DNA of 63,768 bases, the filler included, from Collodictyon triciliatum (Eukaryota): assembly GCA_043381765.1 (NCBI GenBank). It is 9 parts of 9 records of this genome, joined end to end, with 100 filler letters (N's around TTAATTAATTAA, not from the genome) between each part and the next. Parts side by side here need not be neighbours in the genome. Positions count along the whole stretch, not along the records: positions 22,453 to 29,834 come from JBHJMP010003928.1; 8 more parts are not named here. The stretch is one strand, 5' to 3'. The position numbers were made by a program, and so were the translations under genes. Below the pieces are notes generated by a model. The model was not told the origin of the DNA, searched no databases, and worked only from the letters and a program-made list of their open reading frames with translations. The first letter of the stretch is position 1; the number at the start of each line of letters is the position of its first letter. Positions 1 through 63,768 of the stretch are shown one piece after another.

Positions 1-131
1 ATAATAATAAAAATAATAATAAAAATAATAATAAAAATAATAATAAAAATAATAATAAAAATAATAATAAAAATAATAATAAAAATAATAATAAAAATAA
101 TAATAAGAATAATAATAAGAATAATAATAAT
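1..131. repeat. AT-rich minisatellite (AAAAATAATAAT)n at contig start
   Basis: About 10 direct 12-nt repeats visible; the last copies are AAGAAT variants. Confidence 0.95.
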
Positions 132-838
132 AGCCATATATATGTGGATATGAAGGTGTATATAATATAGCTTTTTGCAAAGGTTTGCAAAGTAGTCACC
201 GCGTAGTCGTGGTATCCGAGCTCTGAAACATATCGCATTTTTGTAGGTCATGAAGAAAGACACAGACAAGAACATGAGTTTGCGAAAGCTATGGAAATAA
301 GCGAAAGAGAAATCACCATTGGTTTTTCTTTCACTTTTTTTCTTTCATTTCACTTTCAGTGCTTCTGACACACATTGACCATCTCCTCACAGGAATAAAA
401 GAAACTATTCAAGTTGCTGATGATACTCGTGTAATATGTAAAACAAGGGTTTACATATTTATTTTATTCATTCGAAAAGCTGGCCGCTGGTCGGGTTGTT
501 AATAAGAAAAGAAGAAAAAGTTGAATGAACCACTTTAACACTCATTTTTTTTTTCATTAGAGTTCTCATACAAGAAAAATAAAAGGGGGCTTTTTACAGA
601 TTTTCCCTGACCGATACGCCATACTTGAAATTCTCTGGAAAGAAGGAAGAAGTTTTTGGAGGACACACTTTTTCTTTTTCATCTTTTCTTGTCTCTTTGC
701 CTTTCATCCTCCCATTACCCCTCACTCTTACGCAGCAAACACATCGCCTTAAATCAGAGCATAGCAGTCTGGATACGCACTGCGCCTGGGCGGATGGGAA
801 GAACCAAAGCATTTTCCACCCCATGTGTCGGCAGCCAG

Positions 839-7218
<6,380 letters not shown>

Positions 7219-7291
7219 CTTTATGTTTAATTACTAGTGTCAGTACTGCATTAAGATATGTAAGAGATATACGACTAGATATATACTTTTA

Positions 7292-7386
7292 AAAGAGAAA
7301 AAGAAAAAGAAAAGAAAAAGAAAAAGAAAAGAAAAGAAAAGAAAAGAAAAGAAAAGAAAAGAAAAGAAAAGAAAAGAAAAGAAAAG
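7292..7386. repeat. (GAAAA)n microsatellite at contig end
   Basis: Direct tandem repeat. Confidence 0.9.
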
Positions 7387-7486
7387 NNNNNNNNNNNNNN
7401 NNNNNNNNNNNNNNNNNNNNNNNNNNNNNNTTAATTAATTAANNNNNNNNNNNNNNNNNNNNNNNNNNNNNNNNNNNNNNNNNNNN
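7387..7486. other. Artificial contig linker (N44-TTAATTAATTAA-N44)
   Basis: Identical 100-nt spacer with stops in all six frames, recurring about every 7.47 kb. Confidence 0.98.
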
Positions 7487-8086
7487 GTACGATTCAGCAA
7501 ATGCTTCGTGTGGATTTGTGTGGACAACATTCAAGCGCGGTGGTTATTGTGCTACTTGGAATAAAAGGTTATCATCAAAGACGCCAACATCTAACCTGCA
7601 ACCAAACCATACTGCTAGAGGGCGCGCGACAATTTCACCGTGTAGCAAAAAAAAGCTAATAATAATAATAATCCCCCGTTTGCTCAGATTTTTATACCAT
7701 TTTATTTATAATGTCAAGAGCAGTATTCATGAGACTGGGATGTTGAACGTTTATTTCTTATTTGCATAAATGACGCAAATGCTTGGGAGAGGAGGGTGCC
7801 ATGGTTCGAGAGGACCTTGTGTTTGCCTTCGGTTTCCTTTGTGATGGGTGGCTGGATTCGTAGAATGGAAACCAGAAAGTTGTTTCAGAAAGTCGAAGGA
7901 TTGTTTTGTTTTGTTTTGTTTTGTTTTGTTTTGTTTCTTAAATCGTCGGCTCGAAATTGTTTCTCTACAACAATTAATGAAATGAATAGTTTTCGAGAAA
8001 CAACTTTTATTTCAATGATTTGTGAATGAGGAATCAACACCTTTTGCTGGCCACATTTTCTTGTTTCTTTGGTTTTTTTTTTTTTT

Positions 8087-11000
8087 TTAGAATGCAGATG
8101 CGATGAACTGAGTGAATGTGTCTCTGAATTCATCATAAGTGATAACCCCATCTATTTTAATTATCATAGTTACGACTCATGATTATTTATCTTCGGTACC
8201 TCGTATGTGGAAGAAAAAAGTAGTGCAGTAATATTATGCCAGAAATCACGGATAAAACATCATAGACTCACCATGATTCTTGTCCATAATGTTCATAAGG
8301 ATATCGACATCCTCATCCGGTATAATGTTTTCTCTTCTGGTTTTGTTAATTTCTGTCACTTTTTTGTGCAGTTCTCCGAGTGAGATGGTTCCTGGTATAA
8401 CATAATGAAGTAAATTCAAAACATGCACAAGACTGCATTTCCTAGATAAATCATACATAAATTGAGGTAAAGAAAGTAAACAGTTAAAAGTAATCATATC
8501 TGCATATAAATCAACGATAATTTAGAATATATCCTCTCTCCTTTGAACCAAGCAAAAGAAAATAGAAAGAATTCGTATCTCCTTTTTACGGTCATCTGTC
8601 ATATTTTTCAGGAGTCTTGACTTTGAAAGTATAAATGTATATACACAAAATCGAGGCTAATATACCAGAGCCGTCTTCATCGATCTCAAGGAAGGCATTT
8701 CGAAGGCTTTTGAATTCATCTTGAATGGCCTTTGCAACTCGCAGTAAGAAAGCATGCTTCCAGTCGCTTTTTGGTCCCTGGAATATATGGGTGAGATATA
8801 TACATCGATATTTTGTATTTAGATTTAATGGGGAAAAAAAATTAAACCAAAAAAAAAAAACTAATCTGTTGAAAGGATACTTCAGTAAGGTTTGCCAATG
8901 GAGAAAGTGACTCGATAATTTCCCTCATCTCGATTTTCCCATCAGAGTTTCCATCAAGTAAAGACAGTAAAAACTGTGTCTATTACATAAAATTATATAT
9001 GAAGTATAAGGTAAAAGGAAAAGAATGGTAAGGTGCCTCTACGTTTACTGACATGTTATGTTTCTATGAACGCAAGGATACGATTTAGTTTTCGATGCAT
9101 ATCGTAATGAGCACCTGCTTATCATTGAGAGCAATATTATACTGCGAGCCAAGCTCAAAAAGGAAGGCTTTGTCGATAACTACAATGAAATATGGATATT
9201 AGGAGATTTAAAAAATGGGTGTATTGGATATATTCAATTGATCACATGTTGTCATTTTACTAAGGGAAGTATTTTTTGTTCAATAACATGAATAGTTCAT
9301 ACCTCCATCCGCGTGCATATGTTTCTGAAATAGCGATTTGAATAGACTGTACCTATTAGTCTTTGATAAAGTATCGATAAATTTCCTCTTTTTTTTGTTA
9401 TAATAGATAAAAAGATAAATCTGGGTTGAAATAAGTACTTGAAAATCTGATAAAAGGTTCTTGTACAAGTCTTTGACTGATTTAACCTCAGAGGGAGAGA
9501 GTCCGGAGTATTCCTTCAATCAGAGAAATATAAAGAGTAAGAAGCATGCAATTATTATATTTTAATAAATTGTTGGGCTTTTTACTCTTGGAGAGAGTGA
9601 GATAGAGAGAAAAAAAACACATAAATAATAAAGTAATAAAGACAACCTAAAATATATGAAAATAAATTCAAGCGATTGGAATATGCAGCAGGCAAAATCG
9701 TTTTTAGAAGAAAAATATACGATGTGAAAAGCCAAGTCGAATGCCATTATGAACTCCTTCCTTGTAATCAAGCCGTCTCTGTTTCTGTCAACGTGTGCTA
9801 GAAGATACCCCATCTATATGATTGTTTCATGAGACATCTCGCGAGTAGGATTGATGTTTAACATAAATCATTTGCGACATAATTTAAAATACGAAAAAAT
9901 TACTGAAGCATCTCCGATTTCAGACATATGTTTAACTTTTTGGACGAATATATCATGTGGGACTGAATCTATGGGCATTTATTTGTATTACTATAATCAT
10001 TAAGATCTGCAATACAAGCAAAAAACACACAGCAATTCGAGTTGTAAAAATAAATCAATATATATAATTTATATAGAGTATGACATGAAAGTTCCTTTTC
10101 TGAGTGATATTCATCTACACAGCATCTATATACAATCAGAATAATTATTTTTCTTTGACTTTGACAACAAAGTATTGAAATAACCTGAAAATCCTTCACT
10201 GATGCTGTCAAAGAGCTGACCAGCAGAGGAAAAATCCTTCAGGATTTTTTGGACGATGATAGAATTTGCTTTCTGGTGAATACATTCACGCTATTTGGTG
10301 TAAGTTTTAAGATATGTAGTTATTAGCTCATATTGCAAGGATTTTTTCCTCGCTTGTTTATCTTGTTCGTATACTTTTTCAACTTCATTTGCTGCTATAA
10401 ATGGGCTTACATCTTCTTTGTTGATATCAAAAGATGATAAAAACAATTTCCAGTCGATATAACCTTTGTAGCTTCGTGGAACCAAGTGGTTCTGTATTTT
10501 TGAAAAAATATTGTGAAGTTAGTAGACCTTGCAAATATATTTTAAGCGTGTCTCTTGTCTACCTTTTATTTTACATCTGACAATATGATTATTTTTTTAA
10601 TGCTGGAAAAAGTATAGAAGGAAGATATAATTTGATATTTGATTTTTTTTTAAAAAAAATCATTATGTACTATAAGTTCCTTCCATGGAAAGGCCCGACC
10701 AATTACTTTTTCCATTACATGAACCCAACACGATTCAGGGATGTGTCCTAACATAAAGCATGATGCTTTTGAATATTTTGACCACATTATTGTATTTAGT
10801 GTGACCAAGTTTATGAAGGAAGGAACTATTGAATGAAGTATGAAAACTTGTAGTAATATGTAAGGAGTTAAGGAAACCCTGTGTGTGTTACCTTCAGGCA
10901 AATAAGATGGGATTTCGTATTTCTAAAAATTGATTAGTTTGAAAAGTGTCCCGATACCAATTACGAATGGGACATATTCTTTTGTTTTTCAGAATCAAGC

Positions 11001-13780
11001 TCACCTCTTGCTCTTCCGCAAAGTATTTAGCTAGTGATGGCTTTTCCATTACAATCAACTCACATATCATAAAATGATTGTACTCAGAGAGCTTGTATAT
11101 TGCCCTTATGATCGATAGGTTAGCGTTAATAATGAGGCCATGTTTATAACTTTATGTACATATATAAGAAGGAAATTTCCTCGGACATACACACCATCGA
11201 CCTGTCGTTTCATTCCCTATTTGTAAAATAAATTATTGGTCCAATTAAGATATGCAAACTTGATCTGATATAATTTCCTCTGGGTTTTTTTAGGTCTATC
11301 GTAAATGGGTGAGATTATATATGCAACCACCTGGAGGCTCATTTTTGAAAATATCAACGATGCTATCATGGGTTACTATTGCTGAAGATGACTGGTAGTT
11401 TTTTTTATAAAAAAAAAATAATTAAAATGAAGTATTGTGTTTAAATCGGGTGATTCAACCAGTATGTGCGGACTAAGGATATACTTCATATATCAATCAT
11501 TCTAAAAATCAATTATGTTAAAATATTGATTTTTTTTTATTCTTCCTTTCAATTTCTGCTGGATGGTGGGGATTTGGGGTTACAATATTTGATCTAATTT
11601 TATGGGAAGGACTCATGCTATCTAAGAAATAACACATTCGTAACAGAGCTAGCTTTAAACCCAATACCTTATTTCCGTACACTTTCTTGTAGTCGTTCGC
11701 ACAAAACACAGAGATGCATCTTTCTTTATGCTCGATCTTAAAAAATATATCAAGATGATGCAATTTTACATAATTCAATTCGTGTCGTGCCAATTTTATC
11801 AAATATTTTCATTTTTAAATTATACTGTTATTACATAATAGCAATATCCTCTTTTGTATGTGTGCATATGAAGGAATTTTTATCAAATGGTAGAATTAAG
11901 CATACCGAATACCCTGATTCTATGACACCGTATGACCTCACAATTTTCTTCATTCCAAAATCTTTCAAGAATGTCTTCGTTTCAGCAGGTCCAAAGTCAA
12001 AGCCGACAACACGATGTCTTTTGTAAAATCATATTGAAGAAAAAAAATAGCCAGAAAAAAAAAGAATAGTTAAATATAAATAAATACAAGATAATGTGAT
12101 ATTCTTTTCTGATGCAGCTATGGATTAAAAAAAAAAAGTACCAATGTCAGTGATTGGGAGACCAGATAATTTACAAGTAATATTACGTTCTCTCGAATCC
12201 GTTTGATTCTTTGGGTCTGGCCCACATCATTTGGTAAATTGGAGATGAACGATCGAGCTCATCAAGGGGAACAGTCAACTTCTCGAGCATATCCTCTTTA
12301 TTGATAAGAAATAGGCTAATGTATAAGTGTTTGATTGAATCATGTAGGAAGCAAGCAATTGATAAACAAACTTGTGAGATTTGGGCTCGGGCCACCACAC
12401 ATGACAACAGTTGCATTGTCTATAATGGTCATAAGTGGCAGCACCCGCATCACATCTGCAATTTTAATGCGAATTTCTTTGCTGTACTTCTGGGATATTA
12501 ATGCGTCTTTGAATCCGTAATTCTCGTAGAATTCTCTAAAATCAAAGTATGTGCCATTTTAATTTCATACACATTTATATATCTGCATATAAACATGTAA
12601 TATGAATATTTAGCTTCATTTATTATCATGATATGTATGGGATATAGTAGATAATGCTGCGACTGCATATATGATTTTAGTGAATGCTGGAAATCCATTA
12701 CATAATTTCGTAGGGTCCACGATTGATATATACATATTCTGGAAATATGCATTTGAGATATAATATCAGCAGTAAAACGGCAGATGAATTAGGTCCGTGT
12801 ATCATGTTTCCATTGAATATGTACGCATTCACTTTAGAAGGAGAACCATATTTTCGAAGGATATGAGCAAAGTCTGGAAGTTGGCCGTGAAGAGAGCCTA
12901 TCACTACAAAACGGCGAGTTTCTGAGAGGCCTTTTGTTTCCACATACTCGATGTACATTGGTTTGGAATGAAGCCGCGTTGATGACTCTTGTTTATGCGC
13001 AGGCTTCGCATACAGAGCGAAGACTTGATCGAGAATCCGTTCGGCTTTGCTCTTGTTTTAAAGAGAATATACGAAAACATTATGTTAATATGAAATAAAT
13101 TGATCGATAGATGTACAGATATTAGTTGGCTTGAACATCGAGTTTCTTTCTATTGGATATAATTAAGCATTTGTTTTTTATGCTTTTTAGTAATCCCTTT
13201 CCATCGGATTTTTTTTAAAAATCCTTTAAAATGACATGAATTTCAATCCTACTTGAAATTCGAAATATAAAATTGAACACAGAATAATCAATTACATAAT
13301 AAAACATTAAAATAATTATGCAAATCACTATGAGTACTATCATATAATAAGAGAATGATGCTTATGTAACTGATTGGGGAGAATGGTGATGTTTTCGACC
13401 CGACATTACAGGTCCATTGGCACCATGAATTATAAAAAGTAAATTTTCCTTCGATCTATCTGATAAAAAAAAAAATATCTCACGGGTGGAATGATGCCTC
13501 CTTGCAAACAATCTTTAATCAATGAGTTGAACTCCGTCGTTTCTTGATGGTGACTAGTGACATGACTTTCTGGGTGTTCGTGTGCTACACTTTCTGTCTC
13601 ATGGAATGTATACTGCCATTATATCATAAGTCAGGAAGGACTTCATTTAAGATGAAAAATTGACATGGAACAGTAAGGGCAGAATAATTGACACGAATCG
13701 AAAAACGTGTTTTTGAAAATAAGGTTGCAATATACCTTCACAAACTTCATTATTTTTCTCACGCCAGGGATAAGAGACAT
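8087..13780 (-). CDS. PPEF/PP7(rdgC)-like PPP-family Ser/Thr phosphatase domain with C-terminal EF-hands; catalytic motifs degenerate (probable pseudophosphatase)
   Basis: Putative start MSLIPGVRKIMKFVK (ATG 13780). PPP-like motifs: VIGSLHGQ, YIFNGNMIHG, YINRGPYE, YGF, LPLMTIIDNATVVMCGG, QMMWARP, FGPAETKTFL, IVRSYG, CISVFCANDY. EF-hand loops: DRNRDGLITRKE, DGNSDGKIDEGE, DEDGS|GTISLGE, DKNH|DGVITYDE. Stop TAA at 8087-8089. Confidence 0.8.
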
Positions 13781-14728
13781 TCTAATTTATCGAAAAAAAA
13801 ATCCTAAACTTGGAATACTATGAAACGAACACTTTGTAACTTTGTATTTGTATTCATATATTTATGTATAGTTTTTTAAAATAAAAAAATTATAAGTTTC
13901 AATCGCACGAAACTTAGAGTATTGGATTGAGAACACGAGACCATATGGTTTGAATCCAGAAGTGAAGTATTATAGGTGGAATCACAGATAATCTGAGCAT
14001 AGCACAAGCATACCCCAAAGCCCGGTTCTCAAGGGTGCATTCAACCGCTTCGGAGACTACAACCAACTCAAAGTAAGTCATTAGATTACACACCGCACTG
14101 TACGCAGAATATTTGAAAATAAAGTAGACATGTTTTTGTGATTATATTCATATCAGTAGATATTTTCTTAGGCATTGACATATCCCGAAAAAAAATATAA
14201 AGTGAGTTACTTTCCATCGCCCTCTGATCTCTAAAAAATTTTCTTTTCTTTGCAAAGAATATCTAAGTTAAAATATTTGCAAATGAAAAATTTGAAATAT
14301 CAATATAAACAAGATCTAAACAGAGAAGGGAAACAACAACAGGCATACACAAAATAAGAAGGACTCAGGCTGGCTAGCGAACCAAAGCCAAAAACCCCAC
14401 CTTCTTGCACAGACTGAAAGGAAGAATATAAAATAAAAAGGAACAAGACTACCATCTTGAAACGACGAATGGAAAAACAGAGACATATACATAATACGCT
14501 CCATATTTTTTTGGAGGGAAGGCCCTCATTATACTAAATGTAATATTTGGATGTGATGTCATAACGCACAATTTGTACCAGGAAGGTAAATTAAAATGAA
14601 AAAAATCATATAAAATAAAGTGAAAAGGACAGGAGAACCGAGCTATAAGAGAATGAGCGATGAAATAGGGAGATGTAGGAAATCAAATATAACGGTGCAA
14701 TGCAGAAATATGGGGGAGAACGAAAAGA

Positions 14729-14869
14729 AACAAACAAACAAACAAACATACAAACAAGCAAACAAACATACAAACAAGCAAACAAACAAACAAACAAACA
14801 AACAAACAAACAAACAAACAAACAAACAAACAAACAAACAAAAACAAAAACAAAAACAAAAACAAAAAC
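14729..14869. repeat. (AAAC)n / (AAAAAC)n microsatellite
   Basis: Direct tandem repeat at contig end. Confidence 0.95.
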
Positions 14870-14969
14870 NNNNNNNNNNNNNNNNNNNNNNNNNNNNNNN
14901 NNNNNNNNNNNNNTTAATTAATTAANNNNNNNNNNNNNNNNNNNNNNNNNNNNNNNNNNNNNNNNNNNN
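14870..14969. other. Artificial contig linker
   Basis: N44-TTAATTAATTAA-N44. Confidence 0.98.
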
Positions 14970-15058
14970 ATACATACATACATACATACATACATACATA
15001 CATACATACATACATACATACATACATACATACATACATACATACATACATACATACA

Positions 15059-15086
<28 letters not shown>
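14970..15086. repeat. (TACA)n microsatellite
   Basis: Direct tandem repeat. Confidence 0.95.
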
Positions 15087-15089
<3 letters not shown>

Positions 15090-15179
15090 CTTTCATTCCC
15101 AAGTGAACAGAGGGATGAAGAAATTCTAAAATATTGCGGCGTCACTAGGCCTATCTCAGAGTCACATACATCCAAACCA

Positions 15180-17080
15180 CGTTTTTTTTCGTTTTTGTTT
15201 TTTTCGTTTTTTTTTTGTTTTTTTTTGTTTTTTTTGTTTTTTTTATTTTTTTTATTTTTGTTTCGACAATTTTTGAATTGTATTTTACAGTATATTTCAA
15301 GAAAAAAAAGGCCAAGGAAACCGCCTTCGCTTCTCTGACAAAAAATGAGCTGTAGACAAGACAATGGAATACCCTGGATTGTGTGGTTGGAGGTTTTGTG
15401 TTTTGGTGGAGAAAAGAAATAGAAAAAGAAAAAAAAGAAAATAGAAAGGAGAGAAAGTGTTCTTTCACACGCAGACTATTCTACCCGAGGTGAATCCGCT
15501 CCAACGCGATTTCTGGTTGTATTCGAGACTGATAGATGAGCGAATAAAGTTGTCGGGTCGATGAAAGTACGCGCATGACAGTTACTTCTCAAATCGATTT
15601 CGACGAGTCCTTTCAACCATCTATCTCAGACAAGGTTTACATCCTATTTCATTCCACAGGATGAGTCTTTTGAGGAGACAACGGGTCACTTTCCTTACGT
15701 TTCTTGCTGGGCGGCTCTGACAAAAAGCGATACATCGTTGTTTGTCTGGTATTAGTGGAAGTGGCGCTTGACCGTCCCCTGGTTTCGGAACCATACGCAG
15801 CCGGCAGTGGACTTTGCTTAACCGGAGTATGGATACGCGTTTGTGGTTTTAGAAACATACGCTCCTGCTTGCTCGGACTGTCTTTGGTGCGTGGATTTCC
15901 AGGCTTGGATTCGACTTGTGCTGTTTGTTCTTGCTCCTTGGTTCTCGGTGCGACGGGCTGGGGCAGGGGAAACGGACTATCTTTGGTGGGCGCTGGTTCT
16001 TGTGTTGCCTTCGCTTTGGGTTATCCTTTCTGGATATGTAACGAAGACTGCCTTGATACCTCCTATGTTAACCATGTTCACGTCAGTCTGAATGGGTAGT
16101 TTAAGGGGGGATTTCTTTCGGGGTTTGGAGATACACTGCTCTTGGGTCTTGCGATGTGCGGGTTTGTCCGGTGTTGGTGGTGAAGGGCTCGAGTGCGAGG
16201 ATTCTGAAGAGGAACCGAGATTTCCTTCTATCTCATCGTTGTCGCTATCGCTGTATGCGCGTATCTGCTGTGAGTCTTATGGACTCTGTTGTTGCCTGGC
16301 CTTGGCTTCCTTGACCCCGTTGCTGCTTGTCTGCTTGGCAGGTGTATTCTTTTGCGGAGTTTTTACTTGTCGTTCGTTGTTCGCGACTGGCGGATGCTAT
16401 TTGAGGATGCGCTTCGGACACCTTTTACCCATGACTGTAAACTTTGCAGGGAGCTGGTTCTTGTGAAAAAGAAGCTTCACCACAGCCGTGTCTGTGAAGA
16501 AGCCTTTGTCCTTTTTTTATGTCCACGTGGGTCGGTCTGAACGGCTTCAGCTCCTCACGAAGGAGTTGCGGCCACACGTCCAGCGGTAGTTGGTAGAGCA
16601 TCACCAAAGTCTTTGTTGGTTTACTACTGCTGAAGCTGGTTATAATATCGCTCAAAATTACCTGCTTCAGCTCCAGAAGCTTTCGGGCGTTTTCTGCAGT
16701 GCGGAAGGCTATCAGGCGAAGGCCTTCGCTGTCCGGTAAGCGCAGTTGGATGGACTCTTCCCAAAGTTTGTTCGCTTTCAAGAAGGAGGCGAGCGCATCA
16801 GTGAGCCTGCGGGCCTTGTTCTTGTTGTAGACGACTTGCTTGACATCATGCAAAAATACTGTCCGATCAGACAGACTTGCAGGCGGCTTCCTTGCATGGG
16901 TCTTCCTAGACTTACGTGCAACTCGGTTTTGTCTTTATAACAGTGTTGGAACCAGAAGAACTGGCTGCAACTTGCGAAGTTTTTGGCAGGTCGCGGCTTG
17001 TGTTATCCATCGAATGCAGTCAACAGATTTAAGTCTTGTAGCAGAATGATGCTGTCGTTTCCATAAGGCCCTCGTCGCCC
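15180..17080 (-). mobile_element. Degenerate non-autonomous retroelement with a broken gag/ORF1-like reading frame (L1/Tx1-like) and an A-rich 3' tail
   Basis: Intronless GC-richer block. ORF 16425-16853 (LRLIAFRTAENARKLL...TLVMLYQLPLDV...LREELKPF) continues after a frameshift as KDKGFFTDTAVVKL...LPAKFTVMGKRC, which resembles RRM-type ORF1. In-frame stops upstream, a long T-rich tract at about 15180-15262 (poly-A on the minus strand) and a second copy at 21953-22352. Boundaries approximate. Confidence 0.55.
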
Positions 17081-17832
17081 TAACCTCCAGTTAGATGAAA
17101 AATATGTTCGGTTTTCATATGAAGGAATCGTGGATTCATATTAGTGTGGAAATATGTGAAAGACTCAAAAATATCGCTGATGCAACATTTAAAGAAGCTA
17201 AAAGTTGTAATTATCACCAGGTTTCAATGGCTTCACTAATGAACCGTTTCCTCATATGTATTTTTGACACAAACGGAATCTGTCGAGATTTTTCACACTC
17301 AATTTTGTGGACTGCATCCACGGACATACAAACGCAGGTCTTTATTCACACCGCCTAGCATATTTACCCTCAAAAAACACAAATGCCACACACGAACCTA
17401 CCGCAGACCACGAACGTGCTGGCACGCGACGACAGGATTGAATGTGCATCTATGTACCCGATTATGTCTTATGTACTCATATCCTGCCTTATCCATAATG
17501 CGAAACCCCTTCTTTCTCAAGAAAATCATGCAGCAAGTCAGCTCTTGTAGGCAAAACCCTAATCTTTTTAAATACATAAATTGGAAAATTCTATTCCTTA
17601 CGAATGAATCACTGAAAATGACAGAGAATGTGACATCTTCTGAAAAATCATATTTTTAGTCATCTATAGAGAATCTTCAATGAAAATTTTTTTAACAATA
17701 TATATATTGCAAGAATGGAGCTTTCATTTTAACAAGTTTCCATCCATTGAACAGCAGAATCTACAACCCTTACAATTAAGCAAGCAAAAAAAGAAACTAA
17801 CTATTACAAGAAAACCAGTCAAGCAGGGCGAC

Positions 17833-20800
17833 ATGAGTGGTCTTCAAAGAGCTTGCGTACGACAGACATTTCTGCTCGCAGCGCTGCTTCTGTTCTCTTC
17901 TTACCCTTCAAGTGCAAAAGATAGAGACTATTTGGCAAACGTCTTAGCAAGTCGACCTGGGGTCAAAGCGCGCCGAGAAAAGTTGCATTCTGGTGAAACC
18001 TTCAAGCGAGACCCGCATCAGCACGAGCACAAGAATAACTTGCTCTCTTGTGGAACGCCATTTGATAAAGGTGTTTTTTTTTTTTTTTTTTTTTTTTAAT
18101 GAAAATACAAATCACTTTTAATGGGGGAAGACGCCCGAATACTTTTAACATTTTTATGATTCTTGACCTTTTTTTTTTATTGCTTTTCATTATGTATCTT
18201 TTTAATCATAGATGTAACTCGCTCATACGGAAGAGACCAACAAAAGAAAACGTATGAAGGCAATGAGTGCCTTGAGACCATATGTGACGATCCAACCTAT
18301 GTTCTTGGATACGTGGATGCCTTGCAAAGTGGACACATCGAACAGGTCACCGCAAGTAAGTTGTAGTCTGATCCTACTGGCCATTTTCTTACATTCTTGA
18401 TAAAATGATTCATAAAATTATAGTACTATCTTTTATATACAGAAATGGTTAATCGAAATGAAAAAACTCTTACACAGACGTGACGGTTTATTCCATCGGC
18501 AAGGACGATTATAGCGAACCATTCTCTGATGTGCAAAAGTCATCTGTCCACAAGGAGTTCATGAACGCATACTTTCAAGGAGTATATGTTAATTTTGAAT
18601 TTGAAGACTATATAATTAATTCCACTTACTTATGGCATGGTGAGATCACTCCTTATGGCTGTCCTATTGAGAAAGTCGGAGACGGTACATTTGAATAGTT
18701 TCATGCATCAACCTGACAGTTTTACATGTAACAAAAAAATTATGCATCCTTCGTAACAAATGATTCGTTCACTTGATTCGTTCTTTTATAGGCTTTGGAG
18801 ATTTTGAATGTTTACACACCTACAACGGATATGACGGAGGCGACTTTATCTGTCTGAACCCATCGAGCTGCAATCCCCTATGTGCTCTCGACTTGATTCT
18901 GGATGGTGCTCCTGGTACAGAGGAATGTACTTGCATTTGCGTGAACTATAGTGTGTGCGATGGTGTATGTCTTTCAAAGATTAATGAAAACATCGAATAT
19001 CGGTTATCTTTTTTTTATTCTTCCTTTCAACTTTATCGGTTATCTTTTCTAATACTCGTGATTAATACTTCTGATCCCATAATAAGGGACAACCAATCCT
19101 AAATAAATATATTTTTATCTTCTACATTTCGGATTTTAAGAAATCCAGGCAATCTAATCATTGATGGCATTTGGAATAGTTGATTGGAAATGGAGTGTGT
19201 GATGATGATTGCAATGTCGCTCCGGCGAACTACGATGGTGGTGACTGCTGCTTAGATCCTGCTGATGGAAAATGCTTTGACCATCGACGAAAACTTTTCC
19301 AAAGAAGTCAATTATCAAATAATTATCGCATTCTATTTCATGCAAAGATAGCCACGTTAAAATTAAGCAAAAGGCTGTCTAGTTATTCATCAACTTCCCA
19401 TTACCCTTCCGGCGCCTTATGATATTTAATAATCTAATTTTTGTAGGTTTTGCTGATATCGTCGAGTTAAGGGAGTATGTTAATTCCAACTTCTCTACAT
19501 CGCTCTACATTTACGTTGGAAGAATCGAAAGTGATTTTTTGTCATTTCATAGTGTGCTTCATCTCGCTATCAAGATAGTTTAAAAAGATTGATGCAAGCG
19601 CTAAATTATATGACAAAATTATGTAGGTGCGTCTCTTCTTGGAATCTCTGTTTTTCCCTGGACGATTGATTTCAGTAAATCTTCCGAAGGTGGATTTTTA
19701 ATGGAAAAGTTTGTGTGGCAGGAAAGCTCTTTTTTCGCTGGGACGGTCACTGCTCACGAGGTTTTTTCTTGTTTTACATTCTTTAAAGAGGCTCGGGTAG
19801 TCCATTATAAACTTTGATACGTTTCAATGTTACTTTTCTTCATTCGATGAGGGAATATAATGTATTTTGAATATTATAAAACTTGCTCATTCACACTTAA
19901 AGATGATGTCATCATATTAGGCAGGCCATTCATTCGGGCTATGGCATACTTTTCATGGTGTTTCGGAGCTGCAAGATGGTATTGGGAGGAATTGTGTGTT
20001 ATGAGAGTGTATATATACTAATAATTTGTAACTTTTCTGGTAATTTTTTGAAGATTGCTCTGACCCATGCTACGAAGCTCAGTACCCAATTGGCGGTGAA
20101 GGAACCATGTTAAGAGGAGACTTGTGCTCTGATACGCGACCAACCCCATTGAATTACGAATGCGATGACCCCGAACCATGCCCAGCAGACGTATTTTTTT
20201 GTCATTTCCCTTTATAAGATAAGAACGAAGTGAAGACTAAAGTTAAATCCGTTTTGTAACTTTAAGCTTTTTTTTTGGAAGTTATTGATCACCATTTAAT
20301 ACCATAATATAAAATGCTGATAGGCGTTGGCATCTAGAATAATTGAATGACAAACTGAGGCAGATGAAAATAAATATAATTCACAGGTGTACTCGCTATC
20401 TTGCATGGATTGCAGATTTAGGCCCTGGTCCGATACACCCCTTGAAAATGTGATGGGTTACTCCTTCCTCAGCGGTGATTGCAGGAACCCAACGTTTTCT
20501 CCACAACAGGTGTTATGCACTAACAAAAATCAATAATTCTTTAAACTACTCGGTTATTGAACGATTTTGAGGCCTTTTAAAAAATAATTCATCTTGAAGT
20601 TAACTAGTGTATAATTTGATTGAACATAATAGAGTGCTAGAGCTCGTTGCTATTTTGACCTCTATTACTCGGATTGGGATAACTCAAGTGCGTCTATACC
20701 GAGAAAATTGAAAATCTTTTCCATCATCGATTTAAATGCACGATCCTTTATCCCTGCTCTATATATATATATATATATCCAAACTTCGAATGTTGAATCC

Positions 20801-21551
20801 ACATGATTCAAAAAAAGCTCTGCCTGGACATATTGTCACTGCACCGATTGTGACTCGCCAGTCATCCAACTCTGTGAAGGTTTCTTGGAACCCGCCTTTG
20901 AATAAAGGTTCGCTTATTCTCGCAATACATTTCTGTTTATATCAGCCCAAATTTCTATAATAGACATAGGAGTATCCACGTTCAAAAATCGACAATTTAT
21001 TTAATCACTAATGATAAGATACGACTCAATGAAATTTTCATTACAGGAAGTTCAGGTTCTACTTACTATATCCTTCGTCGAAGCCCGTCATTCGAAGATG
21101 GAGACATCCAAGTTGATGAAACCGAATACCTCGATACCAATGCTGTGTAAGATAATTCCCAAGATGAGAAAATTTTCCACTTTGTTTAATATGATATGAA
21201 TATGAGCATAGTTTCTATTATTCAAGTCCCTCGATGAAACTAAAAGCATCTTTCCTTTCAATACCCGTTAAAGTGAGATTCACTTTCAATTTTTATCATA
21301 TTCGTCTCAGTGACTCGACTAGATACAGCTACATGGTTAAAGCAGCTAATGACGCTGGAGAGGCCCCGTTCTTTAGTAAGGTGCAAGAGGAGCCGAAAGC
21401 GTCAGATGACAGTGAAAGCCTCTCATCTGGTGCGATTGTGGGAATTGCTGTTGGAAGTGCTGTGGGGACTGTCGCAATAGCAGGCGCAGTAACTTTTGCA
21501 GTTAAAAGACGCAAAACCCAGAAGGCCCTCGAACTTGGTCAGCTGCGATGA
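17833..21551 (+). CDS. Pappalysin (PAPP-A)-like M43 metzincin with two LNR inserts, an FN3-like domain and a C-terminal transmembrane helix
   Basis: Signal peptide (FLLAALLFSSYPSSA); SCGT; ETICDDPTYVLGY; LNR-like CPIEKVGD|GFGDFECLHTYNGYDGGD and IGNGVCDDDCNVAPANYDGGDCC; zinc site AHE|AGHSFGLWHTFHGVSE (intron 19761-19920); GDLCSDTRPTP; Met-turn ENVMGY; FSPQQ|SARARCYFDLYYSDW; FN3-like VKVSWNPP...YSYMVKAANDAG; TM helix AIVGIAVGSAVGTVAIAGAVTFAV followed by KRRK. Confidence 0.88.
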
Positions 21552-21857
21552 GCTAGTCAGAAATGCTAACATCGGCCAGAAATCTCTTGATTCTGAATAA
21601 AATCAATTGAGAATGCCTGTGTCTGTGTGTTTTGCTGCTGTTTTGTTTACTTAGTCCTTAAAGACTATTTTAACAAATGGTAATAAATTGATAGTGATAT
21701 TATATTTATCTAACTATATAGATAAATATAATATCAGATGGTTTTTTGCGCATTTTCTTTCCTTTTTTTTTAAGGGTATTACTATTTTGTTACCAAGCAG
21801 CTCAGATTTTTTCGAGGCAACAACTGAATTAGATTCTGTTCATTCATCAACCGTCTC

Positions 21858-22352
21858 TTTTTTCGGTTTTTTTTTTTCGACAGTTTTCTCCAATTCTAAC
21901 CAAATGAAAAACTGTGGAGTGGCTCATGTTGGTATCCAAGACCGATAGAGTAGATACATTGTCATTGGGTCTAGATATGTGCAGGCTTGTCCGGTGTTGG
22001 TGGTGGATGGCTCGAGTGCGAGGATTCTGAAGAGGAACCGAGATTTCCTTCTATCTCATCGTTGTCGCTATCGCTGTATGCGCGTATCTGCTGTGAGTCT
22101 TATAGACTCTGGCGTTGCCTGGCCTTGGCTTCCTTGACCCGGTTGCTGCTTGTCTGCTTGGCGGTTGTATTATTATGCAGAACTTTTACTTGTCGTTCGT
22201 TGTTCGCGGCTGGCGGACGCTATTTGAGGGTGCGCTTTAGACACTTTTTACTCATGACTGTAAACTTTGCAGGGAGCTGGTTCTTGTGAAAAAGAAGCTT
22301 CACCACAGCCGTGTCTGTGAAGAAGCCTTTGTCCTTTTTTTATGTCCACGTG
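21858..22352 (-). mobile_element. Second, internally deleted copy of the contig-3 retroelement (cut by contig end)
   Basis: 21953-22352 aligns by eye with about 16130-16529 at high identity, same orientation. Both copies have a T-tract followed by TTTCGACA at the putative 3' end. Confidence 0.7.
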
Positions 22353-22452
22353 NNNNNNNNNNNNNNNNNNNNNNNNNNNNNNNNNNNNNNNNNNNNTTAA
22401 TTAATTAANNNNNNNNNNNNNNNNNNNNNNNNNNNNNNNNNNNNNNNNNNNN
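22353..22452. other. Artificial contig linker
   Basis: N44-TTAATTAATTAA-N44. Confidence 0.98.
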
Positions 22453-22647
22453 TTCTCCTAGCTCGTTTGATGGAGCTGTGGCTTTTTGGTAAGTTTTTAT
22501 GGTCTGAGTAATCTCTTTGTTCTTTTTTTTAGCTTCTGTTGCTTTTGGCTGGATTTTCGCGAGGTGGGCTTTTTGTTTTTCCGATGCGATGCGTTTAGAC
22601 TTTGGTTTTTTCTCTATGGTATCCATTTCGTTTTCAGAATCGCTCAT
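22453..22647 (-). CDS. Small basic Lys-rich viral-type protein, 3'-truncated
   Basis: MSDSENEMDTIEKKPKSKRIASEKQKAHLAKIQPKATEAKKK resembles the 'KR..SEKQ...L.K' small proteins I recall from PLVs/NCLDVs. Start placed at 22647 rather than 22653 because it fits the shared upstream motif. Confidence 0.6.
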
Positions 22648-22681
22648 ATTCATCCATAGAAAATAATTTCTGAGTAAGACT
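22648..22681. promoter_or_regulatory. Putative bidirectional viral promoter: two back-to-back TCT-N6-GA[A/C]T-ATG motifs
   Basis: Plus strand: aattTCT gagtaa GACT ATG(22682). Minus strand: atttTCT atggat GAAT ATG(22647). The core AGAAA-ATAA-TTTCT (22658-22671) is an inverted repeat. Confidence 0.6.
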
Positions 22682-23446
22682 ATGGATAAAGCGTATTACA
22701 TTCACATATATTCAGCCAACAGATCAAGCGGCAGTATATCAAACTTTGATTTTGCCACGACACAAAACAGATATGTTGCATCCTCAGGTAAAGTTGCACT
22801 TGAAAGTATTCAAATTCCTTATGCCGTACATAATGTTACGAGTGCCAATAATGAATTAGCTTTTCTTTGTAGTGTCAGTGGCAGCCCTGTTTCATACAAT
22901 ATTTCACTTGAGACTGGACTTTTAACAATCCAAGAAATAGTCAGTGACATCCGAACAAAGATTAACGCGGCAACCTTAGGCCAGGGAGCTGCAGCAGAAG
23001 TCACTGTTTCATTTCTGAGCGGCAAGCAAAAGATAGCAATCAAAGCAGCTGGTCCAAATGTTTCATATGAACTGTTTGTAAATTCTAGTACCTGTAGAGA
23101 GCTAATAGGACTGACGGCTAATTTAACATTCAACACTAGTTTTGTTGAGCTGCAGAATATGGTCAATGTCCGTCCGTTTGATTATGTGTATTTAGTCAGC
23201 CCCAATATTCAGTCGTCAAGTTTTGCCAGTAACATAGGCGGCAATGGCATTATCGCAAAGATTCCGCTGAGTGTTGGTTCACGGTACTCGAATTATTACG
23301 AGGTGAATGACAATATCCTAGAGAATCTGATGGACTGCTCGTATATTCCGTTCAGCTGGAATTTCCGGTTGGTCGACAGACTGGGGCGGACAATTAATCA
23401 AATTCAGGACTACAGCTTCACGCTGCGGATTATTCCAGATTTTTAA
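22682..23446 (+). CDS. Minor capsid protein (single jelly-roll penton) of PLV/virophage/Polinton type
   Basis: 254 aa with the characteristic motif order: IYSANRSSGSISNF, VALESIQIPYAVHNVTSANNEL, ISLETG...EIVSDI, ELIGL, YVYLVS, IIAKIP, FRLVDRLGRTIN...DYSFTLRI. Confidence 0.78.
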   Translation: MDKAYYIHIYSANRSSGSISNFDFATTQNRYVASSGKVALESIQIPYAVHNVTSANNELAFLCSVSGSPVSYNISLETGLLTIQEIVSDIRTKINAATLGQGAAAEVTVSFLSGKQKIAIKAAGPNVSYELFVNSSTCRELIGLTANLTFNTSFVELQNMVNVRPFDYVYLVSPNIQSSSFASNIGGNGIIAKIPLSVGSRYSNYYEVNDNILENLMDCSYIPFSWNFRLVDRLGRTINQIQDYSFTLRIIPDF

Positions 23447-23460
23447 ATCTTGCCTAGAAT
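23444..23460 (+). promoter_or_regulatory. Third copy of the TCT-N6-GA[A/C]T-ATG upstream motif
   Basis: taaaTCT tgccta GAAT ATG(23461); TCT again starts exactly 13 nt before the ATG. Confidence 0.6.
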
Positions 23461-25236
23461 ATGGGTTTTTTCATTACAGAAGAAAAGGAACTACCGGAAT
23501 TTTCCAATCAAGACGCAAACAAAATTTTGAAAGTAGATTCAAGTGGGCTTTATTTACAGTGGCTGCAGGAGACGACGGCACCGGCTGAGCTGCCTAGCCA
23601 AGCGGGAAACAATGGCCGACTACTCACTACCAACGGCTCAGTACCATCGTGGACAGATGCGCTATCAGTTAGTACTCTCACTAGTGGAGGAAATATTCAT
23701 TTTTCAAATAATAATAGTCAGTTTTCTCAATTGAGAAGAAATGATAATGTCAATATGATTTTACAAGATGATGGCGTCGGGACCCGGACTATGTCATTTA
23801 ATATTGGAAACCTTAGTAGCACTAGGAGAAGATTGTTTATACAGCAAGGAACATTTACTGTTGAAAATAGCAGATTTCTTGTTTCCGATTCGTCACAAAT
23901 TCACTCAATTGCAGGCATACTAAATCTACCCACAGCTGGCAGTGCATCCGCCCCGACTTTGATGTTTGGAGACAACACAGACACACCAGTTGCGAGTCGA
24001 ACAGGTATTTGGGGCTCAGACAATGTTATTCGTTTTGGAACAGATGGAACGGAAAGAGTTACTATAAGAAATGACGGGCTCACAGTTCCTGATGGCTCTA
24101 CCGCGGCCCCTTCTTATAGTTTCGAAAATTCTACAAATTCTGGTTTAGTGAGAACAGTAGTCGGTACTGATAATGGGATTGGTTTTGTAGCTAATGGAAC
24201 ACAAGTGTGCTCTATAGTAGGTGGTAATATTAGATTGAGCGGAGGTTCGAGTATTCGAAACAACGTATCTAATCCAAGTTCTAATATACAGTTTATTGGA
24301 AGTACAGGAGGCGCAACGGGGTATATACAGTCGACATTTAGTGATTCTAGTACAGGAACCGCAGCAACTTACAGGTTGGGTAATGGCACAAACTGGCCAG
24401 CTACTGAAACGGTTATGAGTAGATTAGTCGGAGGCACTGGAACGAATGAAATATTTGCAACAGAGCACGGGAATACGTATTTTAGATTTTTAGGGGCAAC
24501 AGGTACGGGGGCTACTTTGCCGACACGAGTTCAGAGGGTTGAAATTAATAATTCAGGTATGAGCATAACAGGCAACTTATCAGTTACTGGGACCATTACG
24601 GGAACAATTGAGTTTCCTAGCAACACTATAAACGTTCTAAATGTGCAATTTGGTGGTACGGGAGCAAGCATCACAGGGGCTAATTCCGGTGTAAATTCAT
24701 CGGTTAATATTCAGACTGAAGCACAAAATCGTGTAAATGTAAAATCAAATGATACGGAAATACTTAACAGTTTAAATATCAGTAGAGGAATTATATCACC
24801 TTTTGTAATAATTGACGAACAAACATACACAGTATCAAGAACTACCCCAGCACATGTAATATTAACCAGATCTACTATTTCAGGTGCTCCTAATTCTGAA
24901 TTAACGCTTCCTGCAGCATCTGATGTACCATTAGGATTTGGATTTCGTTTATACATATTTAACTTACCTGGACGTACAATTTTAACAAACAACGCAATTT
25001 TTCAAGCAACACCCGCATCAAACAATCCACTTATTTTTACACCTTCTACAAACATTCGTTATTTTGTGGGTAATGCATACTATGATTTTACATCGAGCAC
25101 AACTCGATATATGGTGTTGGATTTTTACAATATGCGTGAATGGGCACCAAGTAAATCAAGATGGATTATAACTCCAGTAAGTCAATGGATTGAACCATCT
25201 CCATCTACCACTGTATGGCTTGGAAATGACAACTAA
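23461..25236 (+). CDS. Virion fibre / phage tail-fibre-like protein
   Basis: 591 aa, G/S/T/N-rich and beta-prone. Tandem N-terminal motifs ELPEFSNQDANKILKVDSSGLYLQW and ELPSQAGNNGRLLTTNGSVPSW; repeats GSASAPTLMF...TGIW...IRFGTDGTERVTI and GSTAAPSYSF...SGL; C-terminal LTLPAA...G...YIFN. Lies directly downstream of the penton gene. Confidence 0.7.
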   Translation: MGFFITEEKELPEFSNQDANKILKVDSSGLYLQWLQETTAPAELPSQAGNNGRLLTTNGSVPSWTDALSVSTLTSGGNIHFSNNNSQFSQLRRNDNVNMILQDDGVGTRTMSFNIGNLSSTRRRLFIQQGTFTVENSRFLVSDSSQIHSIAGILNLPTAGSASAPTLMFGDNTDTPVASRTGIWGSDNVIRFGTDGTERVTIRNDGLTVPDGSTAAPSYSFENSTNSGLVRTVVGTDNGIGFVANGTQVCSIVGGNIRLSGGSSIRNNVSNPSSNIQFIGSTGGATGYIQSTFSDSSTGTAATYRLGNGTNWPATETVMSRLVGGTGTNEIFATEHGNTYFRFLGATGTGATLPTRVQRVEINNSGMSITGNLSVTGTITGTIEFPSNTINVLNVQFGGTGASITGANSGVNSSVNIQTEAQNRVNVKSNDTEILNSLNISRGIISPFVIIDEQTYTVSRTTPAHVILTRSTISGAPNSELTLPAASDVPLGFGFRLYIFNLPGRTILTNNAIFQATPASNNPLIFTPSTNIRYFVGNAYYDFTSSTTRYMVLDFYNMREWAPSKSRWIITPVSQWIEPSPSTTVWLGNDN

Positions 25237-25265
25237 ACAATTTTTATTATAATAACAATTGTTTA
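25234..25265. terminator. 32-bp near-perfect palindrome spanning the stop codons of two convergent ORFs (bidirectional hairpin terminator / polyadenylation signal)
   Basis: TAAACAATTTTTATTATAATAACAATTGTTTA: 15 of 16 symmetric positions are complementary. It starts at the fibre TAA and ends at the large-ORF TAA. Confidence 0.7.
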
Positions 25266-28200
25266 ATAAATAGCCTGTGAAAGATTCTTCATTGGTGTCC
25301 CGAATATTCGCTCGGTAATTGGCCCGTAAGATTTGCGGCCAAATGCACCAGAGGATATAAAGTATTGAGCGTCCCTTGCCGAACCGAATGCACGTTTCTG
25401 GCCGCCGCCGTGTACGACGTAATTGAGTCCCTCGCGTCTTATAGAATATGCAGATTGGCCCGGAATAATAATGGTACCGAGGTCAGAATTGACGACTCTA
25501 CCCAAGTTTTGCTGAGGTAGAAATGCGACATTTCTTAGTTTCTGGTCCGTGGGGTCTCCGTATTGTGGACTGTATTTCAGAGGCCAATAACCTGCAGCTC
25601 GCGCTTGTTTCAGTTGGGCGTCTAAATCATTTCTAGTGTCTTCATCAATAGTATTGTTATAATAAAATAAAACAAGTTCTCTAGCTGCCTCGGGTTCTAT
25701 GGACAAATCCACCCATTGAATACCTAATTCATTCATTTTTGTTTCAAATGTTTCTATATCGTTTAATACAGAACCAGTAAAATTAATAGGTAGTCCAGTA
25801 TTTAATTGGCCGTTTCGATTTCTCAAAGATATTTGTTTTGAAACTTCTTTTGCGAACTTCGTCTGATTTCCGAAATTGCGTTCAATGACTGGGCGCATAA
25901 AATTATTATTAAAAATGGGATTGAAGTTGAAGCCTCCAAAACCTCCGAAGCCGCCTCCGCCTCCGCCTCCGCCTCCGCCAGGTGGTCCAGGTGGTCCAGG
26001 TGGGCCTCCGCCAAGGCTTGGAGCTCTTCTAGGTACCCGGACTGGGGTACCAATACCGACATTTCCAGTTCCAAGGCTTACACCTCGTCGTGGAGCAGGA
26101 CGTGGGCTATCGATTGGATTAAACATTGTATTGGGATTCATATTATTACCACCGAAAATATTTTGACCAATAACATTTGTTGCAGCCTGGAAAATATTAG
26201 CACCCACATTAAAAACGTTGCCTGCAAGTGCCCTGACTGCTGCCATTCTACCAGGAATAACAGGGGAGGGAGCAATTTGTTGAACTGGACTTTGAGCAGG
26301 CACCATCGCACGTGGTGGGGACCCAGTAGGACTATCAGGTAATATCATAATATTTGGATTGGGTTGTGACGCAGCTGGCAGTGCTGGAAAATCTTGAAAC
26401 TGCCAGGGACCTAGTGCTATTGGACTTGGAATTCCTTGAGATAAAGACCTAGGTGTACTAACACGTCTTCTTGTTAGAGAACTTGGACGAGAACTAGGTT
26501 GAGACCTCACTATCATTTGTGAAGGCGTATCGGGTATATCATCTTCAGGGTCGTTAGTTGGAATTGCAGGGTACGCCGCATTATAATAAAATGTGGCTGT
26601 ATCAGCAATTTGGTCTCGTTGATATTTTAATTGCTGAGCAAGATTTTGTAAATTTTCAATTGTTTGCGCTTGTTCTATAACAATAGGATTTTCTAAATTT
26701 AATAATGCATTTAAATTATCGACTTGGTTTCTTAATTCTTGTATTTCAAACTCTTGTGTTTCAGGTGCTTGCAATAACAGTTGCAAATTATGAAGGTGAG
26801 TTTCCAATTCCTCTATCTTACGTAATTTTATTTCTTCAAACATTAATTTTCTTTTATTATTAAATTCACTTTGATATTTAATAAGATTTTCTCTTCGTCT
26901 TTCTAATTCTTGAGTGTTTAAACTGGTTCGTCTTGATGCAGGTGTGCCTGGAGGTGGTTTTGGTGTTCTTGGAGTCCGTGTTGTCTGTGACAATTGAGAT
27001 AATTGAATGGATTCTGTATTAAATCCTACTGAATAATTTCCAGGTTTAATTCTATTCAATGCATTGCGCTGTTCTTCCATTCTAGCCTGCTCATTAGCCA
27101 TTTGCACACCAAGTTCTTCAAGCTTTTTTTTATACATTTCTTTGTCTTGTAAGAGTCCTGTTGCTAGGTCAGACGCAATATTAACTGTATTCTGTAGCTC
27201 AGAAATATACTCATTTTGTTCACCCAATGCAATATTTAAAGTATCGATTTGGTTATATGCATTATCTAATTTATTTTGGACCAACTCTAGATGTTCGGCT
27301 AATTTTTTTAATAATTCATCTGCTGCTTGATTAGTAGGTGTAATATCTATTTCGGTAATTACATCTTGGGTTGTTAAATTTGTTTGTACATTGGTTAGTT
27401 TATCCTGTTGATTTTGTTCCCTAATTCTATTAATTTTCTCGCTCATTTGTGCAAGTTTTTCAGTTATATTTCCGATACTTACCGTTCCGCTTGTGTCAGG
27501 TATAGACGACCTGTTTGGTGTATTATCAAAAGGCGATGTAAATAATTGTCTTTTAGGAACTGATGCTGGAGGCAACATATCGCCTGTTACTTTACTACCG
27601 AATCCAGTGCGTTGTGTGTATGTTGGTGTTCCTTGAATACTCGGAGCTTGTGTAAAACTCTGATTGGCTAAAAATGACATTCCACTTATATTGGATTCGT
27701 TTAATACAGGATTACTAATAGTAGATTCATTAGCCATATTTTCGGTCTGGGCTTGTGTAAATGAAATACCTGATTGATTCAGTTGTTGTAAACTCTGTTC
27801 TGCAAAACTTTGAGCAGGAGTTAGAATTCGCGAGCCTATATATGTAAGTGTTGATTGGTCTGGGTCAAATACTGATGCGCTACCCAAAACTTTTGGTCCA
27901 AATAAAATACTAGCACTTCTCTGTGCATTTTGTACATAATTTGCTTGGTTAAAAATTTGCGAGCGTTCAAAAGTAGTAAACAAATCATCCATAGACTGCT
28001 CTAGCATATTACGGGAACTACTGGCATTTAATTGCACCATCGAAACAATATTTTTTGCGAGTAAGTTACTAAAATTTATATTATCAAATTCATTAAGTCT
28101 ATCGTCAAGTGAATCATTGACAATTAATTCAATATCTTGTTGTTCACGAGCTATTTGCGCTTTGTATTCGTCATTTAACATATCTGCTACGGTCAATGCT

Positions 28201-29834
28201 CTTATTTCCGTTTGAACAACTTGCGCTCTGGCTTGTTTTACATCAAATATATCCTGTCTGAATTCACTTATTTCTCTTACTACTTCTTGGTCAGATTGAG
28301 GTAATGAATGAAAGAATTTTTCATACCCAGCATCTGATTGTTGGTCAGAATTTTTTATTATAAAATTTTTTATACTCATTTGCATTGTTTTTGCTACTTG
28401 GTCTGCTACTTCCAAAAGTATCCCTTGATTTGTTGCTTGTACTAAGTCTCTTATAATTATTTGTTCTTCTTCTTGATTAATAACTGGAATTAATTGTGAA
28501 ACGATGGCATCATCGACTCTAGTAACAAGTGCTTGATTTTGAACAACTGTTTCGTCAGTTTCATCCTGCGGAATTTTTTGTAAATATCTTTTTTGATATT
28601 CTTGGAGAATTTCTTTTTGTAATTGCAGCCGTCTTACTTCCTCACCTTTTTTTAATTTTTCTGCCAAGGCCTCTTCAGCCTGTCTCTTTTTTTCAAGAGC
28701 TTCTTGTCTTTTCTTTTCTTTTCTTTCTTCAATCTCTTTTAATTGCTTTTCTCTTTTTGCATTAAATAATTCAGCCCGGCTTCGACGCTCCTCTGCTGCT
28801 TGCTCTTGTTCTGCTTTTTTCTCAAGTTCTGCAATAAATCTATAGTATGCGATGTTCCAACATATATTATATAAAATTTCATCTTCATCTAAATCTTCGT
28901 ATGGTTGGCCTATTTGAAAAGCATACAAATATTCTCTTATTTCTTCTCCAAATTCATCGTCTAAATATTGCATAAATTCAAATTCCTTATCATCACCAAA
29001 TGTCTTGGGTATGTTTTCTTTATAACTAAATCCCCTGTGCTTAAACCATTCTTTCAGTGCAAGATTCATAGCGGTATAAATAACTGTGTTAATAGGACCG
29101 CCACGAGAATCTCTTTTCTGCAAATAAGGTATATCCAGAGGGGACTTTTTTTTTCCTATTTCACTTTTAATTTTCAATGTTAATTCTGTCCAGTGTTCTT
29201 GTCCTTCTTCACTTTCCATTACTTCATTAAATTGTGCAAAATACGCTTCCAGTCTACCAAATGTTGTATCCAGGTCAAAACTTTCTTCTTGTTCTTGTTC
29301 TTGTTCTTGTTCTTGTTCTTGTTCTTGTTCTTCTTCTTCTTCTTCAACTAATACTGGTGAACTTTTTTGTTGAAGTTTAATTTTAGTAATTTCTTCTATT
29401 GATTGTCTACGGGGGCTATTAAACACTGGATCCATCACTTCTTGTTTAGTAGGTTGAGTTTGACTTTGGCTTGCACTTGGAGCTTCTTCGTCATCATCTT
29501 CTTCTTGTTCTTCTTCTACATCTTCAACATCTGCTGAAGTTTTATTGCGTAGTATGTCACTAAAATTTTCAAACTCACTTAATTCTTTTCTTAATAAATT
29601 TACGCCAACTTTTGTATAAAGGTCGACAATATAAGATATTCTAAATCTTTCATCATGAAATTTTAATTCTTTTCTTTCCATAGCCCTAACAAATGTTAAA
29701 GTTTTTTTAGTATCTACCTTTTTTATATCGTATGCACGGGCTATGTCAAATAATTTTTTATAAATATTTATATGTTCATCAAAATCTAAATTTTGCAAAT
29801 GTGCAGCATAAGCCTCTTTAGTGTATTTTACCAA
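25263..29834 (-). CDS. Large (>1523 aa) intronless hypothetical protein, 5'-truncated; acidic, coiled-coil, S/T/P-rich and Gly/Pro-rich segments
   Basis: Uninterrupted 4.57-kb ORF that begins at the contig edge (TTG, not a real start). Contains an (EQ)n tract, E/K/Q coiled coils and PPGPPGPPGGGGGGGGG. No catalytic motif recognised. Confidence 0.85.
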   Translation of the reverse strand: MVKYTKEAYAAHLQNLDFDEHINIYKKLFDIARAYDIKKVDTKKTLTFVRAMERKELKFHDERFRISYIVDLYTKVGVNLLRKELSEFENFSDILRNKTSADVEDVEEEQEEDDDEEAPSASQSQTQPTKQEVMDPVFNSPRRQSIEEITKIKLQQKSSPVLVEEEEEEQEQEQEQEQEQEQEESFDLDTTFGRLEAYFAQFNEVMESEEGQEHWTELTLKIKSEIGKKKSPLDIPYLQKRDSRGGPINTVIYTAMNLALKEWFKHRGFSYKENIPKTFGDDKEFEFMQYLDDEFGEEIREYLYAFQIGQPYEDLDEDEILYNICWNIAYYRFIAELEKKAEQEQAAEERRSRAELFNAKREKQLKEIEERKEKKRQEALEKKRQAEEALAEKLKKGEEVRRLQLQKEILQEYQKRYLQKIPQDETDETVVQNQALVTRVDDAIVSQLIPVINQEEEQIIIRDLVQATNQGILLEVADQVAKTMQMSIKNFIIKNSDQQSDAGYEKFFHSLPQSDQEVVREISEFRQDIFDVKQARAQVVQTEIRALTVADMLNDEYKAQIAREQQDIELIVNDSLDDRLNEFDNINFSNLLAKNIVSMVQLNASSSRNMLEQSMDDLFTTFERSQIFNQANYVQNAQRSASILFGPKVLGSASVFDPDQSTLTYIGSRILTPAQSFAEQSLQQLNQSGISFTQAQTENMANESTISNPVLNESNISGMSFLANQSFTQAPSIQGTPTYTQRTGFGSKVTGDMLPPASVPKRQLFTSPFDNTPNRSSIPDTSGTVSIGNITEKLAQMSEKINRIREQNQQDKLTNVQTNLTTQDVITEIDITPTNQAADELLKKLAEHLELVQNKLDNAYNQIDTLNIALGEQNEYISELQNTVNIASDLATGLLQDKEMYKKKLEELGVQMANEQARMEEQRNALNRIKPGNYSVGFNTESIQLSQLSQTTRTPRTPKPPPGTPASRRTSLNTQELERRRENLIKYQSEFNNKRKLMFEEIKLRKIEELETHLHNLQLLLQAPETQEFEIQELRNQVDNLNALLNLENPIVIEQAQTIENLQNLAQQLKYQRDQIADTATFYYNAAYPAIPTNDPEDDIPDTPSQMIVRSQPSSRPSSLTRRRVSTPRSLSQGIPSPIALGPWQFQDFPALPAASQPNPNIMILPDSPTGSPPRAMVPAQSPVQQIAPSPVIPGRMAAVRALAGNVFNVGANIFQAATNVIGQNIFGGNNMNPNTMFNPIDSPRPAPRRGVSLGTGNVGIGTPVRVPRRAPSLGGGPPGPPGPPGGGGGGGGGGFGGFGGFNFNPIFNNNFMRPVIERNFGNQTKFAKEVSKQISLRNRNGQLNTGLPINFTGSVLNDIETFETKMNELGIQWVDLSIEPEAARELVLFYYNNTIDEDTRNDLDAQLKQARAAGYWPLKYSPQYGDPTDQKLRNVAFLPQQNLGRVVNSDLGTIIIPGQSAYSIRREGLNYVVHGGGQKRAFGSARDAQYFISSGAFGRKSYGPITERIFGTPMKNLSQAIY

Positions 29835-29934
29835 NNNNNNNNNNNNNNNNNNNNNNNNNNNNNNNNNNNNNNNNNNNNTTAATTAATTAANNNNNNNNNN
29901 NNNNNNNNNNNNNNNNNNNNNNNNNNNNNNNNNN
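29835..29934. other. Artificial contig linker
   Basis: N44-TTAATTAATTAA-N44. Confidence 0.98.
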
Positions 29935-30066
29935 AAAAAAAAATAAAAAAAAAAAAAAAAATTATTCAACATATAACAATAAAAAATTTTATTTATCTTT
30001 TTTTTTTTTTAAAAAAAAAAAAACCCCTCTTGTTGCGACTCAGTCCGCACTTCTGCTCACCTTCAG

Positions 30067-31695
30067 CGCTTAAGAATAGCGACAGCAGCATTCTCCCGTT
30101 GAGAACTAACATTCTTTCCTGCGAATTCCTCTTCCTCTGGCGCGAACAGTTCAGAGCGCCCGAGCCCCACGTTGCTCGTGAGTACCACATTCCTGCAGTC
30201 GAACCACAACGCGTACCCGAGCCTGAACCCGTCGTCATTCCTGAGCCCGTGCCTGAGCCTGAGCCCGAGCCCGAGCCACTGCCAATCATCGACATATCTG
30301 GTATTTTGATCGAAGGAAACTCTTTGGAGGTCACTGGAAATATTCCACCAAGTGCCACATACCAATGGTAAACATGTGAATGCTTTCGAGATATACTGAA
30401 CCATTTACTGCCTATCTTTGCTATTTTTTTTTGAAGTGTTGTTTTTCTACCGCTTGTCTTCTTACATCATTCCTGGATGCCATTTGATTGCATGTTTCAT
30501 TCATCGGTCTGGTACACCATAGGTATGTTGTGGCTGGCTCGAAGTGGAATCCTATTCCTGGAGCAAATCTGCCATCCTTCTACCCCACAAACAGAGAGGC
30601 CGGCCAATACATCGGAGTCACTGTCTCCGTGGGTGATCGCTCAGTCTCAGCTCAAACGGCATCTCCTATTCAACATTGTAACTACCTAACAATACTGTGT
30701 TATTTGATATCTGGAATAGGCCATGAGACACTGCCAATCATATGAAAGAATTCAGCGAGACTCATTGAAAAACTTTTATCATTAGCTTCTCTATCTCTTT
30801 TCAAGATGGATACCGATGTACATGCCCTTATTTTTTTCTCTTGAAATCAGATATGAACATTAACATTACCGGCGTGCCCAAGGAAGGCTCAGTCTTGAAA
30901 GTTGAAGGAGTTTACCCGCCTGGGACATCTATCCAATGGTTGGTGTATTCAGAAGACATTCACCCTTGTTTTATTGTCTATTACTACCTCTTTAACAGAT
31001 AGCAGCTTCCACACAAAATTCTAGCTATCTTTAGGAATTGAAAATGTGGAAGAAAAAAGAATATAAATTCGTTTTTTTTTTTGGAACTTAATTGATTGAC
31101 ATGTGTATTAACGTTGTAATTTAATCAAGAGTTTGTTTTGATCGCCTATGACAGGTTTGTTTCTCGTGAGGGACGGTTTGACCCTATTTTGGATGCCACG
31201 AAGGATACTTACATCCCAACCAGATACGAAGCCGGCTCACCTCTCGTTGTTGTTGCTGCGTATCAAGGACAACAAACTCAGGCAGTTTCTGCAGTGATTG
31301 AAAAAAGTATACCAACCATATAGCTATTTTTCTTATTCTATACCTCTATTCAATTTTGCTTTCATCGCCTTCAAAAAAACATTTAAATTACCAAAGATGC
31401 CGACCTGGCAGACGCCAACTGCGTATATAATAATTTACTCAACCTAATACCCCTTCGCTTGTCCTCTTAAAGCCGAGGTCAATGTCAAGTCTTTCAGGGT
31501 AAATGGTGGACCATATCACACAAACACTTTGTCGTTCAAATCCTCCTACTTTGGACCCAGCGAAGGCAATTCCATCTATCAGTGGCTCCATGCTGATAGC
31601 GACGACAACTTCAAGCCTATTCCCGGTTTGTCTTTAGGCCCCAAAAAATCCAGTCTAATGACATTTGTTGGTGTTGGTGTTGGTGTTGGTGTTGG

Positions 31696-31743
<48 letters not shown>

Positions 31744-33022
31744 ATTTTTCTCTGTTTATTCTTCCAATCACCTGAGGGACATGAAACATTAACTTAAAGA
31801 TCTGATTTGTTGCATACTTACCCAGGTGAGAACAAGAGCTCTTTTACTCCATCTGCTGATGACCTGCATGCAAATATTGCCCTGGACTACACTCCCATCT
31901 CAGTGACAGGCGAAAGAGCACAAACATTCCGCATCCATGTCGATTCTGCCAACCTTGCCATCGGTACAGCCAAGTCGATATGATATTGATGATCTAGAGC
32001 ATTATTTTTGGCCACCATTTATTTTAATCATCATGTTATTCTTGCTGTCCGCAGACCCGTATGTTGCCTCTACTGTGGAAGGAGTTGTCAAGACCGGTCA
32101 GGGTATCTTCGAGGTCATTCTATATCCAAATATTGCATTTCCTTCATGCTATCTCGTACCCACAGTCGCGTACATCATGCGATTAAGTTATCATGAATTT
32201 TTTTCTATGAATGAATTAATTAGTCAAAAGATTTAAAACCTCGCCATCTCAGATATGCTGCGTTGATGACATTTCTCGATTCTTAGGTTGGATATATCCC
32301 TGACTCCAGAAAGGCTGATAAGAAGCCTAACGCACCCTCTTCGGCCGACGCAGACGCACCCATTCCTTACTTTATCGATGCGAGTAACAGCAAGGTCACC
32401 ATCAAACGGCAGGACGGGCAAGTCCTCGCCAAAGCCTCGTACAGCGTAGATTTTGGCGTAAGTTGCATGCTTTTGCTCACAAACGCACCTTGCCTACGCA
32501 AAGTTGCACGTGATTTTCCTCCTGGGTTTTGTACGGATAATCGACTTATGCGTATGTTTCACCACTATATGTAGATCTATCTTTCTCATAATGACAATCG
32601 TGCGTTCCGCCTCGTCCTGAGCAAGACTGAGGGATACGACTTTGTTGCAGCCGACCACAAGTACAGAGATATCATCGCATTGTCTCTGCGCTCTTTCCTG
32701 AGTATTACTGTGGTATGTCAAGCTTCTGCACAGCTCCCTTTTTTGTTCTATTATCTTTTCGTTTCGTTCCTTTTTCTTTTTCTTTTTCTTTTTTTCTTTT
32801 TTTCTTTTTTTCTTTTTTTCTTTTTTTCTTTTTTTCTTTTTCTTTTGTTTTCTTTTGCTTTCTTTTGCTTTCTTTTCTCAACCGCCATGCTGCCGAAGAA
32901 ATATTTACTCACATCCACCATAAATCCAGCTACTCAAGGGCAAGATTGGAGTCCATCGTGTCCAATCACTCTCTGAGCTGAGAAACAAGCAGAACGAAGC
33001 AAAGAAGAAGCTTGGCCAGTAA
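30067..33022 (+). CDS. 5'-truncated multi-exon gene with three AIR9(A9)-like Ig domains and a C-terminal PH-like domain (AIR9/SCAB-like cytoskeletal protein)
   Basis: Repeats ISGILIEGNSLEV...YQW|Y...PIPGANLPSFYPTNREAGQYIGVTV, ITGVPKEGSVLKV...IQW|F...PILDATKDTYIPTRYEAGSPLVV and YFGPSEGNSIYQW...PIPG|ENKSSFTPSADDLHANIALDYTP. Then DPYVASTVEGVVKTGQGIFEV and FVAADHKYRDIIALSLRSF. Inferred last exon ends ...KKKLGQ*. Confidence 0.65.
31665..31743. repeat. (GTTGGT)n-(GTT)n intronic microsatellite
   Basis: Direct tandem repeat. Confidence 0.9.
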
Positions 33023-33650
33023 AGCTCTGCCACAAGCAAGAGACACGCCAGCGAGTCAGTTCGCACGAGTCTGAACGCATCCGCCCGCGTCTCGCGAACA
33101 AACACCAAGCTTTCCCCATCTCTCTTGCTGACAAACAAGGCCTCCTATCTACTCACCCTTGCTCTGGCAGACTCTCTTTTTCTTTTCTCAACTCACCACA
33201 CGCACCGTCCCTCCCGTCCTGCCTGGGCACTATTTACTTACCTTCGCTCGCTCCTCCCCGTTCTACTCCATAAAAACAAGGACAAAATGAGATGCGTCTC
33301 ATGCCACAAAAGACACCCGGAGGCCGTGTCCCACCGACTGACTGGATGAAGCCTGGGATTCATCGTCCCTGGTTCATCTTTGTGTGCAGATTCATATGTT
33401 GGTCGGGTGGGTCTGTGGCAGGATGTGGCGAAATGTGGCGAAATGTTTATCATTCCACATATGTCTTTTCTGTTTTCGGTGGTATATTCCCATTGGCATT
33501 GCAACCCGTGCTGTTCGCCGAATCGGTTGCCAACAACGGGCAGCCTGTTTTGGATGTGGGATCGGTTGTTGAGGAGCACAATGGCAGGTTCGTTATCGCT
33601 CTCATCCGCTTTACTTGTGGCGACCTATGCTTTTTCCTCTTTTTTTTGTC

Positions 33651-33910
33651 TTGTTTGTTTGTTTGTTTGTTTGTTTGTTTGTTTGTTTGTTTGTTTGTTT
33701 GTTTGTTTGTTTGTTTGTTTGTTTGTTTGTTTGTTTATTTGTTTGTTTGTTTGTTTGTTTGTTTGTTTGTTTGTTTGTTTGTTTGTTTGTTTGTTTGTTT
33801 GTTTGTTTGTTTGTTTGTTTTTTGCTTTTTTTTTGTTTGTTTTGTGTTTTGTTTGTTTTGTGTTTTGTTTGTTTTGTGTTTTGTTTTGTGTTTTGTTTTG
33901 TTTTGTTTTT
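33651..33910. repeat. (GTTT)n microsatellite, degenerate at the 3' end
   Basis: Direct tandem repeat; it produces the FVCL and TNKQ ORFs. Confidence 0.95.
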
Positions 33911-34159
33911 CAAGATCCAGTTAAGATTGATTACGACCACCTAAGCAAACTTAAAAGCTGATGTATCCCAAATACAATGAGATTATTACTTATTTTATTT
34001 TTTACATCATTTTGAGAAATATTTTATTATGTTTTCTCTATGACATCATGACTTAAAATGTTTTGTTTATGGGTCATTAATATAGAATGTGTTTTAAAAA
34101 GCCCGTATGTAAATTAGAGTGCAAACAAAGAGTGAACTGACTGGCTCAAAGAGAAGAAA

Positions 34160-36058
34160 ATGAACAAAGACCCGAATGATGCATCATCTATGGATATTGG
34201 TCCTATTTCAACTAGCGTCATTCCGTCGATTGATCGAGGGGCTGTAAATTGCGAGTCATGTATGAGGGATACCAGACTTATTCCAGGAACCTGCAACAGC
34301 GAGGAAATCAATCATCCATCTGGCTGCGAGGTAAGAACAAAGGAAACCATAGAGGACTTGGTGGCTGTTATGGAGAGTAACTCACAACACAACACATCGA
34401 GCACTTGGAGAATACACCAGTGTATTGGGTGTGGCAGCAAAGAATCGAAGAATGACGGCATCTCTGACCCGCAATCCAGAAGTCAAAAGCATGAACCAAA
34501 TAAAACTTTGCATAGCAGTCTCTGTCAACCCAATATAATCACGTATGAGAGAAATCACATTTCATTCGTCAGGCCCCCAACTGCACCAAGTCTCACTGAG
34601 GCACTTCGGTATGGCATCGAAACTGTAAAAAAAATGTTTCTGTTTTCGGACATCTTGGGATTCCCGTCAATAGTAGTTATTACCCTCATTTTTGGCTCAA
34701 CATTTTTATTTGAAATCAACAACAAAACTATGACTTATTACGTCTCCTTTTACTACCCCTTGTTTGATTTTGTGCTCTATGGTATGATTTCGTCTAATTT
34801 CATTTTACTTTTTGGGAAAAAGAAACTACTTACTTTCATGAAAAAAATAACTATTCCGTTGGCGATGTTGCATTCCGTCGCGCACGCAATAAGAGCAGCC
34901 CTGGGATATCCTTACCTTTCAGCCGTGTACTTTCCAATTTTCTTGGCCAACTATTTCTTGGTCTTGAAAAAAGTGATACCGGATGGAGTTGCCGATAGCT
35001 TGGAGGATATTCACCAGGATGGCGCCAATCATAGATACAATTTACTTTCTGTTGATGGGACACCCATGGCTTTGTTCAAAGGATTGATTCCGTTCTTTAT
35101 AATCTACTACCTATGCGTTTTTTACCTTGTGGGCTTCTTTATGGTCTCTGGATTGGAAATTCGGTTGTTAATCAGAATGTTGATTATCCCGTTAATAACT
35201 AATATAGCTGACTCATATCAAAGTGGATTGATAATATTCAAAACCAAAGAATTTATGAAGTATAGAATGGTTTTGGGAAGTATATATAACTCAATATCAT
35301 TGTGCATTATGCGACTCATGATTACGAGCTCCCCAAGCATATACGATACTGCAATCATGGCCTCATCTGCGGCTGTACTTGAAGTCTTTCTTCGAGTATC
35401 ATCAATTTTGAGAAACGTTTATGCCATACGCACCTATAGATATTTTCAGAAGAATGCAATAATGCCGTGCTTTTCAAAAACAAAGGTACTTATTTTTAAT
35501 CATATCTCTCCAACTGAAAACGAAGAACGGAGCACAGCGCAACATAATCAAGCGATAGATGGGTCAGAGTCAGGCACAACGGGCATCGGGTTTCAAGCAG
35601 AAAATATATTTGAGATAAACGCATGCAAATGGAGCAAAAAAGGCATTGCAACTGTCATTCGACAACTGAATAGCCATGCCTCGGACGTCGAATACATCAC
35701 TGAGTTTCATCGAAATAGAACCTATTTTATGTCCATGTTTGAAATTCAATCAACCATAATTATACCTTTAGTTTTGTTTCTAAGCAAACCAATTCATAAA
35801 TACATTGCATTTCATCCATTATTTACAGTGCAACAGCTATGCTACAGTATCCTAGTTCAGCTTACAATCGAACTACTGACGCAATGTGTATCATTTTCGT
35901 TGGAATGCTACATCTATGATATCAAGATTCAATTCAAGGCATCATACTCCTACTATGTAAGGCCGCGTGTACTCACTCAGTTTACATTAAATGCCCTAGC
36001 AGTCTGTTTCTTATCAGTTGCTTCATTTCAAATTGGAGCTGAATCGTGGCCGGAATAA
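34160..36058 (+). CDS. Intronless multipass membrane protein of unknown function (632 aa)
   Basis: 1.9-kb ORF with a hydrophilic N-terminal ~160 aa, then roughly 10-11 hydrophobic segments and two larger loops. No family motif recognised. Confidence 0.75.
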   Translation: MNKDPNDASSMDIGPISTSVIPSIDRGAVNCESCMRDTRLIPGTCNSEEINHPSGCEVRTKETIEDLVAVMESNSQHNTSSTWRIHQCIGCGSKESKNDGISDPQSRSQKHEPNKTLHSSLCQPNIITYERNHISFVRPPTAPSLTEALRYGIETVKKMFLFSDILGFPSIVVITLIFGSTFLFEINNKTMTYYVSFYYPLFDFVLYGMISSNFILLFGKKKLLTFMKKITIPLAMLHSVAHAIRAALGYPYLSAVYFPIFLANYFLVLKKVIPDGVADSLEDIHQDGANHRYNLLSVDGTPMALFKGLIPFFIIYYLCVFYLVGFFMVSGLEIRLLIRMLIIPLITNIADSYQSGLIIFKTKEFMKYRMVLGSIYNSISLCIMRLMITSSPSIYDTAIMASSAAVLEVFLRVSSILRNVYAIRTYRYFQKNAIMPCFSKTKVLIFNHISPTENEERSTAQHNQAIDGSESGTTGIGFQAENIFEINACKWSKKGIATVIRQLNSHASDVEYITEFHRNRTYFMSMFEIQSTIIIPLVLFLSKPIHKYIAFHPLFTVQQLCYSILVQLTIELLTQCVSFSLECYIYDIKIQFKASYSYYVRPRVLTQFTLNALAVCFLSVASFQIGAESWPE

Positions 36059-36336
36059 TGAAAGTAATTTCTGCTTTGTTTGTTTCTGTTCAATTCTTAT
36101 TTCTTGGTCATGCTTTTTTTTTCTCCATATTTGTGGGGTGTTACCAAATGAGACATAATCAGATCACCAACCGGACAGTTTTTAGGCGTAGGACTGAATT
36201 ATCGCTGATTAGAATAAAGTCACCAGCTTCGTTTTGTGAGCTTTTTTTTTTAATCTATTGAAAGTGCAACAAGATTATGCTATACAAAGTGGGATGGGAG
36301 CGCATGGGAGAGAGCAAACGCGAGTAGGGGAAGACA

Positions 36337-37305
36337 CTACTGTGAAGGGGCTAGCACCGGAAAGAAATCAGTGATAGCGAGTTGGTCAGGTGGGTGTCCC
36401 AACTGGTTGATTGGTTGCATGGGTAACAGTGGTTGGATATGCTGTGGGAGATATCGCACGACACATTCCCTCATCTCTCTTCGCTTGCTGTCAGAGTAGC
36501 AAAGAATGCGGGCGTGTTTCAGCAGGCTGTTCAGGAAGCTGTATTGCACGAGGCTCTCAAGCCTGGATACATTGATTTCTCGTTCGGGTGAATCATTGGA
36601 GCGAGAGAATGCACGCACACTCCATAAGGCCCACAGCATATGTCCCCTTGTGACTGTCCAGAGTATTCTAGAGTCGTGGGTCATTTGGTATTGTGGGCCA
36701 AACAGGATGTCAGACGCGCTGAGTCGATTGGGAGCATAATCAAGCTCAGAGAGCATCTTGTGGGCGGATTCTGTCACTTTTTGAGCAAGAGAGCACTTCG
36801 CAAATGTGTGTTCGATAGAGTCATCTCCACTATGGCACATGGTGCAGTCTGGAGAGGTCGTTGCTGCATGGACTACACGCACATCTATCCACAGATCTCT
36901 GTTTAATGTATTGAGCAGTAGGGCGCGGTGTTTTGGGAGTAGCTAAGATATGTGGGCTTGCTGCCAGTTTTGTACTTTTGATTTTCGTAGTGATGAAGTT
37001 GCGGCAGATGTCTTCCAGCTCCTTCAGCCTTTGGGGATTCAGCAAAGTGCTTTTCATGTTGTAGAGAAGGGTCGACAGCATCACTTGGTTCCAAAACCTT
37101 ACTTTCCCCACGTCCGAGAGATGAAAGTTGCTCCACACTGATATTTTCGACTTGATGTCTTCAACCAGGCTTGTCCATTTGTTATCCGATTGTGGACCGA
37201 ATATGATACCAAGATACTTGAGTGGATGTGACGGTGGCTTCCACACAATGTTTCCTGGAAACATCAGTCCATCCTGAAACCCAAAAAGAATTCCATCTGT
37301 CTTGT
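36337..37305 (-). mobile_element. 3' remnant of an L1/Tx1-clade non-LTR retrotransposon ORF2 (RT thumb + C-terminal zinc finger), disrupted
   Basis: LKYLGIIF...WTSLVEDIKSKISVWSNFHLSDVGKVRFWNQVMLSTLLY is the post-RT signature. After a frame break near 36900 come CTMCHSGDDSIEHTFAKC (CCHC zf-RVT) and LWALWSVR. The usual spacer between these regions appears to be deleted. Confidence 0.85.
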
Positions 37306-37405
37306 NNNNNNNNNNNNNNNNNNNNNNNNNNNNNNNNNNNNNNNNNNNNTTAATTAATTAANNNNNNNNNNNNNNNNNNNNNNNNNNNNNNNNNNNNNNN
37401 NNNNN
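37306..37405. other. Artificial contig linker
   Basis: N44-TTAATTAATTAA-N44. Confidence 0.98.
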
Positions 37406-37926
37406 AAAAATTTTTGTCAGAGAAATGGTATCACCTTGTAATTTGCTACATAAACTGTCCCATATGAACCAGTGCCTAAAGGCTTCTCATCAAGCTGTAA
37501 TTGGCTAAATACAATTTCCCATGATAACTGTTCCTTAAGCTTGGGTAAATCGCTTTCGTTTACTGGCATTGCTTCAGTACGTTCGGGTGGGCTTTTTAGT
37601 TCTCCTTGGCCAAGGAGCCTGGGCGGAGCCATGAAACTTGATTCAGATGTAGCGGGGATATTCGGCAGGTAGATTGTCTCTAATGGATCTTCATTCTTTT
37701 GCATGTGTTTTAAGATTAGTTACTGAAAGCACAAATAGTTTGTTCAGTGAGAGAATAGTGCTCTTGAGTTCCATTAAAAGCAACCTCTTTTCTTCACTCA
37801 TGGCATGGCACTTACGATAAAGTATACTGAATTTTCGAAATTTTCTGGCTTGCGGAACAATCTTGAGTAGTGTTCTGCGCGCTTTTTCATAGTCTTTGAG
37901 AAAACCTGGTGGTATTATTTATTTTT

Positions 37927-37993
<67 letters not shown>

Positions 37994-40900
37994 TTGACTC
38001 CGAATGACTGAAAACAAATGCGAGATGCGAAATATTCGTCTCTAGAGATTAATTCAAACTTCGTATGTTGTGGGTGGCTTTAAATCTTGCTCCTCTGCCT
38101 TAACGGGTCTAATAACATTTCCTACTTCAATTTCTCCAATTCTTTCTTTCAAGCTCTGGTTGAATTAAAATGAAAGATAAGTACTTAATGCACAAAATTT
38201 GATGGTCAACTGGAATAAGTTTGGCGAGTCTAATTCACGTACCCAGATTACTGTCAAGTTTACAAACTTATACTTACCTGGTAAGTTTGTTCAGATATTA
38301 GAATCTGCCCACCGAGTGCCTTTCGACTTAATCTAACAGCTGTAGAAAGTGGCTACTCAAAATTTCGAAATGTTTAGAATACTGACTGATAGAAAAGATA
38401 ATTATTACTATTGAAAACGGGCTCATTGATATTTTTAGTGTACATATTACCTTTCCAGTATATTGAGTATGTTCGTTTACTGCATCTTTTTTTGCAGTGC
38501 AGGTTCCAGTATTCAATCCCTACATAATCGAATATATTTCACATGACTAAATAGCTGGTTCGCGTGTCATCGTGCTCACTCAAGTAAATAAAAAAAGTAT
38601 GTTTAAAAACCACAATTTTAATCCTGTAAAGTGGAGACGAAAAATGTAACATGAAAGAAAATGGATTAATTTTACCATTTGAACACGAAGCCCTTTCATT
38701 GTGCCTTCGTATATTTCTTTTCCTAACGGGTGAGACAGCAGCGATTCAGGCCATATATATTCTTGTAACTCGTACTGAACCGCTACACAAAACCTAGAAT
38801 AATAGAATTAGAAAAAAAATTACAATGTCCAACTTTGATATATGATTTCCAGATTACTTGACAGCATCGTAGGCCTCTTGAAAGACAATCACAAAGTTCT
38901 CCCCATCATTCTGGCTAATATACCCGTGGTTTTTTCGTGCAATCTATGATCATGTTTTTCATTAACTGCATAAAGAAACGCAATTATATCCGGCTGGTTC
39001 CTATTCTTCTTATTCTTGGAAAAAAATTGATCATATTAGATTTTAAAAAAGGAAAGCATAACCATATACCAACCTGTCTCACAATACTATTATGATTTAG
39101 GACAGCATCACACATAGCATCAGGAATTTCGTCCCACAAAGTTTCTGACCCCGCTACTCGAGTGCATACTACAGTTACTTCGCCATCTGGAGGTTTATCT
39201 GGAGAACTTATCATTCTCTGCATAATTTTAAAATATTTGGATCATTAATAAAGTTGGTATAAGATATATAAATGTGTCCACATATTTGTTCTTGTCATCA
39301 AGGAAAACATGAGCTATATTTCTGAAATAATTTCGATACCATGAATGATGATGAAGACGTTCTCGAAGCCTCTGTAATGACCTTAAATAGAATAGATCCT
39401 GGTTTAGTAATATCTAAATTATTTTTTTCAATGCAGTAGATGATTTTTATAGAGGATTAATTTTGATAAATTCCTTAATGTATAACTTACTGATATGCTT
39501 TTCGCTAGTTGTTGGAACGTAGGTCTCTCCAGAGGGTCCTGAGCCCAAGCTGATGTCATAATAGACTTTACATCCTCTGGTAGATTTTCCTCTAATTTTG
39601 GTCTCAATCTCGACATCAAAACCTGCGTTGTCACAGCCAATACGCTTTCCACATCATAATACGGGTCTTTTCTTGACATGATTTCCCAAGCGATAATACC
39701 AAAACTATAAACATCAGCAGCAACTTTGTATTCATCTCCTCCGATAACTTCTGGGGCGAGCCAAAGAAATGAGCCGACCCTTTCCTCTTGTTCATTCGAA
39801 CCTTGCATGATTGTCAACCCAAAGTCACTGTGTCGTAATATCATATTTATTAGTTCATTTTGTATCTTGTAAAATTCATGAATAAGCAATATTGGTGGGA
39901 ATTACCTGACTTTCAGACGAAGCCGGTCATCAACCTATTCATTTAATTATGAACAAAAAAGAAACAAAAGAAACAAAAGAAACAAAAGAAACAAAAGAAA
40001 CAAAAGAAAAAGAAAAAGAAAAAGAAAAAGAAAAAGAGAAAGAGAAAGAGAAAGAAACACAAGAAACAAAAAAGAAACACAAGAAACAAAAGAAACAAAA
40101 GAAACAAAAGAAACAAAAAAGAAAAAAGAAAGAGCGGTAAGCAGAAAATCTTCAACTTATAATGATCAATTTAGTTACGTACCAAAACATTCAAGCTTTT
40201 CAAGTCTCGGTGCAGTATCGGCGGATTCGACATATGCAAATACTGCATTCCTGTCCAATATTCGTTTTTCATATATGAAATATCGATGATTTCATTTGTA
40301 ATAAAAACGTCTTAAAATAAAATAAGAAACCTTTGCAAATATCCGCCATGAACTGGACTTTTTGGTAATGAGGAATATGTTTGTTTTCATCGTGGAGAAC
40401 GTCATACAAACTTCCGAACTGCATGAATTCACAAACAAGACAAAGATTTCCCCCTTCAAACACAGCGCCCATGTAAAGCACGATATTTGGGTGGCGTAGT
40501 TCTCTGGTTCAATTCGAAATTGATGAATGGGTTGAGAAAATGTGTGTAGTTCATAATAAAGGATAAATGTTTGAAGCTAACGTTCCTATTCTCATTTTTG
40601 GATTAAAACATTACACCATGACTGATATTTCTGCTTTGAATGATTCTATCGACTCTTTGCTTATGCTTTTTTCATGTATTTTCTTAATCGCAACTTCTGC
40701 TCCTCTCCATTCTCCCTTGTAAACCTGAAGTATAATTTTAGGTTGACGAGTTGAATGAACATTGCTAAATCTCAAAAAGAAAACTTAAAGGGTAAGTGAT
40801 AGCAAACATCTACCATGATATCAATGTTTTTAAAATCAATATAATATTATTTACTTGATGCAATATTCATTTTAGACGTGAAAAAAATGAAAATGAAATC

Positions 40901-43900
40901 CTCAGATTATTTGAAAAAATTACATCCCCAAAACTACCACTTCCAAGCAAGTGTCCGTAAATGAGCTCATCAGGGTCAATATATCCGTACATTTTACTTT
41001 TTGTCTTTTCCATATCGTCTTTCATTTTCTTTCTATACCACACCCCGAAGACAAGAAACAAGATAATGACACCACCAACAGAACCACCGATAATAGGGGC
41101 CATGTCTTGTGATGTTTCGTTCGCATCTATTAGAGGTCAAAATAAAGAATGTTACCATTCATATACTGTGCATCTAATACGAATGTTTCACGGCAATCGC
41201 AATATATATAACTCACCTAAATAACACATGTCCTATTGATGTAAGATTTTGAATATAGGATTAATATTTTGAAGAAAATAGACTTATTAACGATGTATAA
41301 TCATGGAAAATCATTAAATTATGTGAAAAATACTTCAGTCATGTGGTAACCCTCGACGCATTGGCATTGATTGGTCAAACTATTGAAATCTGAGTACTCT
41401 GGGCAGGCTGTAATTTTATTCAGACATTACAAAAATCTACTATTGTATATTATCAAATAAAAAAAAAAACAAGCCAACCTGCATGAGTTATTGTGAATCC
41501 ATTACAGCCGAAGCAAGCCTCATCTATGCTCTTCTTTGCGTCTCCTTGAGAAACGAAATGAATTCTGAAGCCAGTTTTTGACTTTATCTCTAAAAATCCT
41601 GTCTTTTCGTTTTGTTTTGTCTGAACTTCATAGTCTTCCGAGAGTGAATCAATAAGAAGACTAAATATTTCATTTGATGAGTAAATGGGAAATAATCAAA
41701 GTGGAATCATATTGTGGATTAATAATTGAGAATGTAACCTATCCTGCTTTCTGATGTCTTTCTGTACAATTATGTGTGTTGCATTTGGGAGAATCCATGT
41801 GCAGTTTGTGTTTTCTAGATATAGCCCAACCCCGCTGCCGTCATGGAACAAATCGGGTTTGAATGAACTTTCAATTACGGTGGCTTGTAAAGATGAACAG
41901 AAACCTGCAAATATAAAAAGGAAAAAAATGATTGTAAAAGGTGAAAATGAAATAAATTGTATACTAGCGGCTCAATCCTCTTCATTTTTTTCTTCATACC
42001 AGGCTTGTAGGCTACGACTTGATTAGTCATCGAGAGACCATTTGTCCCTCCAAATGTTAGCATTACGCCTCCGAACATTGAACCTGAGTGTTTTGCCATT
42101 CTCTCATAACCAGCAATTTTGTTGTTCATAAATAGTCTGACTTGTTTTTTGAACTCTGTATATGGAATCAAAGAGCTAATGTAAATTTAAATAGCAATCG
42201 TAAACTTGCTAAATTGTGGGATAGAGAAAAAAATTTAAAAAAACTTTTTTTTGAAAAGAAATACTAGAACCGTGCTGCTGCATCATAATAACTCGTTCTC
42301 CGTTTCTAGAGTCCTTCCCATGTAGCAACGTTGACTTCCCTGCCCCTCCACATACAAAGTGTGCCATGGGTGGAGATGGCTCGTTGGTATCATATTTCAT
42401 AGCTGTCCATGATTCTTTGTCTATTTTTTTTTTTTTTTTTTGCATTCGTTACTCATAAACGTTTAATTATTCATGTTATTAGGTTCGGTCAATTCATATT
42501 GGAATCGCTACTTGTATCGTAAGTCCAATGGTCATTCAAGACAGAACCGTCTGGGCTCACTCCTCCGTACATAGTGACGTTCGTATCATAAGAGAGACAA
42601 ATACTAGGGTATGTTCTCCTGGGCTAAGTGTATTCATAGTTTTAGATTTAATATACTTCAATTCGAATACCGAAAATAAACCGAATGTAGAAAAATAAAC
42701 TCCCTACTGGAATTAAATTTCCGACAAAATCCGATGATACAACTTTTTGCTTCATATCAAATTCCATCATTGCAGAGTAAAATTCCACGACTTTGATTCC
42801 TGGCATCATCTTAAACGTGGTAATATAATTATTTAGAAAAAAAAAAGCTCAGAACATGCTGGGGTCATCGTTAATGAAATAGAGAAACATTGTCACTGAA
42901 CCTGTCCGCCCCACATCCACAACTTCTCCCCTACTATCGTGGATCCGATTCCGTAGCGAGTGAATGGTCTTTGATAAATGGAAAGTCGGCTGTTGATGTT
43001 TTCTATCGACCACGTTTTCGATTCTTGAATAGGAAAGGTCAATAACTCAATTGGTATTCATTTTTTGGTTCAAAAATTATAATGACATTATCGCACACAA
43101 TACCTGTATCAAATAACCAGAGATTATTATCATTTGCCCCAACATCAGTTCGTCCTCCTACTGCAAAGATTTTTGTTCCCATAGAATACACGATAGCACC
43201 CGCTCTTGGTGCTGGTCCTGATACATGAGAACCAGAAAACATGGAAGTCCATTTTCCTGAGTCTATTCGTGCATTTTTTTATCAGTTTGCTGGTTATTGA
43301 GCATTTCAATTATTTTTCTTTTTCTTTCTCATTTTGAGTCAAGTATAAATACTCACCTATTTCAAAAATCCACAAGTCATTCAGCAGAACTTCATCCAGA
43401 TATTGGGTTGCTCCGCCAAATATTACAAAAGAAGAATTTGATATTTTGGCAAATCCTGCTTCAGTCCGATGAATTGGGGCTCTCAATATTGATGCATCTG
43501 ACCAAGTTCGGAGCTCTGTATTATATCATATTCATAAGTGATTGAAAATGGAAATATTTGTATCGCATATATACATAGGATTTCATATTAAGATGGTATA
43601 TGCTAGACTTCAATTACCCATATTCCATGTCCAAACATCATTTCCCACGACATTTCCAGTTGTGGCTCCTCCAATTATCATTAAATCACTTCCTAAACTC
43701 ACATATGCTGCTCCATATTTTGGTGGTGGAGTTTTTAGCGGCAAAGTCGGAATTGAGAGTGCATAGTTAATGCGATGCAGCACTTCGCCAGAGTCTGGAA
43801 GAGATTAAAAGGGCGACTTAGAATATTGGAATTAAAAAAATTAACAAATCATTTCATCCATCAATTATAAAAATCAGACATGTAAGTCTTATGAACACTA

Positions 43901-44773
43901 ATGAATACCCAAATCTATCACAATCACATCATTCAAGACTTCCTGTCGATAGCCACCAAAGATATGAAGCTCATTGTTCTTTTGGCTATACGCAAAGGAT
44001 TGTCTTCCAAATCGGCATATTGCTCCCTCGTCCAAGCACTCGACGCATGAAAGGAATAAACTTTGAATTTCCGAGTTTTTCATCACTAATTAACCGTGCA
44101 TATTGATTAAAATCACTACCTCAAATATACAACATCTTTAATTTACATACAATAGAGAAAACTCGATTAATTAAGTTGATACCTTCATCCATCTTGACTA
44201 AAGATTCAGAATCGAAGAGCCCGTCACTTCCGCCGAATAGAATGTATTCACCACTTCTCTTGAGTAGAGAGCCATATACTCTCGGATATTGCATGTCATT
44301 TTTTGCAATTATTTTCCAAGTGTCAGACCCTGAAATATTCATTCGATTTATTTTTTTTTTAAAAAAAAGTAGCAATTCCGAAAAAAGAACGACTTGAAGA
44401 TTTTCTTACTTGGATGATATTTGTAGATACTCTTAATCAAGGTCCCATTTTCCTGTATCCAAATAATATTGTTGGATTTAGAGACAAATATTCATCATCA
44501 ATCGAGCAATTAAAGTAACTTACATGCTTCCCACCATAAACGTATATATAATCTTCATCATTTAGACATTGACTTCCGATAAATGCTGATGGTGATTTCG
44601 ACATTCTCTTCCATTCAAATTGTGCAGCATTGAATTGATAGACGTAATTATCTGGTTCAAAGGTTTTCCCTCCAATCAAAACACCCGAAACATTCAACGA
44701 CACAAAACAAAACTGAATTCTGGGTCGAGGTAGATTTCCGACAATATTCACATGATTCCATCTTGAATTGGCT
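37406..44773 (-). CDS. Receptor kinase fragment: kelch repeats - CUB-like - EGF-like - TM - TKL kinase - class III cyclase-like domain - second kinase (both ends truncated)
   Basis: Kelch units (PRPR...LIGG, IYVYGG, YILFGG, LHIFGG, IFAVGG...LWLFD); CUB-like DGSGVGLYLENTNCTWIL; TM IIGGSVGGVIILFLVFGVWY-RKK. Kinase: GSGSFGDV|YKGEWRGAEVAIK, LRHPNIVLYMGA, HRDLKSLNVL, SDFGL, GSFLWLAPE, DVYSFG, RPTF. Cyclase-like PPDGEVTVVCT...LWDEIPDAM and GGQILISE. Second kinase starts LGTGSYGTVYVANYK. Confidence 0.87.
39955..40135. repeat. Intronic A-rich compound repeat (AAAGAAACA)n/(GAAAAA)n
   Basis: Direct tandem repeats inside a kinase-domain intron. Confidence 0.85.
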
Positions 44774-44873
44774 NNNNNNNNNNNNNNNNNNNNNNNNNNN
44801 NNNNNNNNNNNNNNNNNTTAATTAATTAANNNNNNNNNNNNNNNNNNNNNNNNNNNNNNNNNNNNNNNNNNNN
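44774..44873. other. Artificial contig linker
   Basis: N44-TTAATTAATTAA-N44. Confidence 0.98.
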
Positions 44874-45025
44874 AAAAAGAAAAAAGAAAAAAGAAAAAAG
44901 AAAAAAGAAAAAAGAAAAAAGAAAAAAGAAAAAAGAAAAAAAGAAAAAAAGAAAAAAAGAAAAAAAGAAAAGAAAAGATAAAAGAAAAGAAAAAGAAAAG
45001 AAAATAAAACAAAAAACTATTCTAG

Positions 45026-48000
45026 ACTTTTTGACTCAAAAAACGAGAACTGAGTTATACCTTGCCGAATGCGAAAAAATGGTTTCCAAGTCACAAGTAT
45101 TTTATTTTTTAAATTAAAGTATGATATAATTTGTAAAATATTACAAAATGATGTACTTTTTTTATATTCCTTCTAATATTTTGATTTTTTTAGATACTCT
45201 TCAAGCAGCAAACATCAAACAAGTCAAAATATCATGTAGCCACACAAATGAGTTATGTTAAACCCATGTTTGAAGTGGCATGGTGCCCAATGTTGTCTGT
45301 GTTCAGTGTCATGTTAGAACAAGAGGAGGTTGCCAGTTTAAATCAAATACATATGACTTGTTATTTACTTTATGAATTCTAATCTCAAAAAATAGGCCGA
45401 ATAAGATGAAAAATTAAATCAACAGGATACGAGCATCGTTGACCTTTGTCTTAGTGGCTTCAAACATTGTATCAGAGTGTCATCCATTTTCTATCTTGAA
45501 ACCGAACGAAAAGCATTCGTCTTGGGTGAGAGATACAATTCTTTATATGTCATCCTGCCTGCTTGGCTCAAAATTTATTACTGCATGAGACATAAATTTT
45601 TTTCCCCAAAATTCTTCATACATTTGCCCTTTTTGAAGCATACACACAATATCTTCACTCAAATTAATTAAATACATCATGGTACTTATCTAACGATGGT
45701 TTCTGTTACCCCTTTCCTCTTCTTTTTTCTTTTTGGCCCGGCGCCTATTGATTTTCATTAGGATTATCGAAATTCACTTCGCTGATATCCACGTCTGATA
45801 TTAAGATGAAGAATATTCAGTCAATTTATGCCATGATATCAATCGCTTCGACCTGTGGGAACCATCTGCAGGATTCTTGGAGTGATGTACTTCGTTGCAT
45901 TTCAGAACTAGAAAGATTGCGACTTCTCGGTTCTGGTGTGAAACCAGAGACAATCATAGGGAATGAACATCCCCAATCACAAGGGTGACAATAATCAATT
46001 TTCTCTCTCGCAACTCATATATTTTTATACGATGTCATGTTTTACTATAGTCATTAAATATTCTTTGTGTGTTTAGAAAAAAACCGTACTCGCTGAAAGT
46101 AGAGCAGGCTGTTCAACTAAAGAGATGGAATTCCGTAATTTCTTTCGGAGAAGTTTCCAAATTATTATTCTATGTATTTCCTTTATTGTTGTTCCTGTTC
46201 TGTTTTTCTTGAGATTTGGCGTTTATTCTAAGCCATTTTCTTTTGACCGGTCCCAGATTGCGATGCCTACTATGACAACCGAGGAATTCAACTCATTAAA
46301 CATTATTGAACATATGCAAAATATCGAGGCTGATATCGACAGCATATTTTCGGAGAGTACAAAGCTAACCAATGTATTATTTCTTTATCTCATATACTTG
46401 CTCCTCCAACCAGTTCTAGTGAACAATGGAAGCAAATCTAATATAAAACCACGACATTTTTCTTACCAGGAAGGTATTGTGTTTTTCGTAAGGAATTTGT
46501 GTGAAATATCAGCAGAAGATATAGACTCGCCCACACCTCGAATATTCTGCCTCCGGGTATATATTTGCAACATCCCATGTATTTATTACAGATGCCACCC
46601 CTATCTTAACTCTATACAAACATCACAAACATTTTATGGCGTATTTAAATTTCACTCGCCTCCATTCGTAGAAAATTGTCGAAATAGCCTCTTTCAATAT
46701 GTCGAGAATTCGTTATGTATGGTCTAATATCTGGTCGGTTATGGCTGCACACTTCCGTCAGGTTTTTATTTGCTTACCCATTTTAATTCTTTTATAAGAA
46801 AAAAATGCTTCACTTGTGGGGTATATGTTAAATCTGGTTGATTAAAATATTTGGTTATCTTCGTAAAGGTCGGGTGCCATCGAAATTATCATATAGCCAT
46901 GTACGCAGTGGACTCATTGAGACAACTTGCGATGAAGTTTCTCGAGAAGGTATTCAGTTAACATAAAACCATGGTGTTTTTTTTTCTTTTTTTGAGAATA
47001 GAAACAAAATATGATTTCATGTATAGTTATTCATGGTTTTTTTTTTCAACTTTTACTCAGTCGTCTCTTGGGTTCTGACCCCGCTCTATCGACAATAATA
47101 TACAGGAGGAGCTCGTAAACTACCACTTTCAAAAAGAATTCCTGAAGCCGTTTGAACATATAATGTCCAACAATCAATCCCTTGAAATAAGAGAGCTTGT
47201 ATGATTTAAATTCTGATAGAGTATGTTATGTACACTCAATATTATGAGTTGCATATACTTGATATCTTTGTTAAAGGTGATATACTGTGTTCATCATTCT
47301 TTATCCTTATTCTTCTCCTACAAGGTTGTTCATTGTTTGCAGCAAATGGTCGATGCGCGAGCAAGAAATATAAAGTCAGGATGGAAGAGCATATTTGCTG
47401 TATACAGCATAGCCGCAACAGACAGCGACGGTTTTTTTTATATAGATAATATAATATAGTTAAGGTTAAATGCTAGCTTCATAGAAATACATCTGCCGGT
47501 GACGATAATTGACATTCTGTTTATGCAATCTATTCTTAACATAGAATCTGTCAATAAGTTAAGCTTTCAAGTAATGGATAGCATCATCCAGCAAAAATTT
47601 GCGGTAAGAAAAAGTGTCAGCAGCAAAGAAAAATACGACTAAGATCTTAGTGACTTTCATCCATTTTCATGGTTGCACTTCTACAAGGCAATAAGCCTAG
47701 TAATTGTAACAATTGTATTATTCTGCCATATTAACATTTTTTTGTTCAAAGTTTGTATCGGAGACCCTGGAAACTTATGTTGACTTTACAAATGGACTAG
47801 TTTCCTTTGGTTGCAACGTACTTTACCCCGAAACAAGGTTTTTTTTATTTATGTAATTTTTTTAGATTGGTTAGATGAATAGTAAGTCATATCCAAAGGT
47901 AGAAAATGTACATTTTATCATCTTAAATCAATTCATGTTTATCTTTAAAAATTTGTAAAGTGAAAATTGATTTGCAAATCTACGTTTCAAAAAAAGTTTG

Positions 48001-50776
48001 AAAGCAATCGACCTACTCCGTTCCAGCGCGAGAGCCTATCTACAAAATTCCATTCTTCGAAGCCAACAATCGTCTGAGCCTTCAGGTATTCATATACATC
48101 ATAATAATTTTAAATCTTATTTTCACATTTCTTTCTAAAAAATAAATAAATTGAAATTTGGTCCCTTGTTTGATACAATATGCTCACATATCCAAAAATT
48201 GCCACACTTTTGATGTATTAAAAAAAACTCTCGACTATTTCCACTGCAGCTTTTATTTTCACAGATAATGAACATCATTTACAAATATGGTTTCCCATTC
48301 TTACGGGTCTCTCGCGTATAATCAATCAACAGGACATCAAAATTCAAAAGCAGTCTGTTATTTGAAACTTCCTTGATTAAATATGCCATTATTTTCTTTG
48401 ATTACATTCTTTGTGACCCTGTAAGGAAATACGATAAAAAATATGAAATAGTATCTAATGAACCTAAAGGATGGCCACATTATATAGGGCACTTTCGCAT
48501 CTTGTAGAATTGCTTGTATCGTACGGTTCACTTTTCTCTCCTCGTTTATGGGAGTTAATATTTCGCGGCGTCCTGTTCCCAATATTCGACGATATTCGAC
48601 ATGTTCAAAAGCGTGATGTATTTTTGAACCACTAATTGAACAAACATTTTAATGAATGTTTTCTGTCGTAGAAATTTTTTTGGAGCCTATTCTAAAGTCC
48701 TATCATAGATACAAGGTATGCAGTGGTTGGAGACAACATGTATCGATGCATTGAATGGACTTACCGATTTGCTTTCAGTCCATTTCCAAAGTATATCTTT
48801 CATGTTCGAGGACATACTAGACTTATACAGCATTTGCATAACACAAGGTAAGGACCATATGGCCACATCGCTGCTACATTTCTCTATTTTTTTTAAAAAA
48901 TATTTGTTTCGTATTTTAGTGAATTCTTTAGAGTTAGAAATGTAATCCTCCTTTAAAAAAAAAACTGAAATATTGATTAGTGGACTGTGAAAAGTTGACT
49001 CGGATAGCTGTGGCTTGTTTACATAAGTTAATCATGAAAGCGATGCAATTAGTAATTTCTTTGTTAAATATAAAATGCTAATATTTTCTCCTGTGCTCCT
49101 ATTTATTCGATCACAAAGTATCCCATTGTATTTCACTTTCTTGCTTTTGTCACTGTCCTGTAGTAATGTCCATTTTTCACTTTATTGCACTTCTGATACT
49201 CATGGATTTTAATTAATTTGCTGCACAACTGGTTCAGTTTACAGATACACTTTGGGACAGTTTCCTAGCAACAATCAAGTCGCTTTTCAAGTCAACAACA
49301 CCTATTGAGCTGATGACTTTTCAATCTGGAGATGAATCAACCGATGGAAATGGAGGTTCAATTGGAACAAAGAAATCAGTAACTAGTGAATCATCTGGCT
49401 CGAGTTCAAAACCTAGCTCAAGGCGTTCCTCCATGTCATCAAATTATTCCAATGTATGGAATACAGCGGAGAAAAGTGAAACTTCGCCCAAGGATAGTTC
49501 TTTACCACACGAGAGAATCAATTTTCACACAGTCCGAGCAAAGTGTGTCACACAACTCACTCTGATTCAGATGATAACTGACTTCGTCACGGGCACACTT
49601 CATGATTTGGAGGTCAAGCAGATTTCTTCGCTGTGTGCAAATCTCTACGATTCATACGAGGTACACTCTAACCGTATCATTCTTGGGCTTTTACTACTTT
49701 CGGTATCATCAATGATGAATTACCATTTTTTTCTGATGAGATATGCGTATTTATTTACTTTATCGACCAGTTTGCAGCAGCCTTTAATCGAAACATTCCT
49801 CTCAGAGTTGCCCTCTGGAAAGCCAGTAACTTTTTTTTTACTTTATCTTTTGGTTATGAGATAAAGGTGACTCATTGATATTGGGAAATAAAATCGATTT
49901 TTTTCTTAAAAAAAGGTAATGTTCAAAGCTCATATTTTCGTTGGCTAAAATGGAATTATTTTAACCGTTAGAATTCATGAACCAACTCCCGAATCTTATC
50001 AAGCAAGAGACAAACGCTCTGACTAATTGGTTGAGGATATACTTTTTCATGTTAAAAGACAAAAGCCACCCCCACACGATGCGTATTGAACACGCACAGG
50101 AACTTTTGATAAGGTTTCTACATTTTTTTCATCTGTTTTTTTTTCTTTTCGTGTTGATAAACAATATTTTTTTAGTTAGTTTATCAAGTTTGGTTTAATT
50201 CATCCATATAAACTTAAGCAGTCGATAGCGCCATTCTCGTTTACTATGACACGGGTTTAAATCGAATAATTAATCCTTTTTCAGGAGGTGCTGCTTGATT
50301 CTGAGCGACTTTATTCAAAGGGAAACCAAGATGGGTAACTCTCAGACAGAGGAGTCTCGTGAGACTCAAATATGGGTGTCAATAATCGTTTTTATTCTGC
50401 AAGAATTCTGTGATTTGGATGAATCTGACGTAAGTATCTATTTCCTTCATCTTTTCCCCTAATACTTACACAAGTCTGTAAGAAAATATAACGAAACACA
50501 TATATGAAAAATAGAAAAAAACATACGAACAGTGGTTCCCTGTGATAAAGTAGTTAAATTAGGCTAAACAGTCTTCCAACTAATATACAAAAATAGTTCA
50601 GTAAACACCTTCCAATATTCTACTCTGCTTTCGGTGACTTGATGTTACTGCAACATATCGAAATCCGCCAGAGTGTTCGCTCCATATACATTCGAATCGG
50701 GAAAGTGCACTCAATTCTGCCAGACAAAACCATCCAAACAAATGAAACTTCCCCAAACTTCGAAGATAAAAACTGA
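45026..50776 (+). CDS. Large ARF guanine-nucleotide exchange factor of the BIG/Sec7 subfamily, C-terminal HDS domains (5'-truncated; Sec7 domain not in the contig)
   Basis: [175 protein letters not shown]. Last exon ends ...FEDKN* at 50776. Confidence 0.92.
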
Positions 50777-51984
50777 TTTTTCCCGCCTCAGTCTTTGAGC
50801 CCTGTGCAAACGAGCCCAAAAGCTTCAAAATAAAAGAATACAAATTCCATATCACACTCAAAGATTTTAGGCACATCTACGGTTGAATGTATGAGTGATA
50901 TATTATTTTTTTAAGCTGCGAATGGAGAAGGAAGCTTAAAAAGAAAAACCAAAACCAAAACCAAAAACCAATAACCAAAAAACCAAAACAACCAGAATTT
51001 TTTTTCACAGTTTTTATTCCTATGACTGAGACAATTGCTTATGGAATATTTATTGCACTCGGATTCATCCAAAAAAGCCTACTAGCATTACGATGTGGCA
51101 TGATTTACTGACATGACAACACACAAAACTGAATGCTTAGGATACCCCGTTCGCAAAGCAACGAAATTCCAATGCAAAAGTTGCCAGAAGCCGGTGAATC
51201 GCGATGATTGGAACGCGTATGTGCGTGTGTCGAAATCGTGTCCGTGGTGTTTGTCTCCACAAAACCCCAGCTACTGAGCCAAAGGTACACGGGGCCAAAA
51301 TAAACAGAAGGAAAGAGCAAGAGAGGAATCGGATTATCATGAGGGGATACTATGCGAAAGCACAGAAGATGATAATCAAGGCTCTATAAGCGAACACAAA
51401 TATTTTCTCTTTTTTCCTTTATTTCTCTTGTATCTTCATTCATAACATTCGCGGTTGTTGGCGGCAATATCCTTTTAATATTGGAGGTTTCGAGGCCATA
51501 AGAATGGCAATGAAAGTTTATAGACCAAGCGGAAACAATATTTCAAGTCTCCATTGAGCCTTTTTGACGACATATACCACGCAAAAGATGTGCCATAGCA
51601 AATAGAAAAGGGGAAATACCTCGTTTTTTATTGTCAGACTTTCACTCGCCAGGAAGTTCTATTCGCCATACCCCAGAACCCTCGAGGATGGTAGCTCACT
51701 TGCTGGGACGCTTTTGATAACAATTTTAAAAACTTTTACAAATAAAACCAAAATAATATCATTGCAATATCGGAACTGCAATCACACGCAAAACATTGCT
51801 TGTGAAGCACAATCGTACTTTGGAATGGGAAATGCGTTGTTTGGAAATGCTTCTTCTTCCCTCACTCTTTTGGACTGGTTATACATACCAAATGTATAGA
51901 TTAATCCACCCGAAATTTGTTTAAAATCAACAGCAACAAAAGCAACAGATGATTCTCAACCACCAGAAGTGACATTGATTTAAG

Positions 51985-52238
51985 AAATAAAGAAAAAGAG
52001 AAAAAAAAGAGAAAAAAGAGAAAAAAGAGAAAAAAAGAGAAAAAAGAGAAAAAAGAGAAAAAGAGAAAAAAAGAAAGAAAAAAGAGAGAAAAAAGAGAGA
52101 TAAAAGAGAGATAAAAGAGAGAAAAAAGAGAGAAAAAAGAGAGAAAAAAGAGAGAGAAAAAAGAGAGAAAAAAGAGAGAAAAAAGAGAGAAAAAAGAGAG
52201 AAAAAAGAGAGAAAAAAGAGAGAAAAAAGAGAGAAAAA
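51985..52238. repeat. A/G-rich tandem repeat (about GAGAAAAAAGA)n at contig end
   Basis: Direct tandem repeat. Confidence 0.9.
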
Positions 52239-52338
52239 NNNNNNNNNNNNNNNNNNNNNNNNNNNNNNNNNNNNNNNNNNNNTTAATTAATTAANNNNNN
52301 NNNNNNNNNNNNNNNNNNNNNNNNNNNNNNNNNNNNNN
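52239..52338. other. Artificial contig linker
   Basis: N44-TTAATTAATTAA-N44. Confidence 0.98.
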
Positions 52339-54499
52339 ATTTTTTTTTTTTCCCCCCCCCCCCCCCCCCCGACTAACCAAGGATATGGTAGACGGTTCAT
52401 GCCCTTTTTTTGTTTTACGATTACCATCATTCACGTATATTCATAAAATCCTTTTTATGCATACATAATATTTTCGTATATTTGTGTTGGTTTATATGAT
52501 GATTTATTTATTTAATCCACCACATATAGTATGACTTCTATGATTGTTTCATATCGATGATTCTATCATTTTAATGAGTCCTTAATATTGTTCGGTTTAT
52601 TCCTATTCGGTCAGAATATGGCCGAGTACAAGTATTAATCCATAAAATTTTATTGATAATCTAAATTAATCTTTTTTTCTATCAAATATTAGGATTCAGC
52701 TTGCCTGCATTGATAGAGATTTAAACTAATTGAATAGCTAAACTTTCAGTTCTAAAATATCTCTTTAAATGATTGTGTTTGTAAATTGAATAATATCAAT
52801 ACCTTTTTTTGTATCATGAGTTTTAGCTTTTTATAAACACTGATTTTATCTTGGGTTCCAAAGGAACTAAAAAATCACATGGTTTAGAGCTCAATGAAAT
52901 ATAAGATTGACATAAAACATATCGCTTTTAATAGACAAAAGAATATAGTCAATTTTTGATCGATATAACTTATGAGTGCTTTGGATTTGATTTAATGAAT
53001 AATATGAATATGGAAACTGACATACGATTGGATTTTTAAGATAGTTGGTTGACTTGAATCCAAATTGATAGCTTCCTTATATAGAATGAAATAATCACGA
53101 TGAAACATATACATGAAAATCTATAGTGAATCTTATCGCTAATCACTGAACCTCTTAGAGATGATACCCAGCTCTCACAAAACATCATATTTTGGTACTT
53201 CAATCAGTTGCTAATGTAAGTTTACCGAATATTAGGATGTGACTCATCGCTTGGCCGCCATTTCCATACATAGATGGTTGTACTTCATGAGTAAGCATAG
53301 TTCTAAAACAATTAGTAATCCAGCTTACTGAAGGAAGATTTCATAAAAACTCAATTTTAGACTTTTAAATCCAGAACAAATTTATTGGAAGCCATGTTCA
53401 AGGGCGATATCATTTTTCTCATATAATAATTATTAGATATAGTCAAGCAAACAGGGTTTCTTTAATATTTGATTTAATGTAATTTATCTGATAATATGGC
53501 TGTTTTAACCTCTGGTTGCTTGATTAATTACTGTGTAGTTATACGGTTAACACTAAGAGGATTCAAATAAATGGTTCTTCTTATTCTAACATTTTTCATT
53601 TTGATTATGAATAACAATTTATACGAATGCAGCAACGAAGAACATTTTTTTATAATTTGGAACTGACATTTTAATTTTAGGAATGACTAAAGTTCTGGCC
53701 GTCACAATGATTTATGCAAATAGTTCCATTATCTTTTAATTATTTTATTCATTAATCAACTCATATGAAATTCAAAATTATAATATTCTTATCTATCATA
53801 ATTCATTTGTATTTACAATCATACGTTTTAGCTTATCGGTGAATATCCTGAGATGCTGAATGATATATTATTTATCTGATTTTTATGAAGTTGAAAGGAG
53901 AGAGAATTATAAATAGTGAATAATGATATATGAGTGTACGAAAAGACAAGTGGTTTACGGATATGAGATTGATTTATTACAAGGAAAGTTTAAAATATAA
54001 ATAAGACAGTTAATGTAAAAAATCATGAAATAGAATTAAAAAATAAATTTAAACACTAAAAAATTCATTCATTTTCCTACGCAATATGTTTGTGTTGATT
54101 TATTTTAATAAATAATGCATTATTTTAATTGTATCAACTTTATATCACATGTAAAATCTATAATATTTGATAATATTTGACAAAAAATTAAGCTTCGATT
54201 TGAGAATTACTTAATTTAATACTGAATATTTTTGAAATCATACTTGCTGAATATTCCTATGTTTGGTGAATAAAATATCGGCAGAACTGATAATATTCAA
54301 CTTATACTGAGAAGTAAATTGCAATAGGATAGTAATGTACTCACCAGACGACAAAAGAACTGATTTCCGACGCGATAATATCTTCGAATCGAGAAGGACA
54401 TCTCCCAAAATTTCTGCAACGTGCGTTTCATATTTCAATATGCGATAAATACATTTGATTAATCTGTCTTAATTTTAAATATATATAACCAGAAATAAG

Positions 54500-57400
54500 A
54501 TGCTTTTGGTTGCCTTTGTTGCCATCGTTTTCATTGGTTCATCGGCATCCTCAATTCATCCACGTCAAAGGTATATTTTTATTTATGAATATTTATAAAA
54601 TATACTTTCGACTCTAATGATGAAAACAGATGCCAGTATTCAAGAGATGAGTTGCTTTCCATGAAAGTCGAAGATGCATTCCAAATTCTGTTGAGCCACT
54701 ACGATGAGACATGTCCTTTGTTAAAAGAGAATGAGGATAACTTTTCAGGGTTGATAAATGGCTGCAAAGATGGAGGATACTCGCTAGAAAATGGACATGG
54801 TGCTGAATGGAATTACGGAAGAAAATTAACATCTAGTAATGTCGATTTCTACAAAGATATTCATTCGCCAAAACGAAGTGGAAACAGAGAATGGGGGTTG
54901 AGGAATGAAGAGAACCGAAATGTGGCCGATGGAAATACTGGGACTCAATACGAACTGCTTGTCCAACTTTATGGCTTACTTGGCGGCAACAATTGGTTTC
55001 GGAACACTGGATGGAAGAATGAAAGTACCCCGATTTGTGATTGGTATGGAATATCCTGCAGTCGGCGTTGTTCGGATGAGGACTATAAGGTGATTTCATG
55101 AAAAGATAATCAAATCTATTGATTTCATACTAAACACTTTTTCTTTTTATTTATAGAGCAACACATGTCCCATATTCAGAATCAGTATGTCTGGAAACAA
55201 CCTTAACGGTGACATTGAAGCTGCGTCTGTAGATTTTCGAGAAGCTCCAATTGTTGAATTACTTGGACATGAGCTACAACTTCATTTACGGAAATCTTCC
55301 AGACTTTAATCTCCCTAGTATTACGTATATGAACCTCTATGTGAATCGAATCAATGGAACGATTCCAGACTTTCAAGGAATGCCGAATATTCAACATCTT
55401 GAGATTGATGGGAATGAATTGGAAGGAACAATACCAAATTTTTCTGGAATACAGTCACTGAAGAAATTGTACATTGGTGCAAGTGAAAAAATTACAGGTA
55501 TCAAGTAACATCCAAGTAGATTTATTCTGAATTCTAATGATTTTTCCATTTCAGGAACTCTTCCAGATTTCTCAGCGTTGCCAAATATTCAGATTCTTTG
55601 CAATTTATAGCTGCAAAGTTTATGGTTTGTTTTTAATTATTTTATTCAAAGTGATGGCATAGAATTACTAACTTTTTTATATTTATTTTAGGAACAGTTC
55701 CAAACTTCAATGGAATTCCAAATGTTGAAATAATTTCTCTTCTCAGCAATCAATTGAATGGTAAGTTTTATCATTATCTCATGTGTTATTGATAAAAACT
55801 AATGTCACATTACAGGAACAGTTCCAAACTTCAGTGGTATTCCAAATGTTGAAATAATTTATCTTTACAACAACCAGTTGACTGGTAAGTTTTATTATTA
55901 TTTTCATGTGTTATTGATAAAAAAAACTAACTTTTTATTACAGGAACTGTTCCAAACTTCAGTGGAATCCTGAATGTTTTAGAAATTTGGCTTGGCGACA
56001 ACCATTTGACTGGTAAGTTTTATTATTATTTCATATATTATTGAAGCAAAAAAAAAACTAACTTTATATTATAGGAACGGTTCCAAACTTCAATGGAATT
56101 CCAAATGTTTTAATAATTTCTCTTTCCAGCAATCAATTGAATGGTAAGTTTTTATTATTATTTCATTCATTATTTATAAAAAACTAACGTTACATTACAG
56201 GAGCGGTTCCAAACTTCAATGGTATTCCAAATGTTTTAATAATTTCTCTTTACAACAATCAATTGAATGGTAAGTTGTTATTATTATTTCATGCATTGTT
56301 TATAAAAACTAATGTCACATTACAGGAACCGTTCCAAACTTCAGTGGTATTCCAAATGTTTTAGAAATTTATCTTTACAGCAATCATTTGACTGGTAAGT
56401 TTATATATTTTCATTTATTATTGATAAAAAAATTAACTTTACATTACAGGAATGGTTCCAAATTTCAGTGGAATTCCAAGTGTTAAAATAATATCTCTTT
56501 TCATCAATCAAATGGGTGGTAAGTTTTAATTTTATTTTTGTATTATAGGTACAAAACTAACGTTATATTACAGGAACCGTTCCAAACTTCAGTGGAATTC
56601 AGAATGTTTTAAGTATTTCTCTTTCCAGCAATCAATTGACTGGTAAGTTTTAATTATTATTTCATATAATATAAAAAAGAAGCTAACTTCATATTACAGG
56701 AACCGTTCCAAACTTCAGTGGAATTCCAAATGTTGAAAGGATATATCTTCACATCAATCAAATGGGTGGTAAGTTTTAATTTTATTTTTGTATTATTTAT
56801 AAAAACTGACGTTACATTAAAGGCACAGTTCCAAACTTCAGTGGAATTCCAAATCTTGAAAGGATTTATCTTGGAAACAACCAATTGAATGGTAAGTTTT
56901 AATCATTATTTTCATTTGTTATTGATACAAAACTAACTTTATACAATAGGAACCGTTCCAAACTTCAGTGGGATTCCAATCGTTTTATGGGTTTATCTTT
57001 ACAACAACCAATTGAATGGTAAGTTTTAATCATTATTTTCATGTATTATAGGTACAAAACTAACTTCATATTACAGGAACCGTTCCAAACTTCAGTGGGA
57101 TTCCGAATGTTATAGAGATTTGGCTTGGAATAAACCAATTGAATGGTAAGTTTTTATAATAATTTCATGTAATATTGATACAATACTAACTTAATACTGT
57201 AGGAACAGTTCCAAACTTCAGTGATATTCCGAATGTTGAATTAATTGATATTTCCAGCAACCAGTTGACCGGTAAGTTTAATTATTATTTTCATGTAATA
57301 TTGATGAAAAACTAACTTTTTATTAAAGGAACCGTTCCAAACTTTAGTGGAATTCCAAACGTTTCATGGGTTTATCTTGGAAACAACCAATTGAATGGTA

Positions 57401-59706
57401 AGTTTTATTATCATTTTAATGTAATATGAGTACAAAACTAACTTAATAAAACAGGAACCGTTCCAAGCTTCAGTGGAATTCCAAGTGTTGAAAGGATTTC
57501 TCTTTACAGCAATCAATTAACTGGCAAGTTATACTATTATTACATGTATTATTGATGAAAACTAACTTTATATTACAGGGACCGTTCCAAACTTCAGTGG
57601 AATTCCAAATGTTGAAAGGATTGATATCGAAAACAATCAACTGGATGGTAGGTTTTATATAATAATTTTTTGAATTATTGATGAAAAACTGACTTCATAC
57701 TACAGGGACCGTTCCAAACTTTAACGGAATTCCAAGTGTTAGAAGAATTTATCTTGACAGAAACGGATTGAATGGTAATTTCTACATATTTTACCTTTCT
57801 ATTTCTTTGATTTATATATTTCCTGTAATATTAATGAGCAATTTTAGGCGCAATTCCAAACTTTTCAAATATGCGTAAACTGGAGATTTTTTCTTTTTAT
57901 GACAATCAACTGGAGGGAGAGATTCCAGATTTCAAAGATTGCATAAACATCAAGGAAATAGTGTTGTTCCGCAATAAGTTTTCAAGCACATTACCGATGT
58001 TCAATCTGAATAACCTGACAAGACTGGATGTGAGCGAAAACCAAATTATTGGCTCTATCCCAGAAAATTGGATATTGCCTTCAATTAAATACATCGAATT
58101 GTCTTGGAACAAAATGAACGGCACAGTCCCAACCTATTTTCAGGGATTATTAGAACTGAAATCACTCGTTTTGTCTCACAATAAATTCTCTGGAAGCATG
58201 CCTGATTATTTTTGGAATCTGCCTAATATAGTCACTATTGATTTAAGAAACAACTCATTTTCAGGAAATGTTGCTGATTTTATCTCACCAGCTTCAGGCA
58301 ATTACGATTATTTTTATGAAAACCTTTTGCTTGATGACAACCAATTGAATGGAGCATTGAATTATAGACTTTTGGACTTTGTTATTAACATAAAAATTTT
58401 AAGCCTTAAGAATAACAACATCTCCAAGCTTGATTACCTTACAACTCTATTGAGATGGACTTCCCTTGACCTCACTGGAAATCCGATTGTTGGAAGCATT
58501 CCCGAATCATACATCGGGTTTTCAAAGCTTGAGTATCTGGGATTAAATAAAACATCGATGAATCACGGAACAGCTAATTTTCTTCCTGATTTCATGAATT
58601 TCACAACATCTTTCAATCTCCAAGATGAAACAAAACGCTACCTTTGTCCTTCTATTATTTCGAAATCTGGTCTGATTGAGTTAGAGGTTGACTTGAATCC
58701 AGAATACTATGACTTTGAATTTTGTAAATGCTTACCTGGTTATTTCGGCTTTGGAAATAATTGCGTTCGATGCCCAAGAGGATGTGATTGCCTTGATGGA
58801 ACGTCCTTGAAATTCTGTCATGCTTCACCAAGCATCACCTCTGTGAAATCAATACTGCCATGTCCACGTCGTGAGTCATGTGATATGTCGATTCCAGAGA
58901 AAATTTCGAATTCAAATACGACGGTCGAAATCATAGACCTGTGTCAAGAGGGCTATGAAGGTAATGCCTGCTCAAAATGTCAGAATGGATACGGAAATCA
59001 AGGAAGGTCGTGTTTGAAATGCGATAAAGGAACGATTTATTTAACCCTGATTCTTGCTTCGATTGGATTCTTTATGTTCATTTTCTATCTGTATTTCACA
59101 GAGACATCAAAATCAGGTAAATGTTACTAAATTATTTCACTTCATTCTTCTTATATTAATCAGAATATTTTTGTAGCGAAACTCAGGATAATAATGTTCC
59201 ACATGCAAACACTGTCGATTGTGTCCAGTGGAATCGTTCTTTCAGAAGATGCAAACAGCTTTATCGAAGTTTCATCGTCGATTGGTTCAATCCAATTTCC
59301 CAACCTTTCCTGTGTCCTTGGAGTAGACGATGTGTTTGCTTCTCTGATGTTCAGTTTTGTAAGAATACCAATCTTTATCGTCGTTGGCTCAGTCACGTAC
59401 TATTTCGGATATGGACACAAGCAGAACAAAGTAAGGATGAAAAAATACATTCAGTTATGAATATCCATATTGTTTCAGCTTCATCTTTAGTAGTACTAAA
59501 TTAATTATTTTGGCAGGCTGTTTTCATCGCATTGAATCTTCTGTTTTTTATATACTACTCGGTTGCAAGAGAGGTGTTTGGTGTTTTTGGATGCACCGTT
59601 TATGATGAAGGTGTGAATAAATGGTATCTGAATTTCAAGCCCTGGATTCAATGCAGCCCAGCCTCGGATGAATATCAAAAACTGCTCGCAATATCTGTCC
59701 CAGTTT
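54500..59706 (+). CDS. LRR receptor-like protein: signal peptide, LRRNT cap, about 30 plant-type (GxIP) LRRs, Cys-rich region and multipass membrane domain; 3'-truncated, with two apparent +1 frameshifts
   Basis: MLLVAFVAIVFIGSSAS signal; cap LVQLYGLLGGNNWFRNTGW...ICDWYGISC; LRRs of the LxLxxNxLxGTxPxF type; CQEGYEGNACSKCQNGY...CLKC; TM region KLRIIMFHMQTLS...YYSVAREVFGVFGC...YLNFKPWIQC, as in protist GPCR-related multipass receptors. The frame breaks near 55235 and 55598. Confidence 0.85.
55555..57847 (+). repeat. Tandem array of 18 exon+intron units (about 126-bp period), each exon encoding one 23-aa LRR
   Basis: 69-nt phase-1/phase-1 exons start at 55692, 55816, 55944, 56075, 56201, 56326, 56450, 56574, 56700, 56823, 56950, 57077, 57203, 57329, 57455, 57579 and 57706; a 70-nt exon starts at 55555. 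Introns are mostly about 55-60 nt, with GTAAGTT donors, AACTAAC-like branch sites and AG acceptors. Confidence 0.95.
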
Positions 59707-59806
59707 NNNNNNNNNNNNNNNNNNNNNNNNNNNNNNNNNNNNNNNNNNNNTTAATTAATTAANNNNNNNNNNNNNNNNNNNNNNNNNNNNNNNNNNNNNN
59801 NNNNNN
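59707..59806. other. Artificial contig linker
   Basis: N44-TTAATTAATTAA-N44. Confidence 0.98.
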
Positions 59807-59837
59807 TTTTTTTTTTTTTTTTTAGTTTATAAAATTT

Positions 59838-59870
<33 letters not shown>

Positions 59871-60695
59871 GATTATAATAAAAATAATAATAAAACACAG
59901 TGATATTAATATATACTTAATATAGTATGTGTTGATATCATAAATAGAAAAACGATAATTTCAAATAATAAGAACTGAGATGCGCCACATTTAGTGCACG
60001 CTCTCATCTAACCATCTGTCATATGGCTCTTATCATGATGTATGGGACGTGTTAGATGATTCCCTTTTTTTTTAAATGGAAAGAAAAATGAGAGAAAAAT
60101 GAGAGAAGGATTTGGTAGGTAAAAAGAATAAAAGAAAGAGTGACGATGATGGAAAAAAAAAGTAGACGAAATGAACGAGAAACAGACGAACTGACTATAT
60201 AAGAAGAAGCAACTCATTTCGGTAATGTTGTATTATTCTGTGGGGTGATAAAAAAAAAGCAAGAAAGGAAAGAAACGGCTTTTGTGTGACGATTTCTTTC
60301 TTCCTTTTTTTTTTTTTTTAATATCACAGGTGAATCTGTTATAGAACCACTGCGAAGGAAAAAGAAAAGAAAAGCTTCCAATATAAAATTGAAGTGCATG
60401 CAACCGCAATAACCAGCAACAATCAAGCCCAAACGCAGAGCCGATTTTGGTCGGATGGGCTGTTCGCCTTTCGCTTCTTCTCTCATTTGCGACCCCACTG
60501 GCCTCCTCCTGGGGCATTTGGGTTGAAGAAGAAAAACCCTTGGGCATCGCGCTTCTCTTGCACGGCGGGGTCCTCCTGAAAGCGCACTTGCTAATAGCCA
60601 ATAGTACATCAATCAATCGAGTATGGAAAAAGGACGTGCAAGAGGTTTGACGAGAGCGAAAAGAAAAAAAAAGAAGGGGGGGATGAAATATATAA

Positions 60696-63600
60696 TCAAG
60701 ATAAAACCTTCTTTGAAGTGTGTTCGGGCTTAGAATTTGACGACGCCGTTAGTGAGTTCGACGCACTAGAGGACAAGTCCGACGGAGCCTGCTCCGGATT
60801 AGAGCTCATAGACGAACGAGGGGCAAAATACTGCACATTCGGCGGAGTTGCAGAGGGCGATGACGATGATGGTCCTTGAGAGACAGAATTGATACCAACG
60901 TGTCTCGATTGCGCTTGCTGATAATAGGAAGGTGGAGCAGGTTGTGCAAAAGAAGTTTGAGTTTGAGTTTGAGTTTGAGACTGGGCCTGGGGTTGAGACT
61001 GAGGCTGAGGCTGAGGCTGTTGTCCCACATAAGAGCTCTGTCCGCTCAACCCACTAACTGCGTAGTTGTGCCCACCAAGCTCACTTGGGCTCGCAGAAGC
61101 AGCTGTCGTGCCTGGCGGCGTTTGATGTGTCCTGAGAATCCCGTGCGCAGGTGGCGGAGCCACTGCAAAGCTTGGCGTCTGTCCTGCTTTTCCAGAGGCA
61201 GATTGGGATTTCTTATGCCCAAACCCGCTCATTAGGCTCTTTTTGAACGCGTCGAACGTGTCGCTAGTGTCCGCGTTTCCGCCGTTGCTGTTGATGTTGG
61301 CGTTGCTGTTGCTGTTGCTGTTGCTGTCAGATAAGAGCGACTCTGACACAACTCGTCGGATGCCCGGGCGTGAATCGGCATCTGCTCCCTGCTGCATCGA
61401 AGGGCCACCGGGATTGAGGCCGTAGGGTGTGGCCGCAGCGGGTGGGTATTTCCCTTGCAGTGGTTGTGTGGAAGGTGTAGACAAGTTTGAATTTGGGTTT
61501 GCAGATACATTTGGATCTGTGGCCATATACTCGTCATCGTCTTTCTTCTTTTTCGTCGACGTCATGTTTTTGAGGAACTTTGGCAGTTTCAGCTTGCTCT
61601 CAGAGAGCACGCGGTGGACGCCCTTGCGAGGCGAGTTGAGTTCGTCCGGCGGATTCCCAAAATCGGTGTCCACCTTGTAAGGGTTGAAAGCAGCTGCAGG
61701 GTTAGATAACGCCGGGGTTGGCGGTTTCGTAGAGGTGCTGGTGGGATTAGTGGGCGGCACGTTTAAAGCGAGTGGATTTGCTGCTTGCCCTGGTGGAATA
61801 GTTTGGCCGCTTGTGGGCTTTGAAGGTTGCGTAAACGTGTTTGGGACTTGGAGTTGGGGTTGAGTTTGGGGTTGAAGTTGGGGTTGAAGTTGGGGTTGAG
61901 TTTGGGTTTGAGTTTGAGGGGTGCTTGAAAAGCTTCCACTCGTGCGATATGGGCCCGATGACGCCGATGTACCATAGTTGTAGCTTTGGGTAGAGAAGAG
62001 CTTGCTTTGCTGTGATTGTGGCTGTGACTGTGACTGTGATTGCGCACTCTGTTGCGGTGGCCCGATGGATTGGGGCTGGGTCAAGGCCTGCTCGGCCTTA
62101 ATTCGTAGCTGTGTTTCTTGTGAGAGCCGGGTCTTGAGAAGAGAGTTAGTTGATTAGTGAATAAGAAAATAGCTGTTTTTTTTTTTCTGAAATGTAAAAT
62201 AAATGCGGCATTACATGCAAAAGTTCCACGTGAATTATGGAATTATTAAATATATATTAATTGTGCAGCCTTAAAAAAAATAGCATACCTTGTATATTTC
62301 AAGCTCAGACTGCAACCATTCAATCATTCTCTGGGATGATTGATTTTGGGACGTAGAGGTACGGTCGAGAGACTGGGCTGTCAATTCCTGTACCTAAATA
62401 TACAAGTGTATATCTTAGTACTAAGGAGAGAAAAGAAGCATTATGTTTTAGTATTTTGAAAGAAAGGCGAAGATTATTTACTAGCATGTGTATGAAACTG
62501 AAGCATGTACTAGCATGTGTGGTTATGTAATCCTGACTATTTTTTTTTTTTTACCATTATCACTAAAAAAAAAAGAAGAAGAAGAAGAAAAAAAGGGGTA
62601 GGGGTGTCTCCAGAAAAGAAACGAAGGAATCCACACTTGATTTCGGAGGGCCTTATTTTGTTCTTCCAGAATTATCTTTGTTGATTTGATTTCTTCAACT
62701 TGAGCATACATGGCTCTCATTTGTCCCTCGAGGCGCAGATTCTTTTCTTTTTCCTTCCCAAGCTGTTCCTATGGTATTATGGTTATGATTATTATTTTGA
62801 AAATGATTACCGTTTGTTTGTAAGTCCTAGAAGAGGCTATGTCGAAATATTGATAATATAGTTCTTTCATAAAATACAATATGAATCTATCGAATATTAA
62901 CGCCATAGTAAGATGCATGCAATAAACCACAGACCAGGAATAAGGAGCTGGGTATTCAAAGTTATATATGACTTATGGACGAAGATACGATAAAAGTGGT
63001 GAAATCAGTTATACTTGTAGAGAGCCAATTTGGTCGTACAAAGATGATGAATACGTCGAGTTATCGACCTTGTCCACTAAAAAATCAATAACGCAACTCG
63101 TTGAATAAATAAATGACCATACCAATAGGTATTAAATAAATTGTAGAGGTGTCTCCGTGCATCCCAACCTGCTGATGAAGTCATGAGCGGAGTCGAGGGA
63201 CCGGAGTTTGGCATGGAGGGCTGATTCACACTTACTGACGAGCTCAAAGCCGAGTTGGATGACAGAGTCTGATTCGACACCGACTGGGAAGTGAATGACG
63301 CGTGGGGCGAGTGCGACTGGGACTGGGACTGGGATTGGGATTGGGATTGGGATTGGGATGAGGCGTATGCATCGTAGTAGCGCGGATTTGCAGTGCTTTG
63401 GCCGTGAAACTGGTTCGAGTAATGAGCAGCTGGGACGGCGTTGGAACCGGGATTATGGTTGGCTGCAGATGTTGGAGGAGCCGCAGTTGTTTGGAGCAGC
63501 GCGTCGTGGGGATATGGCGAGGCAGAAGCGGCTGAGTGGCCCGAGGACGTGGCCGACGTTGCCGAGGCCGAAGCCATGGGGAAGGAATACGGACTGCCGA

Positions 63601-63697
63601 AGTTGTACGGCGAGGCCGGCATTCGTGGATTGCGGGACGGCAGCGGAGCCCAAGAGGAAGGCTGCCTCGGGTCGTAGAAGTCGCGCGGTCGAGACAT
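60696..63697 (-). CDS. Multi-exon low-complexity (S/Q/P/T-rich) protein with a central coiled coil, function unknown
   Basis: Exon 1 MSRPRDFYDPRQ... (ATG 63697). Short internal exons VDKVDNSTY..., EQLGKEKEKNLRLEGQMRAMYAQVEEIK...ALRNQ and VQELTAQ...IEWLQSELEIYK have GT-AG ends. The long last exon runs TRLSQETQLRIKAEQALTQPQ...KKVLS*. Confidence 0.72.
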
Positions 63698-63768
63698 GGG
63701 TTGTTAGGTGGCTGGATTTGTGCTTAGTTAGCTAGTTTCTAGTTATAAAAGTGGGAGGGTAGGGTTCT

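Follow-up and report, generated by a model that had tools for sequence, protein, structure and literature searches.

Upstream of all three start codons visible on a viral contig, we identified a motif, TCT-N6-GA[A/C]T-ATG, whose distance from the ATG is fixed and two copies of which face each other across a short, nearly palindromic divergent gap. On the sequence patterns set out below, we would give about an even chance to the motif being a compact, bidirectional, virus-specific promoter or initiator for structural genes. As a promoter of the clade, the motif, seen at two loci, is a lead and not a result.

The window, meaning the whole 63.8-kb stretch of DNA that was analysed, is made up of nine contigs joined by N44-TTAATTAATTAA-N44 linkers. 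From the linkers and the gene layout, a separate contig with both ends inside genes was delimited, and it is of viral origin. The other contigs are eukaryotic (kinase exon, leucine-rich repeats, reverse-transcriptase zinc-binding domain), and no giant-virus sequence was found in the 63.8-kb window. The viral contig and its genes are as follows.

22453..29834, no strand, separate viral contig of 7382 nt
22453..22647, minus strand, 5' part of a gene for a small basic protein, cut by the contig end (relatives 108–117 aa)
22682..23446, plus strand, penton (single-jelly-roll vertex) protein of 254 aa, assigned by profile and fold
23461..25236, plus strand, fibre-like protein of 591 aa, with N-terminus and core conserved and C-terminal part variable among relatives
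25263..29834, minus strand, large ORF of more than 1523 aa, low-complexity and coiled-coil-rich, with its start off the contig

At least four genes thus lie on the viral contig, and the visible starts discussed here are three of the three that are visible, the fourth gene's start being off the contig. For the four proteins themselves, Pfam, PHROGs and NCBIfam gave nothing significant. The penton label assigned in the sequence-only reading was nevertheless borne out by the family profile and the predicted fold. Against the PDB, the family profile matched PBCV-1 P1 (8h2i_bG, 2.3e-19, also 2e-8) and the EhV-201 penton (2.5e-6), and DUF5901 was matched by 25 of the 61 family members; the window penton sequence alone matched no Pfam family. 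The structural model (pLDDT 89.7) matched the folds of the mavirus penton (6g42_C, 8.6e-11), Sputnik (3j26_N, 2.4e-9), the adenovirus penton base and PBCV-1 P1. When BFVD was searched by fold, a protein of Tetraselmis viridis virus S1, described in the available text of PMC11502894 as a polinton-like virus without need for a giant virus, ranked 2nd and a mavirus protein 23rd (8% identity), a ranking that places the penton fold closer to polinton-like and giant virus proteins than to the mavirus penton. A tblastn comparison of the penton with a phage collection gave no match, and none of the 41 pattern matches from an alignment scan of the genome contigs was confirmed.

The label "fibre" is less secure: it is plausible on phage-tail-fibre-like features, which we treat as a lead only, and unproven given a model pLDDT of 45.6 and no family. 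The fibre profile had no hits in the PDB. An alignment scan of the genome contigs found a single locus, where a 1666-aa protein of a Prolixibacteraceae MAG, surface or tail-fibre-like in type, contains a repeat with a weak match (32% over residues 11–68); it is uninformative for the motif. For the large ORF, there was no family, only insignificant PDB matches and no usable hit from an atlas search with the C-terminal domain. ATG 29681 was considered as the start of this gene and rejected, as the frame runs on to the contig end without a stop (0 in the 51 in-frame codons upstream, versus 7 in each of the other two frames) and no motif precedes that ATG. In public metagenomes, 10 clusters of pentons and 25 of fibres represent the clade, and contigs carrying relatives reach 16.9, 17.2, 17.2 and 24.9 kb, lengths that are usual for virophages and polinton-like viruses and that only suggest the genome size. 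A virophage or polinton-like genome would be recognised by a major capsid protein, a packaging ATPase and a protease occurring together within about 17–30 kb, whereas the fragment here shows four genes over 7.4 kb. The best reading is a small, capsid-bearing virus related to polinton-like viruses and giant viruses.

The candidate signals at the gene boundaries are listed below.

22645..22660, minus strand, motif copy TCT-N6-GAAT-ATG, preceding the small basic protein gene
22669..22684, plus strand, motif copy TCT-N6-GACT-ATG, preceding the penton gene
23448..23463, plus strand, motif copy TCT-N6-GAAT-ATG, preceding the fibre-like gene (14-nt spacer)
22648..22681, no strand, divergent gap of 34 nt, a near-palindrome with its centre midway between ATGs 22647 and 22682
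22658..22671, no strand, AGA-W8-TCT element of 14 nt, the ends of which are the TCT cores of both divergent copies
23437..23450, no strand, second AGA-W8-TCT element, perfectly palindromic (6+2+6), overlapping the penton's final codons and stop
25234..25265, no strand, 32-nt palindrome whose ends coincide exactly with the stop codons of the fibre-like gene and the convergent large gene

All three motif strings are present as they had been written in the sequence-only reading, and TCT begins at -13 each time (at 22669, 23448 and, on the minus strand, 22660, relative to ATGs 22682, 23461 and 22647). GAMT (M, A or C) stands at -4 before 3/3 visible starts, and the TCT-N6-GAMT register occurs before no other ATG in the window. 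Searched on both strands, TCTN6GAMTATG has three matches in the window, all at viral starts, where shuffles expect 0.28 and 0/100 reach three, a figure that is biased by the pattern having been derived from the same three sites on which it is scored. A less biased measure is the comparison of the three upstream 30-mers, which are identical in 10 of 30 columns; random triples of ATG-upstream 30-mers average 2.3 such columns, and about 2 in 10,000 share at least 10 (100,000 random triples). Since the back-to-back pair consists of overlapping reverse complements, the independent loci number two rather than three, and the fibre copy counts as one independent copy. Its unbiased test is modest: the sequence upstream of the fibre-like gene matches 10 of the 19 positions common to the other two copies, and about 2.4–2.9% of ATGs do as well (60/2475 in the window, 6/208 in the viral contig). 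Without the ATG anchor, WWWWTCTN6GAMT was not enriched in the window (6 matches vs 4.18 expected, a number reached in 20/100 shuffles), three of the matches being away from viral starts. The core WWWTCT was likewise not enriched, at 5.76/kb in the viral contig (85 hits) and 5.58/kb in the window.

The start of the small minus-strand gene required closer attention, as there are additional ATGs upstream of 22647, one in frame (22653) and one out of frame (22657). The choice of 22647 stands: the corresponding Met is invariant in 8/8 relatives, 6 of which begin there, and the other two, like the window protein, have two extra residues ahead of it. Anchoring on 22653 or 22657 leaves only 3 shared upstream columns, versus 10/30 with 22647. 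In 2/8 relatives the N-terminus reads M-D-M, which requires G at -3; conservation of GAMT is therefore not strict, with the proviso that these N-termini are gene-caller predictions. The small protein is basic and Lys-rich.

The divergent gap between this gene and the penton gene measures 34 nt (22648–22681), in agreement with the claim that two copies sit back to back there, and 11 of its 17 pairs are complementary. This level is reached by 126 of 62670 34-mers in the window and 8 of 7348 in the viral contig, which places the gap in the top 0.1–0.2%. AGA-W8-TCT has only two matches in the window, namely the divergent gap and the penton–fibre junction (0.57 expected; 9/100 shuffles reach two). 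At the junction, AGA and W8 are partly fixed by coding, because they lie inside the penton Pro-Asp-Phe-stop codons. An RNA hairpin at this junction was rejected, since the fold of 23425–23465 is no better than that of shuffles (z -0.22; 71/200 fold as well).

A stronger palindrome lies between the convergent genes. At 25234–25265, 15 of 16 pairs (94%) are complementary, and this is the sole 32-mer among 62688 in the window that reaches 15. A hairpin could form just after the stop in either direction, with RNA folds of -6.8 and -8.7 kcal/mol (z -1.6 and -2.3). On these sequence features, the palindrome is a likely bidirectional 3'-end signal. It recalls the hairpin rule of Mimiviridae, in which 3'-end and polyadenylation signals are palindromic (PMC4402537, available text). 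As under that rule, an AT-rich palindrome occupies the 3' intergenic region between convergent genes; unlike there, it spans exactly stop to stop, in one visible instance known from sequence.

The intergenic spacers of 34 and 14 nt mean that any promoter must sit right at the start codon, as it also does in giant viruses, virophages and polinton-like viruses. In the reading that we favour, the core would be an AT-rich element of 14 bp with AGA at one end and TCT at the other, followed 6 nt on by GA[A/C]T and then ATG. A transcription factor or polymerase may bind the symmetric element, with RNA synthesis beginning within about 10 nt before the ATG and giving almost leaderless mRNAs. For the divergent genes, one shared palindrome would act either way, and the gap's exact 17+17-nt symmetry would thereby be accounted for. 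At the penton–fibre junction, the putative element would overlap the end of the upstream gene, and the stop-to-stop palindrome would be the matching bidirectional 3'-end signal of the convergent genes. The machinery reading these signals could be the virus's own, that of a co-infecting giant virus or that of the host.

The sequence-only reading had gone further, towards a late promoter of the CroV/mavirus type, possibly read by a giant virus, which would make the element a virophage-like parasite of an Imitervirales virus. Several observations suit this proposal: an AT-rich stretch and TCT stand shortly before the starts with very short spacers, the genes are structural and would be expected in the late class, the palindromic 3' signal resembles the mimivirid hairpin rule as given in the available text of PMC4402537, relatives' contigs fall in the virophage and polinton-like size range, and mavirus and CroV, like Sputnik and mimivirus, are known to share promoters. 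The motif itself is not of that type, however. The base after TCT is G, T or A at the three sites, giving TCTA in only 1/3, and while the four bases 5' of TCT are all A/T at 3/3 sites, the 3' flanks hold G or C at 3/3; the AT-flanked form WWTCTAWW occurs 14 times in the viral contig, 0/14 before a visible start codon. The mimivirid early promoter AAAATTGA has 0 hits in the viral contig, and the 7 hits there of the degenerate WWWWWTGWWWWW all lie within coding sequence and none before a start. In addition, the penton fold is nearer to polinton-like and giant viruses than to mavirus, no virophage hallmark genes are visible on the 7.4-kb, four-gene fragment, and the window holds no giant-virus contig for comparison. 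Giant-virus machinery as the reader, and with it a virophage-like lifestyle, is therefore not supported, and we regard this explanation as unlikely. The broader claim of an element-specific promoter survives in part: the tie to start codons on a viral contig speaks for it, and identity with the CroV/mavirus motif, with TCTA at 1/3 sites, does not. One could also picture an undescribed clade of ~17-kb capsid viruses that marks its gene boundaries by palindromes: a 14-bp AGA-W8-TCT element would fire as a promoter both ways, a stop-to-stop palindrome would end transcripts both ways, and a co-infecting giant virus would supply the transcription and 3'-processing machinery that reads these signals. 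We see this as a long shot; if true, it would be a new virophage-like lineage, matchable to its helper by motif.

That chance and coding constraint produced the pattern is rather improbable, although a small AT-rich sample could yield three alignable sequences and one pair of copies is trivially related as overlapping reverse complements. The pattern is post hoc with effectively two loci, the fibre test stands at ~0.025, the core is common everywhere, and at the fibre site AGA-W8 is coding sequence, with two AGAW8TCT matches set against the 0.57 expected. Against this, the gap ranks among the most palindromic 34-mers, its centre falls exactly midway between two conserved starts, the third start shows the register again, and the stronger stop-to-stop palindrome shows that this genome puts symmetric signals at gene boundaries. 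A host-type signal would suit the fixed ATG distance, the GAMT abutting the ATG and the eukaryotic nature of the remaining contigs; it could be an initiator of a protist's RNA polymerase II, leaders being very short, or GAAT-ATG as a translation-start context. Yet TCT at -13 was found in 0/24 ATG-ORFs of at least 100 aa on the other contigs (most of them unverified as genes or first exons), the motif stands at no other window ATG, and a start context leaves the palindrome unexplained. We find such a signal distinctly improbable. Very improbable, in our view, is that the palindromes are sites of a symmetric DNA-binding regulator, or 3'-end RNA hairpins of the upstream gene, rather than promoters. 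Both AGA-W8-TCT elements are indeed palindromic, 23437–23450 overlaps the penton stop, where a 3'-end signal would sit, and the adjoining small gene encodes a basic, Lys-rich protein; but the divergent gap holds no gene end, the junction folds no better than shuffled sequence, and 6 bp of AU-rich stem closed by a loop of 2 nt do not make a credible hairpin.

Where only sequence is available, the chief pointer from a small virus to the machinery transcribing it is a promoter motif close to its start codons, and virophages and polinton-like viruses have already been matched to giant viruses in this way. If a symmetric motif were defined for this uncharacterised clade, its helper virus or host could be sought with it, and a small, testable case of a bidirectional viral promoter would be gained as well.

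The sharing of start-proximal promoter motifs among virophages, polinton-like viruses and giant viruses is described in the available portions of PMC8547959, PMC5294985, PMC5636890, PMC11502894 and bioRxiv 10.1101/2022.07.28.501842. The statement in the sequence-only reading that mavirus genes carry the CroV-type TCTA late-promoter motif is correct according to the first two of these (PMC8547959, PMC5294985; available text). Compared with this promoter of CroV late genes, mavirus and type 4 EMALEs (TCTA with AT-rich flanks), the present motif is alike in its TCT core, its AT-rich 5' flank and its position a few nucleotides before the starts of structural genes in a compact viral genome. It differs in having TCTA at 1/3 sites and a 3' flank that is not AT-rich, and in its AGA 8 nt upstream, its GAMT at -4 and its strict -13 register. 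The polinton-like virus PgVV/Gezel-14T, which encodes phage-fibre-like proteins, uses the mimivirid early promoter AAAATTGA (bioRxiv 10.1101/2022.07.28.501842, available text); it too is a small virus with a start-proximal promoter, one that it shares with a giant virus, but AAAATTGA is absent from the viral contig here. In architecture, the motif also resembles the poxvirus late promoter, which consists of an AT-rich core, a 5–7 bp spacer and a TAAAT(G) initiator overlapping the ATG (PMC5294985, available text). The sequence is another one with no sign of relatedness, and TAAATG has 9 hits, 0 of them at a visible start. Both are nonetheless bipartite: some 6 nt separate an upstream core from a conserved element directly at the ATG, an arrangement from which very short leaders would result.

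The 63,768-base window is made of nine separate contigs (3962–7386 nt; most about 7.4 kb), not one locus, joined by linkers of the form N44-TTAATTAATTAA-N44 (7387–7486, 14870–14969, 22353–22452, 29835–29934, 37306–37405, 44774–44873, 52239–52338 and 59707–59806). The neighbouring "host" sequence is physically unlinked to the viral contig (22453–29834; 7382 nt, GC 0.376), and as the latter is cut inside genes at both ends, it carries no host flank and integration is not indicated. The other contigs look eukaryotic, with a reverse-transcriptase zinc-binding fragment (36337–37264), a protein-kinase exon (39428–39889) and a leucine-rich-repeat ORF (57871–59130). Long microsatellite-like repeats in the adjoining eukaryotic contig (33600–33950 and 32715–32981), translating as (CLFV)n and Lys/Glu-rich runs, are ordinary low-complexity DNA.

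Features of the viral contig (window coordinates; W, A or T)
22453–22647, minus strand: small basic gene, truncated at 22453
22658–22671: 14-nt AGA-W8-TCT element, divergent gap
22682–23446, plus strand: 254-aa gene (penton)
23437–23450: 14-nt AGA-W8-TCT element, penton–fibre junction
23461–25236, plus strand: 591-aa gene (fibre-like)
25234–25265: 32-nt palindrome whose two ends are exactly the stop codons of the fibre-like gene and the large ORF
25263–29834, minus strand (convergent): ORF of >1523 aa, start beyond the contig

By itself, the 254-aa protein matched no family. It has 10 close relatives, and 88 representatives at E ≤0.001. From 61 of these, 25 of which match DUF5901, a profile was built that identifies the penton P1 of PBCV-1 (2.3e-19 and 2e-8) together with the EhV-201 penton (2.5e-6). 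Its AlphaFold model (pLDDT 89.7) has fold matches in the PDB to the pentons of mavirus (8.6e-11) and Sputnik, adenovirus penton base and PBCV-1 P1, and in BFVD to proteins of Tetraselmis viridis virus S1 (one of which is the second-best match), Pyramimonas orientalis virus, CroV, mavirus, adomaviruses and adintoviruses. The name "penton", assigned from sequence only, is thus borne out by family profile and fold. "Fibre" is plausible but unproven for the 591-aa protein, as Atlas gives phage-tail-fibre-like features (a lead only), no family is matched and the model is poor (pLDDT 45.6). Among its 25 relatives the N-terminus and core are conserved and the C-terminal modules variable; two different N-termini occur, with C-terminal modules exchanged. 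The motif at its N-terminus also forms a repeat in a bacterial 1666-aa surface/tail-fibre-like protein (5951–10951 of L001, a locus from a Prolixibacteraceae MAG).

The start of the large ORF was placed off the contig because its frame stays open for 51 codons upstream of ATG 29681, with 0 stops, whereas each of the other two frames has 7. This ORF matched no family or structure; acidic runs and coiled-coil-like stretches abound in it, together with a Pro/Gly tract, and it is big for a genome of possibly only ~17 kb. Contigs bearing relatives reach at most 16.9, 17.2, 17.2 and 24.9 kb, which may point to a genome of ~17–25 kb. Conservation of the small Lys-rich protein extends over 8 clusters. 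The longest contigs of small-protein and penton relatives agree in length, at 8403 nt (clusters P0131 and P0006) and 2296 nt (P0128 and P0007), matches that suggest conserved divergent synteny.

All three strings described by the sequence-only reading are present, with TCT beginning 13 nt ahead of each ATG (22647, 22682 and 23461) and 34 nt separating the divergent genes. The pattern TCT-N6-GA[A/C]T-ATG occurs three times in the window, at these sites only (0.28 expected from shuffles), a circular statistic since the pattern was drawn from the same sites. Anchored on the ATG, the three 30-mers upstream are identical in 10 columns, against a mean of 2.3 for random triples, of which ~2 in 10,000 reach 10. 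Upstream of the small gene lie an out-of-frame ATG at 22657 and an in-frame ATG at 22653, from either of which just 3 columns are shared, so that the motif fits ATG 22647 alone. This disputed start was settled as 22647 because six of eight related proteins (108–117 aa) begin at its Met, which is invariant across all eight; the other two have two extra residues before it, as in the window. An M-D-M N-terminus in 2/8 relatives implies G at −3, and GA[A/C]T is therefore not invariant. The motif without ATG is not enriched (6 matches vs 4.18 expected), and the short core WWWTCT is not specific (85 in the viral contig; 5.76 per kb vs 5.58 in the window).

AGA at −24 to −22 is likewise common to the sites. 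AGA-W8-TCT occurs just twice in the window, against 0.57 expected, a count reached in 9/100 shuffles. The divergent gap is a near-palindrome (11/17 pairs complementary) centred exactly midway between both ATGs, a level reached by 126/62,670 34-mers in the window and 8/7,348 in the viral contig. The back-to-back copies are two faces of this one near-palindrome, which reduces the independent sample to two loci. A perfect 8-bp inverted repeat (22652–22659/22680–22687, part of repeat I11), centred 5 nt off the main palindrome, pairs the small gene's out-of-frame upstream ATG with the penton start codon. The stop-to-stop palindrome has 15/16 pairs complementary, alone at that level among 62,688 window 32-mers, and its hairpin has −6.8 and −8.7 kcal/mol on the two strands. 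Palindromic signals seem to be placed at gene boundaries in this genome, and this second instance adds credibility to a function for the 5′ palindrome.

Judged from its anatomy, the motif has about an even chance of being a compact viral promoter or initiator. We place such a promoter at the start codons because the 34- and 14-nt spacers leave no other room. A symmetric AT-rich element with AGA...TCT ends would direct initiation within the ~10 nt before the ATG, acting in both directions in the divergent gap, and initiation so near the ATG would bypass the small gene's two upstream ATGs. The fibre copy matches 10/19 positions where the other two agree, a level reached by ~2.4–2.9% of ATGs, and its AGA and W8 sit within the penton Pro-Asp-Phe-stop codons, so coding may explain both there. 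Chance combined with coding constraint is an unlikely source of the pattern. A host initiator or start context is less probable again, as none of 24 ATG-ORFs on the other contigs has TCT at −13, and a regulator site or hairpin is very improbable.

It had also been proposed that the motif, if read by a giant-virus transcription machinery, would imply a virophage-like lifestyle. Mavirus genes do carry the CroV late-promoter motif, as passages of PMC8547959, PMC5294985, PMC13196603 and bioRxiv 10.1101/068312 state. However, TCTA stands at just 1/3 sites here, none of the 14 AT-flanked TCTA occurrences in the contig precedes a start, and the early motif AAAATTGA is absent from it. The motif is distinct from that of mavirus/CroV and does not carry the implication; such a lifestyle is possible but doubtful. 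Tetraselmis viridis virus S1, the polinton-like virus behind the penton's second-best BFVD match, needs no giant virus according to a passage of PMC11502894. Literature searched by words rather than by motif, in main texts, yielded no description of this motif. Promoter motifs lying close to start codons are already known from such viruses, and this would be an unusual symmetric form. At the other end of the genes, the 25234–25265 palindrome resembles the rule in Mimiviridae, where, according to PMC4402537, polyadenylation occurs at hairpin-forming palindromes ending transcripts.

What the first reader, a model, noticed from the sequence alone, without database searches (positions are those of the whole stretch)
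22453..29834. Polinton-like virus / virophage-like contig inside a eukaryote assembly
Seen: a switch from intron-rich host genes to four intronless, densely packed ORFs. Recognised by motif: a single jelly-roll penton followed by a fibre-like gene. Known: PLVs and virophages are frequently endogenous in protist genomes. The frames are intact, which suggests a recent or active element. The penton + fibre + >1500-aa unknown ORF combination does not match a lineage I can name. Major capsid protein, packaging ATPase, polymerase and integrase are not in this contig.
Basis: partly seen in the sequence, partly recalled or inferred. Interest (0 to 1): 0.8.

Follow-up and report, generated by a model that had tools for sequence, protein, structure and literature searches.

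The report
Polinton-like virus capsid-module contig fragment
This 7.4-kb contig is a piece of a small DNA virus of microbial eukaryotes (a polinton-like virus), carrying its capsid-vertex protein, a fibre-like gene and a huge fast-evolving gene; such viruses are known, and whether this one is inserted in the sequenced organism's genome cannot be told.

Summary
The window is a chain of ~7.4-kb contigs joined by N44-TTAATTAATTAA-N44 linkers. The finding is exactly one contig, 22453-29834, 97% covered by four intact frames.

The 254-aa ORF is a penton protein. Its AlphaFold model has pLDDT 89. The top 30 structural matches are all viral pentons: PBCV-1 Z 18.1, mavirus 13.3, adenovirus 12.8. A family profile hits PBCV-1 P1v1 at E 8.5e-23.

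Fourteen metagenome loci carry relatives. The three long ones share one gene order: rve integrase, DUF5906 helicase protein, A32 ATPase, small basic protein, penton, fibre, giant ORF, small ORF, ~530-aa capsid candidate. No protease, pPolB or phage hallmark was found. It is therefore a fragment of a ~17-kb polinton-like virus.

The fibre has a conserved N-terminal module and a swapped distal part. The giant ORF is conserved only in its last ~125-205 residues and matches no known fold.

Both contig ends lie inside viral genes, so integration is untested. Near-identical pieces occur in environmental metagenomes.

Verdict: a new member of a known kind, of moderate interest.

The parts
22453..29834 (.). 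One assembly contig (7382 nt): a fragment of a polinton-like virus genome, cut inside viral genes at both ends
   Evidence: Linkers N44-TTAATTAATTAA-N44 on both sides. ORF cover is 0.97. It is 87-89% nt identical to metagenome loci L001-L004 over the left 1.2 kb.
22453..22653 (-). N-terminal 67 codons of a small lysine-rich protein (115-118 aa in relatives), cut by the contig edge; function unknown
   Evidence: 87.5% identical to the first 64 aa of the 115-aa ORF of L004, 80% to that of L003 and 65% to that of L014. No Pfam family for the L003 homologue.
22658..22671 (.). Near-palindromic motif AGAAAATAATTTCT in the 28-nt divergent spacer (22654-22681) between the small gene and the penton gene; candidate bidirectional promoter element (inferred)
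   Evidence: The motif or a one/two-base variant lies 10-14 nt upstream of the penton start in 13 of 13 sequences examined: the window plus 12 loci. Similar A/T-run + TTTCT words lie upstream of the small gene, the giant ORF and the capsid candidate in L003, L004 and L014.
22682..23446 (+). Penton (minor capsid, vertex) protein, 254 aa: jelly-roll base plus an inserted upper domain
   Evidence: AF2 pLDDT 89.2, pTM 0.78. VIA-align: PBCV-1 P1v1 Z 18.1, P1 Z 15.6, mavirus penton Z 13.3, adenovirus penton base Z 12.8, Sputnik Z 12.0; the top 30 rows are all pentons. Foldseek: mavirus penton E 9e-11; BFVD top hits TM 0.74-0.76, including Tetraselmis viridis virus S1. The 71-sequence profile hits 8h2i_bG at E 8.5e-23. 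dN/dS is 0.13-0.18 against 4 relatives.
23461..25236 (+). Fibre-like protein, 591 aa, G/S/T/N-rich. Conserved N-terminal module (about the first 45-65 aa, 23461-23655) and a mosaic, exchangeable distal part
   Evidence: The N-terminal 65 aa are 91% identical to L004, while the rest is unrelated or 34-62% identical in patches. The N-terminal alignment of 9 sequences has 20 invariant columns. A metagenome contig keeps both flanks but carries 1505 other letters in place of 23570-25249 (table 5). No Pfam, PHROG, PDB or phage-record match, so 'fibre' is an inference.
25234..25265 (.). 32-nt palindrome TAAACAATT-N14-AATTGTTTA running from the fibre stop codon to the giant-ORF stop codon; candidate two-way transcript-end hairpin (inferred)
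   Evidence: The stem is invariant or a G-T wobble in 5 of 5 aligned loci, including distant L014. RNA folds give -6.8 and -8.3 kcal/mol, z -3.9 and -3.3, with 0 of 200 shuffles as good.
25263..29834 (-). Giant ORF, at least 1523 aa, N-terminus open at the contig edge. Acidic, coiled-coil-like, P/S/T-rich and G-rich segments, no membrane segment. Only the C-terminal part is conserved
   Evidence: Translation, composition. Eight homologues of 980-1523 aa match the C-terminal query. Column identity is 5-17% over residues 1-1250 and 40-77% over 1401-1523. Same position in L003, L004 and L014.
25266..25880 (-). Conserved C-terminal domain of the giant ORF (residues 1319-1523, ending ...KNLSQAIY); fold and function unknown
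   Evidence: 52% identity to P0098 and 44% to P0102 over about 205-218 aa. The AF2 model reaches only pLDDT 60. Best structural match Z 4.6. No Atlas hit.

Best explanation
The contig is the central part of the genome of a polinton-like virus (PLV) of about 17 kb. [quoted passage not shown]

Shown:
- The 254-aa protein is a penton, the protein that forms the pentamers at the twelve capsid vertices.
- In related metagenome contigs the same block sits between an A32-type packaging ATPase, a DUF5906/VapE-like helicase protein and an rve integrase on one side, and a small ORF plus a ~530-aa conserved protein on the other. That last protein is the likely double-jelly-roll major capsid protein.
- The penton gene is under purifying selection.

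Inferred:
- The 591-aa protein is a vertex fibre. Its highly conserved first ~45-65 residues would anchor it to the capsid. Its distal part is exchanged by recombination, which would set host-cell recognition.
- The giant ORF is a virion-associated protein held by its conserved C-terminal ~125-205 residues. Its long acidic/coiled-coil/disordered body diverges beyond alignment between strains. It may be a second surface filament or a protein delivered with the DNA.
- The small gene and the penton gene are transcribed outward from a shared palindromic promoter word. The fibre and giant-ORF transcripts end at a shared hairpin that contains both stop codons.
- Integration (rve integrase) and replication functions lie on the part of the genome this contig lacks.

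The contig does not show whether this copy is integrated in the assembled organism or comes from a free virus or a co-sampled protist.
For: Penton:
- AF2 model pLDDT 89.2.
- VIA-align Z 18.1 (rmsd 4.3, 245 aligned) to PBCV-1 P1v1, 13.3 to the mavirus penton, 12.8 to the adenovirus penton base. The top 30 rows are all pentons, followed at Z 8.5 by an engineered binder derived from adenovirus (ADDobody) and then unrelated proteins at Z 7.3 and below.
- Foldseek gives 42 PDB matches at E<=0.001, led by mavirus, Sputnik and adenovirus pentons. BFVD top hits have TM 0.74-0.76, including Tetraselmis viridis virus S1.
- The 71-sequence profile hits P1v1 at E 8.5e-23, P1 at 3.8e-9 and the EhV-201 penton at 1.4e-7.

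Family:
- 10 proteins at 93-37% identity.
- 88 representatives at E<=1e-3.
- 14 confirmed metagenome loci out of 99 pattern matches.

Synteny and hallmark genes in L003, L004 and L014:
- rve 45.9 bits (cut-off 32.6).
- DUF5906 61 and 50.2 bits (cut-off 27.6).
- Pox_A32 37.4 and 38.1 bits (cut-off 22.8).
- No protease, pPolB, terminase or HK97 family among the 19 proteins scanned.

Genome size: the longest contigs of the penton, capsid-candidate and giant-ORF clusters recur at 16905-17215 nt.

Capsid candidate (lead-level evidence only):
- 39 homologues.
- 50-58% identical to the L014 protein in the main group of the alignment, and 37-39% in the six most distant members.
- Nearest Atlas clusters are Preplasmiviricota, some carrying Sputnik_MCP or Capsid_N families.
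- DJR-like_dom in 2 of 37 members at E 0.012.

Selection: penton dN/dS 0.13-0.18 in 4 of 4 comparisons.

Fibre modularity.

Regulatory words.

Literature passages read: PLVs lack the maturation protease, rarely carry RVE or pPolB, and typically carry a helicase-primase (PMC7805220). PLVs of cryptophytes carry rve integrase, primase-helicase fusions, fibre proteins and proteins over 1000 aa (PMC12220804).
Against: - No capsid protein, ATPase, replication gene or integrase lies in the window contig or in any other contig of the window. The PLV assignment therefore rests on relatives whose penton is 91-92% (L003, L004) or 36% (L014) identical.
- The capsid candidate has no significant match to any solved structure (0 hits at E<=10) or to Pfam at curated thresholds.
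- The fibre has no detectable homology to any known fibre.
- The giant ORF has no family, and its C-terminal model is of low confidence.
- No terminal inverted repeats were seen at the ends of L003, L004 or L014, so genome ends and completeness are unproven.
- The two scans of the viral contig collection found no relative.
Confidence: 0.88

Rival explanations
1. It is an endogenous copy: a PLV integrated, recently and intact, into the nuclear genome of the organism that was assembled.
For: Relatives encode an rve integrase. PLVs are often integrated in protist genomes (PMC10120064, abstract in the listing; PMC7805220 passages). The contig is part of an assembly whose other contigs carry eukaryotic domain fragments. 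The frames are intact.
Against: There is no host junction: both ends break inside viral genes. In two laid runs the sequence continues past the left end (loose ends at 22459 in X1 and X6, the same 30 letters in both). In X2, a contig that matches the last 478 nt with 1 difference runs 2277 nt past the right end. Pieces 90-99% alike lie in environmental metagenomes of four studies. The other contigs of the window look plant-like (LRRNT_2, zf-RVT, AIR9 A9), a host group for which my one paper search (5 papers held all three terms, 4 listed) showed no PLV report in the listed titles and abstracts. Purifying selection fits a replicating virus as well.
Confidence: 0.3
2. It is a virophage (a Sputnik/mavirus-like virus that depends on a giant virus) rather than a PLV.
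For: The best Foldseek matches among solved structures are mavirus and Sputnik pentons. One nearest Atlas cluster of the capsid candidate carries Sputnik_MCP_1st/MCP_V20_C in 29% of its members. Mavirus also has an rve integrase (PMC7805220 passage).
Against: No cysteine protease was found among the 19 proteins of L003 and L014. Virophage capsid Pfam families matched 0 of 37 members of the capsid-candidate family at E<=1. By sequence profile and by Z-score the penton is nearer to chlorovirus P1v1 than to virophage pentons. The replication protein is of the DUF5906 helicase kind, not pPolB. Dependence on a giant virus is a lifestyle that some PLVs share, and sequence cannot exclude it.
Confidence: 0.08
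3. It is a fragment of a giant virus (Nucleocytoviricota) genome.
For: The strongest sequence and structure matches of the penton are to PBCV-1 P1v1/P1 and to EhV-201. Many BFVD matches are giant-virus proteins.
Against: Related contigs top out at about 17.2 kb in several independent sources. They hold a whole small-virus gene set with an integrase within 15-16 kb. No Capsid_NCLDV family was found among the 19 proteins of L003/L014 scanned at E<=0.01 or among the 37 capsid candidates scanned at E<=1.
Confidence: 0.03
4. It is a bacterial or archaeal virus contaminant (tailed phage or a tectivirus-like phage).
For: The fibre has a phage-fibre-like composition. The assembly is not clean: the GC content of the nine contigs ranges from 0.31 to 0.45.
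Against: PHROGs gave nothing for three of the four proteins scanned, and one match at E 0.043 to a family of unknown function for the penton. The fibre has no match in 50,697 phage records. No terminase or HK97 capsid family appeared among the 19 proteins of L003/L014. Every strong penton match is to a eukaryotic virus. The rve integrase and Pox_A32 ATPase are typical of eukaryotic polinton-like elements.
Confidence: 0.01

Closest known systems
Polinton-like viruses of aquatic protists (e.g. the Tetraselmis viridis virus S1 group; cryptophyte PLVs of PMC12220804; lake PLVs of PMC7805220)
   Same: Small genome of about 17 kb. Penton, A32 ATPase and a capsid candidate. A helicase-type replication protein instead of pPolB. 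No protease found. An rve integrase, as in cryptophyte PLV clusters C2 and C3. A fibre gene and a protein over 1000 aa. The penton model matches a TVS1 protein at TM 0.74.
   Different: The capsid candidate, fibre and giant ORF match no named family. The fibre lacks the Peptidase_S74, collagen or laminin domains reported for PLV fibres (against the passages). The giant ORF is conserved only at its C-terminus. Two scans of the viral contig collection found no member. Whether the published PLV catalogues already hold this lineage could not be checked, because supplements are closed.
Chlorovirus PBCV-1 penton proteins P1 and P1v1 (PDB 6ncl, 8h2i)
   Same: Closest by sequence profile (E 8.5e-23 and 3.8e-9) and by structure (Z 18.1 and 15.6). 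Jelly roll plus inserted domain.
   Different: PBCV-1 is a giant virus of more than 300 kb (recalled). P1v1 is 530 aa against 254 aa here. Identity is only 14-22% in the structural alignment.
Virophage pentons (mavirus 6g41/6g42, Sputnik 3j26)
   Same: Same fold over the whole length: Z 13.3 and 12.0, 242-243 residues aligned; Foldseek E 9e-11.
   Different: 8-16% identity. The relatives here lack the virophage protease and the virophage-type capsid families.
Adenovirus penton base with its fibre (e.g. 1x9t)
   Same: Penton fold: Z 12.1-12.8. The gene next to the penton has a conserved N-terminus and a variable distal part, like a fibre tail and knob. This is a functional analogy.
   Different: No sequence similarity of the fibre to adenovirus fibres. 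Attachment of this fibre to this penton is not shown.

Membership tests
Polinton-like viruses (PLV) | Single-jelly-roll penton (minor capsid protein) | tested here: met
   a high-confidence model, with penton matches only at the top (Z 18.1-11.4).
Polinton-like viruses (PLV) | Double-jelly-roll major capsid protein | tested here: inconclusive
   Not in the window. Relatives carry a conserved ~530-aa candidate. It has no PDB sequence hit. DJR-like_dom matched 2 of 37 members at E 0.012. Atlas neighbours are Preplasmiviricota capsid-like clusters. It was not folded.
Polinton-like viruses (PLV) | FtsK/HerA-type (A32-like) packaging ATPase | tested here: met
   Found in relatives only: Pox_A32 at 37.4 and 38.1 bits (cut-off 22.8) in L003 and L014, two genes upstream of the penton. 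It is absent from the window contig because the contig ends before it.
Polinton-like viruses (PLV) | Small genome (about 14-40 kb) without pPolB and without maturation protease; usually a helicase-primase | tested here: met
   Longest contigs are 16905-17215 nt. The 19 proteins of L003/L014 hold DUF5906/VapE-like helicase proteins and no pPolB or protease family at E<=0.01. The definition is taken from PMC7805220 and PMC12220804 passages. A primase domain was not shown.
Virophages (Sputnik/mavirus kind) | Cysteine maturation protease as a core gene | tested here: not met
   No protease family among the 19 proteins of L003 and L014 at E<=0.01, apart from a chance-level Peptidase_C15 match at E 0.0028, below its cut-off. 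The contigs may lack up to about 1-2 kb of the genome.
Virophages (Sputnik/mavirus kind) | Virophage-type major capsid protein | tested here: inconclusive
   Sputnik_MCP_1st and MCP_V20_C matched 0 of 37 capsid-candidate proteins at E<=1. One Atlas neighbour cluster carries them in 29% of its members.
Polintons/Mavericks | Protein-primed family B DNA polymerase together with rve integrase | tested here: not met
   The rve integrase is present in L003 (45.9 bits). No polymerase family was found in L003 or L014.
Adenovirus-type vertex complex (penton base + fibre) | Fibre N-terminal tail binds the penton base | not testable with these tools
   Only indirect signs exist: gene adjacency, and an N-terminal module more conserved than the penton itself (64% against 36% identity between L003 and L014; alignment).
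Tailed phages (Caudoviricetes) | Terminase large subunit and HK97-fold capsid | tested here: not met
   No such family in the window's ORFs or in the 19 proteins of the relatives.

The most novel reading that the evidence does not exclude
The contig represents an undescribed, widespread freshwater lineage of polinton-like viruses of about 17 kb, with an rve integrase and a DUF5906 helicase protein. Its hallmark would be a 1200-1500-aa, mostly disordered or coiled-coil virion protein that is rebuilt almost completely between strains with 91-93% identical pentons. That protein is held by a conserved C-terminal domain of no known fold. This would be a new kind of hypervariable host-interaction or genome-delivery protein in small eukaryotic DNA viruses. 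A bolder version: the virus belongs to the plant-like organism of the assembly, which would extend PLVs to the streptophyte line.
Probability: 0.2. Interest if true: 0.6.

Novelty: new member of a known kind. Interest (0 to 1): 0.35.

Why it matters
Polinton-like viruses are abundant in lakes and seas, often sit in protist genomes, and can act against giant viruses. Most of their genes are nevertheless unnamed.

This fragment and its relatives give a clean example of how the entry module of such a virus is built:
- a well-conserved vertex protein;
- a fibre whose anchor is kept while its distal part is swapped;
- a giant gene conserved only at its tail;
- two conserved non-coding words, a divergent promoter-like palindrome and a shared terminator-like hairpin, which could be tested directly.

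For genome annotation the practical lesson is that this contig should not be read as a host locus. The window is a chain of unlinked contigs, and nothing ties the virus to the assembled organism.

Tried and rejected
- Pfam and PHROGs on the three large ORFs gave no usable family.
- Fibre: phmmer against PDB gave 0 hits at E<=1. tblastn against 50,697 phage records gave no match.
- Giant ORF C-terminal domain: the protein Atlas gave no usable hit. The AF2 model on a 12-row alignment reached only pLDDT 60.1. VIA-align against 48,161 chains gave a best Z of 4.6 and none at 5 or above, all generic helical matches. There is no fold assignment, and this does not show that the fold is new.
- Complex prediction of the penton with the first 70 residues of the fibre returned 'no answer' (score 0.00, controls not run, alignments not used). 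This is neither support nor evidence against binding.
- Scans of the viral contig collection with the penton alignment (43 pattern matches, none confirmed) and with the capsid-candidate alignment (75 pattern matches, none confirmed) found no relative.
- No terminal inverted repeats at the ends of L003, L004 or L014.
- Capsid candidate: the profile against PDB gave 0 hits at E<=10, and Pfam gave nothing at curated level.
- Cluster look-up of 10 proteins returned only 'hypothetical protein' or no name, and no accessions.
- Sequencing runs: no RNA holder was listed. No run holds more than 0.48 of the sampled words.
- No whole genome is held for the window, so the assembly could not be searched for the missing genes.
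- A paper search for six public contig or sample prefixes of the loci found 0 papers. Supplements are closed, so published PLV catalogues could not be checked for these contigs.
- One count of structure pairs failed on a mistyped structure length. I did not repeat it, because the stem is invariant and could show no covariation.
- I considered comparing composition or codon usage with the other contigs to judge host linkage. I dropped it as too weak on 7-kb pieces of mixed coding content.
Full report
**What the window is**

The window is not one stretch of a chromosome. A 100-nt block, N44-TTAATTAATTAA-N44, occurs eight times (cores at 7431, 14914, 22397, 29879, 37350, 44818, 52283 and 59751), against 0.03 expected by chance. 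These blocks cut the window into nine pieces of 7386, 7383, 7383, 7382, 7371, 7368, 7365, 7368 and 3962 nt. They are assembly contigs laid end to end, roughly by length.

The finding's coordinates match the fourth contig, 22453-29834. Nothing to its left or right is physically linked to it. No whole genome is held for the window.

**The observation**

The contig holds four frames with no internal stops:
- a minus-strand gene cut by the left edge (22453-22653);
- a 254-aa ORF (22682-23446, +);
- a 591-aa ORF (23461-25236, +);
- a minus-strand ORF of at least 1523 aa (25263-29834), whose N-terminus runs into the right edge.

Stop-to-stop frames of 100 aa or more cover 0.97 of this contig, against 0.09-0.75 of the other eight.

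The other contigs carry scattered domain fragments: a protein kinase C-terminal half, LRR, LRRNT_2, zf-RVT, AIR9 A9, Kelch, Ctr and Metallophos. This looks eukaryotic and rather plant-like. I did not show introns directly.

**The 254-aa ORF is a penton**

Pfam and PHROGs gave nothing usable. Sequence searches found a family instead:
- 10 proteins at 93-37% identity, all 254-263 aa, in the word-indexed search;
- 88 representatives at E<=1e-3 in the exhaustive search.

A 71-sequence alignment (A2) used as a profile hits three solved pentons:
- chlorovirus PBCV-1 P1v1, E 8.5e-23;
- PBCV-1 P1, E 3.8e-9;
- the EhV-201 penton, E 1.4e-7.

The AlphaFold model built on A2 has mean pLDDT 89.2 and pTM 0.78. 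Structural comparisons agree:
- Foldseek against the PDB is led by mavirus (E 9e-11), Sputnik and adenovirus pentons.
- Foldseek against viral models gives TM 0.74-0.76 at the top, including a Tetraselmis viridis virus S1 protein.
- VIA-align gives Z 18.1 for P1v1, 15.6 for P1, 13.3 for mavirus, 12.8 for the adenovirus penton base and 12.0 for Sputnik. The first 30 rows are all pentons. Row 31 (Z 8.5) is an engineered binder derived from adenovirus (ADDobody), and unrelated proteins follow at Z 7.3 and below.

**Relatives supply the missing genome**

A metagenome scan returned 14 loci that encode relatives. The window contig is 87-89% nt identical to L001-L004 over its left 1.2 kb.

The three long loci are L003 (14.8 kb), L004 (12.9 kb) and L014 (16.4 kb; penton only 36% identical). 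They share one order:

integrase - small ORF - ~800-aa replication protein - ATPase - 112-118-aa basic protein - penton - fibre - giant ORF - 134-139-aa ORF - ~530-aa protein

Pfam scores on these proteins:

| Family | Bits | Curated cut-off |
|---|---|---|
| rve integrase (L003) | 45.9 | 32.6 |
| DUF5906, with a weak VapE-like match | 61 and 50.2 | 27.6 |
| Pox_A32 | 37.4 and 38.1 | 22.8 |

No protease, protein-primed polymerase, terminase or HK97 capsid family appeared among the 19 proteins scanned.

The window's left-edge gene is the N-terminus of the 115-118-aa protein (80-87% identity). None of the relatives' other genes is found anywhere else in the window.

The longest contigs of the penton, capsid-candidate and giant-ORF clusters recur at 16905, 17173, 17175 and 17215 nt across sources. 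I read this as a genome of about 17.2 kb. No terminal inverted repeats were seen on the three loci.

**The capsid candidate**

The ~530-aa protein is the only candidate for a major capsid protein by size and conservation. In the 37-sequence alignment the main group is 50-58% identical to the L014 protein and the six most distant members are 37-39% identical; 39 homologues were found in all.

The evidence that it is a double jelly roll is only lead-level:
- no PDB sequence hit;
- DJR-like_dom in 2 of 37 members at E 0.012;
- language-model neighbours that are viral, mostly Preplasmiviricota, some with Sputnik_MCP or Capsid_N families.

**Which kind of virus**

Passages of PMC7805220 describe PLVs as similar to polintons in size, lacking the maturation protease, rarely carrying pPolB or RVE genes, and typically carrying a helicase-primase. 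Passages of PMC12220804 report rve integrases, primase-helicase fusions, fibre proteins and proteins over 1000 aa in cryptophyte PLVs.

The gene set here fits that description. It fails the virophage test (no protease) and the polinton test (no pPolB). I therefore file it as a PLV with an rve integrase.

**The fibre-like gene**

It has no detectable homologue among families, solved structures or phage records. Its label rests on three things:
- its place directly after the penton, with a 14-nt spacer;
- its G/S/T/N-rich sequence;
- its modularity.

The first ~45-65 residues are strongly conserved. They are 91% identical to L004, and 64% identical between L003 and L014, whose pentons share only 36%. 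Twenty columns are invariant across 9 sequences. The rest is a mosaic.

In one laid run, a 4549-nt contig keeps 22454-23570 and 25249-25941 but carries 1505 other letters in place of the 1678 between them. This is a natural swap of the distal fibre. It is bounded by the N-terminal module on one side and the downstream palindrome on the other. I infer a capsid anchor plus an exchangeable host-recognition part.

**The giant ORF**

Eight homologues of 980-1523 aa match its C-terminus. Alignment with seven full-length relatives gives 5-17% column identity over residues 1-1250 and 40-77% over 1401-1523. Pairwise, the last ~205-218 residues are 52% identical to P0098 and 44% to P0102, all ending ...KNLSQAIY.

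The body is built as follows:
- acidic in residues 101-200 (net charge -27);
- coiled-coil-like over about 316 residues, by a crude heptad count of my own;
- P/S/T-rich in residues 1101-1200;
- G-rich in residues 1201-1300;
- without a membrane-like segment.

Viruses with 91% identical pentons (L004) have bodies that cannot be aligned. A closer strain in one run covers 25986-29277 with 97 differences and 6 gaps.

No family, Atlas neighbour or fold could be assigned to the C-terminal domain. My reading is a virion protein anchored by its C-terminus, with a fast-changing exposed or delivered body. This is an inference.

**Non-coding words**

The 26-nt spacer between the convergent fibre and giant-ORF genes, together with both stop codons, forms a 32-nt palindrome (25234-25265, TAAACAATT-N14-AATTGTTTA). 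Its stem is kept in 5 of 5 loci, including L014. It folds better than all 200 shuffles on both strands (z -3.9 and -3.3).

The 28-nt divergent spacer between the small gene and the penton gene holds the near-palindrome AGAAAATAATTTCT (22658-22671). It or a close variant is present in 13 of 13 sequences, and related A/T-run + TTTCT words stand before other structural genes.

I read these as a two-way promoter element and a two-way transcript-end hairpin. Neither is shown.

**Active or decaying; integrated or free**

Penton dN/dS against four relatives is 0.13-0.18, so the gene has been kept functional.

The run search found no holder of more than 0.48 of the sampled words. Twenty rows from 10 studies hold parts. 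The four runs laid are labelled freshwater, sediment and subsurface metagenome, plus one unlabelled. They hold contigs 90-99% alike, some running past both ends of the window contig. One 2802-nt contig matches the last 478 nt with one difference and continues for 2277 nt. A capsid-candidate protein (P0116) is recorded on a contig of that same length. That agreement is a lead, not proof.

Both ends of the window contig are thus assembly breaks within a virus that also occurs in the environment. Integration into the assembled organism is neither shown nor excluded. I put it at about 0.3.

**Novelty and score**

PLVs, their pentons, fibres, long proteins and their presence in eukaryote assemblies are all in print. 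This is a new member of a known kind, possibly of an unnamed PLV group:
- no member was found in the viral contig collection held here;
- no informative name appears on any cluster;
- no paper in the searched library cites the contig prefixes.

The supplementary catalogues of the PLV papers could not be opened, so prior listing cannot be excluded. Interest is moderate, 0.35. The interesting parts are the hypervariable giant gene with its conserved tail and the two conserved regulatory palindromes.

Noticed in passing
window 7387-7486, 14870-14969, 22353-22452, 29835-29934, 37306-37405, 44774-44873, 52239-52338, 59707-59806: Eight artificial linkers (N44-TTAATTAATTAA-N44, stops in all six frames) join nine unrelated contigs of about 7.4 kb. 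Any first-stage reading that relies on adjacency across these points is void.
   Followed up: yes
window contigs 1-22352 and 29935-63768: The other contigs carry fragmentary, rather plant-like domains: LRRNT_2 at 54589-55098, LRR at 57871-59130, a kinase half at 39431-39901, zf-RVT at 36340-36942, AIR9 A9 at 31448-31789 and Kelch at 44440-44772. Their GC content ranges from 0.31 to 0.45, so the assembly may be mixed.
   Followed up: partly
window 34160-36058 (+) and 60696-62084 (-): Two long frames without any Pfam family: a 632-aa protein with many hydrophobic segments, and a 462-aa Q/S/P/T-rich low-complexity protein in a GC-rich stretch (0.54 at 61001-62000).
   Followed up: no
window 16129-16428 and 21952-22251: A 300-nt direct repeat, 91% identical, within the third contig (family D5). 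An (ACAT)n microsatellite lies at 15000-15091.
   Followed up: no
L003 4394-4550 and 5922-6078: A 157-nt direct repeat, 99% identical, brackets the ATPase and the 118-aa genes of this relative. It lengthens the spacer before the penton gene, and a 21-nt inverted repeat (5908-5928 / 6071-6091) lies inside it. It may be a small inserted or duplicated element.
   Followed up: no
L014 5325-5524: A 65-nt inverted repeat, 89% complementary with 70 nt between the arms, lies in the long spacer between the helicase gene and the 148-aa gene. It may be an origin or a regulatory region.
   Followed up: no
window 22454-24676 in run X4: In one subsurface-metagenome run, contigs 90-95% like the penton and the fibre N-part carry word depths of about 2,400-14,000, while the rest of the stretch lies at about 3-14, apart from two bins at about 1,960 (25171-25417) and 119 (29370-29616). 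Depth of contigs is no copy number, but a relative of this virus seems very abundant there.
   Followed up: no
window 29268-29360 and 29475-29540: Short tandem TTCTTG/TTC repeats encode the E/Q-rich acidic runs near the N-terminus of the giant ORF. The laid contigs were cut at these repeats, which may be why the assembly broke nearby.
   Followed up: no

Follow-up and report, generated by a model that had tools for sequence, protein, structure and literature searches.

The gene described here raises the question of how 17 consecutive exons, each encoding a single leucine-rich repeat (LRR), came to share one scaffold and to differ at the residues of the presumed binding face, and of what role such a gene might serve. 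It lies in a stretch of 63,768 nucleotides from Collodictyon triciliatum (GCA_043381765.1), here called the window, which is made up of ~7.4-kb segments joined by N spacers, and it is located in the segment at positions 52339-59706. With a probability of about 0.7, the best explanation as a whole is a germline gene characterized by tandem amplification of an LRR exon, reshuffling of the copies, constitutive splicing, and change of the exposed residues (x) on a kept scaffold. According to this explanation, a 126-bp unit (a 69-nt phase-1 exon for one 23-residue LRR plus a short intron) would have been amplified in tandem to 17 copies, which would then have been reshuffled by unequal crossing-over or gene conversion. 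The exons would be joined constitutively into a single long LRR solenoid, in which selection would have kept the structural scaffold and the five concave-facing residues of each repeat would have changed at or above the neutral rate. The gene appears to be germline-encoded, its present copy having possibly been disabled recently.

Organization of the gene

The product of the gene begins with a signal peptide and an LRRNT_2 cap and continues through ~33 plant-type LRRs and a Cys-rich stalk to a multipass domain at the C-terminus; all exons lie on the plus strand. Exon 1 (54500-54570) provides in its translation the start codon and the hydrophobic signal peptide and is followed by an intron (54571-54629; 59 nt, GT..AG) which is absent from contigs of runs X2 and X3. 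Exon 2 (54630-55089) codes for the N-terminal region, a conserved Cys motif, and the LRRNT_2-type cap, whose Pfam score of 20.9 bits is barely above the cut-off of 20.7, and shows 43% identity to residues 160-203 of the Diphylleia rotans protein P0299. Exon 3 (55157-55499) contains the first LRRs, with no introns between them, in two overlapping frames separated by a +1 frameshift in a T run at ~55232-55235; its frame B (55236-55499) has Pfam matches to LRR_4 and LRR_8 and is collinear with P0299 residues 243-321 (51% identity). A single LRR exon (55555-55624), identified by exon parsing, precedes the array; it has 70 nt instead of 69, the T run 55597-55599 being longer by one T, and an in-frame TAG.

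The array (55692-57774) is followed by its last intron, of 73 nt (57775-57847), which has a GTAATT donor, is diverged, and includes a 20-nt element (57819-57838) analysed by duplex and fold calculations. The subsequent large exon (57848-59116) encodes ~10 more LRRs, the Cys-rich stalk, and the first membrane span, as judged from Pfam LRR matches and similarity to D. rotans proteins. Besides LRR_4 (2e-16) it matches LRR_1 and LRR_8, and DUF7630 under the cut-off; the LRR models pass the curated Pfam cut-offs (LRR_4, 60.1 vs 27; LRR_1, 56.6 vs 20.6; LRR_8, 51.8 vs 27). An intron spliced out in X2 (59117-59176) leads to a multipass-domain exon with the family motif FH.QTLSI (59177-59430; translation and family alignment), and an intron spliced out in X2 and X3 (59431-59516), which the D. 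rotans isoforms P0126 and P0127 retain at the equivalent position, leads to the next one (59517-59706; translation). The segment ends within the latter exon (N spacer from 59707), so that the window covers the gene only as far as the third or fourth hydrophobic segment. The signal peptide, LRR ectodomain, and several membrane spans of the predicted protein agree with the multipass receptor proposed in the first-pass annotation, and we infer that the protein is located at the cell surface, that the array binds ligands, and that any signalling would pass through the membrane domain.

The cassette array

In the window, Tandem Repeats Finder detects one tandem array at 55690-57778 (period 126, 16.6 copies, 78% matches). 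With 3 mismatches at most, a 30-nt scaffold pattern is matched 16 times, always within 55697-57613 (expected from 100 shuffles, 0), and the same scan revealed no cassettes outside the array, neither in the 7.4-kb segment nor in the other parts of the window. The array is composed of 17 cassette exons, starting at 55692, 55816, 55944, 56075, 56201, 56326, 56450, 56574, 56700, and 56823 (units 1-10) and at 56950, 57077, 57203, 57329, 57455, 57579, and 57706 (units 11-17), and of 16 internal introns. Each exon has exactly 69 nt, encodes 23 residues, and consists of 2 nt, 22 codons, and 1 nt, so that every flanking intron is in phase 1. All 17 cassettes, together 1173 nt, are open in the phase-1 frame and have intact splice sites, and the other two frames contain stops (shown for 15 of the 17). 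The introns (54-62 nt, ~57 nt) are alignable, with a mean pairwise difference of 0.234, and most of them have a CTAAC-type branch site. GTAAGT serves as donor in 14 cases and GCAAGT, GTAGGT, and GTAATT in one each; the GC donor and two AAAG acceptors are the weaker splice sites of the array.

The variable residues occupy cassette positions 13, 14, 16, 18, and 19, which are exactly the five solvent-exposed x of LxxLxLxxN; of these 85 residues, Y and W together account for 16, and E, R, D, and K for 23. The first-pass description of the array, with 17 intact 69-nt exons of phase 1-1 and a length divisible by 3 and clearly alignable introns, therefore holds. The same scaffold consensus was recovered from the 17 exons, and all 17 x-signatures agree letter for letter. 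Its interval of 55555-57847 requires correction, since the exon at its start is the 70-nt one and not intact.

Relatives in Diphylleia rotans and origin of the array

Relatives with the full architecture, considering named records only, form 18 paralogue clusters, all from D. rotans (CRuMs), for which EukProt EP00002 transcripts were used; no paper on this LRR/Cys-rich/multipass family of D. rotans was found in the literature. In an exhaustive search, residues 2-424 of the large exon matched within 18 D. rotans proteins of 534-2178 residues (E 1e-138 to 1e-73). The family shares with the window gene the order of parts, the N-terminal motif, the 23-residue LRR type, and 31-39% identity over this 424-residue core, and its alignment has 32 invariant columns, 15 of them Cys. 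The N-terminal LRRs are collinear with P0299, and the signal peptide, the N-terminal Cys motif, the LRRNT cap, and the first LRRs, which are idiosyncratic, follow the order of the family. Intron positions are common to the window gene and the family: in the relatives, too, introns are located directly before the Gly of G.IP, as indicated by ORFs beginning in a retained intron (P0293, P0001) and by a 12-residue alternative-acceptor variant of P0284. In a phylogenetic tree, the window gene groups with two short-contig proteins (support 99/96), and this group is nested among the D. rotans paralogues. Some relatives additionally possess NIDO or FG-GAP domains. Their multipass domain contains R.GFLY and WEL..RR motifs and ~7-9 hydrophobic segments; the two motifs were seen in the relatives only.

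The closest PDB structures for the LRR profile are ectodomains of plant LRR receptor kinases (5hyx, 6s6q, 4mn8). In a feature-based Atlas search, the D. rotans membrane domain adjoins clusters containing PF06011 (a single hit, score 0.96), which is a lead only: the gathering score of 28.5 bits is not reached, just 2 of the 18 members match at E up to 10 (best E 0.14), and the best score is 10.9 bits (P0290, E 0.19). The multipass domain may be similar to that of fungal Flc/TRP-like proteins.

The window gene differs from the D. rotans family in its near-identical cassettes. The 17 units have a mean scaffold identity of 0.82, compared with means of 0.21-0.34 and a maximum of 0.72 within D. rotans proteins (17 proteins, 307 units), and near-identical cassettes were absent from the 17 proteins examined; hence the array represents a gene-specific amplification. 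The units are mosaic, which indicates recombination within the array: the first half of the unit 7 intron is identical to that of unit 9 and the second half is closest to that of unit 11, the first halves of the unit 10 and 11 introns are identical, and identity between units is independent of their distance within the array.

Divergence at the exposed positions

At the x codons, pN amounts to 0.498, compared with 0.090 in the scaffold, where pS is 0.32 and dN/dS ~0.2, and with 0.234 in the introns. Per-column diversity is 0.549 at positions 1+2 of the x codons, 0.236 in the introns (Mann-Whitney, P 9e-5), and 0.235 at third positions of the scaffold (P 1e-3), and parsimony requires 4.6-5.7 steps per column at x positions 1+2 versus 1.6-1.8 in introns, counts that are inflated by recombination. 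In neutral simulations on the intron tree, the observed pN was reached in 0 of 400 runs with intron base frequencies and in 1 of 400 with equal frequencies at rate x1, and in 3 and 13%, respectively, at rate x1.5; the best fit is obtained at ~x2. The five xxLxLxx codons thus change at least as fast as neutral DNA, at about twice the intron rate. The first-pass annotation had suggested comparing x codons with scaffold and introns as a check of diversifying selection. The x codons are indeed far more diverse than scaffold, intron, and synonymous sites, but the evidence for omega >1 is only suggestive: it is clear when introns serve as the reference but marginal with synonymous sites, whose divergence is ~1.5 times that of introns; as the excess over neutrality varies with the proxy, positive selection is not proven. 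With x residues changing at or above the neutral rate, the array would form a new, extended binding surface, and we infer selection for new specificity.

Alternative explanations

If the gene were dead or the array an assembly artefact, which we regard as possible but somewhat unlikely, the pattern would represent either a fossil or paralogues joined into a chimera. Upstream of the array, within 400 nt, there are an in-frame TAG and two +1 frameshifts, which break the frame as assembled; a pseudogene or errors of assembly may account for this. Both shifts consist of a single extra T in a T run, a frequent sequencing error, and one X1 contig lacks one letter at 55601. Pseudogenes are numerous in fast-evolving receptor families, and a study of ROCO genes classes loci with frameshifts or stop codons as such (PMC3341825). 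Nevertheless, the open cassettes with intact splice sites and the scaffold dN/dS of ~0.2 imply that any inactivation was recent, and the downstream 1269-nt exon is intact. Copy number and order of the cassettes are those of the assembly; runs X1-X3 contained only 6-8% of the sampled words, and in X1 contigs there are joints that leave out part of the array or turn back within it. Against misassembly, every unit is unique (69-93% identity), which makes a collapse less likely, and a 151-nt X1 contig, which may derive from the source sample and is thus perhaps not independent, is identical to 57255-57405 across the join of units 13 and 14. A different history, which we consider distinctly unlikely, is concerted evolution, in which gene conversion homogenised the scaffold and introns of an old, diverse LRR array and purifying selection kept the binding residues of each repeat. 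The mosaic units and distance-independent identity imply active conversion or unequal exchange, x-position identity (0.22) is close to that of the old D. rotans LRRs (0.08-0.24), and some x differences require two base changes, e.g. GAA versus TTA at codon 13. However, conversion tracts would repeatedly have to spare a 21-nt core in every 126-bp unit, most x codon states are joined by single-base steps (codon lists read by eye), a homogenised array is absent from the D. rotans relatives, and selection at the x positions is required by this history as well.

Whether amplification was followed by constitutive splicing, as the preferred explanation holds, depends on how the cassettes are used. 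The first-pass annotation had proposed diversification by recombination and/or combinatorial splicing; recombination is supported by the mosaic units, whereas a repertoire of many receptors per gene, with cassettes skipped or combined as in brown-algal ROCO genes or Dscam1, is quite improbable. All cassettes have 69 nt and phase 1-1, so that any subset would remain in frame; a few splice sites are weaker, as listed above; and in Ectocarpus ROCO genes splice variants with different LRR sets are reported (PMC11378527). The element in the last intron shows complementarity to most cassettes at their acceptor junctions, with a mean duplex energy of -11.96 kcal/mol versus -3.53 +/- 1.99 in 334 control windows (family-wise P 0.025, post hoc), and pairs with the exon-17 acceptor in the local fold. 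Yet it was found post hoc, is partly palindromic, and sits where other introns have the branch-to-acceptor stretch, and the 213-nt fold is no stabler than shuffles (z = -0.10). Donors, branch sites, and acceptors of the cassettes are near consensus, and the predominance of GTAAGT, the strong branch sites, and the short introns resemble constitutive intron-definition splicing. In the X2 and X3 contigs, which come from relatives, resemble cDNA, lack three predicted introns, and carry at loose ends an oligo that we take to be one for cDNA synthesis, 69-nt units are joined consecutively without introns, the x residues of the three decoded units being unlike those of the window. Among 23 pairs of D. 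rotans isoforms from 14 genes, none differs by a whole LRR, which is weak evidence, coming from short-read assemblies. Most likely, therefore, the cassettes are spliced constitutively into one long solenoid. Somatic assembly of the lamprey VLR type, by copying of cassettes into an incomplete germline gene in single cells, is extremely improbable. In VLRs, somatic assembly draws on flanking cassettes that lack splice sites, and the sole feature pointing to such a process is the variation of LRR cassettes on the concave face. Here the gene that contains the cassettes is complete, and every cassette has a donor, a branch site, and an acceptor of its own; no donor cassettes are present elsewhere in the 7.4-kb segment or the window, the caps are of the plant LRRNT_2 and not the vertebrate type, and the organism is unicellular.

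Possible function and comparison with known systems

The immune-like role put forward initially is a guess. Some relatives bear adhesion-type domains (NIDO, FG-GAP) and Diphylleia is a predator, so that sensing of prey or substrate is as likely. A far-reaching view, which we rate as very improbable in its entirety, is that a large family of surface recognition receptors is peculiar to collodictyonid-like protists, with a plant-type LRR ectodomain directly on a TRP/Flc-like channel-type domain, in which amplification of single-LRR exons would both enlarge and retune the binding surface and the last-intron element would loop out downstream cassettes to give in-frame receptors of graded length. 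If true, LRR-cassette diversity would have been invented a third time, independently of lamprey VLRs and of brown-algal ROCO genes, and would here be coupled to ion flux and not to a kinase or GTPase.

Fungal FLC/TRP-like proteins (PF06011) likewise combine a lumenal or extracellular N-terminal domain with a multipass domain (PMC9600462); the N-terminal domain is ML-like there and LRR here, and the Pfam threshold is missed. Plant LRR receptor kinases and receptor-like proteins share the LRRNT_2 cap, the LRR consensus, the best PDB matches, and hypervariable solvent-exposed x residues, diversifying selection at xxLxLxx being reported for plant R-gene LRRs (PMC3113787, PMC6771003). In the window gene, by comparison, a multipass domain replaces the kinase, the LRRs have 23 instead of 24 residues, and every array repeat is encoded by a separate exon. 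Insect Dscam1 (PMC3535345) has tandem duplicated exons of equal length, and the candidate intronic element complementary to cassette junctions recalls it, but its exons are mutually exclusive and encode Ig half-domains, its introns are long, and its docking/selector pairs are conserved. The window gene, in contrast, has solenoid repeats that can all be included and ~57-nt introns. Lamprey VLRs also have LRR modules that vary on the concave surface, whereas the cassettes here are ordinary germline exons.

The closest parallel answers the initial remark that this architecture was not familiar from described systems: brown-algal ROCO (LRR-ROC-COR) genes have one LRR per short symmetric exon beginning at the Gly of a G..P motif, tandem exon duplication and shuffling, and diversifying selection with excess replacement on the concave beta-face (Zambounis et al. 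2012, PMC3341825; Teng et al. 2024, PMC11378527). The many pseudogenes of that family can be likened to the possible pseudogene status of the window gene. According to the same sources, the algal exons have 72 nt and phase 2, in contrast to 69 nt and phase 1, and splice variants are reported there, whereas none were seen here among D. rotans isoforms or the relatives' contigs. A ROC-COR GTPase is present there, whereas the product here is predicted to be secreted or bound to a membrane and has instead a multipass domain and a Cys-rich stalk. No match to ROC or COR was obtained in the window pieces, which lack the C-terminus of the gene, or in the relatives, whose last part is the membrane domain. 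One-LRR-per-exon arrays under diversifying selection are thus already known from a stramenopile lineage, and the window gene, in a relative of CRuMs, is a variant in another lineage and another protein architecture.

Gene layout and anatomy of the cassette array

The gene lies within the segment 52339-59706, whose boundary cuts its 3' end; the sequence past 59706 is unrelated. It opens with a start ATG and a signal peptide at 54500, followed by an exon that codes for a conserved Cys motif plus an LRRNT_2 cap whose score barely clears the Pfam cut-off, an exon with several leucine-rich repeats (LRRs) that is intronless between them, and a defective single-LRR exon (55555-55624). Next come 17 cassette exons (55692-57774, plus strand), a 1269-nt exon encoding about 10 further LRRs, a Cys-rich stalk and one membrane span, and, 3' of the latter, at least two exons with hydrophobic segments. 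The gene region is AT-rich (G+C 29-32%), and the form of its introns (short, spliceosomal, with GTAAGT at the donor and a CTAAC-type branch site) marks the source as a eukaryote.

A single array was delimited by Tandem Repeats Finder at 55690-57778 (period 126, 16.6 copies, 78% matches), and a 30-nt scaffold pattern, searched with up to three mismatches, gave 16 matches, all within the array, and none in 100 shuffles. The first-pass annotation had claimed 17 intact 69-nt phase-1 exons, which was borne out by splice-site parsing: 17 exons were obtained, every one exactly 69 nt long. Each cassette takes up the final two bases of one Gly codon at its 5' end and the opening base of the following Gly codon at its 3' end, and all array introns are therefore phase 1. 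The 23-residue scaffold said to be shared by the units was recovered, and all 17 residue combinations at the five x positions of the concave face (residues 13, 14, 16, 18 and 19, pattern xxLxLxx), where 6, 6, 4, 8 and 5 different residues occur, respectively, agree with those listed earlier. The introns had been called alignable, and the 16 internal ones (54-62 nt) indeed align well; one of the array donors is GC. The array is real and well described. An N-F-S sequon at scaffold positions 5-7 is kept in 12 of the 17 cassettes (55692-57774); if the ectodomain is glycosylated, these sequons would set glycans in a regular row along the array.

The interval had been drawn from 55555; the 17 intact exons start at 55692, and the exon at 55555-55624 has 70 nt and an in-frame TAG. 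Reading this TAG as a sense codon, as in a ciliate-type code, was rejected, the exon also being one base too long. Both frame breaks of the gene consist of a single extra T in a T run, one at approximately 55232-55235, where the +1 shift sits in the exon preceding 55555-55624, and one at 55597-55599; the 1269-nt downstream exon has no frame break. This gene copy may be broken or mis-sequenced at the two T runs.

Rates of change at the concave face

Rates were compared by the Nei-Gojobori method, pooled across all unit pairs. The x codons gave a pN of 0.498 and a pS of 0.275, the 18 scaffold codons a pN of 0.090 and a pS of 0.320, and the array introns a difference of 0.234. Per-column diversity in the x codons reached 0.549 over the first two codon positions (n = 10). 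The values for introns (n = 56) and for third positions in the scaffold (n = 18) were 0.236 and 0.235, respectively, and the first two codon positions of the scaffold (n = 36) gave 0.098; the x value stood apart from introns (Mann-Whitney P 9e-5) and from scaffold third positions (P 1e-3). Parsimony on three trees counted 4.6-5.7 steps per x column versus 1.6-1.8 for introns, with the reservation that recombination inflates such counts. In a neutral simulation, five codons were evolved along the intron tree and the result was compared with the observed pN of 0.494 (16 units). At the intron rate, this value was attained in 0 of 400 runs with intron base frequencies and in 1 of 400 with equal frequencies; the corresponding proportions were 3 and 13% at 1.5 times the intron rate and 36 and 63% at twice that rate. 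Synonymous divergence is about 1.5 times the intron divergence. The x positions thus change at least at the rate of neutral DNA and about five times as fast as the scaffold by pN (0.498 vs 0.090), and they are probably faster than neutral. As to the proposed excess of non-synonymous change at these codons, the contrast with the scaffold stands, whereas an omega above 1 is not proven from this single array.

Origin of the array

Scaffold identity among the 17 array units averages 0.82; within 17 related proteins of the collodictyonid Diphylleia rotans (307 units) the means are 0.21-0.34 and the maximum is 0.72, and the array is therefore attributed to an amplification specific to this gene, in which a single exon was multiplied together with its intron. 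Between pairs of whole units identity is 69-93%, independently of distance, and no higher-order periodicity was found within the array. The nearest neighbour varies by segment of a unit: intron 7 matches intron 9 exactly over the first half and is nearest intron 11 over the second, and introns 10 and 11 have identical first halves. As judged from the sequence, such mosaic units are the pattern expected if units that are not neighbours had undergone unequal exchange or gene conversion, so that recombination, the first of the two diversifying routes proposed at the outset, can be retained.

Splicing of the array

The second route, combinatorial splicing, is unsupported. The splice signals of the array are near consensus and its introns very short, features that fit constitutive splicing. 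Three sequencing runs with similar sequences (X1, X2 and X3) contain 6-8% of the sampled words, and their contigs are relatives or paralogues, save a few identical short contigs; they thus confirm neither the frameshifts nor the number of copies, nor that the gene itself is expressed. Three introns of the gene with GT..AG ends, all of them outside the array, are skipped in such contigs, those at 54571-54629 and 59431-59516 in both X2 and X3 and that at 59117-59176 in X2 only. An oligonucleotide at loose ends of X2 and X3 contigs is presumably a cDNA template-switch oligo. Within X2 and X3 contigs, 69-nt cassette units abut the next unit directly, and the x residues of three units decoded by hand are unlike any in the window; it follows that related cassette arrays are expressed and serially spliced in other organisms.

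Among 23 isoform pairs from 14 D. rotans genes, none differed by a whole LRR. One pair differed by 12 missing residues, and in one (P0171 and P0295, proteins of one Trinity gene) a single LRR was replaced by a different one of about the same length; two substitutions follow shortly after it, and the two proteins are otherwise near-identical. The remaining pairs were truncations or retained introns. The P0171/P0295 difference suggests that the two are alleles or paralogues, one of them with an exchanged cassette; mutually exclusive exons could account for it alternatively.

A weak lead towards cassette skipping is a 20-nt element (57819-57838) in the last, atypical array intron, whose sequence complements the 3' splice (acceptor) junction in most cassettes. 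The duplexes that the element would form average -11.96 kcal/mol versus -3.53 +/- 1.99 for 334 control windows, and none of 300 shuffles was as low, with a family-wise P of 0.025 for what was a post hoc find. In the local fold, the element pairs with the exon-17 acceptor, at a fold stability no better than that of shuffles. It is partly palindromic and sits at the place taken in the other introns by the stretch from branch site to acceptor; a docking function, descent from a former unit and mere coincidence could each explain it.

Protein family and membrane domain

A word-seeded search returned only two close proteins, P0001 (50% identical) and P0002 (60%), both encoded on 1-2 kb contigs, with plant-type LRR proteins next. 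In an exhaustive search, 18 representatives, all of them Trinity transcripts of D. rotans (EukProt; CRuMs, Collodictyonidae), contained, as part of longer proteins, a stretch 31-39% identical to window residues 2-424. The 18 share a common plan: signal peptide, N-terminal motif and cap come first, then LRRs (11-26 recognisable 23-residue repeats), the Cys-rich stalk and, at the C-terminus, a domain of about 330 residues with 6-8 strongly hydrophobic segments. Some D. rotans members carry extra N-terminal NIDO or FG-GAP domains; in P0280, P0303, P0237 and P0171, the LRRs are preceded by FG-GAP repeats or by between one and three NIDO domains, adhesion-type modules that here accompany the same membrane domain. 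The stalk matches DUF7630 in 10 of 18 members at E values of up to 10, and a search for longer homologues of the stalk region found none. In a tree of the core, the window protein groups with P0002 and P0001 (99/96), and since this clade branches from within the D. rotans paralogues, the family diversified before the split between the window organism and D. rotans. Retained-intron isoform tails of D. rotans place an intron at the same position as 59431 in the window, and introns of relatives lie just before the Gly of G.IP as well, to judge by ORFs whose start is intronic and by a variant that uses an alternative acceptor (12 residues).

The family was not found described in the literature. 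A profile search of the PDB with the whole family gave, among the 60 matches listed, only LRR or LRR-containing proteins. Metagenome scans yielded no match to a degenerate scaffold DNA pattern and 342 matching stretches, none of them confirmed, with a protein alignment. The membrane domain belongs to no Pfam family at threshold, either in the window pieces or in the relatives; a word-seeded search with the D. rotans domain returned only four family members and nothing outside the family, and a PDB sequence search gave one match (E 0.93) that is not meaningful. A feature search of the Atlas placed the domain beside clusters with PF06011 (fungal FLC/TRP-like; 0.96, 224 of 256 features in common), and 2 of 18 family members match PF06011 below threshold. 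FLC proteins likewise carry a lumenal domain N-terminal to PF06011 and have a role in calcium homeostasis (PMC9600462). The tie to PF06011 may be taken as a lead from sequence features, not as membership. In this receptor-like protist family, which has at least 18 diverged paralogue clusters in D. rotans, an LRR ectodomain of plant type is joined to a multipass domain that is uncharacterised. The family offers a concrete way into the question of how prey, surfaces or pathogens are sensed by a predatory flagellate.

Other features of the window

The window is divided into segments of about 7.4 kb by spacers at 7387-7486, 14870-14969, 22353-22452, 29835-29934, 37306-37405, 44774-44873, 52239-52338 and 59707-59806, each consisting of 44 N, a 12-base all-frame stop linker and 44 N; genes are cut there, and neighbouring segments need not adjoin in any genome. 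Three long intronless ORFs (259, 592 and >1500 residues), none with a Pfam family, lie in 22667-29834, in contrast to the intron-rich gene described above, and may be of viral or mobile-element origin. A zf-RVT (reverse-transcriptase zinc-binding) domain is found at 36340-36939 and a protein kinase domain fragment at 39431-39898, both on the minus strand. A long purine-rich simple repeat (51983-52238, period 11/22, about 23 copies) closes the segment before that of the gene. Rfam and tRNA scans of the window gave no match.

Comparison with known systems

The immune-like receptor reading of the first-pass annotation was left unsupported, and somatic assembly of the type known from lamprey variable lymphocyte receptors is ruled out by the gene anatomy. 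Arrays with one LRR per exon and a fast-changing binding face have so far been described for the brown-algal ROCO (LRR-ROC-COR) genes, in which each LRR occupies its own exon of 72 nt, in phase 2 and with the Gly of G..P at its start, and for which exon shuffling, positive selection at the concave face, pseudogenes and splice variants are reported (PMC3341825, PMC11378527). The ROCO genes are nearest in design to the window array, and the window gene differs from them in exon length and phase, predicted extracellular placement, output domain and lineage, its ectodomain being of the plant LRR receptor type. The appearance of this design in an organism related to CRuMs, a deep eukaryote group that has received little study, suggests recurrent origin wherever the phases of LRR exons are symmetric. 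In the window gene, the protein that bears it is predicted to be secreted and membrane-anchored, and its output domain is unlike that of ROCO.
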